Shown here: positions 1 through 63,198 of the stretch, piece after piece
How positions within the stretch are numbered: the first letter of the stretch is position 1
How the letters are laid out: each line of letters begins with the position of its first letter
Virus record (IMG/VR): IMGVR_UViG_3300035136_000041
Span: 1 to 63,198 of that record
From: a virus
Taxonomy: Duplodnaviria; Caudoviricetes
Direction: 5' to 3' (one strand)
Length of the DNA stretch: 63,198 nucleotides
The notes under the pieces: model-generated
What the model was told of the DNA's origin: nothing
The model's input: only the letters and a program-made list of their open reading frames with translations
Database searches by the model: none
Program-made: the position numbers and the translations under genes

Positions 1-19
1 CGGTGGTCGCCGTATCATT
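1..19 (-). other. Illumina P5 adapter remnant (assembly artefact)
   Basis: CGGTGGTCGCCGTATCATT is the reverse complement of the P5 start AATGATACGGCGACCACCG; identity with the contig end begins only at base 20. Confidence 0.95.
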
Positions 20-145
20 ACGCCCAATGTTTAGATGGGCACACACAGAGATAGAGACAGGTCATCTTGGCCCTGGTGGGCACCAATACTGGGAGGTTTG
101 GCGTTGTCTTAAATGTGGTAAAGAACTCGATCCATACCCACGCCC
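20..145 (+). repeat. Terminal direct repeat, copy 1 (circular overlap)
   Basis: 126 bp identical to 63073-63198. Confidence 0.97.
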
Positions 146-449
146 ATGGAGATGGCTGTGGGTTCGTGTGAAACGTACTGATCTGCGTAATGAAATATTC
201 GAGCCATCATGGTGGCTTGGCTCTGTAGGATCGTTGCAACACTGGTATGATGCTTCTGTGCTGTTTACGGTAATTCCGCTTAATAGAATCGTTGACGCCG
301 CTGTGCGAATCTACCACTGGCTGCGGTACTGCCATGGAGATAAGTGGTCGTCAGACCTTGCAGAGAGTTACCAACGCGGAAAGAGAGAGGGCGAAGCTAA
401 CGCAATGATTGCCGCCACTCCAAAGGTAATAAATAGAGTGGAGATCTAG
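20..449 (+). CDS. Hypothetical protein, 3' part (true start at ATG 63050 across the circular junction)
   Basis: MKRPRCCKRPMFRWAH... from 63050 is in frame with ORF 3..449 through the overlap; CxxC motif. Confidence 0.7.
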
Positions 450-1162
450 TGCCACCTGAATACACATTCCCAGGCCCAGTACCTCAGGAGGCTTTGGATT
501 ATTTTGAAGCGAAGGGTCTGCAGGTCGGCTTTAATTGGTACGAAGTTTGGGCCGAGGAGCACAACTGCGCCTTTACGGCCGCCAAAATCCTTGAGCTCGA
601 CATTCTTGCGACAATGAGAGGACTTGTCGAACGTGCTATCGAGGAAGGCAAAACGTTCGAGACTTGGCGCAAAGAAGTAAAGCCGCTGTTGGACAAAAGC
701 GGATGGAGTAACTACGGAACAGCAAAGACAGAGAAGCACCGCATGCGAATCATTTACAACACCAACATGCGAACTGCGAGAGCAACTGGCCAGTGGCAAC
801 GGATCGAGAGGACGATAACGCTGCTCCCATTCCTGACGTACGAGTTGGGACCTGCTGTAAAGCATACTGATATGTGTATGTCATGGGAAGGAACAACGCT
901 GCCCGCTACGGATCCATGGTGGATCGATCACTTCCCGCCGAATCACTACGGTTGTACAGCGAATATAATACAGGAAGGACTACGCGAAGTTGAGCAGCGT
1001 GGGGGGCCGAGTGAGAGACCACCGAGTTATGACGTCGAGTGGAAATTGCCAGACGGGAGACAAGCTACAGCCCCGGTTGGTGTCCACCCCTCCTTCGTGG
1101 CGGTAGGTCACAGCAGAACAGCAGGCCTTGAGCAAGCACTGATAGCAGCGGAGTCGAGATGA
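449..1162 (+). CDS. Mu gpF-like head morphogenesis protein
   Basis: EALDYFEAKGL...AFTAAK...RMRIIYNTNMRTARATGQW...WWIDHFPPNHYGC motifs; lies between portal and protease. Confidence 0.9.
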   Translation: MPPEYTFPGPVPQEALDYFEAKGLQVGFNWYEVWAEEHNCAFTAAKILELDILATMRGLVERAIEEGKTFETWRKEVKPLLDKSGWSNYGTAKTEKHRMRIIYNTNMRTARATGQWQRIERTITLLPFLTYELGPAVKHTDMCMSWEGTTLPATDPWWIDHFPPNHYGCTANIIQEGLREVEQRGGPSERPPSYDVEWKLPDGRQATAPVGVHPSFVAVGHSRTAGLEQALIAAESR

Positions 1163-1377
1163 GAGTCGTAGGCAGAATTTCGCCAGCGAAAGCCGCCCAG
1201 ATGCTCGGGGTCCACGTGAGGACAATTCGTTCGTGGTGCCAGAAAGCGATAGCTGGTGAGCCATCCCACCTGAAAGATGTCAAGCAGCACATTACCGGAT
1301 ACTATTGGGTGAGCCTCGCTGAAGTGAAACGGCTGATGAGGCATAATCCAGCCATGAAAAACTACCGGGACAAGTAG
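1159..1377 (+). CDS. Small HTH DNA-binding protein (excisionase/MerR-like fold)
   Basis: ISPAKAAQMLGVHVRTIRSWC helix-turn-helix. Confidence 0.7.
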   Translation: MRVVGRISPAKAAQMLGVHVRTIRSWCQKAIAGEPSHLKDVKQHITGYYWVSLAEVKRLMRHNPAMKNYRDK

Positions 1378-1386
1378 GATAACCGG

Positions 1387-1410
1387 TACAATACAATACA
1401 TTACAATACG
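1387..1410 (+). repeat. TACAA pentamer tandem upstream of the head genes
   Basis: tacaa tacaa tacat tacaa tacg. Confidence 0.6.
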
Positions 1411-1424
1411 TCTAGCATATAGAC

Positions 1425-2843
1425 GTGACACTACGAGACAGGCAACTTGATCTATTTAGCGTCGACGACGACCGGCCGGCGTTTCTTGCGCTGTGTCAGA
1501 TCGAGCTGACTGCCGATGGTAAGTTGCCAGAGTGGATCCCGCTCGTTCCTGCCGGTGACGCAGACGGTCTTGTTAAGGCGCTAGACGGTAGGAAGTTCTA
1601 CAATAAGGATCCGCAGGCTGTCGTAGATGCATTCAATAAAAGCCCTCTTGATTTACCAGTCGATCTCGAACACTCAACAGAGATAAAAGCCCCAAATGGC
1701 GAGCCGGCTCCCGCGTATGTGTGGGTTGACACGATGGAAGTTCGTGGATCTGGTGAAATTTGGGGACATGTAAAAGAGTGGACCCCGAAGGGTGGCGAGC
1801 TTGTAAGGAATAAAGAATATCGCTACATTTCCCCGGCTTTTCTTTTTGAGAAGGCAACAAAGATCATCACCGATATCGTATCGGCTGCCCTTACCAACCG
1901 GCCAGCTTTGGACATGCCAGCCATTGCTCGGCAGAAAGCTCTCGCCGCACAGTGGACCACGGCATACATCAACGACTTGGCTGACTCGGCGTTTCTCCAC
2001 ATCGAGTCAGGCGGTAAGAAAGACAGCGAAGGCAAGACGGTGCCGCGGTCGTTGCGGCACTTTCCATACAAGGATGCCAGCGGGAAGATCGATCTCCCCC
2101 ATCTCCGCAATGCAATAGCTCGCATCCCACAAGCGAAAATCGAAGGACTTGATGCTGATGCCCTGCAAAAGAAGGCTCAGCGACTTTTGAAACAAGCGCA
2201 GCCCAGCAGGGCAAATGCGTCAATGGAGGCTACGATGGACCGGGAGAAGCTTATCGCAAAGCTGGGGCTCACCGCCGAAGCGACCGACGAGCAAATCATG
2301 GCAGAGCTTGACAAGCTGAAGGCTGGGCCAGAGGCCGAGTTGCAGACTGTCAAGACTGAGCTCGAGACCACGAGGGCAAAGCTCAAGAGCACGGAACAAG
2401 AGTTGGCGAATGCCCGCAGTGCGAATCCTTCTCTAGACAAGTTTGTGCCTCGCTCCGATCACGATGCGGTGGTTGCCAAGTGCAAAGCGCTCGAGAAGGA
2501 GAAGGGCGATGTTGAGAAGGCAGCCTTTCAAAAGGAAGTCGACGTTGAGATCGATGCGGCTATGAAGGCTGGTAAGGTCACTCCAGCAACGAAAGACTTT
2601 TACGTTGCGGCGTGCTCGACGAAGGAAGGGCTCGACAAGTTCAAGGAGTTTGTCAAGGCTGCTACTTCGATCGGCAATCCTTCGCGACTCGAGACCGATC
2701 CGCCTCCGGTACCTACTTCCGATGCAAGGATGAGCGCGGAAGAGGAAAAGATCGCGGCGTCGTTTGGTATGACCCGAGAGGATTATCTCAAGGGGCGAGC
2801 TTCGATGAAGCAAGAAATGACTGGCGCTGTCCAGGCTGGATAA
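1425..2843 (+). CDS. Mu gpI-like prohead protease with C-terminal scaffold (probable internal start at ATG 2235)
   Basis: LPVDLEH, APAYVWV, EWTPKG, EYRYISPAF, AALTNRPAL motifs; GGAGG ribosome-binding site before MDREKLIAKLGL; coiled-coil C-terminus. Confidence 0.9.
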   Translation: MTLRDRQLDLFSVDDDRPAFLALCQIELTADGKLPEWIPLVPAGDADGLVKALDGRKFYNKDPQAVVDAFNKSPLDLPVDLEHSTEIKAPNGEPAPAYVWVDTMEVRGSGEIWGHVKEWTPKGGELVRNKEYRYISPAFLFEKATKIITDIVSAALTNRPALDMPAIARQKALAAQWTTAYINDLADSAFLHIESGGKKDSEGKTVPRSLRHFPYKDASGKIDLPHLRNAIARIPQAKIEGLDADALQKKAQRLLKQAQPSRANASMEATMDREKLIAKLGLTAEATDEQIMAELDKLKAGPEAELQTVKTELETTRAKLKSTEQELANARSANPSLDKFVPRSDHDAVVAKCKALEKEKGDVEKAAFQKEVDVEIDAAMKAGKVTPATKDFYVAACSTKEGLDKFKEFVKAATSIGNPSRLETDPPPVPTSDARMSAEEEKIAASFGMTREDYLKGRASMKQEMTGAVQAG

Positions 2844-2866
2844 CGACAAGAGTCGAGGAGAAGACA

Positions 2867-4381
2867 ATGGCACTTGCAGCTGACAGAAAAGGTTTTGCTT
2901 GGCGTGAACCTCTTGATTTTGAGGGGCCGATGGCGGCTAGCGCCGAATGCTTTTTGTTTGCTTTGCTAGTTCGCGATACCAGCGGCAATATTAAGCCTGC
3001 AACCGCAGCCGCCAGTTTGATTGCATGCGGATTCTGCACTGAATACGCTATCGAGTCGACTGGCGTGGCAGCCGCAAGCAACGTCAAGTACCGCATCGGC
3101 TGCGGTAAAATGAAGAACAGCTCCAGCAACCCGGCTGACAAAAGTCACGTTGGGGACACGCTGTACATCGAAGACGATGAGACCGTGACGACCGACGCGT
3201 CTGGAACCAGTGCAGCTGGTATTTGTGTCGACGTCGAGTCTGATGGTGTGTGGCTTCTCGTGCTTCCGCAAAATCTCGCCGCCACAGGGTTACTTGCCGC
3301 GAACAACTTGAGTGATGTTGGCAGCGCAACGACTGCGGCAACCAATCTCGGATTGGGCACCACGGATTCGCCTACCTTCGCCGACGTTACCACGACCGAC
3401 GATGTAGTTGTCGGCGACGACCTAACGGTCACCGGGCTCGCCACGGTTGGCGAGACGCTTGGAGTCACCGGGATTACCACCTTGGCGGGTTTGCTGAATG
3501 CTGACGGTGGGATCGCGGTCGACACCAACAAGTTTACGGTGTCGGCGGCTGGCGCCGTTGCGGTAGCTAGCACCCTCGAGGTCACTGGGGCGACAACCCT
3601 CAATGCGTTGCTCAACGCCGACGCCGGCATTGCTGTGGACACCAACAAATTCACCGTTAGTGCGGCGGGGGCTGTTGCGGTTGCGAGCACTCTGGCGGTA
3701 GCCGGGGCAGCTACTTTTAGCGGGGCTGCTGCGCTCAACGGTGGTGTGACCTGCGATACTGACAAGTTCACTATCGCCAATGGTACGGGCAACACGGTGA
3801 TCGCTGGGACGCTGGCGGTCGGGAGTACGGCAACCAAGGTATCTGGCACAGTTGGGGTGGACTTCAATGACTGCCGTGTGCACGACAATCTTGCCGCACT
3901 GCTGCCGGTGGCTGGCGCGACTGACGACCTCGGCAACGTGCCGGGAACCGTCGGCACGACTGCCCCGAGTTTGCAGACCGAGGATTTGAAAGCAGCCGGA
4001 GCAACCGACAACAAAGCCGCATTCTTCCTCAAGGTTCCGGATTGGTATCTGCCTGGCTCGACGCTGACTCTAGTCTGCAACGCAGGTATGATCACCACGG
4101 TTTCTGATACCACCGCGACGCTGGACGTTGAGTGCTGGGTGCCCGACTATGCGAACGCTGATGGCACTGTTTCGTCGGACTTGTGCCTAACCGGAGCACA
4201 GAGTATCAACAGTTTGACGTTTGCAGACAAGAGCTTTACGATCGACGACGACGTTGCCGGACACGAAATCGCTCCCGGTGACATTCTGCAGTTTAGAATT
4301 ACGACAGCCGTCAACGACGGGGCGACTGGCACGGCCGTCATTGCCGCAATCAGAAAGATTCATCTCGCTGTTTCCGCGTAG
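2867..4381 (+). CDS. Capsid decoration/cement protein with long repetitive head-fibre-like extension
   Basis: GAGGAG before ATG 2867; MALAADR...VGDTLYIEDDETV...AAGICVDVESDGVW domain typical of the gene between Mu-like protease and capsid; repeated LLNADxGIAVDTNKFTVSAAGAVAVASTL. Confidence 0.75.
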   Translation: MALAADRKGFAWREPLDFEGPMAASAECFLFALLVRDTSGNIKPATAAASLIACGFCTEYAIESTGVAAASNVKYRIGCGKMKNSSSNPADKSHVGDTLYIEDDETVTTDASGTSAAGICVDVESDGVWLLVLPQNLAATGLLAANNLSDVGSATTAATNLGLGTTDSPTFADVTTTDDVVVGDDLTVTGLATVGETLGVTGITTLAGLLNADGGIAVDTNKFTVSAAGAVAVASTLEVTGATTLNALLNADAGIAVDTNKFTVSAAGAVAVASTLAVAGAATFSGAAALNGGVTCDTDKFTIANGTGNTVIAGTLAVGSTATKVSGTVGVDFNDCRVHDNLAALLPVAGATDDLGNVPGTVGTTAPSLQTEDLKAAGATDNKAAFFLKVPDWYLPGSTLTLVCNAGMITTVSDTTATLDVECWVPDYANADGTVSSDLCLTGAQSINSLTFADKSFTIDDDVAGHEIAPGDILQFRITTAVNDGATGTAVIAAIRKIHLAVSA

Positions 4382-4418
4382 AAGTTAACGGAACGGGGAA
4401 GGCAACCGGAGGAAGACA

Positions 4419-5312
4419 ATGATCATCAATTACCACACGATCACCGGGCTCACCGTTGGATTCAGAAATGAATACAACAAGGGTTTCGCTGGGGCAGTTC
4501 CACAGTGGCAGAAAGTAGCCGCTCTGATCCCTTCGATCACGGGGACGAATCAGTACCCATTTCATTCTGCTTTTCCGAAGCTCAGGGAATGGGTCGGTGA
4601 TCGGCAGGCGAAGAATCTGATCGCCTATACCTACTCGCTGCTCAATAAGCCGTTTGAAGGCACGGTGAAGGTTGACAGGCCAAGTATCATCAATGACCAG
4701 TGGGGCGTGTTCAATATGGACATGCAGATGATGGGCTACTCCGCTGGCATGCATCCTGACGAGCTTGTGTTCGGTGCGATTTCGTCCGCGGCTACTGACC
4801 TGTGCTACGATGATCAACCATTCCTCAATGCCAGCCATCCAATCGTTGTTGATGGGGTTGAGACTACAACCAGCAACTACGATTCTACCCCATCGACCAG
4901 CCTTTGGTTGATGCTCGACACCAAAAAGCCGATCAAGCCGTTCATCTACCAGAAGCGCGAGCCATACACATTTGTCATGAAGACTCAGCAGAACGACGAG
5001 AATGTGTTCTGGCGCAATGAGTACGTGTATGGCGTCAATGGGTACGGTGCGGCTGGATACGGATTCTGGCAGCTTGCATATGGCTCGCTCAACACGCTGA
5101 ACGAGACGAACGTCGACGCCTACTATCAGGCAATGATTGCCTTGAAGGATGACGAAGGTCACCCGCTTGGCGTTATGCCTGACACGATTCTTGTCGGTCC
5201 TTCAAACGCGGTTGCTGCCCGCAATCTCGTCAAGAAAGAGCGCCTGGAGAATGGTGAGAGCAATCCTCTCTACGGCGCCTACGACATCGTTCTGACTCCG
5301 TTCCTGACCTAA
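4419..5312 (+). CDS. Mu gpT-like major capsid protein
   Basis: FPKLREWVGDR, NKPFEGTVKVDR, HPDELVF, CYDDQPF, KPFIYQKR, AGYGFWQLAYGS. Confidence 0.95.
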   Translation: MIINYHTITGLTVGFRNEYNKGFAGAVPQWQKVAALIPSITGTNQYPFHSAFPKLREWVGDRQAKNLIAYTYSLLNKPFEGTVKVDRPSIINDQWGVFNMDMQMMGYSAGMHPDELVFGAISSAATDLCYDDQPFLNASHPIVVDGVETTTSNYDSTPSTSLWLMLDTKKPIKPFIYQKREPYTFVMKTQQNDENVFWRNEYVYGVNGYGAAGYGFWQLAYGSLNTLNETNVDAYYQAMIALKDDEGHPLGVMPDTILVGPSNAVAARNLVKKERLENGESNPLYGAYDIVLTPFLT

Positions 5313-5322
5313 GGAGCTTACC

Positions 5323-5796
5323 GTGGCTAAGAAGAAGATTGCCGAGCAGATCGATCCTGAAGACGATGAGCTCGAGGACTTGTCTGAAGACAGTGACGAT
5401 CCTGAAGACGATGAGCTCGAGGAGCTTGAGGATCTGGATGATGGGGAGCCTCGTGCGGAGTCTACTCCAATCCCGTCTGTGCCTGACAAAGCAGATTTAC
5501 TCAACGAAGGGTATTCTGAGGATGAAGCATCTGTCATCGTTAGTCACATGACTGCAATCCACGATGAGATTGTCGAGCTACGCAAGCCAAAGAATTTCGT
5601 TGTAAAGCCAGCTCTAAGGGTTTCCGCAAAGCATACAAAAGGCTTTTGGGTCTGCGGGAAGAAGCTGATGCCAGGCACGCCTTGGGAGGTTCCTATTGAT
5701 CTCCTAGACGAATCCAAGCTAGGAGAAATCAGGACGGTCGAGAAGGGCGGGCATGTCGCGGTCGAGGAGATTGAGCTGGAAGTGGAAGTCGAGTAG
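5323..5796 (+). CDS. Acidic head-associated hypothetical protein
   Basis: AAGGAG before GTG; Asp/Glu-rich duplicated DPEDDELE; follows the capsid gene. Confidence 0.6.
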   Translation: MAKKKIAEQIDPEDDELEDLSEDSDDPEDDELEELEDLDDGEPRAESTPIPSVPDKADLLNEGYSEDEASVIVSHMTAIHDEIVELRKPKNFVVKPALRVSAKHTKGFWVCGKKLMPGTPWEVPIDLLDESKLGEIRTVEKGGHVAVEEIELEVEVE

Positions 5797-5808
5797 TGAG
5801 GTGAGTCA

Positions 5809-6249
5809 GTGGCCTACGCAGTGCAGTCAGATCTTGAGAAGTATTTTGGGGAAGAGCAACTTCTGATTGCCGCCGACCGCGAGGGATCTGGCTCTTTGTC
5901 CGATCCTACCGTCGTTGAAGTTATCGAAGCTGGAATTACAGCCGCAGAGGAAGAGATCGACTCGTACTTAGCGGTACGTTACGATCTGCCCCTTGCTGCA
6001 ACTCCAGGAGTTCTCAAACGCGTCTGTTGCGATTTGGCCATGTATCACATGAGCACGAATCACCCGTCGATGTCTGAGGATAAGGAGACGCGTTACAACA
6101 ATGGTGTGAAATGGCTTGACAGATTGTCCAGAGGCGTGGTCTCGCTCGGCGTTGAAGAAGCCGAGGTGGTTGTTCAGGATGAGCCTGAGATTGCATCTAC
6201 TAGCGAGACTAGGATATTTTCCCGCACGAAATTGGCAGGGCTGCTATGA
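5809..6249 (+). CDS. Mu gp36-like head-tail connector (DUF1320-type)
   Basis: MAYAVQSDL...EIDSYLAVRYDLPL...CCDLAMY...RY...WL...G.VSLG. Confidence 0.9.
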   Translation: MAYAVQSDLEKYFGEEQLLIAADREGSGSLSDPTVVEVIEAGITAAEEEIDSYLAVRYDLPLAATPGVLKRVCCDLAMYHMSTNHPSMSEDKETRYNNGVKWLDRLSRGVVSLGVEEAEVVVQDEPEIASTSETRIFSRTKLAGLL

Positions 6250-6710
6250 GTGGGGTTGCTCTACAAATATCTGAAGTAAAAGGCATGGAAAGAGTACGAA
6301 GTGTGCTCAACAAAATGTCATATTTTCAGATTGTTGATCTACTGGACAACGTTGGGGCTGTAGTCGAGAATCAAGTTCGTAGAAGGATTGTCAGACAAGA
6401 GGGTCCACCTGAAGGTGGAAGATGGGAACCATACAAATGGGGTGGTAGATACATCGCATGGAAAACAAAGATAGGAAAAGGCGATGCGGGTTTTCTAAGG
6501 CTGTATGGTGATTTAGTCGATTCACTAACCCATAATGTCGGCACTGGAAAAGTCGATATTGGCAGCAATCGTGTCTATACTGCTACGATGCAACTTGGTA
6601 GTAAGGATGGAACAATACCCGCCAGACCACTTTTAGGATTGTCGGATGACAACAAGGACGAAGTGGAACGTGCTATTAACACTTGGCTGAAGGAGACAAT
6701 AGGCGTATGA
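6246..6710 (+). CDS. Mu gpG-like virion morphogenesis protein
   Basis: IGSNRVY...QLG...IPARPLLGLS. Confidence 0.85.
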   Translation: MSGVALQISEVKGMERVRSVLNKMSYFQIVDLLDNVGAVVENQVRRRIVRQEGPPEGGRWEPYKWGGRYIAWKTKIGKGDAGFLRLYGDLVDSLTHNVGTGKVDIGSNRVYTATMQLGSKDGTIPARPLLGLSDDNKDEVERAINTWLKETIGV

Positions 6711-7681
6711 GTCTTGTCGCTCTCAGAGATGCAATCGTAGAGAATATTGGGAGCAATATCTCTACGTTTCGTGCTGTGCAGGCGCATGGCGGGCGCTTCT
6801 CTTTGGATGAAATCAAGCGTGTCTCTTTCCCGGAACCCTCATGCCTTGTGGCTGTGTTTGGTGGAAAGACGAAGAGAATAGGCGGAGTATGTGGGTTGTG
6901 TGACGCAGAAGTTGTAGCTTTCATCGTTACCAAAGGTAGCTCTATATCTGTGAGGGATAGAGCGGCTCCATCTCTCGCCGAGGCCGTTGCTCAGCTTGCG
7001 ATCGAGAATACGTGGGGCTGCGACTTTGCCAAAGCTCCAGAAGATGGAGTGATGATCAACAACCTCTATCTGCCGGATATAGATCGCCACCTAGTGTCTC
7101 TATGGTCCGTGTCATGGACGCAGCAAGTCGAGATCGGAACATTCGATCTTACCACGCTTGACGACTTCAACCGTCTGAATGTTCAGGCTGACATAGCCGA
7201 GAGAGATGGGGTCATCGAGCACGAGTTTGACATCTTTCTAAACGGGACTCTCATGAGCGCATATGGACGGGCGTATATCAGTTCGGCTTCGGCAACGTCG
7301 ATCGCGGTGGCTGACGCCTACCAGAAAGTTGCTGGCACGACTACTCTCGTGACGTCTCCTGTCAGCGTCGACGTAGATATGCCTAGCAACAACAGACTTC
7401 GGCATACTGGCTCAGCATCGAAGCCATTCATGATCGAGGCTAACATCTCTGCGGAAGTCAGCGCTGATGCGAAGGTGACATTCGCCTTTGCAAAGAATGG
7501 CACAGTCGACGAGACAGCCGAGGCGGAAGAAGAACTGACTTTAGCTGGCGGTGCTGAATCAATCTCGCTAAAGTCTACTCTTGATCTTGATGAGAATGAC
7601 TATGTCGAGCTCTGGGTGAAGGCTGATGATACTGTGAATGTCACCGTCAACAAAATGAGTCTTGTCGTTGTGGCATCGTAG
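6707..7681 (+). CDS. Mu gp37-like tail terminator with extra C-terminal beta-sandwich domain
   Basis: VQAHGGRFSLDEI, NLY, LWSVSWTQ motifs; about 140 extra residues ending LDLDENDYVELWV. Confidence 0.7.
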   Translation: MSLVALRDAIVENIGSNISTFRAVQAHGGRFSLDEIKRVSFPEPSCLVAVFGGKTKRIGGVCGLCDAEVVAFIVTKGSSISVRDRAAPSLAEAVAQLAIENTWGCDFAKAPEDGVMINNLYLPDIDRHLVSLWSVSWTQQVEIGTFDLTTLDDFNRLNVQADIAERDGVIEHEFDIFLNGTLMSAYGRAYISSASATSIAVADAYQKVAGTTTLVTSPVSVDVDMPSNNRLRHTGSASKPFMIEANISAEVSADAKVTFAFAKNGTVDETAEAEEELTLAGGAESISLKSTLDLDENDYVELWVKADDTVNVTVNKMSLVVVAS

Positions 7682-7689
7682 GAGAAAAC

Positions 7690-7944
7690 ATGGCTCGCAA
7701 ACCAATTGAGAAATTCTTCGTTGTCCCAGGACCATTCGGTCCTGTGCGGGATCCGATAACGATGAGGATGTTATCCGACAAAGGTGAGTGGAAGCCAAAG
7801 AATATGTATTGGCTGCGCAAGGTGAAAATGCGCGACGTGGTTGACAAGACTTCGGAGAAGCGCGCTCACGACAAACAGCCGAAACTAGCGTTGGAGACAG
7901 AGCAGCAAGCCGATCAGAAGCAAAAGAAAGGTGAATCCAAATGA
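7690..7944 (+). CDS. Mu gp38-like protein (DUF2635-type)
   Basis: VRDPITMRML...GEWKP...YWLRKVKMRDVV, directly before the sheath gene. Confidence 0.85.
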   Translation: MARKPIEKFFVVPGPFGPVRDPITMRMLSDKGEWKPKNMYWLRKVKMRDVVDKTSEKRAHDKQPKLALETEQQADQKQKKGESK

Positions 7945-9419
7945 GCATTTCATTCGATCTCATCTCGACGAACCTACGCACTCATGGGGTGTTCACTGAG
8001 TTCTCGAATGCGCGAGCTGTCTCTACCGCTCCGGACATTCCGAGTGTCGCACTGATCATCGGACAACGTTTGGCAGCTGGTACAGTCGCGGCTGAGGTTC
8101 CTATCTCAGTTCCCAGCGCCGCTAAAGGTGAGGAGTATTTCGGTCATGGGTCGATCCTCGCCCATATGATCGATTACTTCAAGGCAGCCAATCCGTATAC
8201 GGAGTTGTGGGCCGTAGCACTCGATGATGATGGCGGCGGGACTGCTGCCACTGGGACGTTTGTGTTTTCCGGCACCGCAACCGATGATGGCGTGGTCTAC
8301 ACGTACATCGGTGGGGAGCGCATCACGACTGCTGTGTCCCTCAATGACGCTGCTGCGACGGTTGGGGCGGCTGTTGTTGCCGACATCACTGCATATGTGG
8401 CCGAGCACAACCTGCCAATTTCCGCGGCCGGCACGTCGACTGTAACGATCACATGCCTCCACAAGGGCACACTTGGAAACTACATCAATCTAGCTCAGAA
8501 TCTGATCCCAGGTGAAGCGTTGCCGGCTGGTATCACTTGCGTCATCACTCAAGTCGGCAGCGTGATTACTGGAGCAACTGATCCTGACGTTGCCGACGCA
8601 ATCACGGCCATCGGTGGATCTTGGTTCCAGACGATCATATCTGCCTACGCCGATGACACCAATCATGACAAACTCGAGGCTATGGCGCTTAGTTGGTGGC
8701 ATCCATATGAGCAAAAGGACACATCGCTATTTATTGGAGCGATTGGAAACCAGGCCGCCCTCACTGCCCTGGGGAATGCGCGCAACAGCCAGTTCACCGT
8801 TCTGATGGGTGGTGGATTGAGCTCGTCTCCGCCGTGGGCTTGGGCGGCAGTGACTGGGGCTGTAGACGCGTATGAGTCTGACCCGGCTCGTCCGAGGCAG
8901 ACTTTGACGCTCACTGGATTGCGTGCTCCAGCGCAGCCTGACATCTTTACGCAGACCGAGCGGAACACTTTGCTCTACGATGGGGTCTCGACGTTTACTG
9001 TGGGTACTGACGGAACGTGCTATATCGAGCGTTTGATCACCACGTACCAGACGAACGCTCTCGGCGTGGTAGACTCGAGTTACCTCAATCAGACTACCAT
9101 GAGGACCTTGGCCGCTTTGAGATACACCTGGAACGCCTGGGTAGCCTTACGCTTCCCGCGAGCCAAGCTTGCTGATGACACAGCCAACGTGCCAACTGGA
9201 CAATCGATTGTCCAACCGAAGACGCTTGTCAGTGAGGCGTTGGCTTGGTTCCGGTGGTGCGAGACCGAAAAAGGTTGGGTTGAGAACTGGGAGCAGTTCA
9301 AGGATGACCTGCTCATCGAGAGAGACTTGACCGACAAAGACAGAGTCAACATGCGCATGTCTCCCGACCTCATGAATCAATTCCGAGTCTTGGCTGGGCA
9401 GATTCAGTATCTACTATAA
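7941..9419 (+). CDS. Tail sheath protein (Mu gpL-like)
   Basis: GVFTEFSN, FGHGSIL, DPARPRQTLTL, ERNTLLYDGVSTF, IERLITTYQ, FPRAKLADD. Confidence 0.95.
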   Translation: MSISFDLISTNLRTHGVFTEFSNARAVSTAPDIPSVALIIGQRLAAGTVAAEVPISVPSAAKGEEYFGHGSILAHMIDYFKAANPYTELWAVALDDDGGGTAATGTFVFSGTATDDGVVYTYIGGERITTAVSLNDAAATVGAAVVADITAYVAEHNLPISAAGTSTVTITCLHKGTLGNYINLAQNLIPGEALPAGITCVITQVGSVITGATDPDVADAITAIGGSWFQTIISAYADDTNHDKLEAMALSWWHPYEQKDTSLFIGAIGNQAALTALGNARNSQFTVLMGGGLSSSPPWAWAAVTGAVDAYESDPARPRQTLTLTGLRAPAQPDIFTQTERNTLLYDGVSTFTVGTDGTCYIERLITTYQTNALGVVDSSYLNQTTMRTLAALRYTWNAWVALRFPRAKLADDTANVPTGQSIVQPKTLVSEALAWFRWCETEKGWVENWEQFKDDLLIERDLTDKDRVNMRMSPDLMNQFRVLAGQIQYLL

Positions 9420-9431
9420 GAGGAGAACATC

Positions 9432-9776
9432 ATGGCCGTAACTGGAATCATCAAACTGTACGTCAATGGTAAGTTGCAAAACACCGTTGAAGATCCAGCC
9501 ATTACTTTGGGCGGGAAGAAGCGCGAGATTATCAAAGGACACAAAATCTACGGCCCAAAGGAATCACTAGAGCCGGGGGCGGTCAAATACAAAATCGCCC
9601 ATATGAGCGATACAGACCTCGATGAACTGAGGAATCTGACCGACGCCACGGTGAAATACGAATGCGACACAGGCCCATCGTATTTGATCACTAATGGTTG
9701 CACTACTGAGCTACTTGAGTTAAGTGGTGGCATGGTTGACGTTGAGATCCAAGGCGATCCAGCCGAGGAGGAGTAA
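9432..9776 (+). CDS. Tail tube protein (Mu gpM-like)
   Basis: 114 aa after the sheath; LGGKKRE, DATVKYECDTG. Confidence 0.85.
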   Translation: MAVTGIIKLYVNGKLQNTVEDPAITLGGKKREIIKGHKIYGPKESLEPGAVKYKIAHMSDTDLDELRNLTDATVKYECDTGPSYLITNGCTTELLELSGGMVDVEIQGDPAEEE

Positions 9777-9779
9777 CAC

Positions 9780-10136
9780 ATGGTAAGTGAAGCTGAACAA
9801 GCTACCGAGGAACTGCTCGAGTCTCTGAAAGAGAACGAAGCAGTAACTTTGAACGACGATGGCACTCGGACGGTCAAGCTTTCGGTACCGATCCAGATAA
9901 AGCAAGGCAAGGAGCTTGTCGATTGTGACGAGTTGACGTTCAAAGTTCCGCTTGCCAGAGACCTATTGGTTATGGATCAGGAAAAAGGTGTGATGGCGAA
10001 AAGTTTTCGGCTTGCTTGCCAATTGTGCGGCTTGAGTTATGGGAACTTCTTAAGTCTGAATGCCGAAGACTCTTTGCTGTGCGTTAGCGTCGCTCAGGTG
10101 ATGGGAAAAAAATCACGAACTGGAGGGATCTCCTAG
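9780..10136 (+). CDS. Tail assembly chaperone
   Basis: Between tube and tape measure; TVKLSVPI...ELTFKVPLARDL; slippery G GGA AAA near the end. Confidence 0.85.
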   Translation: MVSEAEQATEELLESLKENEAVTLNDDGTRTVKLSVPIQIKQGKELVDCDELTFKVPLARDLLVMDQEKGVMAKSFRLACQLCGLSYGNFLSLNAEDSLLCVSVAQVMGKKSRTGGIS

Positions 10137-10258
10137 CAAACCTAGCCTACATATTCCACTTTCAGCCAAGTGAGCTATGGAGAATGACGACTGACGAGCT
10201 CCTTTTCTGGGATGATGCCGTAGGGAGAATTTCGGATAGGTTGAAGCGTGGCAAGTGA
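10103..10258 (+). CDS. -1 frameshift extension of the tail chaperone (GpE/GT-like)
   Basis: After G GGA AAA (10103-10109) the -1 frame reads ...ITNWRDLLANLAYIFHFQPSELWRMTTDELLFWDDAVGRISDRLKRGK*. Confidence 0.8.
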   Translation, partial: GKKITNWRDLLANLAYIFHFQPSELWRMTTDELLFWDDAVGRISDRLKRGK

Positions 10259-12338
10259 TCTCAACATAAGTCTTGTCATCCGTGCTATCGACCGCGCTAC
10301 CGCACCGATGCGGAAGATCACCAACAACTTCGAAGCTATAATGCGGGCCCAGACCAGAGCGCAAAGACTGTTTGATCGGGCAGCAAGCATGCGACAAGCA
10401 GCGGCTGGTGTGGAGAGGTTCGCTCGTGGTGCTCGTGGTATTATTGCTGGTCCAATACAGAGCTACGAGGATTTCGGTCACACAATAGCTAGGGCTGGTG
10501 GACTTGCAAGAGTAAGTGGCGAGCATCTCAAAGTTCTGCATGACGAGGCTTTGAGGCTGGGCTCGACAGTTGGTGAATTTTCTGCTAAGCAGGCCGCCGA
10601 AGGGATGGCAGAGTTTGGTATTGCTGGGTATAACGTCGCAGAGATAATGGGTGCCCTACCAACGACGCTTGATCTATCGTCAGCCGCAGGAATAGAATTG
10701 TCAGAGACTGTTGGAGTTATGACGGGGATAATGGGCGCGTTCAATCTTGATGCTACCAGAGCAACAGATGTTGCTGACATACTTACAGCAACATTCACCG
10801 GGTCAAAGACCACTCTACAATCTCTTGGTGAAACAATATCGTATGCTGGTGCAAACTTCGCTGAGCTTGGTGTTGACATTAAGACGGCCGCCGCCATGGC
10901 TGGTTTGCTTGGCAATGCTTCAATAGAAGGGAGCAGAGCTGGTACTGCAATGAATGCGGTATTAGCCAGGCTGACAGCCCCACGCAGAATGGGGTTGAAA
11001 GTGATGGAGAGTATTGGTCTTGGAAGAAAAGACATAGAGGACTCTACTGGCAAGCTACGCGAACCAATGAGGATACTTGCGACGATAGCAGAACGTACTG
11101 AGAAAATGACTGCCGTTGAGAGAAAGGGGGCTCTTACTCGTTTGTTCGGCATGGAGGCGGGTCCAGCAGTTGCTGTTCTAATGGCAAAGAACGGCTCTGA
11201 GAAGATGCTTGAGCTTGCCGATGCGATCGAGAAATCAAGGGGGCGTACGACAGAGCTTGCAAACACAATGCGTGGTACTGGAAGGGGCGCAACGCAACAG
11301 CTCACCAGCGCAATCGACACATTCAAAATTGTTGTCGGTGAAACTACAGACAGCGTACTGAGGCCTCTTAAGCTTATGCTTGCAGACATAATTGGTAGAA
11401 TAACAGGATGGGCGAAAGAACATCCAAACCTAACTACAGCCATCATGATAACTGTTGGTGCAGTTGCAGCTTTAGCCAGCGTCGGGGCTGGTTTGATCTA
11501 TACCATGGTGGCCATGACGAGTGTCATGGCTGTCTCCCAATATGGTATAGGTGGATTCAAGACAGGACTGCAATTACTGCGTGCAGGACTTGAAGCTACA
11601 GCTTTGCGGATGGAAGCACTCACAGCACAGACGATGGTACTTGATTCAGAAGTTCTTCCGGCCCGTAGAGGCATAGTTGCACTCTCGCGAACGATAGTAA
11701 GATCTGCTGTGCCTGCAGCAATCGCATGGGCCGGAGCTCTCTGGCCAGTGCTTGTTGTGATTGCCGCAGTTGCCGCTGTAAGTGCAGCGGTATATTTCGC
11801 CGTCAAGTATTGGGATGAGTTGACAGCTATCTGGGAGAGGTTCAAAAACGCAAGTCTTGCAACAAAGATAGTAATTGTCGCACTGCTGGCGCCTTTCTTG
11901 GCGTTGGCTAGCCCTATACTAGCCATAGCGTTTTTGGCTAAGAAGGTCATCGATAACTGGCAACCGATAAAGGACTTCTTCTCCACTCTGTGGGATACTA
12001 TTACTGGAGGAATCAATAAAGCGATGGCAGCTCTAGAGAGTTTCGAGTTGCCAGCACCTCTACAAGCCATACTTGATTTCCATCTCAAGGTTGGCAGAGG
12101 AATAGAAAACATAGGTAAAGAGATTGGATTTGTTGCTGCCGGAGGAGCAGCAGGGGCAACAAATCTTAAGACTAGCGAATTCTTAGAACGTACTGAGGGA
12201 ACATCGAGTCTGAACAGTAATGTCAATCTCAAGATCGAGTTTGATGATCGTGGCAGACCATTCGTCCGTGGAGCCGAGGCAGATCGCGGTGTTGATCTTG
12301 AAGCAGTCTATAACGGATATGCTCTTGGTGGTGCGTGA
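10248..12338 (+). CDS. Tail tape measure protein (TP901-type core)
   Basis: IRAIDRATAPMR start, FSAKQAAEGM, GSRAGTAM, hydrophobic C-terminal repeats. Confidence 0.93.
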   Translation: MASDLNISLVIRAIDRATAPMRKITNNFEAIMRAQTRAQRLFDRAASMRQAAAGVERFARGARGIIAGPIQSYEDFGHTIARAGGLARVSGEHLKVLHDEALRLGSTVGEFSAKQAAEGMAEFGIAGYNVAEIMGALPTTLDLSSAAGIELSETVGVMTGIMGAFNLDATRATDVADILTATFTGSKTTLQSLGETISYAGANFAELGVDIKTAAAMAGLLGNASIEGSRAGTAMNAVLARLTAPRRMGLKVMESIGLGRKDIEDSTGKLREPMRILATIAERTEKMTAVERKGALTRLFGMEAGPAVAVLMAKNGSEKMLELADAIEKSRGRTTELANTMRGTGRGATQQLTSAIDTFKIVVGETTDSVLRPLKLMLADIIGRITGWAKEHPNLTTAIMITVGAVAALASVGAGLIYTMVAMTSVMAVSQYGIGGFKTGLQLLRAGLEATALRMEALTAQTMVLDSEVLPARRGIVALSRTIVRSAVPAAIAWAGALWPVLVVIAAVAAVSAAVYFAVKYWDELTAIWERFKNASLATKIVIVALLAPFLALASPILAIAFLAKKVIDNWQPIKDFFSTLWDTITGGINKAMAALESFELPAPLQAILDFHLKVGRGIENIGKEIGFVAAGGAAGATNLKTSEFLERTEGTSSLNSNVNLKIEFDDRGRPFVRGAEADRGVDLEAVYNGYALGGA

Positions 12339-13651
12339 TGGGCTGGCGAGAACGATTACAGCTTGATGGATCTGCCTCATTCCGTGGGGTAGAATTCGAG
12401 GTATCGTCGTCTGTTGGTGAATTCGGTAGGCGAACTATAATCCATAGATATCCTGGGAGGGACGACGTAGGCGCAGAAGATCTTGGTCGTCAGCCTCGCA
12501 CATTTCCTCTCGAAGCATTTGTGCTCGGCGATGACTATATGACCAAGCGCGACGAGCTCCGTGAGGCTTTCGAGACTAAGGGGCCAGGAGATCTTGTCCA
12601 TCCGTATTGGGGTAAGATTAGAGTTGTCGTAGATGGTAAAGTCAGGATAAGCGAGACGCCACGCGATGGTGGCATGGCCCGCTTGTCAATGACGATGGTG
12701 CAGATTAGTGACACGCTCTCGCCGACAGTTGAGCCAGATACACAGGCTGCGGTCGAAGAAGCATGTGATGAATTGAACACAGCTCTGGCTGAAGAATTTG
12801 ATGACAACTTTTCTGTGATAGGGTACGTGGCTGACGTGTTGACTGCCGCAGTAAATCTTGTGAATGCTGTAGCGTCTGACATCAATAGCGTCAAAGGTTA
12901 CGTCAATTCTGCCATGGCTATCGCCGACTCAATCGGGGCCGCGATAGATTCCGTTACGGATGCGATATCTGATTTGATTTTACTGCCTGGACAGTTGGCA
13001 TCTGAGTTGAAGGATGTCTTCAACGGCATCATGGATTCGATTGCGTCGATAGGTGACGCATGGAACAGCTACTTTGGAGATGATGAGACTCCTGGAACAG
13101 TTGCTGGTACACCGTCTACTTCAGCAATATCAGGTACCGTAGCAAGTGGCGATGCTAGAGTAGACTTGGCCATGAGGACATTCAGGGATCTGTCGGCGTT
13201 CGGTGATGACCTCGACGATGTGCCCACGACAACTACGCAGAGAGAACAAGAGTCAAACAACCAGACTGCATTTGTCCAATTCATCAAAGCTACGGCCACC
13301 GTGGAGGCATGCCGAGCAATTGCAGCCATGCCATTCACATCAGCTAGCAAAGCGGATGAGGTTAGAGACGAGCTGTGTGATGCCTTGGATGTCCTCGCTG
13401 ACTCATCGACTGACCTGACCTATGGGCTATTGGTAGATTTACGTGCGGCACTTGCTTTCCATCTGTCTCAGATTACGGCAGACCTACCAAGCGTGGTCGA
13501 GTATACTCCGGCCACCACGCTACCAGCGTTGGTGATCGCTCAATATCTCTATGGGGACGCAACTCGAGAGCAAGAGATTATAGATCGCAACAACGTACGC
13601 AATCCTTGTCGTGTGCCTGGCGGTGAAGTCTTGGAGGTCTTAAGCGAATGA
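12338..13651 (+). CDS. Mu gpN-like DNA circularisation protein
   Basis: ASFRGVEF, HRYPGRD...EDLGR, GPGDLVHPYWG, LPALVIAQYLYGDATREQEI. Confidence 0.93.
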   Translation: MGWRERLQLDGSASFRGVEFEVSSSVGEFGRRTIIHRYPGRDDVGAEDLGRQPRTFPLEAFVLGDDYMTKRDELREAFETKGPGDLVHPYWGKIRVVVDGKVRISETPRDGGMARLSMTMVQISDTLSPTVEPDTQAAVEEACDELNTALAEEFDDNFSVIGYVADVLTAAVNLVNAVASDINSVKGYVNSAMAIADSIGAAIDSVTDAISDLILLPGQLASELKDVFNGIMDSIASIGDAWNSYFGDDETPGTVAGTPSTSAISGTVASGDARVDLAMRTFRDLSAFGDDLDDVPTTTTQREQESNNQTAFVQFIKATATVEACRAIAAMPFTSASKADEVRDELCDALDVLADSSTDLTYGLLVDLRAALAFHLSQITADLPSVVEYTPATTLPALVIAQYLYGDATREQEIIDRNNVRNPCRVPGGEVLEVLSE

Positions 13652-14694
13652 GTGAAGGACTCCAATTGCACGTCAATGGCTGGAGGTATGGCGGTTGGCA
13701 GACTCAGCGCATCACTCGCTCGATTGAGCAGTTAGCTCACAGTTTCTCCGTGACGTTCACAGATCGCTGGGGGTCCAAAGAGGATATACCAATAGAAGCT
13801 GGTGACTCTGTATCGATATCTTATGATGATGAATGGATTACAGATGGTTGGGTAGATGAAGACACATCAGACTATAGTTACGATGAGTATACGTTGTCAT
13901 TTACTGGCCGTTCTCGCACATGTGACTTAGTCGACTGTGCCGCGATTCATCGTGGCGGGCAATGGAAGGGGCAGGGGTTGTTGAAAATAGCCAAGGACTT
14001 GTGCAACCCATTTGGCATAGAAGTCACAACGAATGTCGATCTTGGCAAGGTATTCACCCCAAAGTTTACGTTGAATGATGGTGAGTCAGTATTTCAGGCC
14101 ATCTCTAGAGCAGCAACGATGCGCGGTGTGCTCCCATTAACCAAAGCAGATGGTAATCTAATATTTGATCGTGTAGGTAGAGCAAAAGTAGCGACTAAGC
14201 TTGAATTCGGAAAGAATATTCTTCGTGGTAAATGTCGACATGATTGGCGAGAGAGATTCTCTAACTATATAGTTAAGGCGCAAACGCAAGGTACCGATAC
14301 AACATTCGGTACGTCTGCTACACAATTAAAAAGAACTGCATCTGATGAAGGATGCACAAGATACCGCCCAACTATAATACAAGCTGATAACGAGGATAGC
14401 GGATCTGAGTTACAGAAAAGGGCATATTGGGAAAGAAATGTACGGATAGGCAGAGCGAAATGGCTGACATATACCGTGCAGGGTTGGACCCACCGCGATG
14501 GGTTATGGGAGCCAAATACGTTGGTATGGGTGACTGACAAAATCGAGCGAATCGACTGTGAACTGCTTATTGTTGAAGCAACCATGACTAAAACTGAGGA
14601 TGAAGGATCTTTGACTACACTGTCTCTTACATTACCAAAAGCTTTCGATGTTCAGCCAGTACCTCCACAAGAGGAAGTTAGAGGTAGATGGTAA
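13648..14694 (+). CDS. Baseplate hub (Mu gpP/gp44-like)
   Basis: YGGW...ITRSIE, GRSRTCDLVDC, ERFSNYIV, RYRP, LWEPNTLV. Confidence 0.92.
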   Translation: MSEGLQLHVNGWRYGGWQTQRITRSIEQLAHSFSVTFTDRWGSKEDIPIEAGDSVSISYDDEWITDGWVDEDTSDYSYDEYTLSFTGRSRTCDLVDCAAIHRGGQWKGQGLLKIAKDLCNPFGIEVTTNVDLGKVFTPKFTLNDGESVFQAISRAATMRGVLPLTKADGNLIFDRVGRAKVATKLEFGKNILRGKCRHDWRERFSNYIVKAQTQGTDTTFGTSATQLKRTASDEGCTRYRPTIIQADNEDSGSELQKRAYWERNVRIGRAKWLTYTVQGWTHRDGLWEPNTLVWVTDKIERIDCELLIVEATMTKTEDEGSLTTLSLTLPKAFDVQPVPPQEEVRGRW

Positions 14695-15254
14695 TGCCAA
14701 GCTTAGCCGACACGTTAGCGAGAAGAGTTGTAGCTCCTGTGATTCGGCAGGTTAGGCTGCTCATCTCTCGTGGCGTGGTCGAGCTCGTGAACGACAGCTT
14801 GAAATGCCAGGGCCTACAGGTATCGTTGCTGGCCGATGAGTTGCGCGACAATGTCGAGCGTTTCGAAGACTATGGCATGACGTCACATCCTTTCATCGGG
14901 GCAGAGGTCCTATATCTATCGGTTGGTGGAAACCGGTCGCTTGGCGTGGCAGTACGCGTGCTAGACAGAAGATACCGACCGAAGAGCATGGGCGAGGGTG
15001 ATGTCTGCCTATTCACAGATAAGGGTGAACGAGTCTACATCGAGTCTTCTAGCGACATCGTGAACCTCGGAGCGAAGAGCGCTTCTGATTTTGTTGCCAA
15101 AGCCTCTATTGTCGACAGCCGTTTGGACGCGTTGGAGAGTTTTGCCGCGAGCCATACTCATGGTGGAGTAACTGCAGGTGCAGCATTTACCGCTACAGCT
15201 GTTGGGGCACCATCAGGATCAAGTACCGCCGCGTCGAAGGTTAAGGCAACCTGA
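14688..15254 (+). CDS. Baseplate spike (Mu gp45-like)
   Basis: ERFEDYGMTSHP, GGNRS, DRRYRP, HTH metal-binding motif (SHTHGG). Confidence 0.92.
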   Translation: MVMPSLADTLARRVVAPVIRQVRLLISRGVVELVNDSLKCQGLQVSLLADELRDNVERFEDYGMTSHPFIGAEVLYLSVGGNRSLGVAVRVLDRRYRPKSMGEGDVCLFTDKGERVYIESSSDIVNLGAKSASDFVAKASIVDSRLDALESFAASHTHGGVTAGAAFTATAVGAPSGSSTAASKVKAT

Positions 15255-15703
15255 TGCTCCAGATGATTTGGGATAACTACGGTCAGACCGTAGATCTACA
15301 GCGGGATGGCAATTTCGTTTCGAACGAGCTGCTCTATACAGCGGTCATGATTTCCTTGTTCAGCCGACGCCGAGCGAATGACGATGATGTACTTCCAACA
15401 CAGAGTCCCAACCGTGGCGGGTGGTGGGCCGATGCCTATGCTGAGGTAGATGGAGACAAGATAGGCTCCAGGTTGTGGTTACTTAACAGGTCGACGCTCA
15501 ATCAAAGCACGCTGAATCTTGCTAGAGAATATGCACTCGAGGCTTTACAATGGATGGTGGATGATGGTATAGCATCATCTGTGGATGTATCTGCGTCCAT
15601 GCTTGGACAGGAGATCCTTGTGTTGACTGTCAATATAACTAGGCCTACCAAGCCAGCCACCAAATGGTCGGGTATTTGGGAAGCCCACATGGAGCAGCTC
15701 TGA
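15254..15703 (+). CDS. Baseplate wedge protein (Mu gp46-like)
   Basis: AVMISLFSRRRA, RGGWWAD, IGSRLWLL, YALEALQWMVDDG. Confidence 0.93.
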   Translation: MLQMIWDNYGQTVDLQRDGNFVSNELLYTAVMISLFSRRRANDDDVLPTQSPNRGGWWADAYAEVDGDKIGSRLWLLNRSTLNQSTLNLAREYALEALQWMVDDGIASSVDVSASMLGQEILVLTVNITRPTKPATKWSGIWEAHMEQL

Positions 15704-16758
15704 TGCCAGTTACGCGGCCGACATTACCAACTCTGCTGGCGCGAGCTCGTAGCGATATCCAGACGCGACTTGATGGTGCTGTGGCCTCGCTGAGACGCAC
15801 GTTTGAATCTGTGATCTGCAAAGTAGTCCAGGGCGCAGCTCACGAGCTGTATGGGCATCAAGTGTGGATATCAAGGCAGATGATTCCCGATACTGCCGAA
15901 GCAGAGCTGATGTCGCGATGGGCATCCATCTTCAACATCTATCGATCATCTGCTACAAAAGCAAGTGGCACCGTGGACATTACTGGATCGAATGGTAGCA
16001 CATGTCCAGATGCCACAGAATGGCAGACAAATGATGGCACTATTTACATCCAGGACGGAGATGCAACGATTGCCGGTGGAGGGGCGACCATCACGGTCGA
16101 GGCTGAAGTAGCCGGTGCTGATGGCAATCAGGATGTAGGAGCAACGTTATCTCTCGTATCACCTGTTGCCGGCATTGACTCAGATGGCACCGTCAGCGGT
16201 AGTGGATTGACTGGCGGAATCGATGAAGAGTCTGATGCCTCCCTGTTAGCCCAGCTGCTCAGTAGATTGCGCAACCCTCCGAGTGGGGGTGGCCCTGGAG
16301 ACTACGAGAATTGGGCTCTCGAGGTGGCCGGTGTAACGAGGGCCTGGCAAATCCCCAACGGTGATGGCCTCGGCACGGTCGTCCTATACTTTGTCATGGA
16401 TGACAAGGTTGGTACCATCATCCCGGATGCTGGCGAGGTCAGTAACGTCCAGGATTACCTTGATAGCGTCGCCCCAGTGACCGCCGATGTGCATGTTTAC
16501 GCTCCAAGTGCAGTAGCTGTTGATTTCACGATATCGGTAACTCCGGACACACCTGCAATTCGTGCAGCTATTGAAGCAGAGCTTGAAGACTATATCACAA
16601 CTAATGCTACGGCAGATGGAACAGCAATATTCTATCTATCACAGCTGAACGAAAGAATCTCCTTGGCTACTGGTGAAATCGATCATACCATGACTGTTCC
16701 GGCTGTGGCTCCAACATTTGCTGTCGGCGAGATTGCGATTATGGGTACAGTGACTTGA
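15703..16758 (+). CDS. Baseplate J-like protein (Mu gp47)
   Basis: RPTLPTL, PDTAE, GGIDEESDASL, PPSGGGPGDYENWALEVAGV, APVTA. Confidence 0.93.
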   Translation: MPVTRPTLPTLLARARSDIQTRLDGAVASLRRTFESVICKVVQGAAHELYGHQVWISRQMIPDTAEAELMSRWASIFNIYRSSATKASGTVDITGSNGSTCPDATEWQTNDGTIYIQDGDATIAGGGATITVEAEVAGADGNQDVGATLSLVSPVAGIDSDGTVSGSGLTGGIDEESDASLLAQLLSRLRNPPSGGGPGDYENWALEVAGVTRAWQIPNGDGLGTVVLYFVMDDKVGTIIPDAGEVSNVQDYLDSVAPVTADVHVYAPSAVAVDFTISVTPDTPAIRAAIEAELEDYITTNATADGTAIFYLSQLNERISLATGEIDHTMTVPAVAPTFAVGEIAIMGTVT

Positions 16759-16765
16759 GGCTAAC

Positions 16766-17173
16766 ATGAGTGGACTGACAGACCTCGCTGAGCAAGCCGC
16801 CCTTGGAGTATTACTGCCAAACGGCATCGATGTGTGGATTGGCTTCTTCACAGAGCTGCCACCAACCAACGACGGTACTGGTGGCACCGAAGCTAGTGGG
16901 TCAGGATATGCCAGGAAAGAACACCAAGCATGGATCAACACAGCGTTTGGAGATATTACATACCGTGTCAACAATGGGGCGATCGAATTCGACGCGCTAA
17001 CAGCCGATCTTGAAGATATCGTTGGGTGGGGTATTTGGGACGCATTGGTAGCTGGCACATTGATTGCGTTCGGCCCAATCCTCGACGTAGCTGGGAATGA
17101 GATTACCAAAACATTCACGAACGGTAATCAACCTAGGTTTATTGATCAGGAATTGAAGATCGGGTTGGGCTGA
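16766..17173 (+). CDS. Tail/baseplate-associated structural protein
   Basis: GGTEASGSGYAR...NNGAIEF...GIWDALVAG motif common in tail clusters. Confidence 0.65.
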   Translation: MSGLTDLAEQAALGVLLPNGIDVWIGFFTELPPTNDGTGGTEASGSGYARKEHQAWINTAFGDITYRVNNGAIEFDALTADLEDIVGWGIWDALVAGTLIAFGPILDVAGNEITKTFTNGNQPRFIDQELKIGLG

Positions 17174-17174
17174 A

Positions 17175-18647
17175 ATGTTTGAAGATGTTTACGCAGACGT
17201 CTCCTCGACCATCTACGTGGCTGGCTACTACGATTCTGTCAACGACGTATACGCTCGTGTACTTCAACAGCTACTTCCTGATGGAATAATCTGGAAGTGG
17301 GCAGACGAGAGCGATGCATATAGCCTACTCAGAGCCATAGGCTACAGCTTTTGTCGCGTGGCAGAACGAGCTCAAGATCTGCTGAAAGAATTTCATCCAG
17401 ATACTATGTTAGAGATGCTCGAGGATTGGGAACGTGTCTTCGGCCTGCCTGGGGACAATCCAACTCCACCAACCACACTTGCTGCAAGGCGAGGAGCTGT
17501 ACACGCTAAGCTGCTTGGATATGGTGACCCAACAGTTTCATTCTTCGAAGCGATAGCCGCATCTCAAGGTTACACAGATGCGTATGTGAATAGGCATTTT
17601 CTGTCATCGTTTGTCCCTGGCTATGTTGCTGGAGATCCAGTTTCCTCGAAGTGGCAATATGTCTGGGAGATGGTAACCCCTAGGGGCGACGATGACACAT
17701 TGCTGCAATGGAGCTTAGGGAATGTTGCCAGAGCTCACGGTGTGATGCTGATGTTCTGGCTACTTAATCCAGAATTGCAGTCATTCGATACTCCTGGGAG
17801 CAGCGCATTTAATGCTGTAAAATACAATGGAAGTGATTTGTGGGTTGCAGTCGGAGAAGACGGTTCAATTCAGACATCTTCAGACGGTGAAACATGGGTA
17901 AAAAGGACTGCGGCCGGTGGTTATACTGGAGAATTTCATGATGTTGCATACAACGGCTCTGATCTATGGTGTATCGTAGGGGAGAATGGTGAAATACAAA
18001 CTTCTCCCGATGGGATAACCTGGACTCACAGAACAGCAGCAGCAGGAACTCCTCTGTTTAGAGCAGTTGAGCATGATCAATCTGGCTTATGGTGCGCCGT
18101 CGGCGACTCAAATATGGCGCAGACATCACCTGATGGAATTACTTGGACTGTTCACTGGCCTGTAGCCGCAGGCACACCTATACATTGGCAAGGGGTGGCG
18201 TATGGTCTTAGTGGTTGGATCATATGTGGATACTATGGAGCATCTCCTTATGATGGGAGGATACAAACTTCACCTGATGGAGTCACATGGACTGTCAGGA
18301 CTCCAGTCGGTACACCGGATCGTTTCTACGACATAAGCTTTGATGGGAGTGGCCAGTTCCTTATCGTTGGTGAGAACGGCCAGTTGCAAACGTCGGCAAA
18401 CGGAGTCGACTGGCGTAGACGAGAAGCACCCAGTGGCTCTACGATAGACCTCCTCGATGTTGTCTACGCTGGAAATAGGTGGATCGTGATTGGCGACAGT
18501 GGTGAGTTGATCGAGTCATGGTACGGTGAGGACTGGAAACGTCAAGTGTTGACAAAGACAGACGTGTATGGCATAGGCTACGGCGACGGAGTCTGTTGTC
18601 TTGTAGGTGGAACGGCAGGTGACCAAGTTTACACGGCGGAGACGTAA
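17175..18647 (+). CDS. Mu gp48-like baseplate protein fused to beta-propeller (Asp-box) repeats
   Basis: LQQLLPDG.IW, P.TM.EMLEDWERVFGLP N-terminus; repeated VGExG.IQTSPDG.TW. Confidence 0.85.
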   Translation: MFEDVYADVSSTIYVAGYYDSVNDVYARVLQQLLPDGIIWKWADESDAYSLLRAIGYSFCRVAERAQDLLKEFHPDTMLEMLEDWERVFGLPGDNPTPPTTLAARRGAVHAKLLGYGDPTVSFFEAIAASQGYTDAYVNRHFLSSFVPGYVAGDPVSSKWQYVWEMVTPRGDDDTLLQWSLGNVARAHGVMLMFWLLNPELQSFDTPGSSAFNAVKYNGSDLWVAVGEDGSIQTSSDGETWVKRTAAGGYTGEFHDVAYNGSDLWCIVGENGEIQTSPDGITWTHRTAAAGTPLFRAVEHDQSGLWCAVGDSNMAQTSPDGITWTVHWPVAAGTPIHWQGVAYGLSGWIICGYYGASPYDGRIQTSPDGVTWTVRTPVGTPDRFYDISFDGSGQFLIVGENGQLQTSANGVDWRRREAPSGSTIDLLDVVYAGNRWIVIGDSGELIESWYGEDWKRQVLTKTDVYGIGYGDGVCCLVGGTAGDQVYTAET

Positions 18648-18649
18648 TC

Positions 18650-19846
18650 ATGCACAGAGTGGATTCTAGTACACGCGCAGTAGATCTGTTTGGCCCAGGA
18701 GAGGATGGCTTCACGGAGGGCAATCCCGGAGTAACTCCTGCGACTGAGACCACCGACGACTGGTTTAATGGGGTTCAGGAGGAGATATGCAACGTCATAG
18801 AGGATTCAAATATCGCCTTAGTGAAGGGCACACGCAATCAGTTATCACGCTCTATTAGAGGAGCATTTGCCACGCTGATTCTGAACAATCAAGCCGATCA
18901 AGCCAACCCAAAAAGCTTTCGGCTTGAGGGAATAACGTGGAGTAGCAGCCTTGGTTTGTTCGTCGCTGTTGGCTCTGCGGACGGAGTTGATGCATATATC
19001 GTTACGTCACCAGACGGCACCACCTGGACAGAGCGAGCGAATCCGAAGAATTTCAAGTTGTATGATGTCGTATGGTCGTCAGATCTGGCACTATTCATAG
19101 CTGTCGGAAATTCCGACGGTGGAGATGCATATATCGTTACGTCACCAGACGGCACCACCTGGACAGAGCGAGCGAATCCGAAAAGTGTTTCACTATTCGG
19201 AGTCACGTGGTGTAGCGATCTGACTTTAGCCGTAGCCGCAGGTTCGGTTGATGGTGCGGATTCATACCTAATCACATCCCCTGATGGAATTAACTGGACA
19301 GAGCGAGTCAATCCTAAAAACGTCAGCTTATATGACGTCGTATGGTCATCTGATTTAACTCTCTTCTGCGCTGTTGGGGCTGCAGATGGGGCTGATGCCT
19401 ACGTAGTCACGTCACCTGACGGTGTCACGTGGACTGAGCGCACCAACCCAAAGAATTTCGAGCTACATGGTGTTGAATGGAGCGATGAGCTTAGTTTGTT
19501 CGTTGCGGTTGGGGAGGGTGATGGAACCGACAGTTACATTGTGACCTCGCCTGACGGGACCACTTGGACTGAGAGATCCAATCCGAAGAATTTCGATCTC
19601 AAGGATGTGATCTGGAACCCAGATCTTGATGTGCTCTTTGCGGTTGGTTTTAACGACGGTAGCGATGCGTATTGTCTCATGTCGCTGGATGCCATTACAT
19701 GGTCTGAAGTCGCTATGGCAGACGACGAGGATTTATATGCTGCGACCTGGAGCCCTGATTTAGGGGTGTTCGTTGCTGTTGGCGAGCTGGATGGGGCGGA
19801 TGCGCATATAACAAAGAGCCTTAACCTACCATTCTTTGGGAGTTGA
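18650..19846 (+). CDS. Tail fibre/receptor-binding protein: Mu gp49-like N-terminus plus about seven 45-aa propeller repeats
   Basis: MHRVD...FTEGNP..TPAT...DWFNGVQEEICNVIE; repeats YIVTSPDGxTWTERxNPKN. Confidence 0.85.
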   Translation: MHRVDSSTRAVDLFGPGEDGFTEGNPGVTPATETTDDWFNGVQEEICNVIEDSNIALVKGTRNQLSRSIRGAFATLILNNQADQANPKSFRLEGITWSSSLGLFVAVGSADGVDAYIVTSPDGTTWTERANPKNFKLYDVVWSSDLALFIAVGNSDGGDAYIVTSPDGTTWTERANPKSVSLFGVTWCSDLTLAVAAGSVDGADSYLITSPDGINWTERVNPKNVSLYDVVWSSDLTLFCAVGAADGADAYVVTSPDGVTWTERTNPKNFELHGVEWSDELSLFVAVGEGDGTDSYIVTSPDGTTWTERSNPKNFDLKDVIWNPDLDVLFAVGFNDGSDAYCLMSLDAITWSEVAMADDEDLYAATWSPDLGVFVAVGELDGADAHITKSLNLPFFGS

Positions 19847-19848
19847 GT

Positions 19849-20310
19849 ATGAAGTATCTAGTTGTAGCAATCATGATTGTGTATCCGTTGGCTACTTTGG
19901 CCGCAAACGTCCCCCTATCAGCCACTGATACTGGCATCTCAGCCGAGAATCTTTCAGACACACCGATGACAGATCCGATCCACATGGAAGGATCCGGCAA
20001 GCAAAGCAATCAGCTTTCGATCACGTGGGCGGTAACGCCAGGTTCGTCAACGCGAATTCAAGTCACATGCTGGACATCAAATCTGAAGACTAGCGGGTAT
20101 GGACAACGTGGATTCTGCGATAACGCCTCGCCATCCAACTGCCATCCTGACGTGCGCGAATTTACACTATCTGAGTATACTACCGTGTCTGGAAAGAAAT
20201 GGATCAAGACAGAGTGGGAGATCACGGAGGAGTGGGCGAAGTGCTCTGCTGACGATCCTGATGATGGCACTGGCACTGTCACTGCTACAGGGACGAGGAG
20301 TGAGCGATGA
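19849..20310 (+). CDS. Predicted exported protein with signal peptide
   Basis: MKYLVVAIMIVYPLATLA N-terminus; four Cys. Confidence 0.65.
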   Translation: MKYLVVAIMIVYPLATLAANVPLSATDTGISAENLSDTPMTDPIHMEGSGKQSNQLSITWAVTPGSSTRIQVTCWTSNLKTSGYGQRGFCDNASPSNCHPDVREFTLSEYTTVSGKKWIKTEWEITEEWAKCSADDPDDGTGTVTATGTRSER

Positions 20311-21701
20311 GTAATAGGCAATTTATTTGCTATCTGCTTGTGATGGGGTGCATATTCCTCTTATGCTCAACAGCCTCAAGGGCCACCAGCGACCGCTCTC
20401 GAGGCGGTGGAGGAGGTGTACTAGCAGATGGGACTTGCCTCACCGATCTGGATCTTGACACGCATAAGCTCTACGGGGATTACTCGGCCGACTCAAACAC
20501 ATACATCTATCGCAGTGGTGCTGATGAGTGGACCATGGTGGCTGGTGGAGTTGATGCGGCTATCTGTGACGCCTCCTATTGCACGTTTGCTAGTGGGCCT
20601 ATGATAGGCGCATCGATTCCATTTGCAGATGCCGCAGGGACGTTGACCTTACAAAACGTCGACGCGCTGGACGGGACTACCTTAGCCACCATCGTAGCAG
20701 CCATCAGCAGCAACGGATCCGAGTACGACGATGATGTCTCAGTGTGCTGGGGCGACGATGATGACTTCTGCATCGAGCACGATACGGACGGCACTCCTGA
20801 TAGACTGCGTCTCACCCAGGCAGACTGCGATGGATCGCCATGCGCTCCGTTGGAGTTTTACAAGGAGGGGGGGACCAATGTAGTAGCCATACGAGCATCA
20901 TCGGTAACGAACCCGGACGCTAAGATGACATTTGGACCGCCTGGAGCGTCGAGCTATGGCTTGGGGGCTAATGATTCGCATTTTACGGGGAAGGTGGAGA
21001 TTACTGGTAATTTTTACGCAGGCAACGCGTCATATGTCGGCAATGTATGGCTTTCGGGCGGGGAAATATTCGGAGCAACAAATTTTGGTGTTATAAAACC
21101 GAACTTATATACACAGACTATTAATACCCTCGCTTTATTGACCGGATCTGACTCGAACTATATTTTCATCGGGTCCTATGATGACAGTGGGACTAACTTT
21201 GGTATAACAAAACCGAATGACAACGCAGTCATAATACAAAGTATCGACGAGACGGATGTAACAAAACACTCTGTATTATTTTGGAACCGCCTCGCCTTAG
21301 GGGGCGATGGTGGAGGTCTCGGTTGTATCAATCAGACCTTCGCCTACGACGACTTCGTGGACGGTGGAGGCGTAGTTGGAACGCTCGTGCTCGACGAAGG
21401 TATCCCGAACGGCGCGGTTGTGCAACGCGCGATCCTGCATACCCTTGTTCCAGGATTTACTGGCGGTGCGAATTCGACGGCGACTGTGCAGATAGGTGAT
21501 GGTACCGATCCAGATCGGTACAATACTGGCACACCAGACATCTACACGACCAACGCAAGTGGCGTCGATTTGGGTGTTCCGTCCGGTACAGCCTGGCACG
21601 ACGATGCAAAGAACGTAACAGTCACCGCCACGGTCGACAATGATTGGAGTACGATTTCAGCCGGGGAGGCAACGGTGGTTGTCTGTTACTGGGCACCATA
21701 A
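20307..21701 (+). CDS. Predicted exported, Gly/Asp/Cys-rich fibre-like protein
   Basis: MSNRQFICYLLVMGCIFLLCSTASRA N-terminus; beta-rich C-terminal domain. Confidence 0.65.
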   Translation: MSNRQFICYLLVMGCIFLLCSTASRATSDRSRGGGGGVLADGTCLTDLDLDTHKLYGDYSADSNTYIYRSGADEWTMVAGGVDAAICDASYCTFASGPMIGASIPFADAAGTLTLQNVDALDGTTLATIVAAISSNGSEYDDDVSVCWGDDDDFCIEHDTDGTPDRLRLTQADCDGSPCAPLEFYKEGGTNVVAIRASSVTNPDAKMTFGPPGASSYGLGANDSHFTGKVEITGNFYAGNASYVGNVWLSGGEIFGATNFGVIKPNLYTQTINTLALLTGSDSNYIFIGSYDDSGTNFGITKPNDNAVIIQSIDETDVTKHSVLFWNRLALGGDGGGLGCINQTFAYDDFVDGGGVVGTLVLDEGIPNGAVVQRAILHTLVPGFTGGANSTATVQIGDGTDPDRYNTGTPDIYTTNASGVDLGVPSGTAWHDDAKNVTVTATVDNDWSTISAGEATVVVCYWAP

Positions 21702-21714
21702 AGGAGGGATTACC

Positions 21715-22059
21715 ATGTTGAGGTTTATCTGTGGTTGTATCGTAGGCATTGTTCTTGGTACGTGCGTTTACGCATTAGCCGTGAGCACATCAAAGGGCTA
21801 CACAGTATTCAAAAGCGTGCCAATAACTAATCCTGTCGCCGTCGACATATTCGCCAGAGGCGTTACGGCTGCGTGTAGCGACATAGACACTGAGGCTGAA
21901 GCAACGCCAGGAACATGCGCAGCGCACATGGCTACTCCGACAGCGGGATCGTGTATCAGCATATGCGCGGTCGATACCGATGGAGATGGGGTGTCAGATG
22001 TGGCTCATGCGACAGCAACGTTTATGATGCCAGGCGATTTCGAGGTGAGCTCGCCTTAG
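21715..22059 (+). CDS. Predicted exported/membrane Cys-rich protein
   Basis: AAGGAGG before ATG; MLRFICGCIVGIVLGTCVYALA. Confidence 0.65.
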   Translation: MLRFICGCIVGIVLGTCVYALAVSTSKGYTVFKSVPITNPVAVDIFARGVTAACSDIDTEAEATPGTCAAHMATPTAGSCISICAVDTDGDGVSDVAHATATFMMPGDFEVSSP

Positions 22060-22072
22060 AGTAGGACTGGTC

Positions 22073-22360
22073 ATGGCAACACAACGTAGGGGACTGAAAT
22101 GGTGGGGGGCTGTTATTGGGATCGTAGTTGGTCTGCTCACCATTGCCGTGCTCAGCTTGACGTTGTGTAGCCAGATGAATCTTGCTTCGCCGGTCAGCGC
22201 CGCAACGAAGGATGAGCTAGCCGAAGTCAAAACGAGGGTTGATGCGACAGACGATCGCATCGATGCGCTGGAGAAAACACTCGCGGAAATGGATGGCAAA
22301 CTTGATACGGTCATCCGCTTGCTGCGCGATAAACGGGTTGACGAACGTCACAGAAGGTGA
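22073..22360 (+). CDS. Membrane protein with coiled coil (lysis cassette)
   Basis: One TM segment then coiled coil, directly before the amidase. Confidence 0.55.
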   Translation: MATQRRGLKWWGAVIGIVVGLLTIAVLSLTLCSQMNLASPVSAATKDELAEVKTRVDATDDRIDALEKTLAEMDGKLDTVIRLLRDKRVDERHRR

Positions 22361-22372
22361 GATAACTGCGGC

Positions 22373-22975
22373 ATGAGACTTCTGCACGATCCAGGGCACG
22401 GCGGGCATAACCGAGGACTTCAATACGCCGGGTTCGTTGAGCGTAGGTGGGTAGTAGACTTCAGTCACTTCCTGATGGATAGGCTATCGGCCTTGTGTAA
22501 ATACCAGTGCATGGCTAGAACATCTGACGATTACATTCGCTACACCGTCAGGGCTCGTCGAGCTGCCGAGTGGAAAGCAGACCTGGCATTCTTGCATCAT
22601 GTCAATGGGTTGTTCTACAAGGAAGATCATCACAGAGCTGGGCAGGGCAATCCACACGGGAGCGGAACGATTTGCTTTGTCGCACCCGAAGATGAACTCT
22701 CCCACCGCGTAGCTGAGGCTTTGATTAAAGGCTTGCCGAAAGAGCTGTGGAGAAAGAAAGACTACCTGATTACGGCCAATCCAGATGATTGGACCGAGAA
22801 CGCCTACGGGCACCTCCATCATTACACTAATAAAGGAATCCCCACAATCCTGATCGAGTGGGGGTTTGCTACTAATGATGCAGATCGTAGAGCGTTGCAG
22901 AACGACAAGGTTCGTGATGGCATGGCCAAGGCTGCTGCCGAGGCCGTTCTAAAATTCAGGGAGTTAAGAGGGTGA
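22373..22975 (+). CDS. Endolysin, N-acetylmuramoyl-L-alanine amidase (Amidase_3-type)
   Basis: HDPGHGG...E; FLHHVN; PTILIEWGFATN. Confidence 0.88.
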   Translation: MRLLHDPGHGGHNRGLQYAGFVERRWVVDFSHFLMDRLSALCKYQCMARTSDDYIRYTVRARRAAEWKADLAFLHHVNGLFYKEDHHRAGQGNPHGSGTICFVAPEDELSHRVAEALIKGLPKELWRKKDYLITANPDDWTENAYGHLHHYTNKGIPTILIEWGFATNDADRRALQNDKVRDGMAKAAAEAVLKFRELRG

Positions 22976-22976
22976 C

Positions 22977-23231
22977 ATGAAGGATTCGATCAAATCCGTG
23001 GCTTGGAAGTACGTAGGGGCAATGTTCCTCGAGCAGAAAGATGGGGGTATGGCTGTCAGTCTTGGCCGCGTACTCTTGTTGTCTGTGGTTGGTGTTGCTA
23101 TGTGGAAATGGGGGCATGATGCCAATCCACCGGATACGATGATGAAGGTCTTGTACACGCTCTTTGGGTACGTATTCGGGACGAAGGTGGTGACTGCTGT
23201 GCAAGACATTGTTGGTAAGGCCAAACAATGA
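22977..23231 (+). CDS. Putative holin
   Basis: 84 aa with two hydrophobic segments, following the endolysin. Confidence 0.6.
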   Translation: MKDSIKSVAWKYVGAMFLEQKDGGMAVSLGRVLLLSVVGVAMWKWGHDANPPDTMMKVLYTLFGYVFGTKVVTAVQDIVGKAKQ

Positions 23232-23533
23232 AGCAGCTCAAGGCAATCATCTTGACTGCACTGGTCGGAGTTGTGTCTGGCGCACTATTCGTCTGGCAGA
23301 TTCTCAGAAGCAAGATGACGACTAGGTCGGAAGTCAAGCGGATGGAAAAAGAGGCCAAACGAACCGACGAGAAAGCTAAGCGTCGAATCAGAGAGTCAGA
23401 AGCCAGAGCTAGCGCTGACACTCTAAGAGACAGGATAAAGGCCGAGGAGAAACGCAATGCTACCGACACTAGTCTTTCTGCTGTCCACGATCGCCTCGAC
23501 AGAGAATCTCGAATTCGTCGATCCAATCGCTGA
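23228..23533 (+). CDS. Putative inner-membrane spanin-like protein
   Basis: N-terminal TM plus charged coiled coil in the lysis cassette. Confidence 0.55.
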   Translation: MKQLKAIILTALVGVVSGALFVWQILRSKMTTRSEVKRMEKEAKRTDEKAKRRIRESEARASADTLRDRIKAEEKRNATDTSLSAVHDRLDRESRIRRSNR

Positions 23534-23957
23534 GGAGGATGTTTGGACAGCACCAGCTTTGCCGGAGTGGCCTGCCGATCTCCCCCCAAAGCTGGAAGTA
23601 CCGAAAGAAGCCGAATGCTTTCTCAAGGGCGACGTATGGTCCATGGATGAATGGGTCCTCGGAGAGGGGCTGTACATTCCCAAGCCAAGAGGCGACGCTG
23701 AGGGTGCACTCCTCAGTGCTTGTCTCGATATGCCCGAGCTCGTGCAAATGCAGCTCGATCGCATTCGCAGGGAAGTCTTGTCAGATTTTGTCTCAGAGGA
23801 GGTTGACCGTCATGTCTCCCGGGCCCAGGCCGACATGATGCAGGAGCAGGAATCGGGCGGATTCCTATCAGGGCTCGCTTTGACTGTGGTGATCGTAGCC
23901 ACCGCATTGGGATTTGCAGCTGGGACCCTGCTCGGCGGATACGTCATCGCTCATTGA
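23457..23957 (+). CDS. Membrane protein overlapping the spanin-like gene
   Basis: GAGGAG before ATG; signal-like N-terminus and C-terminal TM. Confidence 0.55.
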   Translation: MLPTLVFLLSTIASTENLEFVDPIAEEDVWTAPALPEWPADLPPKLEVPKEAECFLKGDVWSMDEWVLGEGLYIPKPRGDAEGALLSACLDMPELVQMQLDRIRREVLSDFVSEEVDRHVSRAQADMMQEQESGGFLSGLALTVVIVATALGFAAGTLLGGYVIAH

Positions 23958-25153
23958 ATAGCACATCTGGTCAAAACAGTCTGGGCAATTCCCTTGTACT
24001 CGTTGTGCTTCTTGACCGTAGCTTTGACTTTGTAGGTCTGACCAATCTCGAGATCTGGATCATTTGAGGAGAACCAAGTCGCCTGATTACCTTCGCCCTC
24101 GATGAATCGATAGACACTAACCGTGCCATAGTCTCCTTCAATAACGCGGCAACCTACAACAGTCAGCTCGAAAACTTCACGCTTCTTGACGACGCCAAAA
24201 TGGTTACTAGCGGCTTGGGCACGCCGTCTCTCGACCTCGCGTTCGATGTGGCGGCGATACGATACCAAGATCGAGCAAGTGATTCCGAGCAGCTTGACGG
24301 GCACTGAAGTCATACTCGCCACGGTCCGCACGTTGTAGAGATAGTCGCTGTCGGTCCCTTCACCGGCTGTGGCAGCCCACTGCCAGGCTTGCTCGGCCTC
24401 GGTGCGATCTTTGTCCTCGACCCGACGACGCAGCCAATCCGCGCAATCCTCGCCGTCCCTTGTCTTTCCGATCGCGAAGTAATCGCGTTGGACCTCGTCG
24501 GCGGTCGCTTCGCAAGGCATATCACTATCACGTGCTGCGGTGCGACTCAGCCAACCGTGCTCGCGGATGGCAACGATGGTGCGGCTCAGTACGTCGATTG
24601 GGTCGAGCCTGACCGCTTCACGCGAGCCATGAAAGCCTTCCTCTTCTTCGAGCAGGCCGGCCACGTCGATCATGTATTGGCACTCAGCAGCGGCCCTGCG
24701 GGGATCATGACCGCCCAAGAAGTCGGCTAGACAGTTGCGCCCGACTACTTGCCACTTGCTATTAGTGTCATGCAACGCAAATGTGTCGGTTCGCTGGCGG
24801 TGTGTGCGGCAGTGATCGCAGCGGCCTGGCTCGACATCGCGGAGCTCAACCGGTACCGTTTCTCCGGGCACGTTGGCAATGATCACCATGCCGTCCACAT
24901 GCATCAGCTTGGCAGCCAACGTCCACCCATCGACGCGCGGGGGTTCGCCGAGGACTTCGACGTCGCGCTTGCGCAGGATAACGTCTTTCCCATCGAAGCG
25001 CGTTTTGACGTCGTACGGTTCCCCGATGTGCAGCTCGATCGGTTGACAGCCTAGCTTGACGGCTCGTCGATTGATCTTGTCGACCTTGTGCTGGAGTTCG
25101 GGGATCCGATAGTCAAGCACTTGATACGTCTTTGTTTGATTTGTCTGTGTCAT
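23951..25153 (-). CDS. Hypothetical protein with Zn-binding motif and C-terminal OB-fold-like domain
   Basis: CDHC...VGRNCL; NQATWFSS...KVKATVKKHNEYKGIAQTVLTR; AGGAG before 25153 (alternative start 25177). Confidence 0.7.
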   Translation of the reverse strand: MTQTNQTKTYQVLDYRIPELQHKVDKINRRAVKLGCQPIELHIGEPYDVKTRFDGKDVILRKRDVEVLGEPPRVDGWTLAAKLMHVDGMVIIANVPGETVPVELRDVEPGRCDHCRTHRQRTDTFALHDTNSKWQVVGRNCLADFLGGHDPRRAAAECQYMIDVAGLLEEEEGFHGSREAVRLDPIDVLSRTIVAIREHGWLSRTAARDSDMPCEATADEVQRDYFAIGKTRDGEDCADWLRRRVEDKDRTEAEQAWQWAATAGEGTDSDYLYNVRTVASMTSVPVKLLGITCSILVSYRRHIEREVERRRAQAASNHFGVVKKREVFELTVVGCRVIEGDYGTVSVYRFIEGEGNQATWFSSNDPDLEIGQTYKVKATVKKHNEYKGIAQTVLTRCAIQ

Positions 25154-25177
25154 CGTTTCTCCTGTATGCCTTGTCAT

Positions 25178-25250
25178 ACATACAGTCTAGACGATCGAGC
25201 ACAGTGTGTCAAATAAATCTACAGGGAGATGTCGATTTTGTACAGTGTGT
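25178..25250 (-). promoter_or_regulatory. Early sigma70-type promoter with conserved upstream element, copy 1
   Basis: ACAAAATCG..TGTAGATTTAT-TTGACA-N17-TAGACT-N6-ATG on the minus strand. Confidence 0.8.
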
Positions 25251-25445
25251 GGGTACACACCTACATATCGTTATCGGTGGGATTCTGCTTGTCCAAGTAG
25301 ACGCACTTCTCCTCCGCCACCCAAGGACAATACCCCAGGAAGGCGCGCATCCTCTGAGCAATACCGATACCTGCCATCAGCCCGACTACGAATGCGGCCG
25401 AGTACGAGAACCAAATCCAGATCCAAACTGAGAGTTCCTCACCCG

Positions 25446-25895
25446 TCATAGCCGGCCGGCCCTTTCTTCCTTGTGGATCTCGATGGCGCGTTCTCGAGTG
25501 ACTGGCTTTTCGGCCACACACCGATCCCGGGCTCGCTTCCATCGATCGTACTCATCCGCAGTGACGGAGATGAGATTCAGCTTTCCGAAATGCAGTGACC
25601 CACAATCACTGCCATCACGATCGTCTGCCAAATCCCAGAGCATTGACACGAAAAACTCGTCGTCAAAATCTGCTACGACTACGAGGTCGACGTCGCTGTC
25701 TGGCTTGGGGGTGCCATACACACGGCTACCGGTGACGAATGGTAGTCGTTTTGTTTCCTCGAGCTTCTTCTCGAGCTCCGCGATCCGTCGCCGAGCTCTT
25801 GCGATAGGTGTGTCAGGCTCACAGCCAGGACAACTTTTGTCTCGGCACGTGACGAGATGAGTCGAAAATGTGGCCCGTTTTACGAATGCTGACAT
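25446..25895 (-). CDS. Minimal nucleotidyltransferase (Pol-beta superfamily)
   Basis: VTGSRVYGTPKPDSDVDLVV (GS...DxD). Confidence 0.75.
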   Translation of the reverse strand: MSAFVKRATFSTHLVTCRDKSCPGCEPDTPIARARRRIAELEKKLEETKRLPFVTGSRVYGTPKPDSDVDLVVVADFDDEFFVSMLWDLADDRDGSDCGSLHFGKLNLISVTADEYDRWKRARDRCVAEKPVTRERAIEIHKEERAGRL

Positions 25896-26022
25896 ACCAA
25901 TCACCCCGAGCACATCGCCATCGCCACCATGAGCGCGATGATCCCGACCGCAAATAGAAATCCGAAAAGCATCGGCTCAGTGACCTCGTCACGGATGAAA
26001 TATTGGATCCTGCTTTTGAGTT

Positions 26023-26313
26023 TCATCGTCTTTCTCCCGCTTTTTTGAATCGTTCCTCAAGTCGCGCCATCCTCTGGCGGACCTCGTCCATCTCTCGCTG
26101 TAGAGGTGCGAGGCTATTGATTTTTTGCTCGGCGGTACCGAGACGGTGATTGATTTGCCCAAGAACCGCATCGATCGCGTCAATCCTCTCTGTGATATCG
26201 GTCGTCCCGCGCGACGGTGCACGCATGTGATTCCCGCAGCCCCGACATACATACAACCCTTTGCTGAGGATCATGTCGTTGCCACACTTGAGGCATGAGA
26301 TAATGCGGCTCAT
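26023..26313 (-). CDS. Zn-ribbon/coiled-coil protein
   Basis: CLKCG...CRGCG followed by heptad repeats. Confidence 0.6.
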   Translation of the reverse strand: MSRIISCLKCGNDMILSKGLYVCRGCGNHMRAPSRGTTDITERIDAIDAVLGQINHRLGTAEQKINSLAPLQREMDEVRQRMARLEERFKKAGERR

Positions 26314-26521
26314 CTTACTGCTCGACTTTCACACCGCCCAGCCCTTGAGCGATGTTGTTGGCCGCCGCATGGGCGAGCTTGGCAAGTAGAGCGCGGTCAC
26401 AATTGAGGTAAGCTGACACATGTCGATTGATGCCTTCCTCGATCTGACGCGCCAAGTCATTTTTCGAGATTGTCAGTTGCTCGTCCATCTCATCTACTCC
26501 ACTGGGGGTGATTCGTCCGTG

Positions 26522-26911
26522 CTACTCGTCGTCGCAATCGCGATCTGGCCCGACATCCGACTCACCTCGTACCCATGCGGCGCAAGCAGCCTCCGCATCC
26601 TCCGTCGTCGCGTAAACCCACCTTTCATAGGACTCGTCGTGCCAGGCCCACCACCGCGCTTTCAAATCCTGCACCTCTATCCGTGCGTTGGCGACGGCCT
26701 GCGCGCAGAGTTCGCGCGCCCTCACATCGGCGTCTATGTGCTCGGGCACGATGCCTAGGGTCTCGAGCTCGGCGCGGTGCTCGCCAACCTCGGCCATGTC
26801 GGTCAGGCCGCTGGCGAGGGCGACGTCGCACAGCGCTACTTGCAGGGTGTCGCCTGCCTGGGCCGCCTCGTTGCGCAGGGTCTCAATCTGATAATCGGTA
26901 ACTTCTCTCAT
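26522..26911 (-). CDS. Hypothetical protein
   Basis: AAGGAG before ATG; coherent ORF. Confidence 0.6.
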   Translation of the reverse strand: MREVTDYQIETLRNEAAQAGDTLQVALCDVALASGLTDMAEVGEHRAELETLGIVPEHIDADVRARELCAQAVANARIEVQDLKARWWAWHDESYERWVYATTEDAEAACAAWVRGESDVGPDRDCDDE

Positions 26912-26930
26912 CGTCGTCTCCTTTTACACG

Positions 26931-27380
26931 TTAGAATTTGGATCTGCGATTACCCTCGGTCGCCGAGGCGGGGTCCGCCGGGCTACCGTACACGTCGTAG
27001 GACCGACTGTAGTCGCCTAGGTCCTCGAGATCGAGCACATCCAAAGGGTTGCGGTCAGCACCTACTTGCTCGCGGTCAGTGCGGAGGTCACGCCGCAGGC
27101 GGGCGTCGTCCAGTTTGGCTTGCTGCTCGGACGACAGCTCGATTTTGGCGGACTCGCCGCGTACGAGGCGACCGCCCTTGATCACCCAACATCCACCGTC
27201 GGAGTCGGTGATCTCGAGCTCGTAGCCCCGCAGCCTCTTGGCTACACCGGCCGCCTGTTGTTTGGTGAGGCCGGTCTTAGCGGCCGGGAGCTTGGTGCCA
27301 GCCACGTCGCCGGAGGTGCCGCTGCGCAGTGCTGTAGGGGTGATTGTCCAGGTGAGCTGCTTTTTGTTTTGTGTCGTCAT
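26931..27380 (-). CDS. Hypothetical protein, probably leaderless
   Basis: ATG 6 nt after a -10 box, no ribosome-binding site. Confidence 0.6.
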   Translation of the reverse strand: MTTQNKKQLTWTITPTALRSGTSGDVAGTKLPAAKTGLTKQQAAGVAKRLRGYELEITDSDGGCWVIKGGRLVRGESAKIELSSEQQAKLDDARLRRDLRTDREQVGADRNPLDVLDLEDLGDYSRSYDVYGSPADPASATEGNRRSKF

Positions 27381-27454
27381 GATCCTAGTATCGTCGATTC
27401 GGGCTCGTTGTGCAATAAAAATCTACAGGTGGATGTCGATTTTGTACGGTGTGT
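27381..27454 (-). promoter_or_regulatory. Early promoter with conserved upstream element, copy 2
   Basis: ACAAAATCG..TGTAGATTTTTA-TTGCAC-N17-GATACT-N6-ATG. Confidence 0.7.
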
Positions 27455-27763
27455 ACTACTTTGTCCTACACGCTACTGAATCTCCATCCACAGCCCGGCC
27501 CGCGAGCAAATCTCCCTGAGAGCTGGGCACCCTAGGCCCGGCCTTGACTGGCACTGACAGCCCCTCTGATGGCGCGCCGTCCACCTCTCTCTTAGCTGAC
27601 GTAGAGCCATCTCCCCACGCGCTTCGATAATCTCTTGGTCGATATCGCATATCGACGACGACGAGCACCGATCCACCGAGTATATCGAGCACTGGTTTGA
27701 CTGCTGTAGCTGCATCGATCAGCACCTCCTGCCTGACGATTGTCTCATATCCACTTGGCCACC

Positions 27764-28648
27764 TCACTTTGATCGCATAGGCATTTGATCCCATACTCTT
27801 CCCAGGACTTTCGGCATCTTGACAACCTGTCCGCCTTCGTGTGCTTGTTTCACAAATACAGGTATGTCGCTATCGACACATTGCCTAACAATGCCCGCAA
27901 TCCATTGATTGTCGCACTCGCGACGTCGAGGTCCTGACTCGGACCCTATGATTAGCCAATCAGCTTCGGAGTGACAATTCTCATTCATGGTGCCGCTGTA
28001 GACACGTCTGAGATCTATCGGCCCCAAAAGCGGCTCGAGCGAGAGGAAACGTAGGACGGCTGGAGTCCTGCGTAGATCTGGCCACAAACGTTCGAGGTCT
28101 GATTGTGTTGATGCTGACACTCCGAGCAAGACATTAGGTAAAGGCCACTGTAAGCATCCCCATTGTTTTGCAATCAAACGACCTGCTTCTTCGACAGAAT
28201 CAATAGCATAACTAGCAACTACCTTTGCTGTCCTACTATCACCCAATCTGAAATAGTTAGAATATTCAGGTGCTGGCAAACATTCTGATGTTTGTTGAAA
28301 CCATCGCCTCATTCTGTCTGGTCGTTTTGTGAGAACCAAATATGTATGGTTTGGAGTGGCTGCCATCACTCCAAAGATTGCCGCAATGTCTTCACTGCTA
28401 ACCTCTTTATGAAACAGATCCCCCATTGAACAGACGAATATCCCCTTACGCGGATTTCTCCATCGCAGTGGTTGGGTGAATCTATCACGATGCAACGTCA
28501 CCTTGAATGGATCGTCTGCCGGATATCCACATCTACCACGCAGACGTTTTGCCATTCGCTCGGCGTAGCAATTTTTGCAGCCGGTAGCTATTTTGGTGCA
28601 TCCTGTTACAGGATTCCAGACCTCATCAGTCCATTCGATCTTAGTCAT
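27764..28648 (-). CDS. Phage Gp37/Gp68 (DUF5131) radical-SAM-like protein
   Basis: TKIEWTDEVWNPVTGCTKIATGCKNCYA, FVCSMGDLFH, LTKRP, FLSLEPLLGP, GSESGP, FVKQ. Confidence 0.92.
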   Translation of the reverse strand: MTKIEWTDEVWNPVTGCTKIATGCKNCYAERMAKRLRGRCGYPADDPFKVTLHRDRFTQPLRWRNPRKGIFVCSMGDLFHKEVSSEDIAAIFGVMAATPNHTYLVLTKRPDRMRRWFQQTSECLPAPEYSNYFRLGDSRTAKVVASYAIDSVEEAGRLIAKQWGCLQWPLPNVLLGVSASTQSDLERLWPDLRRTPAVLRFLSLEPLLGPIDLRRVYSGTMNENCHSEADWLIIGSESGPRRRECDNQWIAGIVRQCVDSDIPVFVKQAHEGGQVVKMPKVLGRVWDQMPMRSK

Positions 28649-29879
28649 CGACGATCTCCCCATCGCAAATCACGATCGAGCACCCAGCCCCATCGTCACT
28701 CACCCTCTCAAGCCAGATTTGAGCGTCGTGCTCCTCAGCCATCTGGGCCATGATCTTGAGACCCTCTTCATCAAGACGTGACCCATCACGTATACGTAGC
28801 ACGTTGAGCTTGGGGTTCATCGCCAATCCAATAGCCGTTGACACGCGCAATCGTTGACCATGGCTAGCTTGCTCGAACGGCACCTCATCGAAAGTCACCC
28901 CATCATCTGTAGCCGCGAGACCTTTGATTGGGTACTTGGCGTTTGCTGTTGCGTCGGCCTTCACCTCGTCGATCTGATGAATATAATTCGTCAGTCGATC
29001 CGATTCAGCCATCTGCTCTTTAAGCTCTGTCTCGAGACGGCGCCGTTCCTTCATGGATCGCACTGCGGCGTTTGTCTGCTCGGCGGTGGCAATCTTCTCG
29101 CGGATTTCGTCGAGGTCTTCATCGACAAGCGTCTTCACTTCGCCGGCTAGACGTTTGCCTTCGTCGGACGTGACCTTGAATTCTTCGCGAAGCTTAGCCA
29201 GCTTCTCCTCTGTCCGCTTGATTTCCTCGAGGAGACTTTTCGCGGTAGACCGCAACCCGTCGAGCATTTGCCGTTGCTCAGCGTTCGCCGCATTCACTTC
29301 CCTGCGGCGATCAATCTCCTTGGTGAGCTCGGCGACCGAGACTTCTTCATCCGGCACCTTGGCTCTTGGTGGCAGCTTCGAGATCGCCCCTTGTAGACGT
29401 TTGATCTCGCGCCCCACCTCGGTACGTTTATCGTATGCTTCCTTACGCTTCTCGTTCTCAGCGGTAAAGTCGAGCCCGACGAGCTTACGCAGAGTCTCAG
29501 CTTGCTTCTTCGGAGGCATGCGTTCGAACTCGAGGGGATCGAAGCTGATCGGTGAAGTGATCTCATCGAACAATTGTTGCGGTGATGTGATCCGCGAGCC
29601 ATCCTTCGCATCGACTTTGAGGTATTCACCTTTCTCTGTGATCGTCAGCCTCGCGACGAACTCATCTGTCTCCATAACGATATTGGATTTGTCGTCACCA
29701 TGACGGATTGGGTCGCGTGGTATGCGTTTCTTGCCGCCGAGAATAGCATCGATCGCAGATAGGACGCTTGTCTTCCCACTTCCATTGACCCCGCCAATGA
29801 CGACCAGAGATCCATCTGGTTCGATCTCGGCGGTCTTGATCTTCATGAATGACTTGATATCGAGTCTTGTAATTTTCAT
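28641..29879 (-). CDS. SMC/RecN-like ABC ATPase
   Basis: Walker A GVNGSGKTS, long coiled coil, QASHGQ signature, IRDGSRLD. Confidence 0.88.
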   Translation of the reverse strand: MKITRLDIKSFMKIKTAEIEPDGSLVVIGGVNGSGKTSVLSAIDAILGGKKRIPRDPIRHGDDKSNIVMETDEFVARLTITEKGEYLKVDAKDGSRITSPQQLFDEITSPISFDPLEFERMPPKKQAETLRKLVGLDFTAENEKRKEAYDKRTEVGREIKRLQGAISKLPPRAKVPDEEVSVAELTKEIDRRREVNAANAEQRQMLDGLRSTAKSLLEEIKRTEEKLAKLREEFKVTSDEGKRLAGEVKTLVDEDLDEIREKIATAEQTNAAVRSMKERRRLETELKEQMAESDRLTNYIHQIDEVKADATANAKYPIKGLAATDDGVTFDEVPFEQASHGQRLRVSTAIGLAMNPKLNVLRIRDGSRLDEEGLKIMAQMAEEHDAQIWLERVSDDGAGCSIVICDGEIVDD

Positions 29880-30712
29880 CACCAATTAACCTCGTCTTCA
29901 TCAGTCGGCGTGGGCGGCTCGTCATCAGCGGGCTTTGACGGCTCTGTCTTCGGTGGTGGTCCCTTCGCTTTCTTGCCTACCTTCTGAACACCTTCTTTTG
30001 GTTCCGTCGTTGGTAAATCCAATTGTGCATCTTCGGTTTTATCAATGGGAGCCTCGGTGCTTTTGTCGCGCACGACCTTATGCAGCCCCTCGCGCAACTC
30101 GTCACCCCCCCCGTCCCAATGCGGAGTCACATTGACGATGTCACGTTCCTCTTCAACAACGCGCATACCGCGCAGTTTATCGGGAAAAGCATCGCGTAAT
30201 GCAAAAGCCCTAGCGCGCATCTGGAGCATACGCCATGGGTAATTGTTCCAAGTATTCTTTCCCCAAAGTCCAGCCGTTTTTGCATCATCTATTGTGAATG
30301 AACGTGTAACTGGCACCTTGCCACGACGCTTGGCTGTACAAGTAGCCTTGCCAGTCTTCTTGATCTCCTCGAAGTCATCCTCAATAATGTCTTCGCATTC
30401 CGGATCCGATTTGATGAGTGCCAACATCGCGTCACCCCACAGTGAGGGCCGCCCATTGATTACCGCGATGTTTTGGATCGCAGCCATCGGCGTAAGCCCC
30501 ACCTCAGCGCCCATTTGCATAGCCACGAGGATTGCACCTGGGTTGCCGACATAGTCTTTAGGGACCATTCCGCTATGGGCGATGATCTTGGCACACTCGA
30601 TAGCCTCTTGGAGATTACCCGGCCTCATCATACCAAATGAGTCCAGACCGACAGGCATCGCTTCACGTTTTTGCAGTGCCTTCTCTTCTTGTTTGGTTGG
30701 TTTGTCTGACAT
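29879..30712 (-). CDS. RecT-like single-strand annealing recombinase
   Basis: GAEVGLTPMAAIQNIAVINGRPSLWGD, AKTAGLWGK..W..YP.RMLQMRAR.FALRDAFPD. Confidence 0.88.
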   Translation of the reverse strand: MSDKPTKQEEKALQKREAMPVGLDSFGMMRPGNLQEAIECAKIIAHSGMVPKDYVGNPGAILVAMQMGAEVGLTPMAAIQNIAVINGRPSLWGDAMLALIKSDPECEDIIEDDFEEIKKTGKATCTAKRRGKVPVTRSFTIDDAKTAGLWGKNTWNNYPWRMLQMRARAFALRDAFPDKLRGMRVVEEERDIVNVTPHWDGGGDELREGLHKVVRDKSTEAPIDKTEDAQLDLPTTEPKEGVQKVGKKAKGPPPKTEPSKPADDEPPTPTDEDEVNW

Positions 30713-30721
30713 GTGTGTCTC

Positions 30722-31801
30722 CTATGATTTGCTGACCTTGATTCGTGGCTTGGTGACCTTCTCCACGGCTCCGACTTCGCAAAGCCGCTCCAGTGTTTCC
30801 CTCATGTAAGCCGCCGCTTTGCCTTTGGGAGCTCTTCCTTTCAGGACTTCCTGCAACCCTGATTTAGTAATCTTGAGAGCGATATTAACCTCATCCTTGG
30901 TGAGTTTCAACTCTTCTCTGAGGATGCGCATGGCTTTTGACGGCCTGATATAGTCTTGTTCCTGTTGGTCGATCGTAATCTCTCTACCGTCTGAGGTCAC
31001 AACCGGCCCGCTGGCGATCATGGATTTGAGGACCTTATCATAATGCCGCAATGCTCTTCCTATAACACGCGAACGATCGTATAGGTCAGCAATGACTGTT
31101 GGTGTGATTGACGACTCATCATCGATTGCCTCCAAAGCCGTGATACCTGAGCGAGTCCACTCGTCCTTGGCTCGACAATTCATCTGTCTGGGACAGTACC
31201 GGCAGGCATCATAGCTCGGACCATACCGATTGGGGTCGGCCACTTGAGCGAGTAATTCATCGCGTAGCCTGTCGAGGTCTTCGTCGCGGAACTTGTGAAT
31301 GCGAACCTCGCCTATTCGTACCCAGACTTCGGCCCCTAGGATGTAACCACGATCTGGCATACCATGCATATCGCGTAGCAAATAGGCATAGCTGCGAATC
31401 TGATTTGGATGCTCTGATGGACTCCAACCGAACTTCCAGTCGAGCACCGCATGTCCTGCTACACTGACAAGATCTGATGTTCCTCGTAGAGTGACTTCGT
31501 CAGATAAATCAGCAGCCATATGGCATTCGCACTCAGCTTTTGGATACCACTTTGAAAGCCATTCCCAAGCCTCTTTAGCGCGCCTAGCCATACCGACAAG
31601 CACGTCTGGATCAACACCGTAGATGTCAGCCGCTTGGTCTATGGTGGCCCCAAATCCGGTTATTAACCGAGGCATGCACGCATGGCCAGCAGTGCCCTCG
31701 ATTGCTTCTGGATCGTTTGGCGAATACGGCGCGTCTGTTGGGATGAGACTTCCAGCACAGTGAAGTGCACGATCTGTCGAGCTGGATCTGACCGTTGTCA
31801 T
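30722..31801 (-). CDS. PD-(D/E)XK nuclease (DUF2800/Cas4-like exonuclease)
   Basis: SS..RALHC, AIEGTAGH, LRGTSD, VLDWKFG, QIRSYA, CRYCP...C. Confidence 0.82.
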   Translation of the reverse strand: MTTVRSSSTDRALHCAGSLIPTDAPYSPNDPEAIEGTAGHACMPRLITGFGATIDQAADIYGVDPDVLVGMARRAKEAWEWLSKWYPKAECECHMAADLSDEVTLRGTSDLVSVAGHAVLDWKFGWSPSEHPNQIRSYAYLLRDMHGMPDRGYILGAEVWVRIGEVRIHKFRDEDLDRLRDELLAQVADPNRYGPSYDACRYCPRQMNCRAKDEWTRSGITALEAIDDESSITPTVIADLYDRSRVIGRALRHYDKVLKSMIASGPVVTSDGREITIDQQEQDYIRPSKAMRILREELKLTKDEVNIALKITKSGLQEVLKGRAPKGKAAAYMRETLERLCEVGAVEKVTKPRIKVSKS

Positions 31802-32817
31802 GACGCGTCACCTTTCTTGCTCAGCGCTCTCCACGCTTTCCAAAGCCTACGGATCGCTTCCTTTTCCATACGTCGCTTTGCTCTGTTATGTGCATGTGCC
31901 TTCGTCATCTTTTCATTTCTCTCAAGCTCGTAAGCTTTCCGCGCATCATATATACGTCGGAATTCACCAGCATCTTCGCCCTTCCCCTGACCCTTTATCA
32001 GGCAATCACCAAGCGTCCACACAGCCGACCTCCTGGTTGGAGAGTACCCCATTTCAATCGCCAGCTCTTTATCCAATGTTTTGCACTGCCGCTTCCCCTT
32101 AATGACTGCCAATCCGAGTCGCTTCCAGACTTTAGCAGGATTCGCATACAGAGACAAGTCTCCTGTCTCACCAATGATGCATGCCAAATTTGTGTGCCCG
32201 AACCCTTTCACGGTGTCGACCCACGAGCAGACGGGGAGCTTGGCGGCAAGTTTTGTCATGTCGGCACGCAATCGTTTCTCGGAGCGGTTGATTGTATCGC
32301 GAGCTTGGAACATTGGCTTGCACCAGAGATAGGCCTTGGCAGCAACGGCGTGATGGTTAACACTGTTCTCATGGCCGCCAAGGCCTTCCTGGTTGGCGGC
32401 AACCGCGGAATGGTTAACATTGAGCTCCTGGCCGCCAGGATCCTTATGGATCGCACAGAGCTCTCTATACAGATCGTCTGCGCGTTTCAATCCGGCTTTG
32501 TCATTCTTGCCTTTGACATCGACAAATCGCCGACAAACGGCTTTGACGCGATTGGTAAGTGCGACCTGTATTCTTACGAGATCATTGCGTTGAGCCTTTA
32601 GCTCGCGCAACGTTTCACAGATAGATCCGAGCCCGTCGGCAACTACGGAATGGGCAACACTGCTCGTATGACCAACGGGCTCGGAAAGGTTTTCTGGTTG
32701 AGACATGGCTCGGCTGGTTTGCACTTCCTCAACGGTCTCGCCAGAATCTAGATTGTTTTGAGCAGACATGCTCTGCATGGTGTTCACCGTGTGCTTGGTC
32801 TTACTCAAAGCTTTCAT
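31798..32817 (-). CDS. Nop-domain/IS110-related RNA-binding protein without nuclease domain (TasA-like)
   Basis: AGGAG before ATG; coiled coil LRELKAQRNDLVR..LTNR; WVDTVKGFGHTNLACIIGETGDL..YANPAKVWKRLGL; YDARKAYE...KAHAHNRAKRRMEK; no DEDD RuvC, no catalytic Ser motif; adjacent and embedded guide-like array. Confidence 0.82.
   Translation of the reverse strand: MKALSKTKHTVNTMQSMSAQNNLDSGETVEEVQTSRAMSQPENLSEPVGHTSSVAHSVVADGLGSICETLRELKAQRNDLVRIQVALTNRVKAVCRRFVDVKGKNDKAGLKRADDLYRELCAIHKDPGGQELNVNHSAVAANQEGLGGHENSVNHHAVAAKAYLWCKPMFQARDTINRSEKRLRADMTKLAAKLPVCSWVDTVKGFGHTNLACIIGETGDLSLYANPAKVWKRLGLAVIKGKRQCKTLDKELAIEMGYSPTRRSAVWTLGDCLIKGQGKGEDAGEFRRIYDARKAYELERNEKMTKAHAHNRAKRRMEKEAIRRLWKAWRALSKKGDAS
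32331..32810 (-). ncRNA. TIGR-like stem-loop guide units embedded in the Tas CDS (5 units: 32331-32386, 32387-32440, 32626-32685, 32692-32746, 32756-32810)
   Basis: Each is stem + CCA/TCA/CCG + 9 nt + TGNNNNCCA + 9 nt + TG + complementary stem on the minus strand. Confidence 0.8.
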
Positions 32818-32837
32818 CTTTTTCTCCTAGGCTGAGG

Positions 32838-33135
32838 TTCTAGTGAGACATCATTGACATGGGTAACATTGATCTATAGGTCTCACCAGAAGCCCATTCA
32901 TCATACCACGAAGTTTTGGTGATTGCAATCTCCTAATGGGCATCACGTCAAGTTTGGCAATCACCAATTCATCAACCACCTGGTTCAACAACAGAACATC
33001 GGCGGGCATCACGACTGTGTTGGTCGTCGAGCCAGGCGGCAATCCTTCCTTGGTTTACACTGCCTTACTGACCGCCTAGCTCGACTGACTAATGCACCGC
33101 TACTGTGGGTTACATTCCCCGAGTGGCATTAGTCA
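32838..33135 (-). ncRNA. TIGR-like stem-loop array upstream of Tas (5 units: 32838-32891, 32916-32967, 32979-33036, 33026-33085, 33086-33135)
   Basis: Same 32-nt core; loops TGTTACCCA, TGATGCCCA, TGATGCCCG, TGTAAACCA, TGTAACCCA; 9-14 bp closing stems with G-U pairs favouring the minus strand. Confidence 0.85.
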
Positions 33136-33632
33136 CATCTTGCCTCTTTCTTAAGGCGTTTTAAATCACCCTCCGTGAATACTGCACCAACTACTTTATT
33201 GTCCGGCATCTTATCTGCAATCAACGTGAGCCACTTCGCTCGTCGTCTTTTGCTGTCTGCAATACGGTTGTATAATGCAGCCGTAGCTACAACGTCACCC
33301 TTCATTGCGTGACCTAGTGGCAATCCATCGAGCAATCGAAAACCCATCAGCGAGTCAGCGGCGAATCGAAGTCGCGCCCCACATTGATCTTGTGCAGGTT
33401 CCGATTGGCGAACAGGTTTAGATGATTTCCCAGTTGGGGGGGTGGCAAAGTTCTCGATAGCCAGCTGGCATGCCTGCCTAAGGAACGGCTCGGTCAACAT
33501 CCGCCAGAGCAATTTGTCTTTGCGAGCTTCACTCTCGAGCCGATCAACGGCGTCTTGTTTAGTCTTGGTCCTCTTGATCGCAGTCGATATGTAACGCCGC
33601 AGATAGACTTCGTTCGCATCGTCTGTCGCCAT
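33129..33632 (-). CDS. Hypothetical protein heading the TIGR-Tas operon
   Basis: AGGAG before ATG 33632; its stop codon lies in the stem of the first guide unit. Confidence 0.7.
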   Translation of the reverse strand: MATDDANEVYLRRYISTAIKRTKTKQDAVDRLESEARKDKLLWRMLTEPFLRQACQLAIENFATPPTGKSSKPVRQSEPAQDQCGARLRFAADSLMGFRLLDGLPLGHAMKGDVVATAALYNRIADSKRRRAKWLTLIADKMPDNKVVGAVFTEGDLKRLKKEARCD

Positions 33633-33781
33633 GATCGCTCCTGAGCTGTAAAACTGCATGACTGGTGATCGCCGCTAGTAGCACCCAAGATCACCAGTCA
33701 GGCAGACCTACTGCCATTGGAATACGATGTACACTACAACTCCATTTTGGCTCCTCTCGTCTTTTTAAGTTTGTTTCATGC

Positions 33782-33810
33782 ACTGTGACCTACCGCTCGC
33801 GAGATGTCAA
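33782..33810 (-). promoter_or_regulatory. Leftward promoter for the TIGR/recombination operon
   Basis: TTGACA-N17-CACAGT on the minus strand. Confidence 0.5.
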
Positions 33811-33904
33811 GCACAAAATCTCTGTGTGAGGATTTCGTCTCGTAACATTTATATAGACGCTCACACTAGGCCGATCTACGCTCGCATCTTTTTTTTCAGG
33901 ACGC

Positions 33905-33934
33905 TTGACAAGCAGATTCGCATGTGTCTAAATA
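33905..33934 (+). promoter_or_regulatory. Rightward promoter for the XRE/ParB/helicase operon
   Basis: TTGACA-N18-TAAATA. Confidence 0.5.
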
Positions 33935-33953
33935 TCGTCGACAGGAGGATGTT

Positions 33954-34178
33954 ATGAGTCTCGAAGATATGGGCGAGACAGTTAGGGTTGTCCGAATTAT
34001 GAAGGACATCTCAATCAGGGAAATAGCTCGCCGAGCAGAAACAAATCCCAACACAATCCTTAATCTCGAGAGCACCGGAGCAGTGACACTCAAGACGCTG
34101 CTCAAGGTGGCGAAGGCTCTGAAAATTAAGGCAAGCGACCTCACTCGCATCGCGGAGAAAAATCATGGAAAAGCGTAA
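33954..34178 (+). CDS. XRE-family HTH regulator
   Basis: ISIREIARRAETNPNTILNLES...TLKTLLKVAKAL; AGGAGG before ATG. Confidence 0.88.
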   Translation: MSLEDMGETVRVVRIMKDISIREIARRAETNPNTILNLESTGAVTLKTLLKVAKALKIKASDLTRIAEKNHGKA

Positions 34179-35145
34179 GACGGCAATTGTCAACCCGAAG
34201 GATCTTATTCCTCCAAAGGGGCATGTGCTCAATGCTGATGTTGTAGATTCGATTGCCGAGTCGATCAGCAAGGTTGGACTTCTACAACCGATTGCCATAG
34301 TTGGACGTCACATCAAGTATGGTGTCCATCGTTGGGCTGCGGTGATGAAGCTCGGATACGAGGAGATAGAAGTGATTCGGGACAGAAAAGTTGAGACTGA
34401 CGACGAGCACGATGCGCAAGTTATCGTCGAGAATCTCTGTCGGCATCACTACAAGGGTCAAAAACTGGATGACATGCGCAAGCGGCTCGTAGATCTCTGG
34501 GAGCCTCAAATCGCCCAGGAGATGAAGATTTCGCAAAAAGACACAAATATTGCCAAACCACAAGATGATACCGGTGATGGGCAAAAACGATCGCCAGGGA
34601 GAAAAAAGACAGCCCGCGGCAAAGCCATCAAACAAGTAGCAAAACAAACTGGCACCACCGAGGGTGCCGTCAAAGAATCAGTGAGACGGGCAAAGGCCGC
34701 CGAAGCCGGCGTCACCCCCAAGCAGCCAGACGATCCACCACCGTTAGATGAGCCGGAGGTCACCGTCGACGACTACGGCACCGAGATCCCCGAGGGCGAG
34801 GTCGGCAGGTGGAACGAAGCTCGACAGCTGCTCGACGAGCTCGACAGCATCATGCGTGGAGTACAAATCAAGCTCGGCGAACTCGTCAAGATCAAGGGGA
34901 TGCCCTACTCGGTGGTGAGCGATCTCGACAAGCGTGCACAGCAATTCGCTGAGCTCGCTCAGAAGTACCATCCGGTGGCTCTATGCCTCGAGTGCAGCGG
35001 TACGGGCAAGAACCCAAACAACACCAACGGGTGCACTCATTGTGTGGGAGTCGGCTTCATCGCTGAGGTTAACTACAAAGCTCAGACGAAGCCAGCCACC
35101 GTCGAGGAGGAACCAACCTTCACCGAAGACGACCTGGACTGGTAG
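34165..35145 (+). CDS. ParB/Srx-like protein with C-terminal Zn finger
   Basis: IAESISKVGLLQPI...GVHRWAA...VENLCR; CLECSGTG...CTHCVGVG. Confidence 0.8.
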   Translation: MEKRKTAIVNPKDLIPPKGHVLNADVVDSIAESISKVGLLQPIAIVGRHIKYGVHRWAAVMKLGYEEIEVIRDRKVETDDEHDAQVIVENLCRHHYKGQKLDDMRKRLVDLWEPQIAQEMKISQKDTNIAKPQDDTGDGQKRSPGRKKTARGKAIKQVAKQTGTTEGAVKESVRRAKAAEAGVTPKQPDDPPPLDEPEVTVDDYGTEIPEGEVGRWNEARQLLDELDSIMRGVQIKLGELVKIKGMPYSVVSDLDKRAQQFAELAQKYHPVALCLECSGTGKNPNNTNGCTHCVGVGFIAEVNYKAQTKPATVEEEPTFTEDDLDW

Positions 35146-35147
35146 CT

Positions 35148-36860
35148 ATGTCCTCGCAAGCCGATCTATTCAATATAGCTGCTAGTGAGCCAGAGCAGCT
35201 ACCTGAGCCTGAGGTTTTTCAGCCAGCTCAGCAACTACGCGACTACCAAATCGAGGCGGTCGAAGCTGTCGAGAGAGAGCTGCAAGAGAATCGGGGGACG
35301 CTTGTCCTCTGCGCCACCGGATTAGGCAAGACGAGCTGTGCGGCAGAACTCATCCGCCGATCGAAAGGGCGTTGCCTATTTGTTGCCCACCGTGATGAGC
35401 TCATTCAGCAGGCTGCTACTCGTATCGAGCAATTTACCGGCGAGTGGCCGGATATCGAACAGGCGCAGGCGAAGGCTGATGCTCGTGGCGGCAAGCATGT
35501 TGTCGCATCTGTCCAGACTCTGAGCCGGAAGAAACGACTTGAGCGGTGGGATCCGAGCGAGTTCGGGCTGATAATCGTCGATGAATGTCACCACGCCACA
35601 GCGAAAACCTATCGGCGCATCATCGATTACTTCGATGGGAAGGTGGTCGGCCTTACTGCTACCGGAGATCGAGCCGATAGAGTGTCTCTCGGTCAAGTGA
35701 TGGACTCGGTCGCGTATCGATACGAGATCAACGATGCGATTCGAGACGGGTGGCTGTGCGAAATCGTGATGAAGACGATCCGTGTTGGGTCCCTCGATTT
35801 CTCGAAGCTCCATACGGTAGCTGGCGATTTCAATCAAGGGGAGCTTGAGCAGCTCATGCAGCTCGAGCAAAATCTGCATGCGGTGGCCAAGCCCACCGTC
35901 GAGTGTTCTGGTGATCGCAAGACTGTTGTTTTTACGACTTCAGTGGCTCATGCGGAGCGGCTGGCTGAAATTATCGATAGGTATGCTGGCGATGGCTCCG
36001 CGAAAGTAATCCATGGTAGCACCCCAAAAGAACTTCGGAGATCAATCCTACGAGAATTCGATAGGGGCGATTTCCAATACCTGACTAATGTCGGCGTGCT
36101 TCTCGAGGGTTGGGATTCACCAGGCGTGTCATGTGTCAGCATGGCTCGCCCAACAAAGAGTCGAGCCCTGTTCGCTCAGGCTATAGGACGTGGGACTAGA
36201 GGCGGAACTCTCTGCCCTGTCGAAGGTAAAGACGATGGATTACTCGTCCTAGACTTCGTCGGCAACTCCGGCAAACACGAGCTCGTCTGCACAGCCGACA
36301 TCCTCGGCGGCAACGTCTCCCCCGAAGAGCTCGAGATAGCCAAGAAACTGATCGAGAAGTCCGACAAACCGAAGTCAATCGACGAGGCTGTCGAAGAAGC
36401 CAAGGCTAAGATTGCACACGACTTGAGCGAAGCCGCAAAGCGCCGGCGCTCCAATATCGTCGGGGAAGTCGAATACGACGTCAAGGACTTCAATCCATTC
36501 ACCATGTTCAGGGTCAGGCGCGACTACCTCACCGAGAGACACGGCATAGCGCCGGCTACTGAAAAGCAGATGCAAGCAATCACCAAGTGGATGGGAAAGC
36601 ACGGCAAGCACGCCCCAGCGAATCTCTCGAAGAGCGAAGCCTCAAAGCTACTCGCCGAGTTCGCTAGCCGTAGAGAGAAAGGCCTAGCCACCTACGGCCA
36701 AGTGAAATTCCTCGCGACGAAGAAGCTCGATGCGCGTGGTTGGAGCTTCCATCAGGCCAGCCAATTGATCACGTGGATTTCTTCACATGGATGGATTAAT
36801 CCTCCGCCGAGCGTGGTAGCATCAATCACCAGGGGGCGAGAGCCAGGAGAAGACGGATGA
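35148..36860 (+). CDS. Superfamily II DNA helicase
   Basis: LRDYQ, ATGLGKT, VDECHH, GLTAT, LLEGWD, QAIGRG. Confidence 0.93.
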   Translation: MSSQADLFNIAASEPEQLPEPEVFQPAQQLRDYQIEAVEAVERELQENRGTLVLCATGLGKTSCAAELIRRSKGRCLFVAHRDELIQQAATRIEQFTGEWPDIEQAQAKADARGGKHVVASVQTLSRKKRLERWDPSEFGLIIVDECHHATAKTYRRIIDYFDGKVVGLTATGDRADRVSLGQVMDSVAYRYEINDAIRDGWLCEIVMKTIRVGSLDFSKLHTVAGDFNQGELEQLMQLEQNLHAVAKPTVECSGDRKTVVFTTSVAHAERLAEIIDRYAGDGSAKVIHGSTPKELRRSILREFDRGDFQYLTNVGVLLEGWDSPGVSCVSMARPTKSRALFAQAIGRGTRGGTLCPVEGKDDGLLVLDFVGNSGKHELVCTADILGGNVSPEELEIAKKLIEKSDKPKSIDEAVEEAKAKIAHDLSEAAKRRRSNIVGEVEYDVKDFNPFTMFRVRRDYLTERHGIAPATEKQMQAITKWMGKHGKHAPANLSKSEASKLLAEFASRREKGLATYGQVKFLATKKLDARGWSFHQASQLITWISSHGWINPPPSVVASITRGREPGEDG

Positions 36861-37020
36861 AGCACAAACGCTGTTGTATCTGCGGATTGTTTCTCCCACC
36901 ACAAGCTCTCGTGAAAGTAGAGAACGTCAAAAACGCTCCGCATTATCTGCATGGAGAATATGTCTGTCGCAGCGAAAGGAAATGCGACGAGCGGCGAGAA
37001 AAGGATCAGAGGGAAGAATC

Positions 37021-37278
37021 ATGACGAAGTACAAAGCCGTCCGACAATTGACTCCAGCCGACAAAGTAGTTGTGCATCTGGTCTACAGGATCTCAACGGA
37101 TGCCGATGTGAGGTGGGCGATCGGATACGGAACAGAAGCTTTCCGTTTACTCTGTGTCGCCTATGCTGATTTGGTTGGGATGGATGCTCAGCTCGTCGAG
37201 AGCGATCTGAAACGCATGCAGGCAGATGGGCTATCGGCTGTGGAGAAACTGGAAAGGGTGAAACAATGTCTGCGATAA
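37021..37278 (+). CDS. Hypothetical protein
   Basis: ORF in operon context. Confidence 0.5.
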   Translation: MTKYKAVRQLTPADKVVVHLVYRISTDADVRWAIGYGTEAFRLLCVAYADLVGMDAQLVESDLKRMQADGLSAVEKLERVKQCLR

Positions 37279-37472
37279 ACTGTCGTGGCTGTGTGCACTA
37301 CAAGCTTAGCGGATCGCAATGGCCATGCTCCGAGTGTACCAGACTAGAGAATGGCAGGATCGACCACTATGTGTTGCCAGGCGAGAAGCAAAAGCCGCAA
37401 TACAGAACGTACAACGCCAAACTACGACTCGTCAACAAAGATGGTCACTACGAGACTGAGGAGGTGAAGTGA
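37266..37472 (+). CDS. Small Cys-rich protein
   Basis: CRGC...PCSEC. Confidence 0.5.
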   Translation: MSAINCRGCVHYKLSGSQWPCSECTRLENGRIDHYVLPGEKQKPQYRTYNAKLRLVNKDGHYETEEVK

Positions 37473-37684
37473 TGTACAAGCTATGCGATGGTGACTTTAT
37501 TGAAACAACATTCGGAGATCTACCAATCGGAGCAAAGTTCCTCGGTATTGCTTCGCATGATCTTTACACAAAGCTCACCAATAGTGAGGCAAGAATCGAT
37601 GAAGGTGTTGGCCTAGGACGAATAGTCCCGCGCTTTCCAAACAACAGAGTACTCGTCAAAGTTGTGTACGAGGAAGATGAGTGA
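37469..37684 (+). CDS. Hypothetical protein
   Basis: GAGG before start; overlaps the previous stop. Confidence 0.5.
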   Translation: MMYKLCDGDFIETTFGDLPIGAKFLGIASHDLYTKLTNSEARIDEGVGLGRIVPRFPNNRVLVKVVYEEDE

Positions 37685-37714
37685 TGTCCTACTGCGAGAA
37701 GGCAAAGAAAAAGC

Positions 37715-37743
37715 TTGACTCAACTGCTCCGCGGTAGTACAAC
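37715..37743 (+). promoter_or_regulatory. sigma70-type promoter followed by a hairpin
   Basis: TTGACT-N17-TACAAC; GCGAGCCCG...CGGGCTCGC downstream. Confidence 0.55.
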
Positions 37744-37838
37744 ACCCTCGCGAGCCCGAAAGTTATCGCCGCTCCCAGTGCTCGCACCCGGGCTCGCAAC
37801 CTCGCGACGCTGGGAGTCGGCGCCCTCTGAGGTAGATC

Positions 37839-39032
37839 ATGGCCCTGAAGTTCCATTCCGCAGCCGATCTTTTCCCGTTGATGAGCGACGCCGATATCGA
37901 CAAGCTTGCCGAGGACATTCGAGAGCATGGACTCGTCGAGCCAATCGTCGTGCACAGAGACGATGGCTCGATCCTCGATGGGCGGAATCGCTATCTGGCC
38001 TGCAAGAAAGCGAAGGTGAAGCCAGATACTGAGCAATGGGATGGCCCCGCCGGCTCAGAAGTCACCTACGTTATCTCTCGCAATCTCCACCGACGCCACC
38101 TCAACGAGAGCCAGCGAGCCATGATCGCAGCCCGAGTCAAGTCGATGTTTGAGGCGGAGGCAAAGAAGCGGCAACTAGCCACACTGAAGCGGGGAAAAGA
38201 AGCACCAGCCCCCGTTAAGGAAAATTTACCTGAACGGGACAAGGGTCAGTCTCGAGATCACGCCGGCGAGATGTTCAAGGTCTCTGGGCGCTCGGTCGAC
38301 CACGCCGCAAAAATTCTTAAGAACGCGAGCCCGGAGCTCGTGCAGGCTGTAGACGATGGGACAGCTACGCTCGCTCAAGCCACCAAGCTCATGGGACAGG
38401 ATCACGACACCCAACGCAAGGTCATCTCACGAGCACGGGAGACCGGCAAGACTGCAACGGAAGCATACAGGGTCGTCAAGGCTGAGCACATTGCAAAGGC
38501 AGAGATGACAAAGCCAAGTGGCAAATACCGAGTCATCCTTGCTGACCCACCATGGTCCTACGGCAACAGCATGCCGCCCGGTACCACAGAGCCTCGCGAT
38601 CATTATCCGACGATGAGCCTTGAGGATATTTGCGCATTGCCAGTCAAAGACATGGCTCAAGACGATGCGGTGCTTTTTCTTTGGGTGACCTCCCCCCTTG
38701 TCCCGGAATCCATGCAAGTGATTGAGGCGTGGGGGTTCAAGTACAAAGCAAGCTTCGTTTGGGATAAAGTCAAGCACAACATGGGGCATTACAACTCAGT
38801 CCGCCACGAATTCTTGTGGATCTGCGTCAGAGGAAGCTGCCAACCAGACGTGCGAAAGCTATTTGATTCGGTGGTCGTCGAGGAGCGCACCGAGCATAGC
38901 AAAAAGCCAGAGCAATTCTACGAGATCATCGACACGCTCTATCCACAAGGCAAGCGCATAGAGCTCTTCGCTCGCGCAGCGCGAAAGGGTTGGCAACGGT
39001 GGGGATTTGAAGCGGGAGAATCAGATGCGTGA
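37839..39032 (+). CDS. ParB-like N-terminal domain fused to MT-A70 adenine methyltransferase
   Basis: HSAADLFPLM...GLVEPI...ILDGRNR...NLHRRHLNESQRA; VILADPPW, HYPTM, LFLWVT, WGFKYK, HSKKP, ELFAR. Confidence 0.92.
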   Translation: MALKFHSAADLFPLMSDADIDKLAEDIREHGLVEPIVVHRDDGSILDGRNRYLACKKAKVKPDTEQWDGPAGSEVTYVISRNLHRRHLNESQRAMIAARVKSMFEAEAKKRQLATLKRGKEAPAPVKENLPERDKGQSRDHAGEMFKVSGRSVDHAAKILKNASPELVQAVDDGTATLAQATKLMGQDHDTQRKVISRARETGKTATEAYRVVKAEHIAKAEMTKPSGKYRVILADPPWSYGNSMPPGTTEPRDHYPTMSLEDICALPVKDMAQDDAVLFLWVTSPLVPESMQVIEAWGFKYKASFVWDKVKHNMGHYNSVRHEFLWICVRGSCQPDVRKLFDSVVVEERTEHSKKPEQFYEIIDTLYPQGKRIELFARAARKGWQRWGFEAGESDA

Positions 39033-39489
39033 GCCGAGTTATCCCGACGCCAGGCCGAATACATTCAGGGACGGGATTGAATTCCAAGATTTTGTTTGCG
39101 TCCAACTGGCTCGGTATGGGATCATCCTTCAAAATCTAGCATCGAAGAAATACCAGTACGACATAGGAGAAAATCTCCAAGGCTTCGAGATCAAGCTCGA
39201 TGCTCGTCATATGGAGACTGGAAGATTGAGCATCGAAATCGCGGAGAAGACAAGAGCAGCAAATCCAACCTGGGTACCAAGTGGCATATATCGTGAGGAC
39301 AATAGCTGGCTTTACATCCAAGGTAATTACCAGAGGATCTACGTCTTCGACAAAGGGGTGCTCAAGCGTTATCACCGACAGAAACGTCCAAATGAATACG
39401 AACACCCAAGAGATCACCCGACGGTCCGGAAGTTTTATCTGCCGCACAAGACGGCGGAAGCAGCAGCCGCAAAAGTAATCTGCTTGTAA
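39025..39489 (+). CDS. Putative PD-(D/E)XK endonuclease
   Basis: EFQDFV...GENLQGFEIKLD...TGRLSIE; overlaps the methyltransferase stop. Confidence 0.55.
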   Translation: MREPSYPDARPNTFRDGIEFQDFVCVQLARYGIILQNLASKKYQYDIGENLQGFEIKLDARHMETGRLSIEIAEKTRAANPTWVPSGIYREDNSWLYIQGNYQRIYVFDKGVLKRYHRQKRPNEYEHPRDHPTVRKFYLPHKTAEAAAAKVICL

Positions 39490-40523
39490 TGCCCGACTCA
39501 ATCGTCATCCTACGCTGTAGTAAGAAGCACAAAGCCACCAAAATCCATACGTTGAATGGTACAGACTGGGAAACCGAATCTTACAACGCTGGAAAATGGT
39601 TCGAGCCATACGTCAGATCGGTAGAGGACATCCTGCAACTCGGCCGCCTGATTCATCGTGCCAGCCTCGATGATCGTGCCCTGATTGTCCGTGCTGGACT
39701 CAAAACCACCCCAGAGAAGGGACAGCTTATTCGCAGGCAGTACTTGCCAGATGATTCGGCTCTTATCGACGTCGATAGACAGTGGCTCGCCATCGATTTG
39801 GACAGCGCCCCAGCCCCAAAATGGCTTGACCATCACGACCCCAAGAATCTCAACGATGTGGTCAGATGGTCCGTGCTTCAATATCTCCCACCCATCTTTT
39901 TCGGAGTAGCATGCTATTACCGCTGGTCTGCCTCGGCCGGGGTTAAGCCATGGGACGAATTGAGACTGCAATTGTGGTATTGGTGCGATCGCAAAGTCTC
40001 CAATGCTTCCCTCAAGAATTGGCTGCGTGATACCCCCTACATCGACGTGAGCCTTTTCTGTGCAGCTCAGATTCACTTCATTGCTCGTCCTGTCTTCATC
40101 AACGCCCCCGACCCCATGGGTGATCATCGCGACGGCATGCTACACGGACCACCACATGTCGTTCTACCAAACTGCGTAGTCGATCTCAAGACTTACCAAC
40201 GCCGTATCCAAGAGCGAGCAGCCAAGCCAAAACCGGCAGTCAAGGGTGATCACCACACCGCCTTCGTTCGCGGCTGCGTCCGCAGAGCTATTCAAAATAT
40301 CCGCGATGCCACCGAGGGCAATCGGCACCGAACCATATTTGCTGCGGCCGCATGGCTCGGCAAGCTCGTGGGCGGCGGCTTACTAGACGAGACAACGGCC
40401 GTCGTCGAGCTCGAGCGCGAAATGAAAGCCAAGCTCCCAGCCAAGCGGCACAAGATTGAACTCCGCGCCATCCACGACGGGATCGAGCGAGGAAAAAAGA
40501 CTCCCTTTGATTTTTCTGCTTGA
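39489..40523 (+). CDS. Primase-like replication protein (Prim-Pol-like N-terminus, PriCT-like C-terminus)
   Basis: WLAIDLD, SASAG, QIHFIARP; EGNRHRTIFAAAAWLG. Confidence 0.55.
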   Translation: MPDSIVILRCSKKHKATKIHTLNGTDWETESYNAGKWFEPYVRSVEDILQLGRLIHRASLDDRALIVRAGLKTTPEKGQLIRRQYLPDDSALIDVDRQWLAIDLDSAPAPKWLDHHDPKNLNDVVRWSVLQYLPPIFFGVACYYRWSASAGVKPWDELRLQLWYWCDRKVSNASLKNWLRDTPYIDVSLFCAAQIHFIARPVFINAPDPMGDHRDGMLHGPPHVVLPNCVVDLKTYQRRIQERAAKPKPAVKGDHHTAFVRGCVRRAIQNIRDATEGNRHRTIFAAAAWLGKLVGGGLLDETTAVVELEREMKAKLPAKRHKIELRAIHDGIERGKKTPFDFSA

Positions 40524-40548
40524 CACCTACCTAACTACGCTGTAGACT
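40520..40548 (+). promoter_or_regulatory. sigma70-type promoter
   Basis: TTGACA-N17-TAGACT; an 18-bp hairpin follows at about 40581-40637. Confidence 0.7.
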
Positions 40549-40857
40549 GCCAGCGTGAGTATCAGGAAAGCAAACATAGTTCTGTAGCCCGGGCCGGGTA
40601 CCTCTCCTGGTGCTCACAACCCGGCCTGGGTTGCAGATTTTTGGAGGCCGAAGTGGCTGAGTTCAAATTCGAACCGATCAATTTCACAGGGTTGACTATA
40701 CAAAGTAGCGACGGTTATGTGGTGCTCTCACAAGAGGATCCAAGCAACGGACGGCTCAATATCATCGATTTCCCGATGCGTCTTGCCTATCAAGTCGGAT
40801 TGGCAATATCAGAATGCGGCGAGGAAGCAAACCGTGAGGAAGAGAAAGGAGATCGAA

Positions 40858-41043
40858 ATGGCTGAGTTCAAGCAGTATCACATCCAGGTGTACAGGAACG
40901 CAGATAACGAGATAACGATCAGACAAGACCTCTACGGTGGAAACATGGTGATAATGTTGACGCCAGATCAAGCAGATGCCGTCTGTGATGCGATTGAGGC
41001 TGTTAGTAAAAGAATCACGTCAGACATGGAAAACGACGAGTGA
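40858..41043 (+). CDS. Hypothetical protein
   Basis: AGGAG before ATG. Confidence 0.55.
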   Translation: MAEFKQYHIQVYRNADNEITIRQDLYGGNMVIMLTPDQADAVCDAIEAVSKRITSDMENDE

Positions 41044-41047
41044 ATAA

Positions 41048-41455
41048 ATGGCGGCCGCTGTAACAGTCGTCGGATTTGCCTTCTCCGATCTCAGATTCGA
41101 TACACTCGCCAAACTCCTTGGGCTCGCAGACGCCGACCACGCCAGAGGCAAAATGCTGCGGCTGTGGCAGTTCTGTACTGAAAAGCAAAGCCATTCGCTA
41201 TCCGAGGTAGAGATCAGCGTGGTGCTCGGCGATCAGGGGGTAGCCGCATTACTCGAATCTGGGCTCGGCGAGAAAGACGACGAAGGCAACATCAGAATCA
41301 AAGGCACTGGAGCACGAATCGACTGGTACAGCAGAGAGGGGCAATCAAGGGGTGGGAAGAATCGGATGAAGAATGCGAAACGCGACAAAGGTGGAAGATT
41401 ACTTCCGAACAATGCAACGTGCAATGATAGGGGTGATGATGACATTCCATTCTGA
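41048..41455 (+). CDS. Replication-initiator-like protein with SSB-type acidic tail
   Basis: ARGKMLRLWQFC...RGGKNR..A.RD.GGR; ends DDDIPF; followed by repeat-rich DNA. Confidence 0.5.
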   Translation: MAAAVTVVGFAFSDLRFDTLAKLLGLADADHARGKMLRLWQFCTEKQSHSLSEVEISVVLGDQGVAALLESGLGEKDDEGNIRIKGTGARIDWYSREGQSRGGKNRMKNAKRDKGGRLLPNNATCNDRGDDDIPF

Positions 41456-41770
41456 AATCTCCAGCAAATCGCCGATTCTACCCAGCACAGCCAGCTTAAT
41501 CCAGCTCCAGTCCAGCTACCGTCCAGGTATACATGGTGCAGCTGGACCAGCTGAACACCAGCTCAATCCAGCTAAACTATCAACTATATACTTTCGGATT
41601 CAATCCCTAGGTATAGGCATAGACTAGGTGATAGGTATAGCAATGACGGGCGTCATAGGTACCACTAGACTAGTCTATTAGTAATACCCTGCCCAGCCTA
41701 GGTAGGGGGTAGACAATGGGTTAGGTATAGTTTAGGGTAGGGGATAGATAGGCGTAGGTAATGGTAGACA
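41456..41770. repeat. Putative replication origin: CCAGC cluster followed by TAG-rich tract
   Basis: Many CCAGC copies at 41461-41573; repeated TAGG/TAGGTAT/TAGA at 41608-41770. Confidence 0.5.
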
Positions 41771-42229
41771 TGGCGTTGGGTGAGGAGAAGACAATGGGAA
41801 GGCAACAGCTACACTATGAGAACCTAGCGGGCATGCTTATTCGTAAGGAAGGCAAGCTAAGCTGGTGGTGTACCGTATGCCATAGAAAGGGCGAAAGCCA
41901 CATCGTGTTGAAGAAGTGCCCCATTTGCAAAGGGAAAGGAAGGACAAGGTGAAGACACACGACGAACAGAGACTCGACAGAAGCGTCAAATTTCACATGG
42001 ATGAAATAGAACAAGCGATTAAGGCTGAAAAGGGCAAGAATACGGTATATTATATTGTTTACGGTGGATTAGAGGTGAATCATCTCACAGAGACATTTCG
42101 ACTTCTCAAAGATGAGCTTGAAGCACGAGGTTACAAAGCCAACTGGAAATATGACAACACAGGATATGGAGATGGTACTGGCATGGGTGGAACATTTTGC
42201 ATGTCAATACTAACGAAAGGAAACCGAAA

Positions 42230-42570
42230 ATGAAAGCAGTCTACATCGCAGGCCCATTCAGAGCACCGACCCGTGGGAAGTCGAGACCAATATCCGCACC
42301 GCGGAGACGAACGGTTTGTACGTGGCCAAGCTCGGAGCGATTCCACGAATCCCTCACACCATGTATCGATTCTTCGACGGCTCGCTGCCGGACGAGTTCT
42401 GGTTGGAGGCGGCCATGAGTCTGTTGCGGACGTGCGACGCGATCCTCATGCTGCCTGGCTGGCGACGCTCGAGAGGATCGGCGGCAGAGCTGGCTGTGGC
42501 TGAGAAGCTGGGCATGGTGGTTTTGTACAGCCTGACTGAGCTCGGGGACTGGCTTGAAGCGAATCGCTGA
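42230..42570 (+). pseudogene. Nucleoside 2-deoxyribosyltransferase-like (DUF1937/DUF4406-type) gene split by a 1-nt frameshift
   Basis: MKAVYIAGPFRAPT continues in the -1 frame as PWEVETNIR...IPHT...CDAILMLPGWRRSRGSAAE. Confidence 0.75.
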
Positions 42571-42599
42571 GCGTGGTAGAGTCGAGTGAGGAGGAAGAC

Positions 42600-42998
42600 A
42601 TGCTGACAGATCTGAGGAGATTCTCGAAGAAGTACCGAGTCAAGAGAGGCGAAGAATGGGATGACTGCGACGAAGAGGATCGAGCTTGGCTGAGCATCAT
42701 CCCAAGCAAAAGTTATCCTGGTGGCCATATGTACACGATCAGTGAGACGCGACTTGGATACATGAGCCCGCCAAACAAGCTTCGTAATGGGTTGAAGAGA
42801 AATCTCCTCGCCATCGATGGTGTCGAGATCGCTCAGGAGGGCGACTGCGAGTTCGCGGTGTCTTTCCCGGTCGAGCTGCTTGACACTGTGGCGAGAGTAG
42901 TGAAGGCGATTCGAAGAAAGAAGATGAACTTCTCGGATGAGGAATTACGGATTCGAGCGGAGAGGATGAGAGAGCTGCATGCTCTAGGGAAGCTCTGA
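42600..42998 (+). CDS. Hypothetical protein
   Basis: GAGGA before ATG; QEGDCEFAVSFP. Confidence 0.6.
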   Translation: MLTDLRRFSKKYRVKRGEEWDDCDEEDRAWLSIIPSKSYPGGHMYTISETRLGYMSPPNKLRNGLKRNLLAIDGVEIAQEGDCEFAVSFPVELLDTVARVVKAIRRKKMNFSDEELRIRAERMRELHALGKL

Positions 42999-43120
42999 AA
43001 TCCTTATCTACAGACAATATGGCGACTCTAGAATGCTCTTATCACAGACAACAGGGCAAAGATGTCCTAGGAGTCGTCCAGAGCCCAAAGACATCTCAGA
43101 CCAGTAGGAAGAACCAACCC

Positions 43121-44023
43121 ATGGGAGTAAGCATCCTCAACGCCGATTGCCGCGAGGCCCTCACCCAGCTCGCTGACGAATCGGTACACTGCGTGGTCAC
43201 GAGTCCGCCTTATTGGCAACTCCGAGACTATGACCATCCAGATCAGCTTGGCCTCGAGGCCTCGCCGACAAAGTACGTCGAGGCCCTCGTTGCGGCATTC
43301 AGGGAAGTCCGACGCGTGCTGCGACGCGACGGCACCCTGTGGCTGAATCTTGGCGATACGTACATCGGTGGCCGCAGCGGCCGCATGGGATCGACCGCGA
43401 TCACGTCCGGACGCAACCACCTTGCGGCCCAAGCTGCATGGAAAGCATCTGGGGGCCGAACTCATCGGCGGTGTCCTGGGTTCAAACCAAAAGACCTCGT
43501 GGGCATTCCGTGGCGTGTTGCGCTTGCGTTGCAGACCGATGGGTGGTGGCTGCGCTCAGACATCGTGTGGCACAAGCCCTGCCCTATGCCGGAGCCGGTA
43601 CGCGATCGGCCGACGCGAGCTCATGAGTATCTTTTCCTGTTCGCCAGGTCGGAGCGGTATTACTACCGCGCCGAGGCAATAGCAGAACCCATCGCCGAGC
43701 AACAACCTTGTGTCGATGATGGCGGGCAACCAGTCCGCACACGCAACCGACGCGACGTGTGGACGATCGCCCAAGAGCCATTTGTCAAGAGCCACTTCTC
43801 GACGTTTCCCACTAAGCTCGTTGAGCCGTGCATCCTGGCTGGTTGTCCACTGGGCGGAGTTGTCCTCGACCCCTTCGCTGGTGCCGGCACCACAGGGCTC
43901 GTAGCTGACCGGCTCGGCCGCGACGCGATCCTGATCGAGCTCAATTCGGACTACTGCGAGATGGCTGCTTCGCGAATAAAGATGGACGCGCCTCTAACAG
44001 CTATGGTATCATTGACAAAGTAA
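43121..44023 (+). CDS. DNA amino-methyltransferase (N4-C/N6-A, beta class)
   Basis: VVTSPPY, LWLNLGD, IVWHKP, HFSTFP, VLDPFAGAGTT. Confidence 0.93.
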   Translation: MGVSILNADCREALTQLADESVHCVVTSPPYWQLRDYDHPDQLGLEASPTKYVEALVAAFREVRRVLRRDGTLWLNLGDTYIGGRSGRMGSTAITSGRNHLAAQAAWKASGGRTHRRCPGFKPKDLVGIPWRVALALQTDGWWLRSDIVWHKPCPMPEPVRDRPTRAHEYLFLFARSERYYYRAEAIAEPIAEQQPCVDDGGQPVRTRNRRDVWTIAQEPFVKSHFSTFPTKLVEPCILAGCPLGGVVLDPFAGAGTTGLVADRLGRDAILIELNSDYCEMAASRIKMDAPLTAMVSLTK

Positions 44024-44198
44024 AGGACCAGACCATGCTACCCAAACGACAACTCGACCTCGGGGAGCGGTGCTGTATGACCTGCCGCTTCGAGCCTCTC
44101 GACTTGGAAAAGGACTACCCGTGCTGCGAGTGCTACGAGCTGAGCGGGTGGGAACCGAAGGAGGGCAGCCCAAACGAAGAACCACAGGAGGACTCGCA

Positions 44199-44417
44199 AT
44201 GCCATCAAAACTAACTCACCTCTCCATAGCCGGAGATGCCGCCTATCGAGATGGCTACACCCATGGCTCTAGAGGACTGCCTATCGGCGGGCTGTCTAGT
44301 CCCCATGGATTACGCGAGGCCTACATGCATGGTTACGAGGCCGGCCGAAAGCTATTCGAGGCTAGGAGACAAGAATCCCAAAGTCTCTGGGAATTGAGAC
44401 AGATGAAAGGAGCCTGA
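44199..44417 (+). CDS. Hypothetical protein
   Basis: AGGAGG before ATG; AYRDGY...AYMHGY. Confidence 0.5.
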   Translation: MPSKLTHLSIAGDAAYRDGYTHGSRGLPIGGLSSPHGLREAYMHGYEAGRKLFEARRQESQSLWELRQMKGA

Positions 44418-44419
44418 CC

Positions 44420-44674
44420 ATGGCTAAACACACACCGGGGGAGTGGGAGTACGTACGTGGAGCTAAGCTAGGATACATCGTTGCGAATAGCAAGCTGGTA
44501 GCCGATGTCAGTGGTCCTGATCGGATTACCCAACTCGCCAACGGCCGTTTGATCGCCGCAGCTCCGAGGATGCTCGAGCTGTTGCAGGACCTCATGGTAA
44601 CATGGGACGAAGATAGATTGGACGAGCTCAGATTGAGAACCAGAGCGTTGTTGAAGGAGGTGAAAGGTGAGTAG
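44420..44674 (+). CDS. Hypothetical phage protein
   Basis: KHTPGEW...ANGRLIAAAPRMLELL, a widespread phage motif. Confidence 0.7.
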   Translation: MAKHTPGEWEYVRGAKLGYIVANSKLVADVSGPDRITQLANGRLIAAAPRMLELLQDLMVTWDEDRLDELRLRTRALLKEVKGE

Positions 44675-45119
44675 ACGAAGCTGCGATACGTGTCTATTCG
44701 AGAAGCTCTCAGTGGATCAGGATCCATGCTGCGATTGTGCAATTGGTGGCGAGGACAATTGGCAGCCAAAGCCAATTGTATACAAGGGAGACGTATCGCT
44801 CAGCCTAGAGAAGATATTGAAGCTACTACGAAGAATTGCTGCGGCCAAGTCGGCGGGCGAGCGCGATACTATCTGTGCTGATATCGATGACCTGTTGGAG
44901 GAGGTGGAAGATGACAGACATCGAACTCGAACAATTCATTCGAGAAATAGTCAACGATGAATTGCATGGTGATCGAAAACCTGGCAAGCTTGCTGTGTGG
45001 GGCGCACAGTCGAAGAAAAGGATTGGCGAGCTCGTGGGAGATGCGTTGATGCACACGAAAGTTGTAGTGATTGATGGGCGGGGGATAACAACCATCTCAG
45101 GACATAAACCGCTTTGGAA

Positions 45120-45884
45120 ATGAGGAGGTGGAAGGTGGCTGAGCGACTGCGCACCCACTACCTCGACTACTTCATCAAGCTCAAATGCGCCCCCGATCTC
45201 CTAGCTGCAAAGCTGTTCCCCAACGTCAAGGAGATTTCGGAGACGCTAACAGCGTACACGGCTGTGCGGCGAGTCGTCGGGACTCAAAGGCTCGGAGATA
45301 AGTCAATTACCCTCATCGACGTCGGTAGTGGCGTGAATCCGAGGACTGCGGCATTCTTCGCTTGCATGACTGCGTGGCAGACGATTGCGATAGATCCGAA
45401 TCTCAGGCAATCTGGTCCTCACAGGATTCGTCGCGTCGAGCAGATGAAGAAGCGAATCGAGGACGTGACGATTGAGACTTCAGGCTTAGCTGTGATAGTA
45501 GCCGTACATGCTCACGTTGATCTTGGAAAGACGTTGATGGCGGTTGAATCGCATGGTATGATCGTAGTTGCCATGCCGTGTTGTGTGCCGCTGACTTTGC
45601 CGATAGAGCCGGCGTATGATTACGAGGATCAAGCGTGTCTGTCGAAGAAGCGGCGAGTTCTGATTTGGGATTTGAGGGAAAGCAATGAATCTGAAAAACC
45701 GGAAGAAGGCGACGGACCGGACCTCGAGACTCTTGGAGACAACTCTCACGCAAGCCATCGAGAGACTGAAAGGCGAGATGCCCATCTCTGTGCACTGGGT
45801 GCAGGTACATGCTGCGCCGTACCAGCGGAGCGCAGAACTCAGATTCAATGGGGTGGTAACGCTATCGGTGGAGGTGGAGGATGA
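45120..45884 (+). CDS. SAM-dependent methyltransferase-like protein
   Basis: LIDVGSG, VAVHAH, AMPCC motifs. Confidence 0.65.
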   Translation: MRRWKVAERLRTHYLDYFIKLKCAPDLLAAKLFPNVKEISETLTAYTAVRRVVGTQRLGDKSITLIDVGSGVNPRTAAFFACMTAWQTIAIDPNLRQSGPHRIRRVEQMKKRIEDVTIETSGLAVIVAVHAHVDLGKTLMAVESHGMIVVAMPCCVPLTLPIEPAYDYEDQACLSKKRRVLIWDLRESNESEKPEEGDGPDLETLGDNSHASHRETERRDAHLCALGAGTCCAVPAERRTQIQWGGNAIGGGGG

Positions 45885-46056
45885 CTGAGAAGAAATGCTC
45901 AACATGCAAGCACGTGGACAACAGTTATCCGTTGCAACTCTGCCGAGCACCTGGGGGTGGGCCTCCTAAATGCAGAAATTACAGTCTATGGGAACCGCAA
46001 CCTAATGAGCCCGATGATCCCGACGATGAGGTGTGGTACGATTCGATGGTGAAGAA

Positions 46057-46446
46057 ATGAGTATTTTCGTCCGGCGAGGAGCTCGGAAGTCGTGGAGGAG
46101 GAAGAAGGGGAGTATCGGTGCTCCTGCCGGAAAAGTGCGCCAGCTCAAAGACATGTCGGAGGATGAGATCAAGGCTATCGAGTCGAAGTATGGCTGCAAA
46201 GTCAGCACACCTGGGGTTCGAGTGAAATGCAAGAGCTGCTCGGCGCCCATCGTTTGGACACGCACTGAGAGCGGCAAGAGGTTGCCGTGTGACGTGGAGC
46301 CGACCGACGACGGGCTGTTCTACCTCTTCCGCCGAGACGACCGCATTGAGGCTATCTACGTCAACAGTTCCCACCCATCAGCTGTACGAGCTAGAGCTCG
46401 AGGACAGAAGCGATACCGCTCGCATTACATAACATGCGTTGGTTGA
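46057..46446 (+). CDS. Zn-binding hypothetical protein
   Basis: CKSCSAPIVW...GKRLPCD...SHYITC. Confidence 0.65.
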   Translation: MSIFVRRGARKSWRRKKGSIGAPAGKVRQLKDMSEDEIKAIESKYGCKVSTPGVRVKCKSCSAPIVWTRTESGKRLPCDVEPTDDGLFYLFRRDDRIEAIYVNSSHPSAVRARARGQKRYRSHYITCVG

Positions 46447-46494
46447 TCGAACAAACAATGCAAAAAAGCATCAATGATTACAGCCAACTCCAGT

Positions 46495-46512
46495 TGTTAG
46501 ACGCGTCTAACA
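46495..46512. promoter_or_regulatory. Perfect 18-bp palindrome (operator/parS-like)
   Basis: TGTTAGACGCGTCTAACA. Confidence 0.65.
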
Positions 46513-46900
46513 GAAATCCTATAAATCTGATATAAAAACCCAAAAATGGCCTCAAATATATCGAAATAATATCTTCAATATACTATCAACACTTGTAACT
46601 CACCGTAACTACTACCAGAAAAAAAGTTCTTGACTTCCTGTTTTCGGGTGTGGCACATATGATCTCCCTCCTAGTCAGGGGAGCCTCATCCGAAAGCCTA
46701 GTCACTCTGACGACAACTGCTTGATTTGAGGCTGTGAGTTGTCTTTGCCTCGTCTGTCGTTGCTTCGCCGCCTAAACCACTCATTGCCATCGACGGTGCC
46801 TTTCGTCTTATGAGCTGCTTCGGAGGTCAGCTCATGACTTAAGGCTAGGGGGGTTTTGGTGAGGGGTGTATCTCGAGCCAGCTGTCAGACTGACCTAACT

Positions 46901-46920
46901 CTGTTAGACGTGTCTAACAG
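46901..46920. promoter_or_regulatory. Second copy of the palindrome
   Basis: CTGTTAGACGTGTCTAACAG. Confidence 0.65.
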
Positions 46921-47081
46921 CATCACACCTATACCTACATTGCCTATTGTCCGAGATTGGATCTTTGGTAAAATCTCCATCTCCTGGGCGATCCTTGTAT
47001 TTCGGCACCTTTGGAGTCTTTTTGCGAAATCTGCATCTCCTGGGCGATTTGAGGCAACACCCACCTCCACCCACACCTGGA

Positions 47082-47146
47082 ACAAAATCGTCCCGAGCCA
47101 TGTAGATTTATTTGACACAACCTGCGTAGTAGTCTAGACTCTAAAT
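47082..47146 (+). promoter_or_regulatory. Early promoter with conserved upstream element, copy 3
   Basis: ACAAAATCG..TGTAGATTTAT-TTGACA(47112)-N17-TAGACT(47135)-N6-ATG. Confidence 0.8.
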
Positions 47147-47338
47147 ATGAGGACGACACAAGAGATGCAAGGCGGATTCTGGGACATGGGCGACGATTGG
47201 GCCGACGCGATCGCCGAGTCGGACGCCAACCCCTACCGCGGCTGTGACGCAGCATTTGCGGGCGACGATGCCCGGACGCAGTCAGACGACAGCTACGACG
47301 AGCTCGTAGCCCACACACTCTCGACGATCAGAGAGTAA
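47147..47338 (+). CDS. Small acidic early protein
   Basis: Directly after the promoter. Confidence 0.5.
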   Translation: MRTTQEMQGGFWDMGDDWADAIAESDANPYRGCDAAFAGDDARTQSDDSYDELVAHTLSTIRE

Positions 47339-47348
47339 GGAGACGACG

Positions 47349-47771
47349 ATGAGAGACAATTTAGTAGTAGTCGAGACGATCCCCGAGTACCTACGTGCCA
47401 GCCACGCGGCCGCGGGCAACAGCGGTGTATGGCCCGGCAATGGGGCCCAGCGCATCGTGATGGACCGTGGCGATGCTGAGGAGCTCGTCGAGCACGATTC
47501 CCAGTGGTCGGAGATACTCGAGGGCGAGGATCCCGCGGACTACGGCGACGACGAGCGATGCTTTCGCCCCACCCACACAATCGTCCTCGAGAGCCAAGAC
47601 GGCTACCGCGAGGAGATCCCCGTGAGGCTCGTCGACGGGGCAGCGTACACCCGTGAGGAATGGGATGCTGAAGTCCCAGCCGACTGGACTTACGACGAGG
47701 AGCGCGGATGGCTGTTCTTGGGTGAGCCGTGCCCGACTGTATTTAGCAACGTGCAGGTGATCGAGCAATAG
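47349..47771 (+). CDS. Hypothetical acidic early protein
   Basis: AAGGAG before ATG. Confidence 0.65.
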   Translation: MRDNLVVVETIPEYLRASHAAAGNSGVWPGNGAQRIVMDRGDAEELVEHDSQWSEILEGEDPADYGDDERCFRPTHTIVLESQDGYREEIPVRLVDGAAYTREEWDAEVPADWTYDEERGWLFLGEPCPTVFSNVQVIEQ

Positions 47772-47827
47772 CCCGTCTGCCACGCCCTCCCGCCGCCGGG
47801 GGCCGGAGGGTATGGCAGCGCTATCGC
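47762..47827 (+). repeat. 66-bp hairpin-forming direct repeat, copy 1
   Basis: Identical to 48060-48125. Confidence 0.92.
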
Positions 47828-47844
47828 TAACACAGGAGATTGAG

Positions 47845-48069
47845 ATGCCACAAACAAGCTACCATTTAGGCAACGGGCCAGCTCGCCCATTAGCGTATCT
47901 GATGAGACGTGCAGCACGGGATTGCCGCGCCGAGGATTTAGATTCGCTTTGGGCTTGGGCCACGGATCCTGCCCGAAAAAGCGGCGACCGGTGGGTTTCG
48001 CCGCTCTGCTATAGATGCGGGACAGCTGCGGGGCGGCCGCGTCTGGTGGTCACGGTAGCCGAGCAATAG
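47845..48069 (+). CDS. Hypothetical protein flanked by the 66-bp repeats
   Basis: AGGAG before ATG; stop codon inside repeat copy 2. Confidence 0.55.
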   Translation: MPQTSYHLGNGPARPLAYLMRRAARDCRAEDLDSLWAWATDPARKSGDRWVSPLCYRCGTAAGRPRLVVTVAEQ

Positions 48070-48125
48070 CCCGTCTGCCACGCCCTCCCGCCGCCGGGGG
48101 CCGGAGGGTATGGCAGCGCTATCGC
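48060..48125 (+). repeat. 66-bp hairpin-forming direct repeat, copy 2
   Basis: Identical to 47762-47827. Confidence 0.92.
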
Positions 48126-48311
48126 AGGAGATGACTATGACAGCGACAATCGAGGTCTGGTGCCTGGGCACAATCCACACACCAGCTACGCTGCACCATC
48201 TTGGCCGCGACTGGGTGGTGCACAAGGCACGTCACGTCTATTCGGAGACTGCCGGGCGCGTGGTCTCGCAGCTGACGATTGCGCCGGCTAAGAGCTGAGC
48301 CCACCACGGAG

Positions 48312-48557
48312 ATGATGATGTTCTACGAAATGAACGGAAAGACGTATCACCACAAGCATCTGTGCGTAGCATGCGGGTGTCGAATGGGGATCCACAAAGC
48401 TGGCACCGATGCCAATGGCCCAGAGGGTAGGTGTCCAGAGACCACGTCATTCGGATACGCGGCACCACTCAGAGATCTGGATGATCTCGACGCCGCCAAC
48501 AGAGAGTATGCGCGATATTGGGGAGCGAGCAAAACAATCTTCACACCGAAAATTTGA
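48312..48557 (+). CDS. Small Zn-binding early protein
   Basis: CVACG...H...RC. Confidence 0.5.
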   Translation: MMMFYEMNGKTYHHKHLCVACGCRMGIHKAGTDANGPEGRCPETTSFGYAAPLRDLDDLDAANREYARYWGASKTIFTPKI

Positions 48558-48615
48558 CTTGCACTCACCGAGTGGTGAGGTAAACTGAAGAGACAAACAG
48601 ACAGGAGATGAAACG

Positions 48616-48804
48616 ATGAAGAACGTGAATCAACCCAAGGACACCAAGTCGGTCGGCAACGTCGAGGCAATCAGGTGCTACTTCGGTCCCGATCGCCCGG
48701 TCACGGCAAACGAGCTCAAGGATCTCTCGAGCCAGGAGCGTCACGAGCTCGCCCGTCTTGCCTGCGAGGACATGGGTTGGACGCACTGCCCGCCGGTGGT
48801 GTGA
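48616..48804 (+). CDS. Hypothetical protein
   Basis: AGGAG before ATG; AIRCYFG...ELKDLSSQERHELARL. Confidence 0.6.
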   Translation: MKNVNQPKDTKSVGNVEAIRCYFGPDRPVTANELKDLSSQERHELARLACEDMGWTHCPPVV

Positions 48805-49660
48805 GCCAAAGGATTGATCAAGAGTTGGGGAATGCCGCTCAGCGTATTAGACGGCTCTAGGCATGACGGCGGGGAGAGACCCGCATCCCAAGGGAGATCG
48901 AAATGAAGTTGACTCGCAAGCACATCAAGCACAAAACCTGGGGGCTGTTTGACAAGGATGGCCGCCGCTTTGTTATTGGCTCTGCAATCATTCGCGAGCA
49001 TCCTCTCCACGGCACGATCCACCTCGGGGAGCCGCGCTTCTACGACGGGAAATAGTTTGCTTCAACTCCGCGCTTGCGGGCACGGGGTTGACTCGATACT
49101 ATCGACTGGAAGGAGACCCACATGAATGACGCGGTGAAGCGCCAATTGAGGCTGATGTTTCGTAGGCTGCGACAGTCCTCGGATTTACACCGACAAGATA
49201 CATTCAGAGGATACATTTGGGCTTTGAGTGACACTGATACCATCTCTATGAAGACAAGAGAAAGATTAATGAAGGCAATGGTTACCTGTTGCATGAGAGT
49301 GTGAAGTGGTAAGCCCGGCTACTCGGAGCTGATAGATGATGGACGCCTGTGACCACTACAGACTAATAACGGAGCCCCTGCCTCAGATGTTTTCCATTTA
49401 CATAGGTGGCCCGTTCCTGTACTGGCCAAGATTTTCGAGGTCGATCTACGGCCTCTCCAAGAACAACCCTAGCTGGCCAAGTCGGCGGCGCAAGCTGCCG
49501 AGGAGAATCGGACGATGATTAGACTCAAGTTTCTGCATATACCCTTTGCATCGACGATATACATCGAGTATATGCCAGGTGGTGACCACCGCAAATATCG
49601 AGACTTTTTCCTGTTTGGCGTGAGGATAGCGCGCTGGGGAATAAACTTTTCAGGATAATA

Positions 49661-50005
49661 ATGAGAATGGACCTCACAAGCGACGATTTAGATCTCGCAG
49701 CCCGCCGTCTATGCCGACAACACCTGCTCGGCAATCACGGAGAGCTCCACAAGCATCGGCACGTATTCGTCAAGGGGTATTCGATTGCTGGGCGGCGTGG
49801 GCAGATCGAACCGCTGTCGATGAAGGCCTGGCACGACGCACTTGCACGAGAGATGATCCGTCGTGGTTACCGGCACAACAGTCCATACGAATTACCACCA
49901 CTTGACTACTTGCCTTACGAGGATTTGCATGGTAGGGTCGATCGGGTGGCTGCTCTGAGGTATCTCAAGGGTAGGTGTTCTAGATGCCGCAGTGGAGGAT
50001 TGTGA
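49661..50005 (+). CDS. Pyrimidine-dimer DNA glycosylase-like (DenV family) protein
   Basis: LCRQHLLGNHGELHK...HDALAREMIRRGYRHNSP...L..RC.RC. Confidence 0.75.
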   Translation: MRMDLTSDDLDLAARRLCRQHLLGNHGELHKHRHVFVKGYSIAGRRGQIEPLSMKAWHDALAREMIRRGYRHNSPYELPPLDYLPYEDLHGRVDRVAALRYLKGRCSRCRSGGL

Positions 50006-50269
50006 TGCGATTAAAGAGTTCGGTAGATTTAGAGCGTCTTTTGAATCGATTAGGGACCCCGACCGTTGTGATACGTTCGATGAACTTTCCCGAGGCTGCC
50101 AAGTTTACCGCAACTCAATGTTGGCTTAGACGATCCCCAGAAGACGAAGATACGGCTGAGCTCAGACGTCAGCTTCTGTTTTTGCATGAGCATGGGTCGT
50201 TTGATTATAGATCTGATCTGTGATAGGTTGAGAGAACCGAACGAAAGAGAACAACGGTGAGGTGGAACG

Positions 50270-50491
50270 ATGACTAAGTTGTTTGTAATTATATTTTGGG
50301 TCATTGGTGCGATCGGCTTTGGTGCTTGTTTAAAAATCATTCTCATGGACAGCGAGCTACAGCAATGTCAAGCTCGACATCAGAAAGTCTGTCCTCCTTT
50401 GACAGGGTGTGAAATCGAAAAAAGCGCACCTGGAGTGTTCACTATACGTACGATCCCCTGCCAGCAAGTCTGCGCGGAGTATGGAGATTGA
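50270..50491 (+). CDS. Small membrane protein
   Basis: N-terminal TM, several Cys. Confidence 0.5.
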   Translation: MTKLFVIIFWVIGAIGFGACLKIILMDSELQQCQARHQKVCPPLTGCEIEKSAPGVFTIRTIPCQQVCAEYGD

Positions 50492-51067
50492 AATGAGCAA
50501 GACGGATCGAAAAGAGTTCATTGCTGAGGCCATGATTGCGTGGGTGGGTGGATATGTGGCGTGCCCAGACAAGTCTACTTGATTTTTCAGCGTAGTCATG
50601 GTGGAATGGTGGACAGGTTGCTTGCTACGGCGGTCACTCGAGAGCTCGCCGAGAAGTGCCGGGAAAGGCTGAAGCGATGAAGAAGCGCATACAAAGGAAG
50701 ATAGCGTTGTCGATGATTGTTGGTCTGCTCGAGATGTATCGAGACCGTGAACAAGAATGGCTTAGAGAACTAGCTCTTGGTGTTTGTAAGGAAGCTGGCT
50801 CGACAAACGACTCCGACGTGAATCTTGTCATGAAGACGTTCGATGAATTCATCGAAGAGCTGAAGGTGAAGAGATGAAGAAGCGAGGGCCGAAACGCAAG
50901 GTGAGACACGCGAGGCGTTTGCTGTGTCATAATAGATGGGACTTGATTCTCGAGTGCGGGCATGCAGTTGAACGGCCGGTGAAGAGCAGGTTATCCTGGG
51001 GCCACAGTCACGACGGGTCTATCGAAGACTCTGCTCCCGGTTGGGTCTACTGCGAAAGGTGCGCGGA

Positions 51068-51292
51068 GTGAGCAAGCAATCTCAACAGAAGCTTATCGAC
51101 GAATGGAACGCTAAATATCCGGTGGGGACTGAGGTGGAGTATTGGAATTTTCCACCGGATGAAAAATCGAATGCAAGACGTTCAAGGACGAGATCCGAAG
51201 CTAAGATGCTTGGTGGGCATACTGCAGTTATATGGCTGGAGGGCGTGCCAGGGTGTTGGTGTCTGACTCACGTCTGCCCACTCTGCCCTTGA
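51068..51292 (+). CDS. Hypothetical phage protein
   Basis: WNAKYPVGTEV.Y...TRSEA..LGGHTAVIWLEG..GC. Confidence 0.65.
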   Translation: MSKQSQQKLIDEWNAKYPVGTEVEYWNFPPDEKSNARRSRTRSEAKMLGGHTAVIWLEGVPGCWCLTHVCPLCP

Positions 51293-51547
51293 CACCAATC
51301 TCCTTTCCTGGTAGTGGAGAAACTATGTCAAACATTATAGCTGTAGTGCCAGAGTATCATTCTGCCCCTGGTCGGTGGAATTACACGATCATGATCATTC
51401 GTTACGAGAATGGAGAACTCAAAAGAGAGTATCTGCAACCAGAAGAGATGGGACGTGATGTGAGGGCTCTGTTCAAAATCTGCGCGACGGCGCATGATGA
51501 GCTCAAGAAGGCTGTGATTCATCATCTGGCGTTGAAGGAGGAAGAGG

Positions 51548-51784
51548 ATGAAGCTGACTGAAGAAATCAAGAAGGCGATTGCTGAGGAAGTTGCCACATG
51601 TGCTGTTCTCGAGCCTGGCCCATTATGCAAACTTCATAGTAACGTCTCATGTGATGAATGCCCATATACGACGATGCTTGGTGCCTCATGCGGGTATTTT
51701 TGGACTGAAATTCCAAACGATGATGGCTACAAGCTCCTCGTCGCGTATCTGCTTGCCGACGTATGCGGAGTGGAGGTGAAGTGA
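51548..51784 (+). CDS. Cys-rich protein (paralog A)
   Basis: LCKLH...CDECPY...GASC...KLLVAYLLADVCGVEVK. Confidence 0.55.
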   Translation: MKLTEEIKKAIAEEVATCAVLEPGPLCKLHSNVSCDECPYTTMLGASCGYFWTEIPNDDGYKLLVAYLLADVCGVEVK

Positions 51785-52062
51785 TGGAACGAAGGCTCTC
51801 TCTTGAAGAAGCCGTTATCAGAACCGTCAAACGCCATAGTGATTTTGTTGATGGAGTTACTCCTGAGTTTTTTGGTTGTCAACTATGCGATTATGCCGAG
51901 CCGGATTGTCGCAGATGTCCTTGTGTTCAGGTATTCGGCGCTCACTGTAACGGAATAAATCTACCTTCGCACCCTCTAGACGAACACTATCCCCGCACTC
52001 ACGAGGAGAAACTTCTCGCTGCTTGCATGATTGCAGCTGTGCTCGGGATTGAGGTGGAGTGA
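51784..52062 (+). CDS. Cys-rich protein (paralog B)
   Basis: CQLC...CRRCPC...GAHC...KLLAACMIAAVLGIEVE. Confidence 0.55.
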   Translation: MERRLSLEEAVIRTVKRHSDFVDGVTPEFFGCQLCDYAEPDCRRCPCVQVFGAHCNGINLPSHPLDEHYPRTHEEKLLAACMIAAVLGIEVE

Positions 52063-52646
52063 TGACTCAACAACTTACTATGTTCGAAGACGTTCTGCTT
52101 TGGTCCAAAGCGGTTGGGCAATACATTCAACAGAATGCAGGGCTGTCTATGTGCGGAAAAGAGTTCAAAGCTCAAGGGCTTTCTATGACTCTTGTTGCTG
52201 AGGAATTCGATGAGCTGAAGATAGCATTCCTGACTGGCGACGTGAAAGAGATAGCTGATGCTCTCGCCGATCTCGTCTGGGTGTGCCTCCGTATGGCGCA
52301 AGCTTTTGGTATTGACTTCGATGCTGCTTGGTGCGAGGTATCCCGGACGAATTGGGAGAAGGTTGGTGGGCCTAGACGAGAGGACGGAAAACTGCTAAAG
52401 CCGCCCGGGTGGAAGCCGCCGGATATGACGAAGGCATTGAGTGCTGACTTGTATGAGCGGATTGCCCAGCTTCTCACGATAGTACCACCACCTGAGAAAA
52501 AGAAATGCCCCAAATGTTGTGGCGAGGGTTGGGTATGGGGGAGAGATCTAGACACCGATCGCAAGGATATGATCCTTGACGATATGATGTACCCATGCGA
52601 CAATCCTGGGTGCGTGGATGGTTTTGTTGAAGAGGAGGAGACATGA
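52059..52646 (+). CDS. MazG-like NTP pyrophosphohydrolase with C-terminal Zn finger
   Basis: LVAEEFDEL...EIADALADLVWV...EVSRTNWEK...REDGKLLKPPGWKPPD. Confidence 0.85.
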   Translation: MMTQQLTMFEDVLLWSKAVGQYIQQNAGLSMCGKEFKAQGLSMTLVAEEFDELKIAFLTGDVKEIADALADLVWVCLRMAQAFGIDFDAAWCEVSRTNWEKVGGPRREDGKLLKPPGWKPPDMTKALSADLYERIAQLLTIVPPPEKKKCPKCCGEGWVWGRDLDTDRKDMILDDMMYPCDNPGCVDGFVEEEET

Positions 52647-53086
52647 AAGACACGATGGAATTACCAGTCAAATTGACCAAGGGCGAGAAACTCCGATGCG
52701 GAGAATTAGCAGCCAGTCTGGCTCACCAAGCTCACGTGCTTGAGGAACAGCGCAAGTTACAGAACGCCGAGCTGAAATCTCAAATCGATGCGTTGAACGA
52801 TCAGATTGGCGAGCTCTTCGATCAATTGCGTACCGGCGAGCAAGTCCGCGAGGTCGAGGTCGAGAGGGAGAAGGACTACGAGCACGGAGTGGAGCGAATC
52901 ACGAGGCTCGATATTGACGAGGTGATCAGCGAGCGGACTCTGGGGCCGGAGGAGATGCAGCAAGACTTGCCCGGTACCAACTATGATGGGCCGCCGGAGG
53001 GCGCCTCCGAGGAGGAAAAGCTTGTGTATTTGAAGGGGCGAGTTCGGAGGAAGCAGAAAGAGTTGCGAGGTGAGAGCAAACAATGA
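52643..53086 (+). CDS. Hypothetical coiled-coil phage protein
   Basis: LPVKLT...GEQVREVE...RLD..EVISER...EMQQDL. Confidence 0.65.
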   Translation: MKDTMELPVKLTKGEKLRCGELAASLAHQAHVLEEQRKLQNAELKSQIDALNDQIGELFDQLRTGEQVREVEVEREKDYEHGVERITRLDIDEVISERTLGPEEMQQDLPGTNYDGPPEGASEEEKLVYLKGRVRRKQKELRGESKQ

Positions 53087-53979
53087 GAGCTGACTGGAAA
53101 GCGATTAGGACGGTATATTATTGGGGTGGATTAAAGAATGCCAGAATTTGGTCTGAAACACCACTTCTCGATACATTAGATTTCTCTAAGACAATTTCTT
53201 TATACCCACGCAATGTCCCATGTATGGGTTTGTCACATTTGCCGAATTTACCGATGTGTCCAGTCATTATAAGAATTAACCGTGGGTATAATCTATATCA
53301 TCGTATGGATCCGGTTATTGGTTTTCCGGTAAAGAAAGCAGAAGATGATTCGAATCTATCAATTTATTCTACCGCTGCCAGGATCAGTCGGAACGCAGAA
53401 TCGGATTCAATATGGAATATTGAAATTGTTTACGAATTGGATGATGTTGCACTACAGATTGCCGATAGAAAGCAATTTATCTATATGAGAATAATATATG
53501 ATTTTTGTGAGAACAAAATTGACATCTTTAATTGGCGTGGTAAAATTGTCAATATAGACAATCGCAGCGATGAGTTCGAGAGGCGCCATGTTTATGATGT
53601 TATCAAGATTATTAATGCTATCGATCACTCTTCTAAGCACGTTGTTGAGGTCATGCAGCTCGCTGCTGACGGCAAACCTATGCGAGCAAGACATACCACT
53701 AAACCTTGGACTCGTGAAGATCCCCGTAATGTGATTTTGATAGATCCATCCGAGGCGAAGAAGTACGGCCATCGAATCGACCGCTGCGGGACGCATGCCA
53801 GCCCAATCCCTCACACACGTCGAGGTCACTACGCAACACTTCGGGCTGATCGTTTCGGAGTAAATAAAGGCAAGAGGATATGGAGAAAACCAGCTTGGGT
53901 TGGCGATACAGAGTGGATTTTTGAAGGAAGACAGTATAAAGTTATCTCTCCCGAAGCGATGCGCGGAGGTGCAATGTAA
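53083..53979 (+). CDS. Hypothetical protein (AT-rich 5' half; HxRRGH motif)
   Basis: HASPIPHTRRGHY...IWRKPAWVG. Confidence 0.7.
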   Translation: MRADWKAIRTVYYWGGLKNARIWSETPLLDTLDFSKTISLYPRNVPCMGLSHLPNLPMCPVIIRINRGYNLYHRMDPVIGFPVKKAEDDSNLSIYSTAARISRNAESDSIWNIEIVYELDDVALQIADRKQFIYMRIIYDFCENKIDIFNWRGKIVNIDNRSDEFERRHVYDVIKIINAIDHSSKHVVEVMQLAADGKPMRARHTTKPWTREDPRNVILIDPSEAKKYGHRIDRCGTHASPIPHTRRGHYATLRADRFGVNKGKRIWRKPAWVGDTEWIFEGRQYKVISPEAMRGGAM

Positions 53980-54054
53980 TGCATGGTGGGGCTTGGCGGG
54001 GCGATGCTGGGCAAGGCGAAGTAAAGCAAGGCGAAGTAAAGCAAGGCAAGGTTA
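53955..54054 (+). repeat. Pentamer array 1 (NGY-NN x20)
   Basis: Strict 5-nt periodicity of G-Y, e.g. GGT GG GGC TT GGC GG GGC GA TGC TG GGC AA. Confidence 0.85.
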
Positions 54055-54059
54055 ATCAG

Positions 54060-54395
54060 ATGAATGTTTGCATAGTTTGTACGGAATTCAATCGTGGGAA
54101 TTCGACCAAGTTCGCTGCGATCGATCTTGCTAGTCGAGATATCGCCAGCTACGTGTCGAACAACTACGCTCACATCGATCGGTGTGAGGCAGTCTACGTC
54201 TATAATGCGGATGGAAGAATCAATTTCGACGTGGCGGCTTGTATTGGGTACGCTATCGCCAAAAAGAAGGTGATCTTCTCGTTCTTACCGATTGGGCTCT
54301 CTGCCATCGAGGTTCCGGTGTGCGATCCGGACGAGCTGACTAATCAGGTGATTCTGGACGAGTTTGTGAAGAACAGGATCGGGGATGAATCATGA
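54060..54395 (+). CDS. Hypothetical protein (NDT/TIR-like Rossmannoid)
   Basis: HIDRCEAVYVYN...IGYAIAKKKVI. Confidence 0.55.
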   Translation: MNVCIVCTEFNRGNSTKFAAIDLASRDIASYVSNNYAHIDRCEAVYVYNADGRINFDVAACIGYAIAKKKVIFSFLPIGLSAIEVPVCDPDELTNQVILDEFVKNRIGDES

Positions 54396-54474
54396 GATTA
54401 TCGCCAGCCCCGGGCTATAGCAGCGCGCACTGCTGTAGTTTGGACCCCGGGGCTGGCGGTATGTGGAGATCGAT

Positions 54475-55032
54475 ATGAGTGAAGCTCTGGAACTTGTCTT
54501 CAAAGGCTCGGATAAAGTCGTAGCCTATGCATGCTCACGATGTGGGCGAATGTCGAGCTTGAGGGACTTGGCTGAGATGTGCTGCGAGCCAGACATATGC
54601 GAGTGCGGCCGAACATGTAGGAAGCCATGGACGGCATGCGATTCGTGTCGAGAGGAGAAGAGGCAGGAGAAGGAACGCAAGAAGTTTGAAGCAGCGGAGA
54701 AGATTCCGTGGGAGCGATACGACGGGCCAGTTTACTTCGACGACGAGTATTATTCGGATGTCGAGGAGATGGCCGATTGTCTTGCATGTGCAGGTATTGA
54801 GTTGCCTGAGTATGTCTGGGCTTGCACGAAGTTTAATTTGACTCTCAATGCTGTAGATATCATCTACAATGAACTCGAGGCGCAAGAGTTCCACGAGGGC
54901 GCCTTTGATCAAGTTGTCGCTATCGAGGAACTCCAAGAATCCATTGATGAGTGGTTGAGGAAGCAGGATCTAGAATCGTGGTTTGTATCTGATACAAAGG
55001 CTATTTTGTTGGAGGGGTTTCAAGATGAGTAA
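54475..55032 (+). CDS. Cys-rich hypothetical phage protein
   Basis: CSRCG...CCEP..CECG...CDSC; PEYVWAC. Confidence 0.65.
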   Translation: MSEALELVFKGSDKVVAYACSRCGRMSSLRDLAEMCCEPDICECGRTCRKPWTACDSCREEKRQEKERKKFEAAEKIPWERYDGPVYFDDEYYSDVEEMADCLACAGIELPEYVWACTKFNLTLNAVDIIYNELEAQEFHEGAFDQVVAIEELQESIDEWLRKQDLESWFVSDTKAILLEGFQDE

Positions 55033-55237
55033 GTGGTTGCTTCGTTGGTGGCTTTTAGTGTTGGTGTGGTGGTGGATGCTCGGCGCTGTACTACTGTACG
55101 CTACGCTTGCCGATGGGCAGGTGGCCTCCTATATCAATCGGTGGATGATCTACAACGATTGGCTGCATTTCGGTGCGGTGTTTCTTCTCCCTCCAGTAGT
55201 TGTGTGTTTGCTATGGAGAGTATCGGAATGGCTGTAG
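55025..55237 (+). CDS. Small membrane protein
   Basis: Two Trp-rich hydrophobic segments. Confidence 0.5.
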   Translation: MSKWLLRWWLLVLVWWWMLGAVLLYATLADGQVASYINRWMIYNDWLHFGAVFLLPPVVVCLLWRVSEWL

Positions 55238-55315
55238 TTTGGCACTGCGGGGCGCCGCATGGCGCTGCGTAGCATGGTGGGGTGAGGCGGGGCGAGCCCA
55301 GGCAAGGCAAGGTTA
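55236..55315 (+). repeat. Pentamer array 2 (NGY-NN x16)
   Basis: AGT TT GGC AC TGC GG GGC GC CGC AT GGC GC TGC GT AGC AT GGT GG GGT GA GGC GG GGC GA GCC CA GGC AA GGC AA GGT TA. Confidence 0.85.
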
Positions 55316-55319
55316 ATAG

Positions 55320-55802
55320 ATGATTTTTATTGGGATTGATTGTGGGCTAAAAGGAGCCGTATCTGTAGTCTGTAATGAAAAACAGCGTGTCTACGATATG
55401 CCTGTGGTGTCAAAGCTCCGCTGCAGGAAGGGCAAGAAGGTGAAGGTGAGTCAAGTTGATGAAATAGGTTTGTCTCAACTCATGGAGTCATTACCGAGTG
55501 TGTGTCGACTCACCATCGAAGACGTCCATGCAATGCCACATCAAGGAGTGACATCATCATTCAACTTCGGCCGTTCGTTTGGCGTTGTGCTCGGGGTAGT
55601 TTCTGCTCTCGGTTTTGCGTACAATCTAGTTTCTCCACAGAAATGGAAGCGTGAGTTTGGCTTGATTGGCGCAGACAAGGATGCCTCAACTTGGCTAGCG
55701 AAGAAATTGTTTCCTGGAGCCGCAGAGTTCATGACAAAGAAATCTCATCACGGCAGAGCCGAAGCATTGCTGTTGGCTGAATATGGGAGGAGGATGCTGT
55801 AG
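55320..55802 (+). CDS. RuvC-like Holliday junction resolvase
   Basis: FIGIDCG..GA, TIEDVHAMP.QGVTSSFNFG, VSPQKWK, GRAEALLLA. Confidence 0.88.
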   Translation: MIFIGIDCGLKGAVSVVCNEKQRVYDMPVVSKLRCRKGKKVKVSQVDEIGLSQLMESLPSVCRLTIEDVHAMPHQGVTSSFNFGRSFGVVLGVVSALGFAYNLVSPQKWKREFGLIGADKDASTWLAKKLFPGAAEFMTKKSHHGRAEALLLAEYGRRML

Positions 55803-56044
55803 TGACTCCGGAAGAATTCGTCAGAGGTAGAGATTGGATACACGATCGTGAGAGAGCAGTAGCCAGACGTGGCGAATTGCTTACCTTGATTCGAGATCAA
55901 CTCAGAGTTGCGTTCGCAGGTGTCCCCCCGCCGTGCGCCGGCTGCGGTGCCGTGAGGAGGTGGGAACAGCTCTACCGTTGTTGGCATTGCGGCTTGTGGT
56001 TGTGCAGTCGTTGCTCGAAGAAGCATTTTGGAGCTAGACCATGA
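55802..56044 (+). CDS. Zn-finger protein
   Basis: CAGC...YRCWHCGLWLCSRCSKKHFG. Confidence 0.6.
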   Translation: MTPEEFVRGRDWIHDRERAVARRGELLTLIRDQLRVAFAGVPPPCAGCGAVRRWEQLYRCWHCGLWLCSRCSKKHFGARP

Positions 56045-56200
56045 CTAAGTCTAGAGCCTATCGCGAGTTCAAGCAACGCTACCATTTACCCCTTTACAGC
56101 CACATCGAACGTATGGTACTGTGGCACGGATTTGTGAGTGAGCTGTGCAACGCGAGACGGATTACTGCCGAGACGATGACTAGGTGGCTAGGAGGGCAAG

Positions 56201-56635
56201 ATGGCTATCATCCCAGCTAAATCGATCAAGCTTATAGTGAATGGTGTTGAAATCACAAAAGAATATATCGATAGTCTCCGCATTGGATTTAAACCGGAGA
56301 TTGTGGATGCTTTTACAAAACCCATCCAAGGAGAGAAGTGCACTTCACTATCAGAATGGACTACAAGACATGAGGTCGAGAGATTCACAGAGTATGCTTA
56401 TTGGAAAAATCTGATAGAGGAAGATGGGGCATCACTCATAGTCGAAGTAAGGAATAATGATTGTATAGCCGCAGAGCGCATTCTGCATCAGCGAGTTGCT
56501 CGAAATCATAAATGGCCTTTCTGCCCAGTTCATCAGAGGAATGTCGATCTTGTTTTCTCTCACTTGGATGGCCGTGATGATGTGTTGATCCATATAGCCT
56601 ATTGGCTATGTAAGAAATGTGCTGAGGAAAAGTGA
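56201..56635 (+). CDS. Hypothetical protein
   Basis: GGAGG before ATG. Confidence 0.5.
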   Translation: MAIIPAKSIKLIVNGVEITKEYIDSLRIGFKPEIVDAFTKPIQGEKCTSLSEWTTRHEVERFTEYAYWKNLIEEDGASLIVEVRNNDCIAAERILHQRVARNHKWPFCPVHQRNVDLVFSHLDGRDDVLIHIAYWLCKKCAEEK

Positions 56636-57366
56636 AACCTCCATCAGAAAAACCACTCAGCCGCGAGGTTGAGATCGAACTGGCGAGGAAGTACAAAGAG
56701 TCGGGAGACATGCTCGCCGCCCACCGATTGATCTTGTCAAACACGGGTATGGTACGACAAATAGCCCATCAGTTCAGGCGGTATAAAGTACCTTTCGATG
56801 ATCTCGTTCAAGAAGGGTTCAGGGGTGTAATGCATGGCCTAAAGAAGTTCGATCCTAACAGAGGATACAGATTGGCCACTTATGCCGCATGGTGGGTCAG
56901 GGCATACATTATCAGGCACGTCATGGACAATTGGTCTATGGTCAAGTATGGGACTGTGCAGAGCGAGAGAGAAGCCTTTTTCAAATATCAACGCGGCGAT
57001 CTCCCATCAGATGAAGCTGAAGTAAGATTGGCCATGGGGGATTTTTATTTGGATGCTACTTTGTCTGAGTCGTCGTCGATGACCCATCTCGATATGATGA
57101 AATGTAATTCTCCAGATACGGATGAGTACGCCGCCCTCAGCGAGAAACAAATCATGGTGCAATCGGTGATCGCCGACATGGCGAGCTCAATGAGTGTGCA
57201 TGAGCGCATGTTGATCAAGTACAGGCTATTGACTCACAACCCGTGGACATTCGAGAAGTTAGCGAAGGAGTTGTCAATCTCTCGTCAACGTATACAACAG
57301 AAAGAGGCGCGGTTGAGACGCAAGCTGAGGGACCGCTTCGTAGCGGAGGGTCTCTCAATGTCCTAG
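56632..57366 (+). CDS. RNA polymerase sigma factor, RpoH (sigma-32)-like
   Basis: AAHRLILSN, DDLVQEG, KFDPNRGYRLATYAAWWVRAYI...NWSMVKYGT, region 4 ISRQRIQQKE. Confidence 0.9.
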   Translation: MKPPSEKPLSREVEIELARKYKESGDMLAAHRLILSNTGMVRQIAHQFRRYKVPFDDLVQEGFRGVMHGLKKFDPNRGYRLATYAAWWVRAYIIRHVMDNWSMVKYGTVQSEREAFFKYQRGDLPSDEAEVRLAMGDFYLDATLSESSSMTHLDMMKCNSPDTDEYAALSEKQIMVQSVIADMASSMSVHERMLIKYRLLTHNPWTFEKLAKELSISRQRIQQKEARLRRKLRDRFVAEGLSMS

Positions 57367-57385
57367 AATAAGGGTGAGGTGTGTC

Positions 57386-57943
57386 ATGGCTAAAGAGAGG
57401 GACAGATCTAGGCTGAAGTTGCGGCAAGAGAAATTCTGTGAGGAGATCGTAAAGGGGAAGAGTGGCAAGGATGCCGCCCTTGCAGCCGGCTATTCGCCTG
57501 GGAACGCCGATAAGTATGCATCGTCCCTTCTGATCAATCCGGCGGTCGCCGACAGAATCCGCGACATGAAAGCATGCTCGGCCGCAATCGCTGAGATAGA
57601 GGGCTCTGACGTTGTGCGGGAATGGGCGCGTCTCGGGCTTTCCAACATACTAGATGTTGCCGAAGTCGTCGATGGAGAGCTTGTCGTCAAACCATCCAGC
57701 GAATGGCCAGAGAGTGCTGCTAGGGCAGTCATGGAAGTATCTGAGTTTCAGGGGAAAGTGAAGGTCAAGATGCATCCGAAACAATCCGCTCTGGATTCGA
57801 TTGGCAGATATCTCGGCCTGCTAGTCGACCGTCGCAAGCACGAGCATGTTGGCCCTGGTGGAGGACCTATCGAAACGAAGGGCGGACTATCTGACGAAGC
57901 CATCAGCGAAATCAGGAAGAAGATTTTGGGGTTGCCAGAATGA
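57386..57943 (+). CDS. Terminase small subunit
   Basis: RQEKFCEE...AALAAGYS...LLINPAV; KVKMHPKQSALDSIGRYLG; directly before TerL. Confidence 0.88.
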   Translation: MAKERDRSRLKLRQEKFCEEIVKGKSGKDAALAAGYSPGNADKYASSLLINPAVADRIRDMKACSAAIAEIEGSDVVREWARLGLSNILDVAEVVDGELVVKPSSEWPESAARAVMEVSEFQGKVKVKMHPKQSALDSIGRYLGLLVDRRKHEHVGPGGGPIETKGGLSDEAISEIRKKILGLPE

Positions 57944-59463
57944 TGAACGACGTCCCGTCAATACTTCTCGACTACCAAATCCGCTGGATGATGGACAAGT
58001 CGCAAATACGTCTATGGGAGAAGTCTCGTCGTATCGGTGCGTCGTGGGTCTGTGCGGCCGAGGCTGTCATCGAGGCTGCCAAAGCGCAAGGAGGATATGA
58101 TACGACGTATACAAGTTATAATAAAGAGAACACCAGAGAGTTCATTGACGATTGTGCTTCATGGGTAAATGTCATTCGTGGAGCCGCGGCAGAAATGGAA
58201 GAACACCGTGAGCTTGACCAAAAGACTGGTGAGGAGATTCTCACATACATGATCAGGTTTCCGTCCGGTAATAAGATACTGACAGTTAGTTCTAAGCCAG
58301 ACAACTTACGAAACCGCAAAGGAAGAATTATTATAGACGAGGCTGCTTTTGGACCGGATCTTTTCATGGCGATCAAGGCAGGTCTGGGGATAAAGATGTG
58401 GGGGGGCCGCATGGATATACTTTCGACTCATAACGGTGTTGACTCCCCTTTTAATAAATATATCCAGAATATAAAAGAAGGACGTGCCCGAGGCAGTATA
58501 TACCGCACGACGATAGACGACGCGATCGCTGACGGATTATATAAGAGAATTTGTCTTGTGCGCGGAATAAAGTGGGATCCAGATGAGGAACAAGCATGGT
58601 TAGATGACTTAATCATGTCATGGGGTGAGTTCGCCGACGAAGAACTGCGTTGTATACCACGTCGTTCAGGAGGAACATATCTGTCGCGGATGATCATCGA
58701 GGATTGTATGATCAATGTTCCGGTACTACGCTTCGATGCTCCAGATGGATTTGCTGGCCGTACTGATGAGCAGCGGCAAAAGTACATGACCGACTGGCTC
58801 AAGCGCTTCGTTGCGCCTGTGCTCGCCAGACTACCCAAGAATCTCGAGCACTGTTTTGGGGAGGACTTTGGCCGCACGGCAGACATCACAGCCATAGTGC
58901 CATGCACGGTGACGCAAGATCTCAAGCGCCGAGTGCCTTTCATTCTCGAGTTGAGAAACACCCCATTTCGCGAGCAAGAACTTGCCTTATTTTTTGTTGT
59001 GGACAGACTGCCAAGATTCAGCTATGGTGCGCTCGACGCTGTCGGTAATGGGCAGTACCTGGCGGAGAGAGCCTGGCAGCGATACGGCGGGAGTATGATC
59101 GAACAAGTGCACATCACGAGTCAGTGGTATGCAGAGAATCTCCCCCCACTGAAAGCCGCATTCGAGGATGATCAGATCGAAGTGCCACGTGATGCCGACG
59201 TACTCAATGATCTCCTGAGCTTTCGTGTAATCCAAGGCATTCCGAAACTGCCCGACATACGCAAACCATCTGTAGCCGCTGGGGTCAGATCTCGCGCTCC
59301 GACAAGACACGGGGACGCAGCGATTGGGATTACGCTGGCGCACTATTCTACCAGGCAACCAAAGGCGGCTTGTGAAGGCTACAATACGGCTGAGTCTCGA
59401 ACCCCATCACCAACAGCTAAAGGATGGGGCGGATTCAGATCCTCCAAGGGAGGGATTTTGTGA
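57940..59463 (+). CDS. Terminase large subunit (Mu gp28-like)
   Basis: LLDYQ.RW, EKSRRIGASW, IIIDEAAF, ILSTHNG, FGEDFGR, DAVGNGQYLAE, RHGDAAI. Confidence 0.95.
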   Translation: MMNDVPSILLDYQIRWMMDKSQIRLWEKSRRIGASWVCAAEAVIEAAKAQGGYDTTYTSYNKENTREFIDDCASWVNVIRGAAAEMEEHRELDQKTGEEILTYMIRFPSGNKILTVSSKPDNLRNRKGRIIIDEAAFGPDLFMAIKAGLGIKMWGGRMDILSTHNGVDSPFNKYIQNIKEGRARGSIYRTTIDDAIADGLYKRICLVRGIKWDPDEEQAWLDDLIMSWGEFADEELRCIPRRSGGTYLSRMIIEDCMINVPVLRFDAPDGFAGRTDEQRQKYMTDWLKRFVAPVLARLPKNLEHCFGEDFGRTADITAIVPCTVTQDLKRRVPFILELRNTPFREQELALFFVVDRLPRFSYGALDAVGNGQYLAERAWQRYGGSMIEQVHITSQWYAENLPPLKAAFEDDQIEVPRDADVLNDLLSFRVIQGIPKLPDIRKPSVAAGVRSRAPTRHGDAAIGITLAHYSTRQPKAACEGYNTAESRTPSPTAKGWGGFRSSKGGIL

Positions 59464-59639
59464 TGGATGTATGGATAATCGAAATCAATGATACTGGGAA
59501 ATGGCGACCACTTGGGAGTTGTTTGTATCTTACTTTTGAAGAAGCAGAAAATGAAAAATTGAGCCTATATAGAATCTCGGCACAATGGAGTTCCGAGAAA
59601 CACAACATGAGAGTCAGAGCGTATCGGAGGGTATGAGTC

Positions 59640-59867
59640 ATGCTCTACAATTTTATAGATGATAATGATGATATTATGTTGATGACCTGCGGATTGTGTG
59701 GGTGTTTATTTAGTCGTGGTTATGGCAATCCATGTCACAATTATGATGCTCACAAAGGTGAATCTGCCATATTCTGTCCGGCATGCGCTGGAAATACTGA
59801 GTATGGATGGCGTTGTAATCCATGTTACCAACATCTTAGGAACGCCTTCTCCGGTAGAATGGAGTAA
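59640..59867 (+). CDS. Small Cys-rich protein
   Basis: CGLCG...CPAC...C.PC. Confidence 0.45.
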   Translation: MLYNFIDDNDDIMLMTCGLCGCLFSRGYGNPCHNYDAHKGESAIFCPACAGNTEYGWRCNPCYQHLRNAFSGRME

Positions 59868-59870
59868 GCC

Positions 59871-61538
59871 ATGCTCTACGATCATCGAGGACGACCGGTA
59901 AAAATCTCCCAGCTTACCAAGGAGGTTGCAGAGCCTAGCATAGCTGGCGTGAGAACTGTATGGCATGACTCCGTTGCCAATGATCTAACTCCGACTACGC
60001 TTGGTGCAATTCTACTGAAGGTAGATCAAGGAGATATCATTGAGTATCTGACTCTCGCCGAGGAGATGGAAGAGCGAGACATGCACTACTCGTCCGTCCT
60101 CAGTACGAGAAAGCTTGCTGTGACCGGGTTGGACGTCATGGTGGAGGCTGTCTCCGATGACCCGAAGGACGAAGAAATTGCCGATGCTGTTCGTGGGATT
60201 ATTGAGACAGACGCATTTGATTCTATGCTACCAGCTGCGATGGACGCTATAGGGAAGAGTTTTTCCGTTATAGAAGTCATGTGGGATAGATCTGGAAATC
60301 AGTGGACCCCATACAAATACAAATGGCGCGACCCGAGATTCTTTCAGTTCGATTTGACCACCAAAGACGAGCTGCGCATGAGGGACGATGAAGATTTAGT
60401 CAATGGGGTGGAGCTGGCCCCATGGCAATTCATCGTCCACAGGCCACAGATAAAGATGGGTGTGACGATCAGATGCGGAATAGCCAGAATGGTATGTGTT
60501 GGATACATGCTCAAGGGTTACACCCTGAAGGATTGGTGGGCCTTCATGGAAGTGTTTGGTATGCCGTGGCGAGTTGGTAAATACCCACCGAAAGCTACTA
60601 AAGAACAGAAAGACGCGCTCTTAGCTGCTGTCAGACAGATGGGTGCGGATGCTGCCTGTACGATACCAGAAGATATGATGATCGATATCATCGAATCATC
60701 TAAGACGTCGGGAGGCGATAAGTTATTTTCAGGCTCAGCTGACTGGATCGATAAGCAGATTTCCAAGGCTGTACTCGGCCAGACTGCGTCGACTGAGGGA
60801 ACTCCTGGTAGGCTAGGCAATGAGGAGTTACAGGGCGAAGTACGCGATGATATCAAGACTTCCGATGCCAAGCAATTATCAGCGACAATCAGACGAGACC
60901 TGATAAAGCCATTTGTGGATCTGAACTTTGGGCCGCAGGAGAAATATCCAAAATTCCGTTTAGTGATCGAGGAAAAGAAAGACCTCAAGCTATTAGCTGA
61001 AGCGATCACCCCATTTATCGACCGCGGTCTTCGGGTCCAATCGAGTCTCATTTTGGATGAGTTCGGGTATCCAGAGGCAGAGGATGGCGCAGAGGTTCTC
61101 CAATCGATAAAGGCTGGTGGGCAGCCAGCAGTCAATCAACCAGAGCCTGACGAAGACATGGAAGAGCCCGCATTGCAACGCGAGCAGAAAGCTGCCTTGG
61201 TAGAGATTTGCAGACGCATCAAGAGAGGCGAGCAGATCTCGAGCGAGGAGCGTCAGCTGTTTGTGGCCAGCATGGCTCTTGCGGCTGCCAATCCTGGTTC
61301 TGACTACGACGAGATTGACCGTCTAGTCACAAAAGAGCTCGACGACTGGAGGCAGGTGATGGACCCCGTGCTTCAGCCGATAATCGATCATGCTGAAGCT
61401 TCAAATAGCTATGAGTTGTTTCTTGAAGGCCTCGAGGATGCGCTGGCGAATATCGATACAGCAAAGTTTCAAGAGAGACTGGCTACGATGACCTTGATAG
61501 CCAGAGGCAGAGGGGATGCGACGGATGACGTGCAATAG
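59871..61538 (+). CDS. Portal protein (Mu gp29/DUF935-like)
   Basis: LAEEMEERD.HY.SVL.TRK.AV, RDPRFF, EVFGMPWRVGKY, ISKAVLGQT, DLIKPFVDLNFG. Confidence 0.95.
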   Translation: MLYDHRGRPVKISQLTKEVAEPSIAGVRTVWHDSVANDLTPTTLGAILLKVDQGDIIEYLTLAEEMEERDMHYSSVLSTRKLAVTGLDVMVEAVSDDPKDEEIADAVRGIIETDAFDSMLPAAMDAIGKSFSVIEVMWDRSGNQWTPYKYKWRDPRFFQFDLTTKDELRMRDDEDLVNGVELAPWQFIVHRPQIKMGVTIRCGIARMVCVGYMLKGYTLKDWWAFMEVFGMPWRVGKYPPKATKEQKDALLAAVRQMGADAACTIPEDMMIDIIESSKTSGGDKLFSGSADWIDKQISKAVLGQTASTEGTPGRLGNEELQGEVRDDIKTSDAKQLSATIRRDLIKPFVDLNFGPQEKYPKFRLVIEEKKDLKLLAEAITPFIDRGLRVQSSLILDEFGYPEAEDGAEVLQSIKAGGQPAVNQPEPDEDMEEPALQREQKAALVEICRRIKRGEQISSEERQLFVASMALAAANPGSDYDEIDRLVTKELDDWRQVMDPVLQPIIDHAEASNSYELFLEGLEDALANIDTAKFQERLATMTLIARGRGDATDDVQ

Positions 61539-61857
61539 CATTGCTTGGCTGCCGATCTCCAGGCCGGATACCTGCCGCATGCGCATAACGGGTGACCGTG
61601 CGTGGCAGCCGCTCCACTATGTGGAGTTTTCATGCGTGTGCCGGTGCGGCGGCCCGGCCAACAATGGTGTAATGTGATTGCCCCAGTCCGCATCGATAAG
61701 CTTGACAAACGCCGCAGAATGTGGTGGGTATATGGCAAGTGTGACGTATGCGGAAGTCGGATCGAACAGATCGTGCTCACATTTCCTCATGAGATTCGCG
61801 AGGAAGCTCAGTGCCCAAACAAAGCGTGCGGTAAGAAGTACGCCATAGAGGAAAGAA

Positions 61858-62346
61858 ATGAAAAAGAAAAAGACCAGTCGTAAGGATTTGCTCGAAATGA
61901 TCGCTGACCTGAATAGCAAATTCTCTACTGCTGTGAAGAGGGTCAGAGAGCTCGAGTCAGCCATGGACTCTGGGCAATTGGTCGGTAGACCAGAAGGGAT
62001 CATTTTGCTAGCAGCGAAAGTCGCGCATGAAGTGAACCGAGCCTATTGCGAATCCATGGGAGACGACAGCCATGTGCCGTGGGCCGAAGCGCCGGATGAT
62101 CATAAAGGTATCGTTATAAAAGCTGTGCAAGATATCGCATCTAATCCGTCTATTTCAGTTGCTGAATCGCACGCTTTGTGGTGCAGACACAGAAAACAAG
62201 ATGGGTGGGTGTATGGGAACGAATATGATTTTGCGAAGAGAATAGATCCGTGTATTGTGCCATATAATGATCTTCCAGAAGAACGCCGCACAGTTGACGC
62301 CTTGTTCGGTGCGGCCGTCAGGGTTGTGTTGGGAGTGCAGCGATGA
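61858..62346 (+). CDS. RyR-domain protein
   Basis: AKVAHEVNRAYC...ESHALW...DGWVYG...DPCIVPYNDLPEERR.VD. Confidence 0.8.
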   Translation: MKKKKTSRKDLLEMIADLNSKFSTAVKRVRELESAMDSGQLVGRPEGIILLAAKVAHEVNRAYCESMGDDSHVPWAEAPDDHKGIVIKAVQDIASNPSISVAESHALWCRHRKQDGWVYGNEYDFAKRIDPCIVPYNDLPEERRTVDALFGAAVRVVLGVQR

Positions 62347-62546
62347 CTGAGTCACAGAAACGTCGAGATGCTTTTGCACAAGCAGCTCTAAAAGGCCTAT
62401 GCGCCACTCCACTGTTCGAGCGGGTTATCTCAACCTCAACCGGCGCAAGTGAGGTAGCTATGGCAGCAATGGTGGTAGCTGATGCAACGATAGCTATGCT
62501 TGACAAAGTCTCGCCGCCAAAAAGGGTAAGGGAGGCTGCCAAATGA
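62343..62546 (+). CDS. Hypothetical phage protein
   Basis: RDAFAQAALKGL...A..AMVVADA. Confidence 0.6.
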   Translation: MTESQKRRDAFAQAALKGLCATPLFERVISTSTGASEVAMAAMVVADATIAMLDKVSPPKRVREAAK

Positions 62547-62842
62547 GCCTCTACGTCATAGACAACGGTGCCAACTACTCGGATCACGCAATCTACTTTG
62601 TGGAGACTGACAAGCCACTTTCTGAGGTGCAGAAGTGGTGTGAGATTGCAAGCACTGGCGATTATGAGAAATTCACCGTCTGTGGGCATGGAAAGGAAAT
62701 AGAATGGTTAAACAATGTGATTTGGAGGAGGATGTCGCTCGAGCAGTTCATCGAGGACAATGTTTCCATGGATATACCAAGGGCCTTGAAGTTGAGCGAC
62801 AAGGTATGTTGTGGGAGGTTCAAGAATGATCAAAGTACCTAA
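62543..62842 (+). CDS. Hypothetical protein
   Basis: LYVIDNGANYSDHAIYFVE; coupled to the previous gene. Confidence 0.55.
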   Translation: MSLYVIDNGANYSDHAIYFVETDKPLSEVQKWCEIASTGDYEKFTVCGHGKEIEWLNNVIWRRMSLEQFIEDNVSMDIPRALKLSDKVCCGRFKNDQST

Positions 62843-63053
62843 AATCAAGAAAGGCCCGATGGGTTACGCGATGGACTACCGTGCAGCCATGGGTAGACTT
62901 GTTGAAGTGTCGCAACAGTGGTGTGCTGCGTTTGATGCTGGGGATAACGGTACTTTAGTCGAACTATATGATATGTTCGATGAGATTACCAATGAGCTTG
63001 GCGAAGCAGCAAATGCACTTGCAAAATCGATTGGCACTGGTGACGACTCATGA
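62826..63053 (+). CDS. Hypothetical protein
   Basis: GGAGG before ATG. Confidence 0.5.
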   Translation: MIKVPKIKKGPMGYAMDYRAAMGRLVEVSQQWCAAFDAGDNGTLVELYDMFDEITNELGEAANALAKSIGTGDDS

Positions 63054-63072
63054 AAAGACCACGATGTTGCAA

Positions 63073-63198
63073 ACGCCCAATGTTTAGATGGGCACACACA
63101 GAGATAGAGACAGGTCATCTTGGCCCTGGTGGGCACCAATACTGGGAGGTTTGGCGTTGTCTTAAATGTGGTAAAGAACTCGATCCATACCCACGCCC
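63073..63198 (+). repeat. Terminal direct repeat, copy 2
   Basis: Identical to 20-145. Confidence 0.97.

Follow-up and report, generated by a model that had tools for sequence, protein, structure and literature searches.

A TasA-type TIGR cassette at the head of a phage recombination gene cluster, and the conserved upstream companion of tasA

Introduction

The closest known relatives of the locus analysed here are the stem-loop TIGR-TasA systems (PlTasA, BlTasA and MbTasA; PMC12045711, 10.64898/2026.09.09.750476, 10.64898/2026.08.11.744272). As the available portions of these sources describe them, they are located in phages and pair a nuclease-less Tas protein, which carries a coiled coil and a Nop-like domain, with hairpin units in which two short spacers surround a conserved loop element; units lie upstream of the tas frame as well as within it, in disordered regions. 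Our locus shares each of these features, but canonical box C and box D are not evident in its units and, unlike the systems as described, its tasA is accompanied by a conserved 176-aa upstream protein, here termed p176.

Several other systems invite comparison. In the TasParB-TasA operons (PMC12045711, in the part available), tasA likewise shares an operon with a small conserved gene and arrays may lie between the two; the published case has dual-repeat arrays, whereas our locus has stem-loop arrays and its ParB-like gene, at a distance of 1.35 kb, is encoded by the other strand. Guided binders without a nuclease of their own are also found in Cas12k/Tn7-like, type IV and V-M CRISPR systems, in which, as summarized in parts of PMC12045711 and 10.64898/2026.09.09.750476, partner genes and effector are conserved together; the recombination genes beside our tasA are not conserved with it. 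Those genes resemble RecET and lambda Red-type modules, which likewise place the genes for an exonuclease and a RecT-family annealase side by side, together with accessory genes, in an early operon. They differ in having a Cas4/PD-(D/E)XK exonuclease of the iron-sulfur type that carries an additional region at its C-terminus, and in continuing with genes for an SMC/SbcC-like ATPase and a DUF5131 protein.

Results and discussion

The window, that is, the whole 63-kb stretch of DNA analysed, is an entire tailed-phage contig. Its leftward genes of interest (Table 1) diverge from a rightward operon that opens with a small gene which, by eye, encodes a Cro/XRE-like helix-turn-helix (HTH) protein; a PHROG search of this ORF returned no family at E<=1e-6. 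GC and AT skew reverse sign at ~24 kb and ~34 kb.

Table 1. Positions of the cassette, the recombination genes and their surroundings in the window
Feature	Position	Strand	Details
DUF5131 (phage Gp37/Gp68-type) protein	27764..28663	-	Pfam 1.2e-70, phrog_2045 9.6e-83; next gene after ATPase
SMC/SbcC-like P-loop ATPase	28641..29885	-	414 aa; Pfam, PHROG
RecT-like single-strand annealing protein	29879..30712	-	277 aa; PHROG
Cas4-like PD-(D/E)XK exonuclease	30722..31801	-	359 aa; Pfam, PHROG
tasA	31798..32817	-	339 aa; PDB sequence match, Foldseek
Three tigRNA units within tasA reading frame	32333..32681	-	32630-32681, 32390-32441, 32333-32384
Two weaker candidate units, first 42 codons of tasA	32692..32809	-	32757-32809, 32692-32746
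Intergenic stem-loop TIGR array, four hairpin units	32839..33136	-	33085-33136, 33030-33081, 32916-32967, 32839-32890
p176	33129..33659	-	176 aa; iterated HMM across Tas loci
Divergent control region	33660..34178	.	non-coding DNA, then + strand HTH ORF 33924-34178
ParB-like gene	34165-35145	+	rightward operon; Pfam/PHROG
SNF2 helicase	35148-36860	+	rightward operon; Pfam/PHROG

Sequence comparison and structure prediction confirm the 339-aa protein as a nuclease-free, TasA-type TIGR-associated protein. By phmmer against PDB sequences, residues 176-332, the Nop-like C-terminal domain, match TIGR-TasR (9mty_A, E 5.2e-9) in an alignment that begins at chain residue 150, past the N-terminal part of TasR. 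When the AlphaFold2 model is compared with the PDB by Foldseek, TasR or TasH complexes take all ten top positions (E 3.1e-6 to 7.4e-4), and alignments to TasH chains extend over ~288 columns. The model shows residues 1-60 as disordered, and long helices at 63-98, 107-125 and 151-191 (pLDDT >90) form a coiled coil preceding the Nop-like domain; these modelled helices correspond to the coiled-coil dimerisation feature of the TasA type. Pfam returned no family of any kind at E<=0.01, and neither an HNH nor a RuvC nuclease domain was found there or in the model. The absence of such a domain is what sets TasA apart from TasH and TasR.

That this protein is instead a decayed IS110-family transposase seems to us extremely improbable. 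The only PHROG label it attracts, among its best families, is 'transposase' (phrog_4285, 1.5e-14), Pfam Transposase_20 matches weakly (E 0.024), and the IS110 recombinases IS621 and ISCro4, whose RNA-binding C-terminal fold is related to that of tasA, appear among the fold matches at E 9e-3 to 2e-2. However, the TasR and TasH structures outrank them in Foldseek, Pfam found no N-terminal DEDD/RuvC catalytic domain where the model has a disordered N-terminus, and in place of a bridge RNA there is a multi-unit array, a structured guide array that, throughout the family, lies both beside and within the gene. Moreover, the published table of Tas proteins (Faure et al. 2025, PMC12045711, supplement file 3) includes a member of the same family, gp42 of Gordonia phage Morrissey.

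The spacers that an earlier note on this DNA had mentioned are present, in seven clear hairpin units with two variable stretches each, four of them intergenic and three inside the tasA frame. Intergenic units have a stem of 9-14 bp and a loop of 30-32 nt; in the loop, the variable stretches of ~9-10 nt flank a common 9-nt motif, TGT(A/T)A(A/C)CCA-like, that motif clustering places in all seven units. The intergenic part of the array folds with a z-score of -4.2 against 100 shuffles, paired cells in the stems amount to 93.5% vs 57.7% in shuffles, and 10 of 11 pairs show compensatory changes. Scored with a covariance model derived from the same seven units, the intergenic ones reach 45.6-50.4 bits and the intragenic ones 49.0-55.6 bits; the model's top non-training matches window-wide are the two weaker candidates, at 17.9 bits (E 0.088) and 14.7 bits (E 0.47) in the order of Table 1. 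The intragenic units map to the low-confidence N-terminal tail and to a loop between the long helices, where pLDDT is <60; the available part of the preprint 10.64898/2026.09.09.750476 describes tigRNAs encoded within tas genes, at disordered stretches of the protein. Canonical RUGAUGA or CUGA in register is absent from all seven units, whose invariant positions are limited to C12 (following the 5' stem arm), T41 (preceding the 3' arm) and G42, together with the loop motif; by eye, CTT can be seen close to certain stems, but not consistently. In the geometries tried, none of the spacers matched the phage's own genome.

The array is a feature of the family. A search of 122 sources with the covariance model yielded 277 matches at E<=1, of which 275 share the strand of Tas, and at least one match was present in 84/119 non-redundant Tas loci. 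Within these loci, 265/270 same-strand matches lie between -2500 and +600 nt from the Tas stop, and a Tas-free control locus gave none.

The gene calls of the earlier note (nuclease-less Tas, PD-(D/E)XK/Cas4-like nuclease, RecT-type annealase and SMC-like ATPase) hold by Pfam, PHROG, PDB and Foldseek comparison. The exonuclease matches Pfam PDDEXK_1 above cut-off (E 1.7e-6) and the PHROG family 'exonuclease' (phrog_69, 1.3e-18). Its translation, by eye, contains D109, D120-x-K122, QxxxY and four cysteines, which we take to be the Cas4-like four-cysteine, D..D-x-K and QxxxY patterns, and its PD-(D/E)XK active site appears intact. The C-terminal extension is weakly HTH-like (HTH_31, E 1.9e-4; 22.1 bits, under the cut-off of 27). 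The RecT-like product belongs with 'RecT-like ssDNA annealing protein' in PHROG (phrog_561, 7.7e-45) and reaches Pfam RecT only under cut-off (E 0.028). The ATPase matches AAA_23 (1.5e-11), phrog_1499 (1.1e-95) and the SbcC-like phrog_77 (2.4e-13), with an N-terminal SMC_N stretch under cut-off.

Direct reading of the sequence bore out the reported ATGA at 31801-31798 (minus strand), in which TGA ends the tasA frame and ATG opens that of the exonuclease. Exact 4-nt overlaps are found at 14 of the 80 adjacent same-strand gene pairs genome-wide, so the overlap is not distinctive; overlaps of any size occur at 37/80. Most likely it mirrors the tight gene packing across the genome rather than a dedicated partnership. 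Even this junction is not kept in the nearest relative, whose Tas is 78% identical: there, a 66-aa ORF intervenes between tasA and the gene for the exonuclease.

We surveyed 119 non-redundant homologous Tas loci, searching flanks of up to 7 kb per side. Linkage of Tas to the window's recombination genes is not conserved: downstream of Tas the exonuclease type occurs in 2/119 loci (L001 and L114), the RecT type in 0/119 and the ATPase type in 2/119. With the window's proteins as single phmmer queries against 132 loci, the exonuclease was found in one, RecT in none, the ATPase in one and p176 in 50. The functional inference of the earlier note, that the guided binder may recruit the nuclease or recombinase in trans, is unsupported because this linkage is not conserved, an outcome that the note itself had counted as speaking against it; its caveat that the linkage could be incidental was apt. 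Downstream same-strand genes are diverse overall (353 genes in 304 clusters, including tail, terminase, head, lysis, integrase, ParB and methylase genes). Nor does the gene immediately upstream keep one identity (any Pfam family in 14/100, of mixed kinds).

What remains is a weak positional preference of recombination genes near tasA. Recombination/repair is the most frequent annotated class directly after tasA, and in 11/119 loci, as a raw count, such a gene, from one of eight different families, starts within 500 nt downstream. These eleven are a RecE-like exonuclease, Sak4 (2), phrog_10477 exonuclease (2), phrog_69 exonuclease, Cas4 exonuclease, SbcC-like, SbcD, Erf and SSB genes; in two, no gene intervenes. 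That the families next to tasA are non-homologous implies several independent juxtapositions.

This preference bears on functional cooperation, in which TasA-tigRNA, together with p176, would open and bend a guide-specified site and pass it to the exonuclease, annealase and ATPase for guide-directed degradation or recombination. Co-transcription looks likely, the tasA stop and the exonuclease start overlap, and a second, independent case exists in locus L033, where a RecE-like exonuclease gene also overlaps the Tas stop by 4 nt. Counting recombination genes of any kind, which come from eight unrelated families, 25/119 loci have one on the same strand in the searched downstream flank. In the available part of PMC12045711, Faure et al. 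2025 describe TasR as unwinding 18 bp and bending DNA through ~180 degrees, and they speculate that recombinases might be aided by TasA. We nevertheless regard cooperation as unlikely. The partner families are non-homologous and inconsistent, 78/119 loci contain none of those tested in the searched flanks, the same families occur upstream in 17 loci, and many cassettes have tail, terminase, lysis or integrase genes as neighbours. In Arthrobacter phage Sonali, the one such context inspected, the ATPase lies beside an exonuclease and an SSB with no Tas, and by tblastn ATPase relatives are found in 134 phage records vs 3 for Tas. The available text of Faure et al. (PMC12045711) likewise describes TasA as lacking clear associations except with a ParB-like gene.

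Cas4-family nucleases trim prespacers in CRISPR systems, and the window's nuclease carries cysteines and catalytic motifs of the kind found in Cas4. Together with RecT, this nuclease could be the missing spacer-acquisition or diversification machinery of the TIGR array, the second role that the earlier note had entertained; no adaptation machinery for TIGR arrays is known according to the available discussions in PMC12045711 and 10.64898/2026.09.09.750476. We consider this very unlikely, given that the frequencies of the nuclease and RecT types downstream of Tas are those given above while arrays are present in most loci regardless, and given that exonuclease-RecT pairs are standard phage recombination genes by their PHROG families.

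The one-operon claim stands as far as gene order and close junctions go, with co-transcription plausible only. The junctions tasA/exonuclease/RecT/ATPase/DUF5131 measure -4, +9, -7 and -23 nt. A consensus scan of the minus strand gave a single terminator-like site in the scanned stretch (27880-27863, within the DUF5131 gene) and none from the p176 gene to the ATPase gene, such sites overall being at background frequency. These tight junctions and the lack of a terminator-like site between p176 and the ATPase make it plausible that p176, the array, tasA and the recombination genes form one operon.

A further alternative is coupling at the level of expression only. Since tigRNA units lie before and inside tasA, four upstream and three to five within the frame, their excision would sever the mRNA, and the amounts of TasA and, by way of the overlap, of the exonuclease and later gene products would depend on unprocessed transcript. 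The tasA/exonuclease overlap fits such coupling, as does the suggestion, in the available part of preprint 10.64898/2026.09.09.750476, that intragenic tigRNAs may tie guide maturation to Tas translation. Against it, a purine-rich, ribosome-binding-site-like stretch lies, by eye, ~6 nt before the exonuclease ATG, making independent initiation possible, and there is a possible internal promoter-like site at 32928-32900, itself at background level. We judge this coupling quite unlikely.

The reading that we favour, and consider probable, is a leftward early operon that is headed by a p176-TIGR array-tasA cassette and continues into a standard single-strand-annealing module for recombination (exonuclease, RecT-like annealase, ATPase and DUF5131), the two not being dedicated partners; most likely they work independently. 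The array transcript would be cut into hairpin tigRNAs with two ~9-10-nt spacers each, which would load a TasA dimer; matching DNA would then be bound without being cut, making TasA an RNA-guided blocker or repressor. Such repressor action has been shown for other TasA proteins (preprint 10.64898/2026.09.09.750476, in the part available). Separately, and going by their families, the exonuclease would resect DNA ends and RecT anneal single strands, with assistance from the ATPase.

The steady companion of tasA across its relatives is, by homology search, p176 and not the recombination genes. An iterated HMM found a p176 homologue upstream of tasA, always on the same strand, in 104/119 non-redundant loci, and 9 of the 15 negative loci have less than ~1,300 nt of sequence before the Tas core. 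The p176 stop overlaps the called Tas start in 44/74 gene-called cases. Judged on these data, the conserved cassette is p176, then the stem-loop TIGR array, with tasA last, and p176 belongs to no known family. Pfam gave 0 matches on 43 family members, PDB sequences gave no match, and a fold search with its AlphaFold2 model (pLDDT 85, two helical domains) gave no informative match. It is not ParB-like, which distinguishes the locus from TasParB-TasA: hhalign assigned a probability of 0.5% to its profile against the window's own ParB-like protein, used as a stand-in for the published TasParB, and ParB is absent from the 25 Pfam families listed over the 43 members. No mention of a conserved 176-aa upstream partner of tasA was found in the available portions of the TIGR-Tas literature (PMC12045711; 10.64898/2026.09.09.750476; 10.64898/2026.08.11.744272).

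As a conserved partner, p176 could act as a co-factor in guide maturation or in effector function, and it is a more interesting lead than the recombination genes. The family is large, with 3,799 cluster representatives at E<=1e-3, and its alignment suggests that the true start of p176 may be an ATG near 33632. The p176 and tasA pair also occurs in cultured phages, namely Rhizobium phage RHph_X2_25 (HMM E 1e-35) and Gordonia phage Morrissey (2.2e-8).

Identity of the tasA locus

On Pfam, PHROG and structure matches, the genes that the earlier note had called as Tas, PD-(D/E)XK nuclease, RecT and SMC-like ATPase were called correctly (see the table), and the tasA stop does overlap the exonuclease start, the minus strand reading ATGA at 31801-31798. 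The 339-aa TasA protein has no Pfam match at E<=0.01 and carries the PHROG label 'transposase'; its C-terminal half resembles the TIGR-TasR structure 9mty by sequence (E 5.2e-9). In an AlphaFold2 model built on an input alignment of 28 homologues (mean pLDDT 82.5), residues 1-60 are disordered; long helices at 63-98, 107-125 and 151-191 come next, the last two separated by a low-confidence loop (126-150), and the C-terminal domain is helical. The ten best Foldseek matches of this model in the PDB are all TasR/TasH complexes (E 3.1e-6 to 7.4e-4), and IS110-family recombinases and Prp31/Nop5 rank beneath them; this ranking is one of the grounds on which we rejected the reading of the protein as an IS110 remnant. 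No nuclease domain was found in TasA, either by Pfam or in the AlphaFold2 model. The locus is a stem-loop TIGR-TasA system with intragenic guides, a known kind of system. Close relatives of this Tas are also known as proteins (our handles P0002 and P0004), and a family member, gp42 of Gordonia phage Morrissey, appears in the table of Tas proteins published by Faure et al. 2025 (PMC12045711, supplement file 3).

Inspection of the translated exonuclease downstream of tasA shows a four-cysteine pattern of the Cas4 type, together with D, D-x-K and QxxxY motifs. The protein also has a C-terminal extension of ~90 residues (about 270-359), with a weak HTH_31 match (E 1.9e-4) that falls below the cut-off. 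Such an extension is unusual in recombination exonucleases, and the copy in the nearest relative, locus L001, is interrupted by the contig end.

Features of the tasA locus and of the surrounding phage genome, with the evidence for each
Feature	Position in window (nt unless kb)	Strand	Evidence
p176 (176-aa protein)	33129-33659	-	
TasA	31798-32817	-	
Two weak extra hairpin units	32692-32809	-	covariance model, 17.9 and 14.7 bits
PD-(D/E)XK exonuclease	30722-31801	-	Pfam PDDEXK_1, E 1.7e-6; phrog_69 'exonuclease', 1.3e-18
RecT-like annealase	29879-30712	-	phrog_561, 7.7e-45; Pfam RecT only at E 0.028
SMC/SbcC-like ATPase	28641-29885	-	AAA_23, 1.5e-11; phrog_1499, 1.1e-95; phrog_77, 2.4e-13
DUF5131 protein	27764-28663	-	Pfam, 1.2e-70
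Head protease, major head protein, adaptors, tail sheath and tube, tape measure, baseplate, fibres	0.4-23 kb	+	PHROG
Small and large terminase, portal	57-62 kb		PHROG
Sigma factor	56632-57366		
MazG-like pyrophosphatase	52059-52646		
Nucleoside 2-deoxyribosyltransferase-like fragment	42316-42570		

The stem-loop guide array in the window and in relatives

Four hairpins occupy the 311-nt gap between the p176 gene and tasA (fold z = -4.2), each with a stem of 9-14 bp and a loop of 30-32 nt in which a common 9-nt element, TGT(A/T)A(A/C)CCA-like, sits between variable stretches of ~9-10 nt. Three further copies of this element, with flanking inverted repeats, lie inside the tasA frame. Searched for in degenerate form, the loop motif matches seven times on the array strand within 33114-32362, against eight times in the rest of the 63-kb genome on both strands. 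When the seven 52-nt units are aligned without gaps, 93.5% of stem cells are paired versus 57.7% in shuffles (0 of 500 shuffles as high), and changes occur on both sides in 10 of the 11 stem pairs. Because the seven units are paralogues from which the structure itself was derived, the weight of this test is carried by the slide control, in which shifted registers pair only 22-58%. A covariance model made from the seven units scores them at 45.6-55.6 bits; its next-best matches in the whole window are the two weak units of the table, which lie in the first 42 codons of tasA, and the disordered N-terminal tail of TasA may therefore be mostly array sequence read as protein. The tasA-embedded units map to low-confidence parts of the TasA model. 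Other TasA genes likewise carry intragenic units in disordered regions, according to Xu et al. 2026 (10.64898/2026.09.09.750476).

No Rfam family was found in 31700-34300 at E<=1. Spacer targets were sought in the window outside the array, on both strands, by combining spacer A with the reverse complement of spacer B, and in the reverse arrangement, allowing a gap of 0-3 nt, as many as 2 mismatches in 18 positions and two choices of boundary register; none of the 7 units gave a match. A scan of the locus region for promoter and terminator consensus sequences found nothing above background level. One promoter-like site, at window 32928-32900 (-), is located within the array, after unit 3 and before unit 4 (TTGCAA, 17 nt, TATGAT, with TG preceding the second hexamer) and could serve as a separate promoter for unit 4 and tasA; comparable sites occur at background rate in the region.

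We surveyed 132 loci encoding Tas relatives, made up of 80 viral contigs (the best 80 of 183 confirmed) and 52 species-representative genomes, the latter mostly Alphaproteobacteria prophage regions, and collapsed them at 90% Tas identity to 119 non-redundant loci. A metagenome scan with the window Tas found a single distant locus. Across the 122 sources searched, the covariance model matched 277 times at E<=1, and 275 of these matches fall on the strand that encodes Tas; a Tas-free control locus gave none. At least one array match is present in 84 of the 119 loci (median 3, maximum 10); of 270 same-strand matches, 265 are placed between -2500 and +600 nt relative to the Tas stop, and 142 are in the stretch that separates the p176 stop from the Tas core. 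Off the main cluster, locus L018 has two model-matching hairpins ~4 kb upstream of its Tas gene (2861-2997, +), a pair that could be a second sub-array.

A conserved protein encoded upstream of tasA

An iterated HMM found a same-strand upstream homologue of p176 in 104 of the 119 loci, and in nine of the 15 loci without one the sequence preceding the Tas core is shorter than about 1,300 nt. Among 74 gene-called cases, 44 have a p176 stop that overlaps the Tas start as called, though the overlap may be exaggerated in some, Tas starts having been called by longest ORF. The gene directly upstream of p176 has no conserved identity, any Pfam family being present in 14 of 100 and these of mixed kinds. 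The p176-tasA pair also occurs in two cultured phages, both with model-matching hairpins: in Rhizobium phage RHph_X2_25 its neighbours are a repressor C gene on one side and an XRE gene on the other (p176 HMM E 1e-35), and in Gordonia phage Morrissey the two genes are gp43 and gp42 (E 2.2e-8).

Pfam offered no family that stands out for p176 in any of 43 members, and neither a PDB sequence search with p176 nor a tblastn of one member against phage records gave a match. In the p176 model (pLDDT 85) a disordered linker connects two helical domains, at 10-72 and 95-175. At full length its best Foldseek match in the PDB has E 1.3; VIA-align against 48,161 chains reached a best Z of 5.3, to generic helical hairpins on residues 115-176 only; the best BFVD fold match (E 0.027) is an unnamed protein; and the ESM Atlas gave no usable match. 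In a profile search of 1.84 billion cluster representatives, E cut-offs of 1e-3, 1e-10 and 1e-30 give the family 3,799, 1,980 and 490 members respectively, counted as clusters at 50% identity, and the best 150 members are all 154-211 aa long. An entire clade of stem-loop TIGR-TasA systems has a conserved, translationally close upstream protein outside known families.

According to Faure et al. 2025 (PMC12045711), TasA is without clear associated proteins except TasParB, a partner in some dual-repeat TasA loci, ParB-like genes being operonised with some tasA genes; p176 is not ParB-like and so differs from that partner. In Xu et al. 2026 (10.64898/2026.09.09.750476), TasA is shown to work as an RNA-guided transcriptional repressor. 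Both texts know of no adaptation machinery for TIGR arrays, and they leave open what matures stem-loop tigRNAs, the hairpin guide RNAs, be it a nuclease or an auxiliary factor, and which role TasA has in its native phage. A p176-like partner was not found described in the available parts of either text or of a further TIGR-Tas preprint (10.64898/2026.08.11.744272), and no link of Tas to recombination genes or to such a partner appeared among the full-text literature matches listed, which is weak evidence of absence. We suggest that p176 may be an accessory protein of stem-loop TIGR-TasA systems, not yet described. It is a concrete candidate for stem-loop tigRNA maturation or for TasA's native phage role, and is the main part of this analysis worth following.

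Recombination genes near tasA

From the coupling of TasA to the exonuclease, RecT and ATPase genes, the earlier note had proposed that TasA may recruit the nuclease or recombinase, or that the module may diversify the spacers. The linkage is not conserved among Tas homologues: the window's exonuclease type lies downstream of Tas in 2 of the 119 loci (L001 and L114) and its RecT type in none. Searched by phmmer with the window proteins, the 132 loci gave the exonuclease in 1 locus, RecT in 0, the ATPase in 1 and p176 in 50. In L001, whose Tas is 78% and exonuclease 79% identical to those of the window, a 66-aa ORF (L001 7938-8138, +) separates the two genes, and the ATGA overlap is thus not kept even in this nearest relative. 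Nor is the overlap special in the window, since 14 of its 80 adjacent same-strand gene pairs share a 4-nt overlap and 37 of 80 overlap to some extent; the junctions running from tasA through the exonuclease, RecT and ATPase genes to DUF5131 are -4, +9, -7 and -23 nt. A reverse survey from the window exonuclease returned only L001's contig and three 27-residue matches. The ATPase family is present in 134 phage records and Tas in 3 (tblastn with the window protein), and Arthrobacter phage Sonali, the single such record inspected, has the ATPase with an exonuclease and SSB and no Tas. Because the specific link is not conserved, the claim of an RNA-guided recombination or spacer-making device is to be set aside; TasA and the recombination module are probably two separate modules lying side by side in a compact early operon.

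Downstream of Tas, the 353 same-strand genes of >=100 aa within 4.5 kb form 304 clusters. PHROG, run on 300 of the 304 representatives (the remaining four all come from one locus, L130), identifies among them tape-measure, baseplate, terminase, portal, head protease, endolysin, integrase, ParB-like, methylase, regulator and recombination genes. A ParB-like gene directly follows tasA in two loci (L104 and L111). When the annotated clusters are mapped back, 23 of the 119 loci have a recombination/repair gene no more than 5 kb downstream on the Tas strand, and 11 have members of these clusters upstream. A search of the full flanks with phmmer seeds, the flanks reaching at least 4 kb downstream in 95 loci and at least 4 kb upstream in 91, places recombination genes downstream in 25 of the 119, upstream in 17 and on both sides in 1. 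The families near Tas are Sak4, Bet/RecT, Erf, RecE-like, phrog_69 and phrog_10477 exonucleases, a Cas4-type exonuclease, SbcCD, SSB and NinB.

Counter-evidence comes from the genes right after tasA, among which recombination/repair genes are the commonest annotated class immediately 3', starting within 500 nt of the Tas stop in 11 of the 119 loci. In L033 a RecE-like exonuclease gene overlaps the Tas stop by 4 nt and in L051 Sak4 begins at +30, in both cases with no gene between; the remaining nine have a small ORF in between. Recombination-related genes make up 4 of 100 immediately upstream genes (AAA_24/Sak4, RecA, RuvC and Gp157). Because the families differ, we count several independent juxtapositions. 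A cassette that prefers the early DNA-metabolism region, often at an operon head, would give this pattern, which is also compatible with a looser functional tie. A bolder reading, to which we give very little credence, is that TasA and p176 form an RNA-guided two-protein complex whose opened, sharply bent target is used by adjacent phage recombination machinery (RecT, Sak4, Erf, and RecE-like, Cas4-like or SbcCD nucleases). Such a complex would explain the repeated presence of non-homologous recombination genes directly after tasA and, if true, would amount to an RNA-guided, site-specific boost to homologous recombination or end processing; a complex prediction for TasA (60-339) with p176 from alignments gave no answer (score 0.00), which speaks neither for nor against binding. 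We keep to the reading of two separate modules, and regard the modest excess of recombination genes after tasA as a secondary lead that is testable on the ~20,000 catalogued tas loci.

Genome context of the locus

By PHROG annotation the 63,198-bp contig carries a complete tailed-phage gene set, to which PHROG adds a Holliday-junction resolvase and two DNA methylases; no integrase was found among the 79 window proteins scanned (13 + 66; PHROG), and no CI-type repressor among the window proteins scanned. The genes between 23.9 and 33.7 kb are on the minus strand and those from 33.9 kb on are on the plus strand, and both GC and AT skew switch sign at the two borders of the minus-strand block (~24 and ~34 kb). 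This places the TasA-recombination locus in a leftward operon, divergent from a rightward operon with a small HTH-like gene, a ParB-like gene and an SNF2-type helicase. The ParB-like gene (34165-35145, +) is on the opposite strand, 1.35 kb from tasA, and a second ParB gene, fused to a methyltransferase, lies further on (window 37839-39032, +). Tandem repeats at window 41482-41640, in an intergenic gap of ~300 nt, could be replication-origin iterons: an 11-nt unit is repeated 4.4 times, and a unit with a 17-nt consensus (period 18) 1.9 times. A perfect 15-nt repeat is present in 2.5 copies at window 54011-54047, within ORF 53979-54395.

Follow-up and report, generated by a model that had tools for sequence, protein, structure and literature searches.

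Organization of the locus

The window, the whole stretch of 63,198 nucleotides that was analyzed, is the IMG/VR record IMGVR_UViG_3300035136_000041, a tailed phage from a wetland source with an estimated completeness of 88%. Its minus strand contains a 176-residue open reading frame, an array of ten hairpin units and the gene of a nuclease-less Tas protein. The features of this region, and the ParB-like gene lying beyond it on the other strand, are listed here from upstream to downstream with respect to tasA.

34165 to 35145, plus strand (opposite to tasA): ParB-like gene, which only the sibling phage shares
33129 to 33659, minus strand: orf176, a 176-residue open reading frame upstream of the array, candidate partner of this TasA clade
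33086 to 33135, minus strand: tigRNA unit 1, core 33095-33126, 10-nt arms (100% complementary), 5' arm overlapping the orf176 stop codon
33026 to 33085, minus strand: tigRNA unit 2, core 33040-33071, 14-nt arms (93%)
32976 to 33039, minus strand: tigRNA unit 3, core 32992-33023, seven uninterrupted pairs including G-U
32916 to 32967, minus strand: tigRNA unit 4, core 32926-32957, 11-nt arms (100%)
32833 to 32896, minus strand: tigRNA unit 5, core 32849-32880, 17-nt arms (82%), the last before the tasA start codon
31798 to 32817, minus strand: tasA, nuclease-less Tas protein of 339 residues, with AGGAG 6 nt before the ATG
32756 to 32809, minus strand: tigRNA unit 6, core 32767-32798, tasA codons ~4 to 20, weak bulged stem with three uninterrupted pairs
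32692 to 32747, minus strand: tigRNA unit 7, core 32704-32735, tasA codons ~26 to 41, weak stem with four uninterrupted pairs
32626 to 32685, minus strand: tigRNA unit 8, core 32640-32671, tasA codons ~45 to 64, 14-nt arms (93%)
32393 to 32438, minus strand: tigRNA unit 9, core 32400-32431, tasA codons ~127 to 142 (coiled-coil tip), part of a 57-nt tandem duplicate
32331 to 32386, minus strand: tigRNA unit 10, core 32343-32374, tasA codons ~145 to 163, 13-nt arms (92%)

Two of these features are absent from the preliminary description of this DNA: the position of units 6 to 10 inside the tasA frame and the conserved open reading frame orf176.

Anatomy of the guide units

The units show the layout stem, CCA, 9 nt, TG, 4 nt, CCA, 9 nt, TG, stem, with CCG as the second-half box C of unit 3, whose outer 5' arm also has sequence in common with the 3' arm of unit 2. 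The exact 32-nt pattern of the core matches the window 13 times, with 12 of the matches clustered on the minus strand (32343 to 33126). Shuffling the sequence 100 times with dinucleotides preserved gives 2.22 matches on average and 8 at most, so that no shuffle reaches 13. Ten of the 12 clustered matches are units 1 to 10, found at the very places given in the preliminary description, with all twenty spacers reading exactly as listed there. The remaining two (32361-32392 and 32418-32449) are overlaps offset by 18 nt that stem from the 5' arms of units 9 and 10. These two units form the tandem duplicate mentioned above and still have 11 of 18 spacer positions in common. A search of Rfam gives no match at E values up to 1.

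Every core is flanked directly by pairing arms that start at the core ends. Counted outward from the core, units 1 to 10 show 9, 14, 7, 10, 11, 3, 4, 14, 6 and 12 uninterrupted pairs, and within the seven positions next to the core, the two arms of one unit pair at 0.8 to 1.0, compared to 0.33 to 0.73 for arms mixed between units. With only three and four uninterrupted pairs, the stems of units 6 and 7 are weak and bulged, and these two units may be decaying or poorly used. The view that each unit is closed by a stem of its own holds, with solid stems in eight units and weak ones in units 6 and 7. Stem positions 1 to 10 of all units together comprise 78 Watson-Crick pairs, 8 G-U pairs, 5 A-C pairs and 9 other combinations; the proposal that stem mismatches mostly become G-U on the minus strand holds in part only. 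The A-C pairs would even become G-U if the other strand were transcribed. As indicators of the strand, the asymmetric boxes and the related loci are much stronger than G-U pairing.

In 80 related viral loci, the strict pattern occurs near the gene 191 times on the gene strand and 8 times on the opposite strand, and farther away 21 and 10 times; when a stem of at least five pairs is added, the same four classes contain 148, 1, 2 and 0 matches. When perfect hairpins are counted in 134 related loci without regard to strand, ~500 have loops of 30, 32 or 34 nt, compared to ~120 with odd sizes, and the loop consensus of the former, CCA-N9-TG-N4-CCA-N9-TG, is the same core as that of the window units. 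With a relaxed detector, the 134 loci yield 608 units on the strand of the gene, 16 on the opposite strand, and at least one unit in 107 loci.

The Tas protein

The AlphaFold model of the tasA product (mean pLDDT of 83.4) begins with 60 disordered residues, followed by a coiled coil (residues 63 to 125 and 152 to 191) interrupted by a disordered tip (residues 126 to 151) and a Nop-type C-terminal domain (residues 197 to 338). The five intragenic guide units fall where the model is disordered, and unit 10 extends from the coiled-coil tip into the beginning of the second helix of the coiled coil. A phmmer search with the protein finds the TasR protein TaTasR (9mty_A) at an E value of 5.2e-9, and the family profile finds the same chain at 1.5e-20 and the TasH structures 21kl and 9w04 at 8e-7. 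In Foldseek, the ten best matches of the model are TasR and TasH chains, followed by ISCro4 and IS621, Prp31 and Nop5; superposition with 9mty_A gives an E value of 1.9e-5 and a root mean square deviation of 2.5 over 168 columns. These results support the tasA product as a homolog of the structurally solved Tas proteins and agree with its earlier description as a nuclease-less Nop-domain protein.

Pfam detects no nuclease family (RuvC or HNH) in the protein at E values up to 1, and its alignments to TasR and TasH begin downstream of the nuclease domains of these enzymes. The protein is classified as TasA because neither a fold N-terminal to the coiled coil nor a nuclease family is detected. 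Compared to TaTasR (9MTY) and SpTasH (9W04), it shares the core of Nop domain and coiled coil, the dual-spacer guides and the aromatic-basic pair, whereas it contains neither RuvC nor HNH and lacks the C-terminal Y/H processing loop; its unit-specific stems also differ from the conserved edge repeats of those systems. The aromatic-basic pair lies on helix α4 at the unwinding junction and is formed by Y238 and K233 in TaTasR and by F252 and R260 in PlTasA, according to Guan 2026 (bioRxiv 10.64898/2026.08.11.744272). In the HMMER alignment, W267 of the window protein is aligned with Y238 of TaTasR; in its vicinity, R262 is invariant and R263 nearly invariant among 31 homologs. As far as can be read from the alignment, W267 together with R262 and R263 fits the aromatic-basic pair of the DNA unwinding junction.

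The similarity to IS110-type enzymes raises the alternative that tasA is a decayed IS110-family transposase and that the hairpins are remnants of bridge RNAs or unrelated palindromes. The protein matches Pfam Transposase_20 weakly (E value of 0.024; 15.4 bits, below the cutoff of 21.3 bits) and PHROG 4285, annotated as "transposase", at 1.5e-14, and one homolog is named IS110 family transposase. A catalytic domain of the DEDD/RuvC-like type is, however, missing according to Pfam, and the disordered residues of the model occupy the N terminus. Tas structures rank ahead of IS621 and ISCro4 in Foldseek (6e-6 compared to 9e-3), ten units are present instead of the single bridge RNA, and the unit architecture is conserved in the 107 of 134 related loci described above. 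The decayed-transposase reading is thus very improbable. What the window does share with IS110 and IS621 (8WT6 and 9T56) is a related RNA-binding domain and guide loops that, in the window, would pair with both DNA strands as they do there; it differs from them in the lack of catalytic recombinase domains, in its array of ten guides and in not being a transposon. A similar relationship exists with the box C/D sRNP of Nop5, fibrillarin and L7Ae, which has the Nop fold and bipartite guides with box C/D-like bounds in common with the window. The fold match to Nop5 is weak (E value of 0.75), fibrillarin and L7Ae were not found among the scanned neighbors, and the target of box C/D sRNPs is RNA, in contrast to the DNA targets of published Tas proteins.

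Comparison with published stem-loop systems

TasA proteins with stem-loop arrays have been described by Faure 2025 (PMC12045711), Guan 2026 and Xu 2026 (bioRxiv 10.64898/2026.09.09.750476). According to the first and the last of these sources, stem-loop tigRNAs carry a pair of 9-nt spacers, nucleotides of box C/D and a loop of 9 nt, with palindromic arms instead of edge repeats; guides inside the tas frame, in disordered regions of the protein, are described by Xu 2026. Stem-loop arrays, TasA proteins and intragenic guides have thus each been published before, and the window locus represents another TIGR-TasA of this sort. The earlier assignment to the stem-loop type of TIGR locus is borne out by the anatomy of the units, which equals that of published stem-loop tigRNAs, and by the membership of the protein in the Tas family.

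In the published portions available for PlTasA, which originates from a Peromyscus leucopus gut contig (PMC12045711; Guan 2026), BlTasA and MbTasA, the likeness to the window extends to a nuclease-less protein of coiled coil and Nop domain, two 9-nt spacers, box C/D, the 9-nt central loop, variable palindromic arms, units both upstream of and within tas, and a phage setting. Several differences to the same texts are apparent. The window shows CCA as box C in both halves, compared to CUU/UG in PateTasR, a TasR with a stem-loop array. Its intragenic guides occupy two places, the N-terminal tail and the tip of the coiled coil, whereas that of BlTasA lies in the wedge loop (Xu 2026). The window clade further has a conserved upstream gene, and none is reported there for PlTasA, BlTasA or MbTasA.

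Another difference concerns a CUU at the stem base, which marks the processing site in the stem-loop systems of Xu 2026, where it is presented as frequent but not as defining the family. The window clade lacks such a CUU at the 5' stem base: among 333 distinct clade units, CTT occurs there at background level (0 to 2% per position). A mild excess exists 2 to 4 nt past the 3' stem base (13% of the 333 units, compared to a background of ~1% per position), with a per-position maximum of 6.6% at 4 nt past the 3' base.

Relatives and spacer turnover

Loci of the tasA clade occur in Alpha-, Beta- and Gammaproteobacteria, and a small number of other phyla contain them as well. Among the phages of the collection searched, Rhizobium phage RHph_X2_25 and Microcystis phage Mvi-JY20 encode distant relatives of the tasA product, and none has a near DNA match to window bases 1 to 25000; a metagenome scan for close relatives returned one distant locus only. 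A second wetland sample contains contigs with the array unchanged over 32706-33287 and a minor variant contig with 20 differences across units 9 and 10; no RNA sequencing run is listed as containing the stretch.

Comparison with the sibling locus L001 shows identities of 39/40 for the boxes, 62/77 for the stems, 170/221 for other coding positions, 28/72 for the spacers and 5/16 for the 4-nt loop center. The spacers turn over fast while the boxes stay fixed, and none of the 20 window spacers recurs among 150 units of relatives. An orthologous unit 6 is present in L001, unit 7 is missing from it as an in-frame gap of 72 nt, and the stem of unit 8 is preserved through changes on both arms.

The conserved upstream gene orf176

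Out of 135 loci, 117 have a homolog of orf176 next to tas on the same strand; among the 110 loci with at least 2200 nt of upstream DNA, the number is 104. When the iterated search is repeated with the six other neighbors as controls, it recovers 0 to 18 loci. In five out of five whole bacterial genomes, the single copy of orf176 adjoins tas. In the available text on published stem-loop TasA proteins no such gene is reported, and the pairing of orf176 with tas may be new here.

The sequence and the predicted structure of orf176 give few clues to its function. Pfam and PHROGs show no match, and a word-indexed search returned nine relatives, all without an assigned name. The model is almost entirely helical; the best E values are 0.18 in a PDB profile search and 0.03 against BFVD, the ESM Atlas gives no match, and VIA-align against 48,161 chains reaches a best Z score of 5.5 for generic helices. 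ParB_N is found by Pfam in none of 46 family members, and ParB appears in neither the PDB profile search nor the fold searches, a very distant kinship being beyond their reach. This bears on the tasParB-tasA operons of Faure 2025, which resemble the window in that a second gene accompanies tasA, sometimes with the array between both; those operons carry dual-repeat arrays and ParB, in contrast to orf176 with its mostly helical model and no ParB signal.

TasA and orf176 could form a two-protein system in which orf176 either matures the hairpin guides or is brought to the bound site as an effector or adaptor, so that TasA by itself would be an incomplete machine. The frequency of the pairing compared to the neighbor controls, the single genomic copies adjoining tas, the spread of the loci over several bacterial phyla and the overlap of the first guide stem with the orf176 stop codon argue for this, and Xu 2026 allows for auxiliary factors processing stem-loop guides. 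Against it, PlTasA, BlTasA and MbTasA are reported to have bound processed guides or DNA in Escherichia coli, with no second phage protein mentioned in the available text. With its N-terminal half, the orf176 profile also finds 39 of 401 sampled genomes with no tasA match, so this domain occurs outside TIGR loci too. Furthermore, orf176 shows no conserved polar residues that would point to an enzyme, and no orf176-Tas fusion is found among 120 Tas homologs or, as weaker evidence, among longer proteins. Such a two-protein arrangement is a tentative proposal whose chances come near to even without reaching them.

A bolder version makes the upstream protein, helical and of ~170 to 200 residues, an obligate and previously unreported component of the whole clade of stem-loop TasA with CCA boxes. 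This protein would either mature the hairpin guides, as Tas proteins of this kind are unable to cut them on their own, or execute the downstream effect at the bound DNA. In addition, new guides would originate within the gene itself, when a unit inside tasA is duplicated in tandem and in frame and its spacers then diverge, as in the 57-nt duplicate of units 9 and 10. Taken jointly, these proposals are speculative and stand a better chance of being wrong than right.

Genomic setting and search for targets

The locus lies in an early operon adjoined by a gene for a Cro/CI-type regulator and a divergent promoter region. Scans for promoters and terminators at the locus are uninformative; the promoter scan finds one site, compared to 2.1 expected, and favors no particular start. 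tasA and a PD-(D/E)XK gene overlap as ATGA, an arrangement of translational coupling not kept in the sibling. The PD-(D/E)XK gene is not a conserved neighbor of tas, and neither are RecT, the SbcC-like ATPase or the ParB-like gene.

The regulatory surroundings could suggest a lifecycle switch, with guides that regulate the phage's own genes instead of acting on host or rival DNA, and regulation of the viral lifecycle is among the possible roles named by Xu 2026. Target searches in the window speak against this. With both half orders and up to four mismatches, the ten guides find no 18-bp site better than chance: two sites have three mismatches and ten have four, compared to 0.95 and 10.0 for shuffled spacers. 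These counts refer to a record that is 88% complete, so that a site may lie in the missing part. Self-regulation of this kind is accordingly rated as unlikely.

The guides of relatives (143 distinct spacer pairs) find no site in the window with two or fewer mismatches and 18 with three. The window guides find none with up to three mismatches in the sibling record G406 (55,195 bases, 65% complete), and the sibling guides find one window site with three. Exact 18-nt scans of IMG/VR with units 1 and 4, spacer A first (two of 20 possible patterns), returned zero matches and one match, respectively. The lone match lies inside an open reading frame of 1272 residues in an unrelated phage of 41% G+C; no other guide comes within two mismatches of that record, and the match is read as chance. 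The guide targets are probably located in the host or in rival mobile elements and not in the phage record.

Proposed mechanism and significance

Taken together, the data identify the locus, with a probability of about 85%, as a stem-loop TIGR-TasA system that belongs to the leftward early operon of the tailed phage and acts as an RNA-guided binder. Transcription probably starts in the divergent intergenic region 33660-33923 and proceeds through orf176, the array and tasA. By analogy with other TasA systems, the ten hairpin units would be released from this operon transcript, each presenting, on a unit-specific stem, a 32-nt loop in which CCA (box C) and UG (box D) flank both of the 9-nt spacers. 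A TasA dimer, joined via the coiled coil, would bind one guide RNA through its Nop-type domains. One DNA strand would pair with spacer A and the neighboring 9 nt of the opposite strand with spacer B, and the resulting 18-bp site would be bound sequence-specifically without cleavage. As RNA-guided binding without cutting is described for MbTasA (Xu 2026) and PlTasA (Guan 2026), the same activity may be expected of the window TasA. Such binding could prevent the target from being transcribed or from taking part in some other DNA transaction. Unit processing, RNA binding, the two-strand pairing rule and repression are here carried over from published TasA work, onto a locus whose sequence anatomy, protein homology, predicted fold, conserved architecture and spacer turnover against fixed boxes are read directly.

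TIGR-Tas systems are compact RNA-guided DNA binders without a PAM requirement. The locus provides a clear example from a phage genome that is almost complete, with ten guides, five of which are written into the frame of their own effector, and a sibling phage in which spacers turn over while boxes and stems persist. The gene pair of orf176 and tasA is the more useful lead. If guide maturation or the effect at the target requires orf176, this would answer a question left open by published work and would also matter for the use of stem-loop Tas proteins as tools.

The protein and its fold

The preliminary description took the gene for a nuclease-less Nop-domain protein served by ten dual-spacer stem-loop guides. 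That observation is confirmed, and its interpretation as a stem-loop TIGR-TasA locus is supported by the protein, by the units and by related loci. Two genes frame the locus:

31798..32817, minus strand: tasA, encoding the 339-aa Tas protein
33129..33659, minus strand: orf176, encoding a 176-aa protein, upstream of the guide array

Pfam returns only a sub-threshold match of the 339-aa ORF to Transposase_20. A single-protein search of PDB sequences finds the solved Tas structure TaTasR (9mty_A; E 5.2e-9; residues 176-332 to 150-296), and a profile of 31 homologs matches the same chain at E 1.5e-20 and TasH entries (21kl, 9w04 and others) at E 8e-7. The AlphaFold model (mean pLDDT 83.4) shows a disordered segment at residues 1-60, long helices at 63-125 and 152-191 enclosing a disordered tip at 126-151, and a helical C-terminal domain ending at residue 338. 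Foldseek bears out the proposed fold, ranking TasR and TasH chains as the top ten, followed by ISCro4 and IS621 and then by Prp31 and Nop5; the available text of Faure et al. gives the same structural neighborhood for Tas proteins (PMC12045711). As claimed, a nuclease domain is absent, which makes the protein a TasA. Trp267 aligns with Tyr238 of TaTasR beside the invariant Arg262, and by alignment this pair would fit the aromatic-basic pair described in the accessible part of Guan et al. (bioRxiv 10.64898/2026.08.11.744272). The chain ends directly after the last helix, consistent with a missing Y/H processing loop; stem-loop Tas clades without this loop are described in the available part of Xu 2026 (bioRxiv 10.64898/2026.09.09.750476).

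Guide units

The 32-nt pattern has 13 matches in the window, 12 of which fall in a 784-nt stretch of the minus strand, compared with a mean of 2.22 and a maximum of 8 in 100 shuffled controls, none of which attains 13. The preliminary reading of the ten units and their twenty spacers is exact; two extra matches are offset-18 overlaps to which the 5' arms of units 9 and 10 give rise. The unit cores are directly flanked by inverted repeats. The claim that each core is closed by its own stem holds in minimum-energy folds for every core, but units 6 and 7 are weak because they have only 3 and 4 uninterrupted pairs outward from the core (units 1-10: 9, 14, 7, 10, 11, 3, 4, 14, 6, and 12). Within a unit, the two arms pair at 0.8-1.0 across the first seven positions, compared with 0.33-0.73 for arms swapped between units. 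The strand argument drawn from G-U pairs proves thin, with 8 G-U pairs in its favor against 5 A-C positions among 22 non-Watson-Crick positions.

Units 6-8 span tasA codons ∼4-64, the disordered N-terminal tail, and units 9-10 span codons ∼127-163, reaching from the coiled-coil tip into the initial turns of the second helix; the tasA ATG lies at 32817 with AGGAG six bases upstream. Guides inside the gene are an already known feature, since the accessible part of Xu 2026 describes intragenic units without a frame break, usually in disordered regions, and processed intragenic guides for BlTasA (bioRxiv 10.64898/2026.09.09.750476). In BlTasA, as described there, the intragenic guide lies in the wedge loop, a position different from the coiled-coil tip seen here. 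Together, units 9 and 10 make up an in-frame tandem duplicate of 57 nt with 75% identity (32331-32449, minus strand). As 11 of the 18 spacer positions remain identical between the copies (hand count), the sequences suggest that guides may arise by duplication and then diverge. The insert holding both units is wholly missing in more distant homologs. The 5' stem arms of the duplicate fit CCA-N9-TG, leading to a three-box look and the two extra pattern matches.

A lone unit-like hairpin at 12063-12094 (minus strand; 9/10 box positions, 7-pair stem) lies antisense within the tape-measure gene at a distance of 20 kb from the array; nowhere else outside the array does such a match occur. The sibling phage record contains no region homologous to this hairpin, which could be either an orphan guide or a chance match.

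Related loci and spacer turnover

The protein search yields 219 homologs from 1,914 candidates, and the scans yield 80 viral loci (kept from 179) and 54 genome loci, the latter mostly on alphaproteobacterial contigs, with some from Gamma- and Betaproteobacteria and few from other phyla. Near the gene in the 80 viral loci (190,751 bases), the gene strand carries 191 occurrences of the strict pattern and the opposite strand 8, compared with 21 and 10 farther off (293,374 bases). With a stem of at least 5 pairs required, the counts are 148 and 1 near the gene and 2 and 0 farther off, and 51 of the 80 loci hold at least one such unit. A motif-free census of perfect Watson-Crick hairpins, covering all loops of 26 to 40 nt across 134 loci, finds 507, 475, and 460 hairpins for loops of 30, 32, and 34 nt, compared with 107-153 for odd sizes. 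The loop consensus is C82 C82 A68, nine variable positions, T46 G84, four weakly biased positions, C85 C83 A62, nine variable positions, and T53 G82. A relaxed detector places 608 units on the gene strand versus 16 on the opposite strand, with at least one in 107 and at least three in 89 of the 134 loci. Published stem-loop units frequently carry CUU at the stem base according to the available text of Xu 2026; in this clade, CUU is not seen at the 5' base and gives only a mild signal 2-4 nt past the 3' base.

The closest relative fetched (L001) belongs to a co-linear sibling phage, has a TasA with ∼75% identity (71% in the best tblastn segment), and holds six strict units versus ten in the window.

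Identity between the window and L001, counted over aligned units 6, 8, 9, and 10
Boxes: 39/40
Stems: 62/77
Non-unit coding sequence: 170/221
Spacers: 28/72
4-nt loop center: 5/16

The stem pairing of unit 8 is kept in L001 through changes on both arms, and unit 7 is gone through an in-frame 72-nt gap. None of the window spacers recurs among 150 units of relatives. The probable source sample of the window record (run X1) also contains a low-depth variant contig, which over units 9-10 (32302-32452) has 20 differences in 151 positions, many of these differences within spacers; in a second wetland sample, units 1-6, 8, and 10 are unchanged. The sibling phage record (G406; pieces L137-L139) is co-linear with the window yet circularly permuted, starts and ends within the PD-(D/E)XK gene, and has no match to window bases 1-20000.

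Probable mode of action and targets

By homology, one hairpin RNA would be bound by a TasA dimer; spacer A would base-pair to one DNA strand, and spacer B to the nine adjoining bases on the opposite strand. The bound complex would block transcription without cutting, by analogy with MbTasA, for which such a block is reported in the accessible part of Xu 2026 (bioRxiv 10.64898/2026.09.09.750476). A look-up of RNA runs containing the locus returned none. Target searches for the window guides stay at chance in the window itself, with both half orders tried, and give nothing above chance in the sibling phage record or in two exact IMG/VR scans (units 1 and 4, spacer A first). The spacer-A-first order in both scans follows the IS621 bridge-RNA rule. 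Guides of relatives likewise have no target above chance in the window. Self-regulation of the phage is therefore unlikely, and host or rival DNA is the best guess for the guide targets.

Gene neighborhood and the upstream gene orf176

The window record (estimated completeness, 88%; G+C, 52%; no tRNA genes) encodes a tail sheath, tape measure, baseplate hub, portal, large terminase, and head protease, thus representing a contractile-tailed phage. A leftward early operon comprises, in minus-strand order, orf176, five hairpin units, tasA, a PD-(D/E)XK exonuclease, a RecT-like annealing protein, and an SbcC-like ATPase; a divergent gap of 264 nt separates this operon from a Cro/CI-type regulator, a ParB-like gene, and a helicase. 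The tasA stop overlaps the exonuclease start (ATGA, 31798-31801). This coupling looks local, since ∼190 nt separate the two genes in the sibling phage and no other relative has this neighbor. Two ParB-like genes lie near the locus, at 34165-35145 and 37839-39032 (both plus strand), the latter fused to a DNA methyltransferase-like region. Being outside the tasA operon and not conserved neighbors, both are probably unrelated to the published tasParB.

Among the tasA neighbors, tblastn against 135 related loci finds orf176 in 31, the helicase in 5, the PD-(D/E)XK gene, regulator, and ParB-like gene in 1 each, and the RecT and ATPase genes in none. An iterated profile search of all six-frame ORFs of 60 aa or longer recovers a single orf176 homolog in each of 117 of the 135 loci. 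Every homolog shares the strand of tas, and with one exception they lie upstream of it; the same search with the other six neighbors gives 0, 0, 1, 18, 4, and 3 loci. About half of the 18 loci lacking a match end too early upstream, and a homolog is present in 104 of 110 loci having at least 2,200 nt before the conserved WKR motif (median distance from the orf176 stop codon, 708 nt). In five whole bacterial genomes, the sole match is the copy adjoining tas. Across 401 sampled genomes of one class, the orf176 profile matches 40, mostly over its N-terminal half only, and the Tas profile matches 5; only one genome is common to both, so the N-terminal domain also occurs without TasA. The family (mean identity, 23%) has no match in Pfam, PHROG, PDB, or fold searches; the model shows two helical domains (pLDDT 84.3), with mainly hydrophobic conserved positions plus one glycine and one arginine.

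The available portions of Faure 2025, Xu 2026, and Guan 2026 mention tasParB only and no orf176-like partner, and literature searches beyond these papers add nothing on such a partner. The accessible text of Faure et al. describes TasA without clear associations to other proteins and clusters neighbors at 50% identity (PMC12045711), a threshold at which the orf176 family would be missed given its 23% average. Among the entries listed in their Table S1 are proteins of this clade, the exact window protein not among them. Stem-loop TIGR-TasA is thus a known system type of which this locus is a further example, and, set against the available text of these papers, the conserved upstream gene orf176 is the one lead found that goes beyond published work.

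What the first reader, a model, noticed from the sequence alone, without database searches (positions are those of the whole stretch)
32331..32817. Guide units encoded in frame inside the effector's own coding sequence
Seen: a strong ribosome-binding site (AGGAG) precedes ATG 32817. Three units encode about the first 60 residues (KTKHTVNTMQSMS, GETVEEVQTSRAMS, VGHTSSVAHSVVAD), where IS110 and TasR carry a RuvC domain. Two more form an in-frame insert of about 37 aa within the coiled coil (GGQELNVNHSAVAA, GGHENSVNHHAVAA). The units use two different codon phases and none introduces a stop. Inference: the mRNA is both message and pre-guide, so processing the guides would destroy the message and give negative autoregulation; spacer evolution would also be limited by the reading frame. 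I do not know of this arrangement being characterised.
Basis: partly seen in the sequence, partly recalled or inferred. Interest (0 to 1): 0.9.

Follow-up and report, generated by a model that had tools for sequence, protein, structure and literature searches.

The report
Guide RNAs written inside phage tasA
A wetland phage has an RNA-guided DNA-binding system (TIGR-TasA) in which five of its ten hairpin guide-RNA units lie in frame inside the gene for the protein that uses them; this is real, but a 2026 preprint already described the layout, so it is a new example of a known kind.

Summary
ORF 31798-32817 (-) encodes a nuclease-less Tas protein. It matches TIGR-TasR 9MTY by sequence (E 5e-9), and the ten best PDB fold matches are all TasR or TasH. 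Ten hairpin units lie at 32331-33135 on the gene's strand. Each reads variable stem / CCA-N9-UG-N4-CCA-N9-UG / stem, which is the published stem-loop tigRNA plan. Five units are upstream of the start codon and five are inside the CDS. Three fill residues 1-61. Two form an insert of about 37 aa between the coiled-coil helices. They sit in two codon phases and none has a stop in frame. The stems covary. Relatives keep the RNA motif but change the spacers, the peptides and the unit number, always in frame. The unit-encoded peptides are predicted to be disordered.

The claim that the arrangement is uncharacterised is out of date. Xu et al. (bioRxiv 10.64898/2026.09.09.750476, Sept 2026) report in-frame intragenic stem-loop tigRNAs, with small-RNA-seq evidence for BlTasA. 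This scan has already logged the same layout in at least eight other genomes. Autoregulation remains untested.

The parts
31798..32817 (-). tasA: 339-aa Tas protein with a Nop fold and no nuclease domain. The core is residues 62-125 and 152-339. Residues 1-61 and 126-163 are encoded by guide units.
   Evidence: Sequence match to 9MTY (TasR), E 5.2e-9, over aa 176-332. The AF2 model has pLDDT above 90 in the core and 40-55 in blocks 1-60 and 131-150. The ten best Foldseek hits are all TasR or TasH, followed by IS621/ISCro4 and Prp31/Nop5. Pfam gives only a weak Transposase_20 hit, E 0.024.
32824..32828 (-). Shine-Dalgarno AGGAG, 6 nt before ATG 32817. It lies in the roughly 20-nt linker between units U5 and U6.
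   Evidence: L001 has the same layout: GAGGA, six bases, then ATG 3007 between two units.
33086..33135 (-). U1, intergenic unit with a 10-bp stem. Its 5' arm overlaps the stop codon of the upstream ORF.
   Evidence: 41.0 bits.
33026..33085 (-). U2, intergenic unit with a 15-bp stem.
   Evidence: 46.2 bits.
32985..33030 (-). U3, intergenic unit with an 8-bp stem (14 of 15 pairs if extended). It shares bases with the 3' arm of U2, and its central box is CCG.
   Evidence: 22.7 bits.
32916..32967 (-). U4, intergenic unit with an 11-bp stem.
   Evidence: (I14); 42.5 bits.
32838..32891 (-). U5, the last intergenic unit, with a 12-bp stem (17 positions with one mismatch if extended). It ends a few bases before the RBS.
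   Evidence: (I4); 43.4 bits.
32758..32808 (-). U6, intragenic, residues about 4-20. The stem is interrupted (4 bp, internal loop, 5 bp). Codon phase 3.
   Evidence: 31.6 bits. The stem beyond the first 4 bp is my reading of the flanks printed.
32692..32746 (-). U7, intragenic, residues about 24-42. The stem is interrupted (5 bp, internal loop, 6 bp), and the 5' box is CCG. Codon phase 3.
   Evidence: 32.9 bits. The stem beyond the first 5 bp is my reading.
32626..32685 (-). U8, intragenic, residues about 45-64, with a perfect 15-bp stem. Codon phase 1.
   Evidence: (I7); 45.5 bits.
32394..32437 (-). U9, intragenic, with a 7-bp stem, in the insert between the coiled-coil helices. Codon phase 1. 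It is a 57-nt tandem paralogue of U10.
   Evidence: (D2, 75% identity); 41.7 bits.
32331..32386 (-). U10, intragenic, with a 13-bp stem, in the insert between the coiled-coil helices. Codon phase 1.
   Evidence: (I9); 49.4 bits, the best of the ten.
33129..33659 (-). Context: the 176-aa ORF at the head of the operon. It is a conserved same-strand upstream neighbour of this TasA clade.
   Evidence: tblastn finds a homologue in 30 of 116 unique tas loci that have at least 700 nt of upstream flank. All 30 are on the same strand and upstream. No Pfam, PHROG, PDB-sequence or Foldseek match.

Best explanation
This is a stem-loop TIGR-TasA system of a phage whose guide array runs straight across the start codon and into the tasA reading frame.

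The array. Ten units sit on the sense strand. Each would fold into a hairpin with a variable stem and a 30-nt loop. The loop holds two 9-nt spacers, each bounded by box C (CCA) and box D (UG).

Expected function, by homology. The units are transcribed within the long minus-strand early operon, cut out by a still unknown RNase, and loaded on a TasA dimer. The two spacers then pair with opposite strands of an 18-bp DNA target. The result is binding and repression without cleavage, because the protein has no nuclease domain.

The intragenic units. The five units inside the CDS are also translated. They survive there because they fall where the fold tolerates disordered peptide: the N-terminal tail that replaces RuvC, and the segment between the two coiled-coil helices. 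They also keep the frame. Unit spacings are 63 and 57 nt; one 64-nt spacing shifts the phase between U7 and U8. None carries a stop in frame.

What is shown and what is inferred. Shown here: the protein fold and family, the unit architecture, stem covariation, strand specificity, in-frame placement, and conservation of the RNA motif with turnover of spacers and peptides in relatives. Inferred from published relatives: expression, processing, TasA loading, and DNA binding or repression. Any feedback between guide maturation and TasA translation is only conjectured.
For: Protein.
- phmmer hit to 9MTY, E 5.2e-9. Faure et al. 2025 name 9MTY as the TasR RNP model (passage seen).
- AF2 model with pLDDT 84. 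Foldseek ranks 1-10 are all TasR or TasH chains, followed by IS621/ISCro4 and Prp31/Nop5.
- No RuvC or HNH match in Pfam.

RNA units.
- All 10 units read C|CA-N9-UG-N4-CC(A/G)-N9-U|G. Columns C11, T22, G23, C28, C29, T40 and G41 are invariant.
- Faure 2025 defines CCA as box C and UG as box D, and describes stem-loop arrays as two 8-12-nt spacers flanked by these boxes inside variable palindromes.
- Xu 2026 gives a loop of mostly 9 nt between the spacers. Here UG+N4+CCA is 9 nt.
- Stem covariation passes with 0 of 500 shuffles reaching the observed value. The ungapped stems hold 104 Watson-Crick pairs, 13 G-U pairs and 4 mismatches. G-U pairs fit an RNA of the sense strand. No plus-strand match in 31000-34500 scores above 10.4 bits.
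- The 851-nt region folds with z = -6.67.

In-frame coding.
- Phases and absence of stops.
- U9 and U10 lie between helices H107-125 and H152-191, both with pLDDT above 90.
- The insert is absent from most of the 19 homologues aligned. P0001 and P0002 have two units and P0003 has one.
- In L001 the ORF from ATG 3007 contains 2 N-terminal and 2 internal units with different spacers.
- In 101 unique loci the tas frame is open for a median of 70 codons upstream of the core, against 9 and 14 in the other two frames. It is the longest of the three in 90 of 101.
- Of 182 model hits in 69 loci (not deduplicated), my approximate sorting puts 72 in the open N-terminal frame, 28 internal or at the C-terminus, 63 upstream, 16 downstream and 3 straddling.

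Spacer turnover.
- Against P0001, identity is 235/248 in the core, 32/36 in stem-encoded residues and 18/40 in spacer-encoded residues.
- A second, low-depth 151-nt contig in run X1 differs at 20 places within 32302-32452. The 18 differences that one search lists lie within 32341-32420, and by my mapping most of them fall in the U9 and U10 spacers.

Literature. Intragenic, in-frame, disordered-region stem-loop tigRNAs, and TasA acting as a repressor, are described in Xu 2026 (sections 5, 11 and 13).
Against: - I found no RNA evidence for this phage. No RNA run is listed, which says nothing either way. Transcription, processing and loading are therefore assumed from relatives.
- U6, U7 and U9 have interrupted or short stems, and U6 and U7 score about 10 bits below the rest. 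Some intragenic units may be decaying.
- I found no convincing target. Within the contig the best match to a spacer pair has 2 mismatches, where 0.16 such hits are expected by chance. The host genome is unknown, because the 'genome' is this contig alone.
- The CUU processing motif reported by Xu 2026 lies within about 20 nt of the loop in only 7 of 10 units. I estimate about half would have one by chance, so this is inconclusive.
- Translation of the first 61 residues rests on the RBS, the open frame and comparison with relatives, not on protein data. P0001 and P0002 were called by their sources with other starts.
- In GC-rich relatives a unit outside the gene is stop-free in a given frame about 68% of the time. 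Open frames through single units are therefore weak evidence there.
Confidence: 0.85

Rival explanations
1. The first reader's mechanism, which can coexist with the main reading. Guides are embedded in the message for regulation. TasA either binds U5 and U6, which flank the RBS and ATG, and blocks initiation, or cutting out U6-U10 destroys the tas mRNA. Either route gives negative feedback on TasA and on the translationally coupled genes downstream.
For: The RBS and ATG lie in the roughly 20-nt linker between U5 and U6, and L001 has the same layout. The tas stop overlaps the start of the PD-(D/E)XK gene as ATGA at 31798-31801. No intergenic space for a promoter is left between the upstream ORF and U1, so co-transcription is likely. 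Xu 2026 raises the same possibility.
Against: Nothing here measures RNA or protein. Xu 2026 states that independent promoters inside tas cannot be excluded. One promoter-like site lies inside the array at 32928->32900 on the minus strand, although such sites are no more frequent than in shuffles. Many relatives keep all their units outside the CDS, so embedding is not required for function. Tolerance of insertions in disordered segments explains the data without any regulatory role.
Confidence: 0.25
2. The intragenic units, or at least U6 and U7, are relics. They are duplicated array units that slid into tolerant, disordered coding segments and no longer yield working guides.
For: U6 and U7 have interrupted stems and the lowest scores among the well-formed units, 31.6 and 32.9 bits against 41-49. 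U7 has CCG at its 5' box. U9 and U10 are a 57-nt tandem duplication at 75% identity. The stems of U5 and U7 look alike in the flanks printed, which suggests spread by local duplication.
Against: U8 and U10 have perfect 15-bp and 13-bp stems, and U10 is the best-scoring unit of all. The UG boxes and the central CC are invariant in all five. L001 keeps well-formed units at the same places with different spacers. Spacer-encoded residues turn over while stem-encoded ones are kept, 32/36 against 18/40, which points to selection on the RNA. BlTasA intragenic units are processed and bound (Xu 2026).
Confidence: 0.12
3. Only the internal pair, U9 and U10, is truly coding. Translation starts downstream of U6-U8, so the 'N-terminal' units are 5' leader and the open frame there is fortuitous.
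For: Homologues without units start about where residue 62 of the window protein aligns. P0002 was called from a later ATG than the longest ORF in L001. In-frame ATGs exist at codons 14, 17 and 38.
Against: The frame opens 9 nt before ATG 32817, which has AGGAG at ideal spacing. I saw no comparable Shine-Dalgarno sequence before the later ATGs when reading. L001 has the same RBS, ATG and unit layout. Only 4 of 15 frames are open in the intergenic units U1-U5, yet all three of U6-U8 are open in frame. The tas frame is preferentially open upstream of the core in 90 of 101 loci.
Confidence: 0.12
4. The repeats act at the protein or the DNA level and not as RNA: a low-complexity peptide repeat, or palindromic DNA sites for a recombinase.
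For: The peptides share a pattern of the G-G-H/Q ... V-N-H ... V-A-A kind. The protein is distantly related to IS110 recombinases.
Against: The same units occur upstream with stops in all three frames (U1 and U5). The conserved peptide letters are those dictated by the CCA and UG boxes. The motif is strand-specific: 176 of 176 hits in other loci are on the tas strand, and no plus-strand match in 31000-34500 scores above 10.4 bits. The 13 G-U pairs would be mismatches in the other strand. The protein has no RuvC/DEDD domain.
Confidence: 0.03

Closest known systems
Bifidobacterium longum TIGR-TasA (BlTasA) and the TIGRFinder survey of stem-loop arrays inside tas (Xu et al., bioRxiv 10.64898/2026.09.09.750476; I read sections 5, 7, 11 and 13)
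   Same: A nuclease-less TasA with stem-loop tigRNA units both upstream of the CDS and embedded in it. The reading frame is kept and the embedded units fall in disordered segments. The idea that maturation and translation may be coupled is raised there too.
   Different: In BlTasA the internal units map to the wedge loop. Here they lie between the two coiled-coil helices. I infer this is the 'tip' segment from the TaTasR segment limits quoted together. Here a further three units make up the whole N-terminal tail, so half the array (5 of 10) is coding. I found no expression data for this phage. I could not see that paper's figures or supplementary table, so I cannot tell whether this very contig is in their set.
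Peromyscus leucopus gut-metagenome TasA (PlTasA) with a stem-loop array (Faure et al. 2025, PMC12045711, section 9; Guan et al. 2026, bioRxiv 10.64898/2026.08.11.744272, section 5)
   Same: A coiled-coil plus Nop protein without a nuclease. Each hairpin unit has two 9-nt spacers bounded by box C and box D. The N-terminal segment is disordered; it is unresolved in the cryo-EM maps.
   Different: The PlTasA array is described as three intergenic subarrays, with no intragenic units mentioned in the parts I read. No PlTasA chain appeared among the matches listed.
TaTasR (PDB 9MTY) and SpTasH, the dual-repeat TIGR-Tas nucleases
   Same: The best sequence and fold matches. The same box C (CCA) and box D (UG) logic and the same 9-nt tandem spacers.
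   Different: They carry RuvC or HNH domains and cut DNA. Their arrays are fixed 36-nt dual-repeat units processed by a Tas Y/H dyad, which stem-loop clades lack according to Xu 2026.
IS110/IS621 bridge-RNA recombinases and box C/D snoRNP Nop5/Prp31
   Same: A shared coiled-coil plus Nop-like RNA-binding fold (Foldseek ranks 12-14, 21 and following, and 42; weak Pfam Transposase_20 hit).
   Different: There is no DEDD/RuvC domain and no transposon ends. The system has many tandem guides rather than one bridge RNA. I did not look for L7Ae or fibrillarin partners.

Membership tests
TIGR-Tas (stem-loop TasA subtype) | Effector with the Tas coiled-coil plus Nop fold | tested here: met
   phmmer hit to 9MTY, E 5.2e-9. 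Foldseek ranks 1-10 are TasR or TasH chains, all listed with probability 1.00. The model core has pLDDT above 90.
TIGR-Tas (stem-loop TasA subtype) | No nuclease domain (TasA rather than TasR or TasH) | tested here: met
   No RuvC or HNH hit in Pfam at E up to 1. Residues 1-60 are modelled without secondary structure, with pLDDT 40-51. Unit-free homologues start at the first coiled-coil helix.
TIGR-Tas (stem-loop TasA subtype) | Tandem units with two 8-12-nt spacers, each bounded by box C (CCA) and box D (UG), and a loop of about 9 nt between them | tested here: met
   10 of 10 units have two 9-nt spacers. UG is invariant at both places and the central CC is invariant. The 5' box is CCA in 6 units, TCA in 2, CCT in 1 and CCG in 1. 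The definitions are from Faure 2025 and Xu 2026.
TIGR-Tas (stem-loop TasA subtype) | Variable but consistently palindromic sequences flanking each spacer pair | tested here: met
   88% of cells are paired, 9 of 10 pairs show changes on both sides, and 0 of 500 shuffles reach this. Uninterrupted stems run 4-15 bp; U6 and U7 continue past an internal loop, by my reading of the flanks printed.
TIGR-Tas (stem-loop TasA subtype) | Array next to tas and on its strand | tested here: met
   All 10 units are on the tas strand within 320 nt upstream of the start or inside the CDS. The same holds for L001 and for 176 of 176 hits in other loci.
TIGR-Tas (stem-loop TasA subtype) | Units are expressed, processed into single hairpin RNAs and bound by Tas | not testable with these tools
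   No RNA run was listed. The contigs laid are DNA.
TIGR-Tas (stem-loop TasA subtype) | Conserved CUU at the stem base marking the processing site (Xu 2026) | tested here: inconclusive
   A CTT lies within about 20 nt of the loop in 7 of 10 units, at varying distances. By my estimate about half would have one by chance.
TIGR-Tas (stem-loop TasA subtype) | RNA-guided binding of DNA through both spacers on opposite strands | not testable with these tools
   The search for targets within the contig gave nothing convincing. The host is unknown.
IS110-family RNA-guided recombinase | N-terminal DEDD/RuvC catalytic domain | tested here: not met
   No such domain in Pfam. The N-terminus is disordered and made of guide units. 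Fold matches to IS621 and ISCro4 are weaker (E 0.02-0.04) than those to Tas proteins.

The most novel reading that the evidence does not exclude
Guide maturation and gene expression are physically coupled in this phage. The start signals of tasA sit in the 20-nt linker between two guide hairpins, five guides lie inside the message, and the tas stop overlaps the start of a PD-(D/E)XK exonuclease-RecT-SMC-like recombination module. TasA loading or excision of guides would then throttle both its own synthesis and the early recombination operon. A secondary strand: new guides arise by local in-frame duplication and divergence, as with the U9/U10 57-nt tandem and the U5/U7 look-alike stems. That would bear on the open question of how TIGR arrays gain spacers.
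Probability: 0.2. Interest if true: 0.6.

Novelty: new member of a known kind. Interest (0 to 1): 0.3.

Why it matters
DNA that is both a guide RNA and protein-coding sequence of the guide's own effector is unusual. It constrains how spacers can evolve and offers a built-in route to feedback. That idea is now in print for this family, so the value here is as a clean, compact natural example. A 63-kb phage contig holds ten well-formed units, half of them coding. A close relative (L001) carries different spacers at the same sites. The start signals are sandwiched between two hairpins. This makes a convenient test bed for asking whether maturation and translation are coupled, and for studying spacer turnover under a reading-frame constraint. 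It does not change what is known about the kind.

Tried and rejected
- Rfam scan of 30000-36000 at E up to 1: no family matched.
- Tandem Repeats Finder on 31500-33700: nothing found, because the units are too divergent.
I therefore have no DNA for P0001 or P0003 and compared them as proteins only. The contig of P0002 was reached through the search for related loci instead (L001).
- Search for targets within the contig, in both possible geometries (A followed by the reverse complement of B; the reverse complement of A followed by B), with gaps of 0-2 nt. This gave 10 hits at 3 or fewer mismatches, 2 of which are the array matching itself. The shuffled-spacer mean is 2.42 (maximum 7). There was 1 hit at 2 mismatches (U7, 6142-6160) against 0.16 expected. 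I judged this unconvincing. I did not scan public collections for 18-nt targets, because I estimated that chance matches would swamp them; Xu 2026 says the same.
- RNA evidence: no RNA holder was listed. The two DNA runs were laid as contigs only.
- Stop-codon test on units in other loci: the sorting into 'inside' is circular, and the baseline openness of 0.68 is high in GC-rich loci, so I give it little weight.
- CUU motif: inconclusive.
- Promoter and terminator scan: the counts do not exceed shuffles.
- Upstream 176-aa protein: no Pfam, PHROG, PDB-sequence or Foldseek match.
- Complex prediction of the TasA core (residues 61-339) with that protein returned 'no answer'. This is evidence neither for nor against binding.
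- Loci left out: one search got 79 of the 80 viral loci (L002 was left out as a copy of L001). One search got 72 of the 80 metagenome loci. L082, L090, L103, L107, L110, L122 and L126 were left out because they looked like copies of viral-collection loci. L144 was left out without a good reason.
- None of the 41 loci whose match starts at query residue 77 gave a model hit at E up to 0.01. I did not look into why.
- Supplementary files of the papers were closed. Supplementary Table 1 of Xu 2026 and their TIGRSafari resource might list this contig.
This call is the same report with that field added.
Full report
**What is there.** The finding lies in ORF 31798-32817 on the minus strand, which is 339 aa. 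AGGAG sits six bases before ATG 32817, and the frame opens only 9 nt upstream of that ATG. The repeat finder showed a series of inverted repeats with 30-32 nt between their arms. Four are upstream of the ATG and at least two are inside the ORF, together with a 57-nt tandem repeat at 32336-32449. A hairpin scan and a loop-motif scan resolved these into ten units, U1-U10, at 32331-33135. All ten are on the minus strand. Of 47 loop-motif matches in the whole 63,198-nt contig, only these ten have a flanking stem.

**Anatomy of a unit.** Each unit is a variable stem enclosing a 30-nt loop that reads CA-N9-UG-N4-CC(A/G)-N9-U. The last stem base before the loop is C or U, and the first after it is G. 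Each 9-nt variable stretch is therefore bounded by CCA-like and UG motifs. Faure et al. 2025 (PMC12045711; I read section 9 and found passages) name CCA as box C and UG as box D. They describe stem-loop TIGR arrays as two 8-12-nt spacers flanked by these boxes within variable palindromes. Xu et al. 2026 (bioRxiv 10.64898/2026.09.09.750476; I read sections 5, 7, 11 and 13) give a mostly 9-nt loop between the spacers. Here UG+N4+CCA is 9 nt.

The stems differ between units but stay complementary. 88% of cells are paired against 55.7% in shuffles, and 37 cells changed on both sides against 14.5; 0 of 500 shuffles reached these values. The ungapped stems hold 104 Watson-Crick pairs, 13 G-U pairs and 4 mismatches. 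A covariance model built from the ten units scores them at 22.7-49.4 bits on the minus strand. With filters off, every other match in 31000-34500 scores 11.1 bits or less (E 0.19 or worse), and no plus-strand match exceeds 10.4 bits. With default filters, one 12.8-bit hit (E 1.4) turns up elsewhere in the window. These ten are the model's own training set, so the independent evidence comes from other loci, described below.

**The protein.** Pfam gives only a weak Transposase_20 hit. phmmer against PDB sequences finds 9MTY at E 5.2e-9 over residues 176-332. Faure 2025 names 9MTY as the TasR RNP model. An AlphaFold2 model built from a 78-row alignment has mean pLDDT 84. The pLDDT is above 90 for residues 61-125 and 152-339, and 40-55 for blocks 1-60 and 131-150. 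The ten best Foldseek hits in the PDB are all TasR or TasH chains, followed by IS621/ISCro4 recombinases and Prp31/Nop5. There is no nuclease domain, so this is a TasA.

**In-frame placement.** U6, U7 and U8 encode residues of about 4-64. U9 and U10 encode about 126-163, between helices H107-125 and H152-191. In U6 and U7 the first loop base is codon position 3, and in U8-U10 it is position 1. The loop-to-loop spacings are 63, 64 and 57 nt, and the 64-nt step explains the phase change. None of the five has a stop in the ORF frame. U1 and U5 have stops in all three frames, and only 4 of 15 unit-frames of U1-U5 are open. The insert sits between the two long coiled-coil helices. I take this to be the 'tip' segment, using the TaTasR segment limits quoted in Xu 2026 and the 9MTY alignment; this mapping is my inference.

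**Relatives.** One search found 219 homologues at E up to 0.001 among 1914 candidates. In a 20-sequence alignment, the N-terminal extension is present in full only in the window protein and in P0001 (87% identical). P0002 and P0003 have a shorter one, and most others begin at the first coiled-coil helix. The internal insert has two units in P0001 and P0002, one in P0003, and is absent from most of the rest.

The related phage locus L001 encodes P0002. The model finds six units there: two intergenic, two just after ATG 3007 (which has GAGGA six bases upstream), and two internal. All have the boxes and stems, but their spacers differ from the window's. Against P0001, identity is 235/248 at core residues, 32/36 at stem-encoded residues and 18/40 at spacer-encoded residues. 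The homologues therefore keep the RNA motif and let the peptide drift.

In 151 further tas loci (79 viral and 72 metagenomic; the loci left out are listed under Tried and rejected), the model gave 111 and 65 hits at E up to 0.01. All 176 are on the tas strand. My approximate sorting of 182 hits in 69 loci, not deduplicated, puts 72 in the open N-terminal frame, 28 internal or near the C-terminus, 63 upstream, 16 downstream and 3 straddling. In 101 unique loci the tas frame is open for a median of 70 codons upstream of the core, against 9 and 14 in the other frames, and is the longest in 90 of 101. A weaker test showed that in these mostly GC-rich loci a unit outside the gene is stop-free in a given frame about 68% of the time. 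Openness through one unit therefore proves little there.

**Context.** The 'genome' is this contig alone. The locus sits in a minus-strand operon. A 176-aa ORF comes first, and its stop codon lies in the 5' arm of U1. Then come the array, tasA, a PD-(D/E)XK nuclease whose ATG overlaps the tas stop as ATGA, a RecT-like protein, an SMC-like ATPase and DUF5131. A Cro/C1-type HTH gene, a ParB_N-like gene and a helicase run divergently from 33924.

**What could not be shown.** No RNA run was listed. Laying the two DNA runs showed the locus unchanged in pieces of a second sample. It also showed a second 151-nt low-depth contig in the probable source sample, with 20 differences within 32302-32452. 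The 18 differences that the call lists lie within 32341-32420, mostly in the U9 and U10 spacers by my mapping. I found no convincing target for any spacer pair in the contig.

**Comparison with what is known.** Xu 2026 states that stem-loop arrays can lie within the tas CDS at the 5' end, the 3' end or internally without disrupting the frame, typically in disordered regions. The same paper reports that BlTasA tigRNAs embedded in the CDS were recovered by small-RNA-seq of the RNP, and that this may link maturation and translation. It also cautions that promoters inside tas are not excluded. A full-text search for tigRNA plus intragenic returned that paper only. A search for TasA, TIGR and autoregulation returned nothing relevant. 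This scan has logged the same layout in at least eight other genomes, with the same verdict.

**Verdict.** The structural reading is supported. The claim of novelty is not, and the autoregulation idea is untested. This is a new member of a known kind, of modest interest.

Noticed in passing
window 33129-33659 (-): The 176-aa ORF at the head of the operon has homologues directly upstream of tas, on the same strand, in 30 of 116 unique tas loci that have at least 700 nt of upstream flank (25-57% identity). The other window neighbours recur in only 0-2 loci. The protein is all-helical (pLDDT 84.7) and has no Pfam, PHROG, PDB-sequence or Foldseek match. Faure 2025 says TasA has no clear protein associations apart from a ParB-like gene, and I found no mention of this neighbour in the parts of the papers I read. 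It is a candidate accessory factor.
   Followed up: partly
window 33126-33135 and 33023-33040 (-): The 5' arm of U1 contains the stop codon of the upstream ORF. L001 has the same layout, with the ORF ending at 2886 and the first unit at 2884-2933. U2 and U3 share arm bases, so the two hairpins cannot both form fully.
   Followed up: partly
window 31798-31801: The tasA stop and the start of a PD-(D/E)XK nuclease gene overlap as ATGA. RecT-like and SMC-like ATPase genes follow. Among the fetched loci this nuclease neighbour recurs only in L001/L002.
   Followed up: partly
window 32336-32449 (-): U9 and U10 are a 57-nt tandem duplication at 75% identity, with diverged spacers (D2). The stems of U5 and U7 also look alike in the flanks printed. 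This suggests that units multiply by local duplication and then diverge.
   Followed up: no
window 32302-32452: Run X1, the probable source sample, holds a second 151-nt contig at depth 3.6 with 20 differences from the window. The 18 that the call lists lie within 32341-32420, mostly in the U9 and U10 spacers by my mapping. This probably reflects a co-occurring strain variant.
   Followed up: no
window 34165-35145 (+): A ParB_N-like gene (E 1.4e-4, below the Pfam cut-off) lies divergently, about 1.3 kb from tasA, and is also present in L001. Faure 2025 reports ParB-like genes in operons with some tasA genes. Here the gene is on the other strand, so this is not the same arrangement.
   Followed up: no
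window 33660-33699: A palindrome just upstream of the 176-aa ORF gives weak model hits on both strands (11.1 and 9.5 bits). It has a stem but not the loop motif. It may be an operator or terminator in the divergent promoter region.
   Followed up: no
loci L100, L104, L108, L111-L113, L115-L120 and others (41 loci): A clade of tas loci whose match starts at query residue 77 (about 38% identity) gave no unit hit at E up to 0.01 with this model. They may have a different unit geometry, or no array within the flanks fetched.
   Followed up: no
window 6142-6160 (-): The best match in the contig to any spacer pair is U7 with 2 mismatches and a 1-nt gap, in the reverse-complement-of-A then B geometry. 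The chance expectation is 0.16 such hits. This is probably chance.
   Followed up: partly
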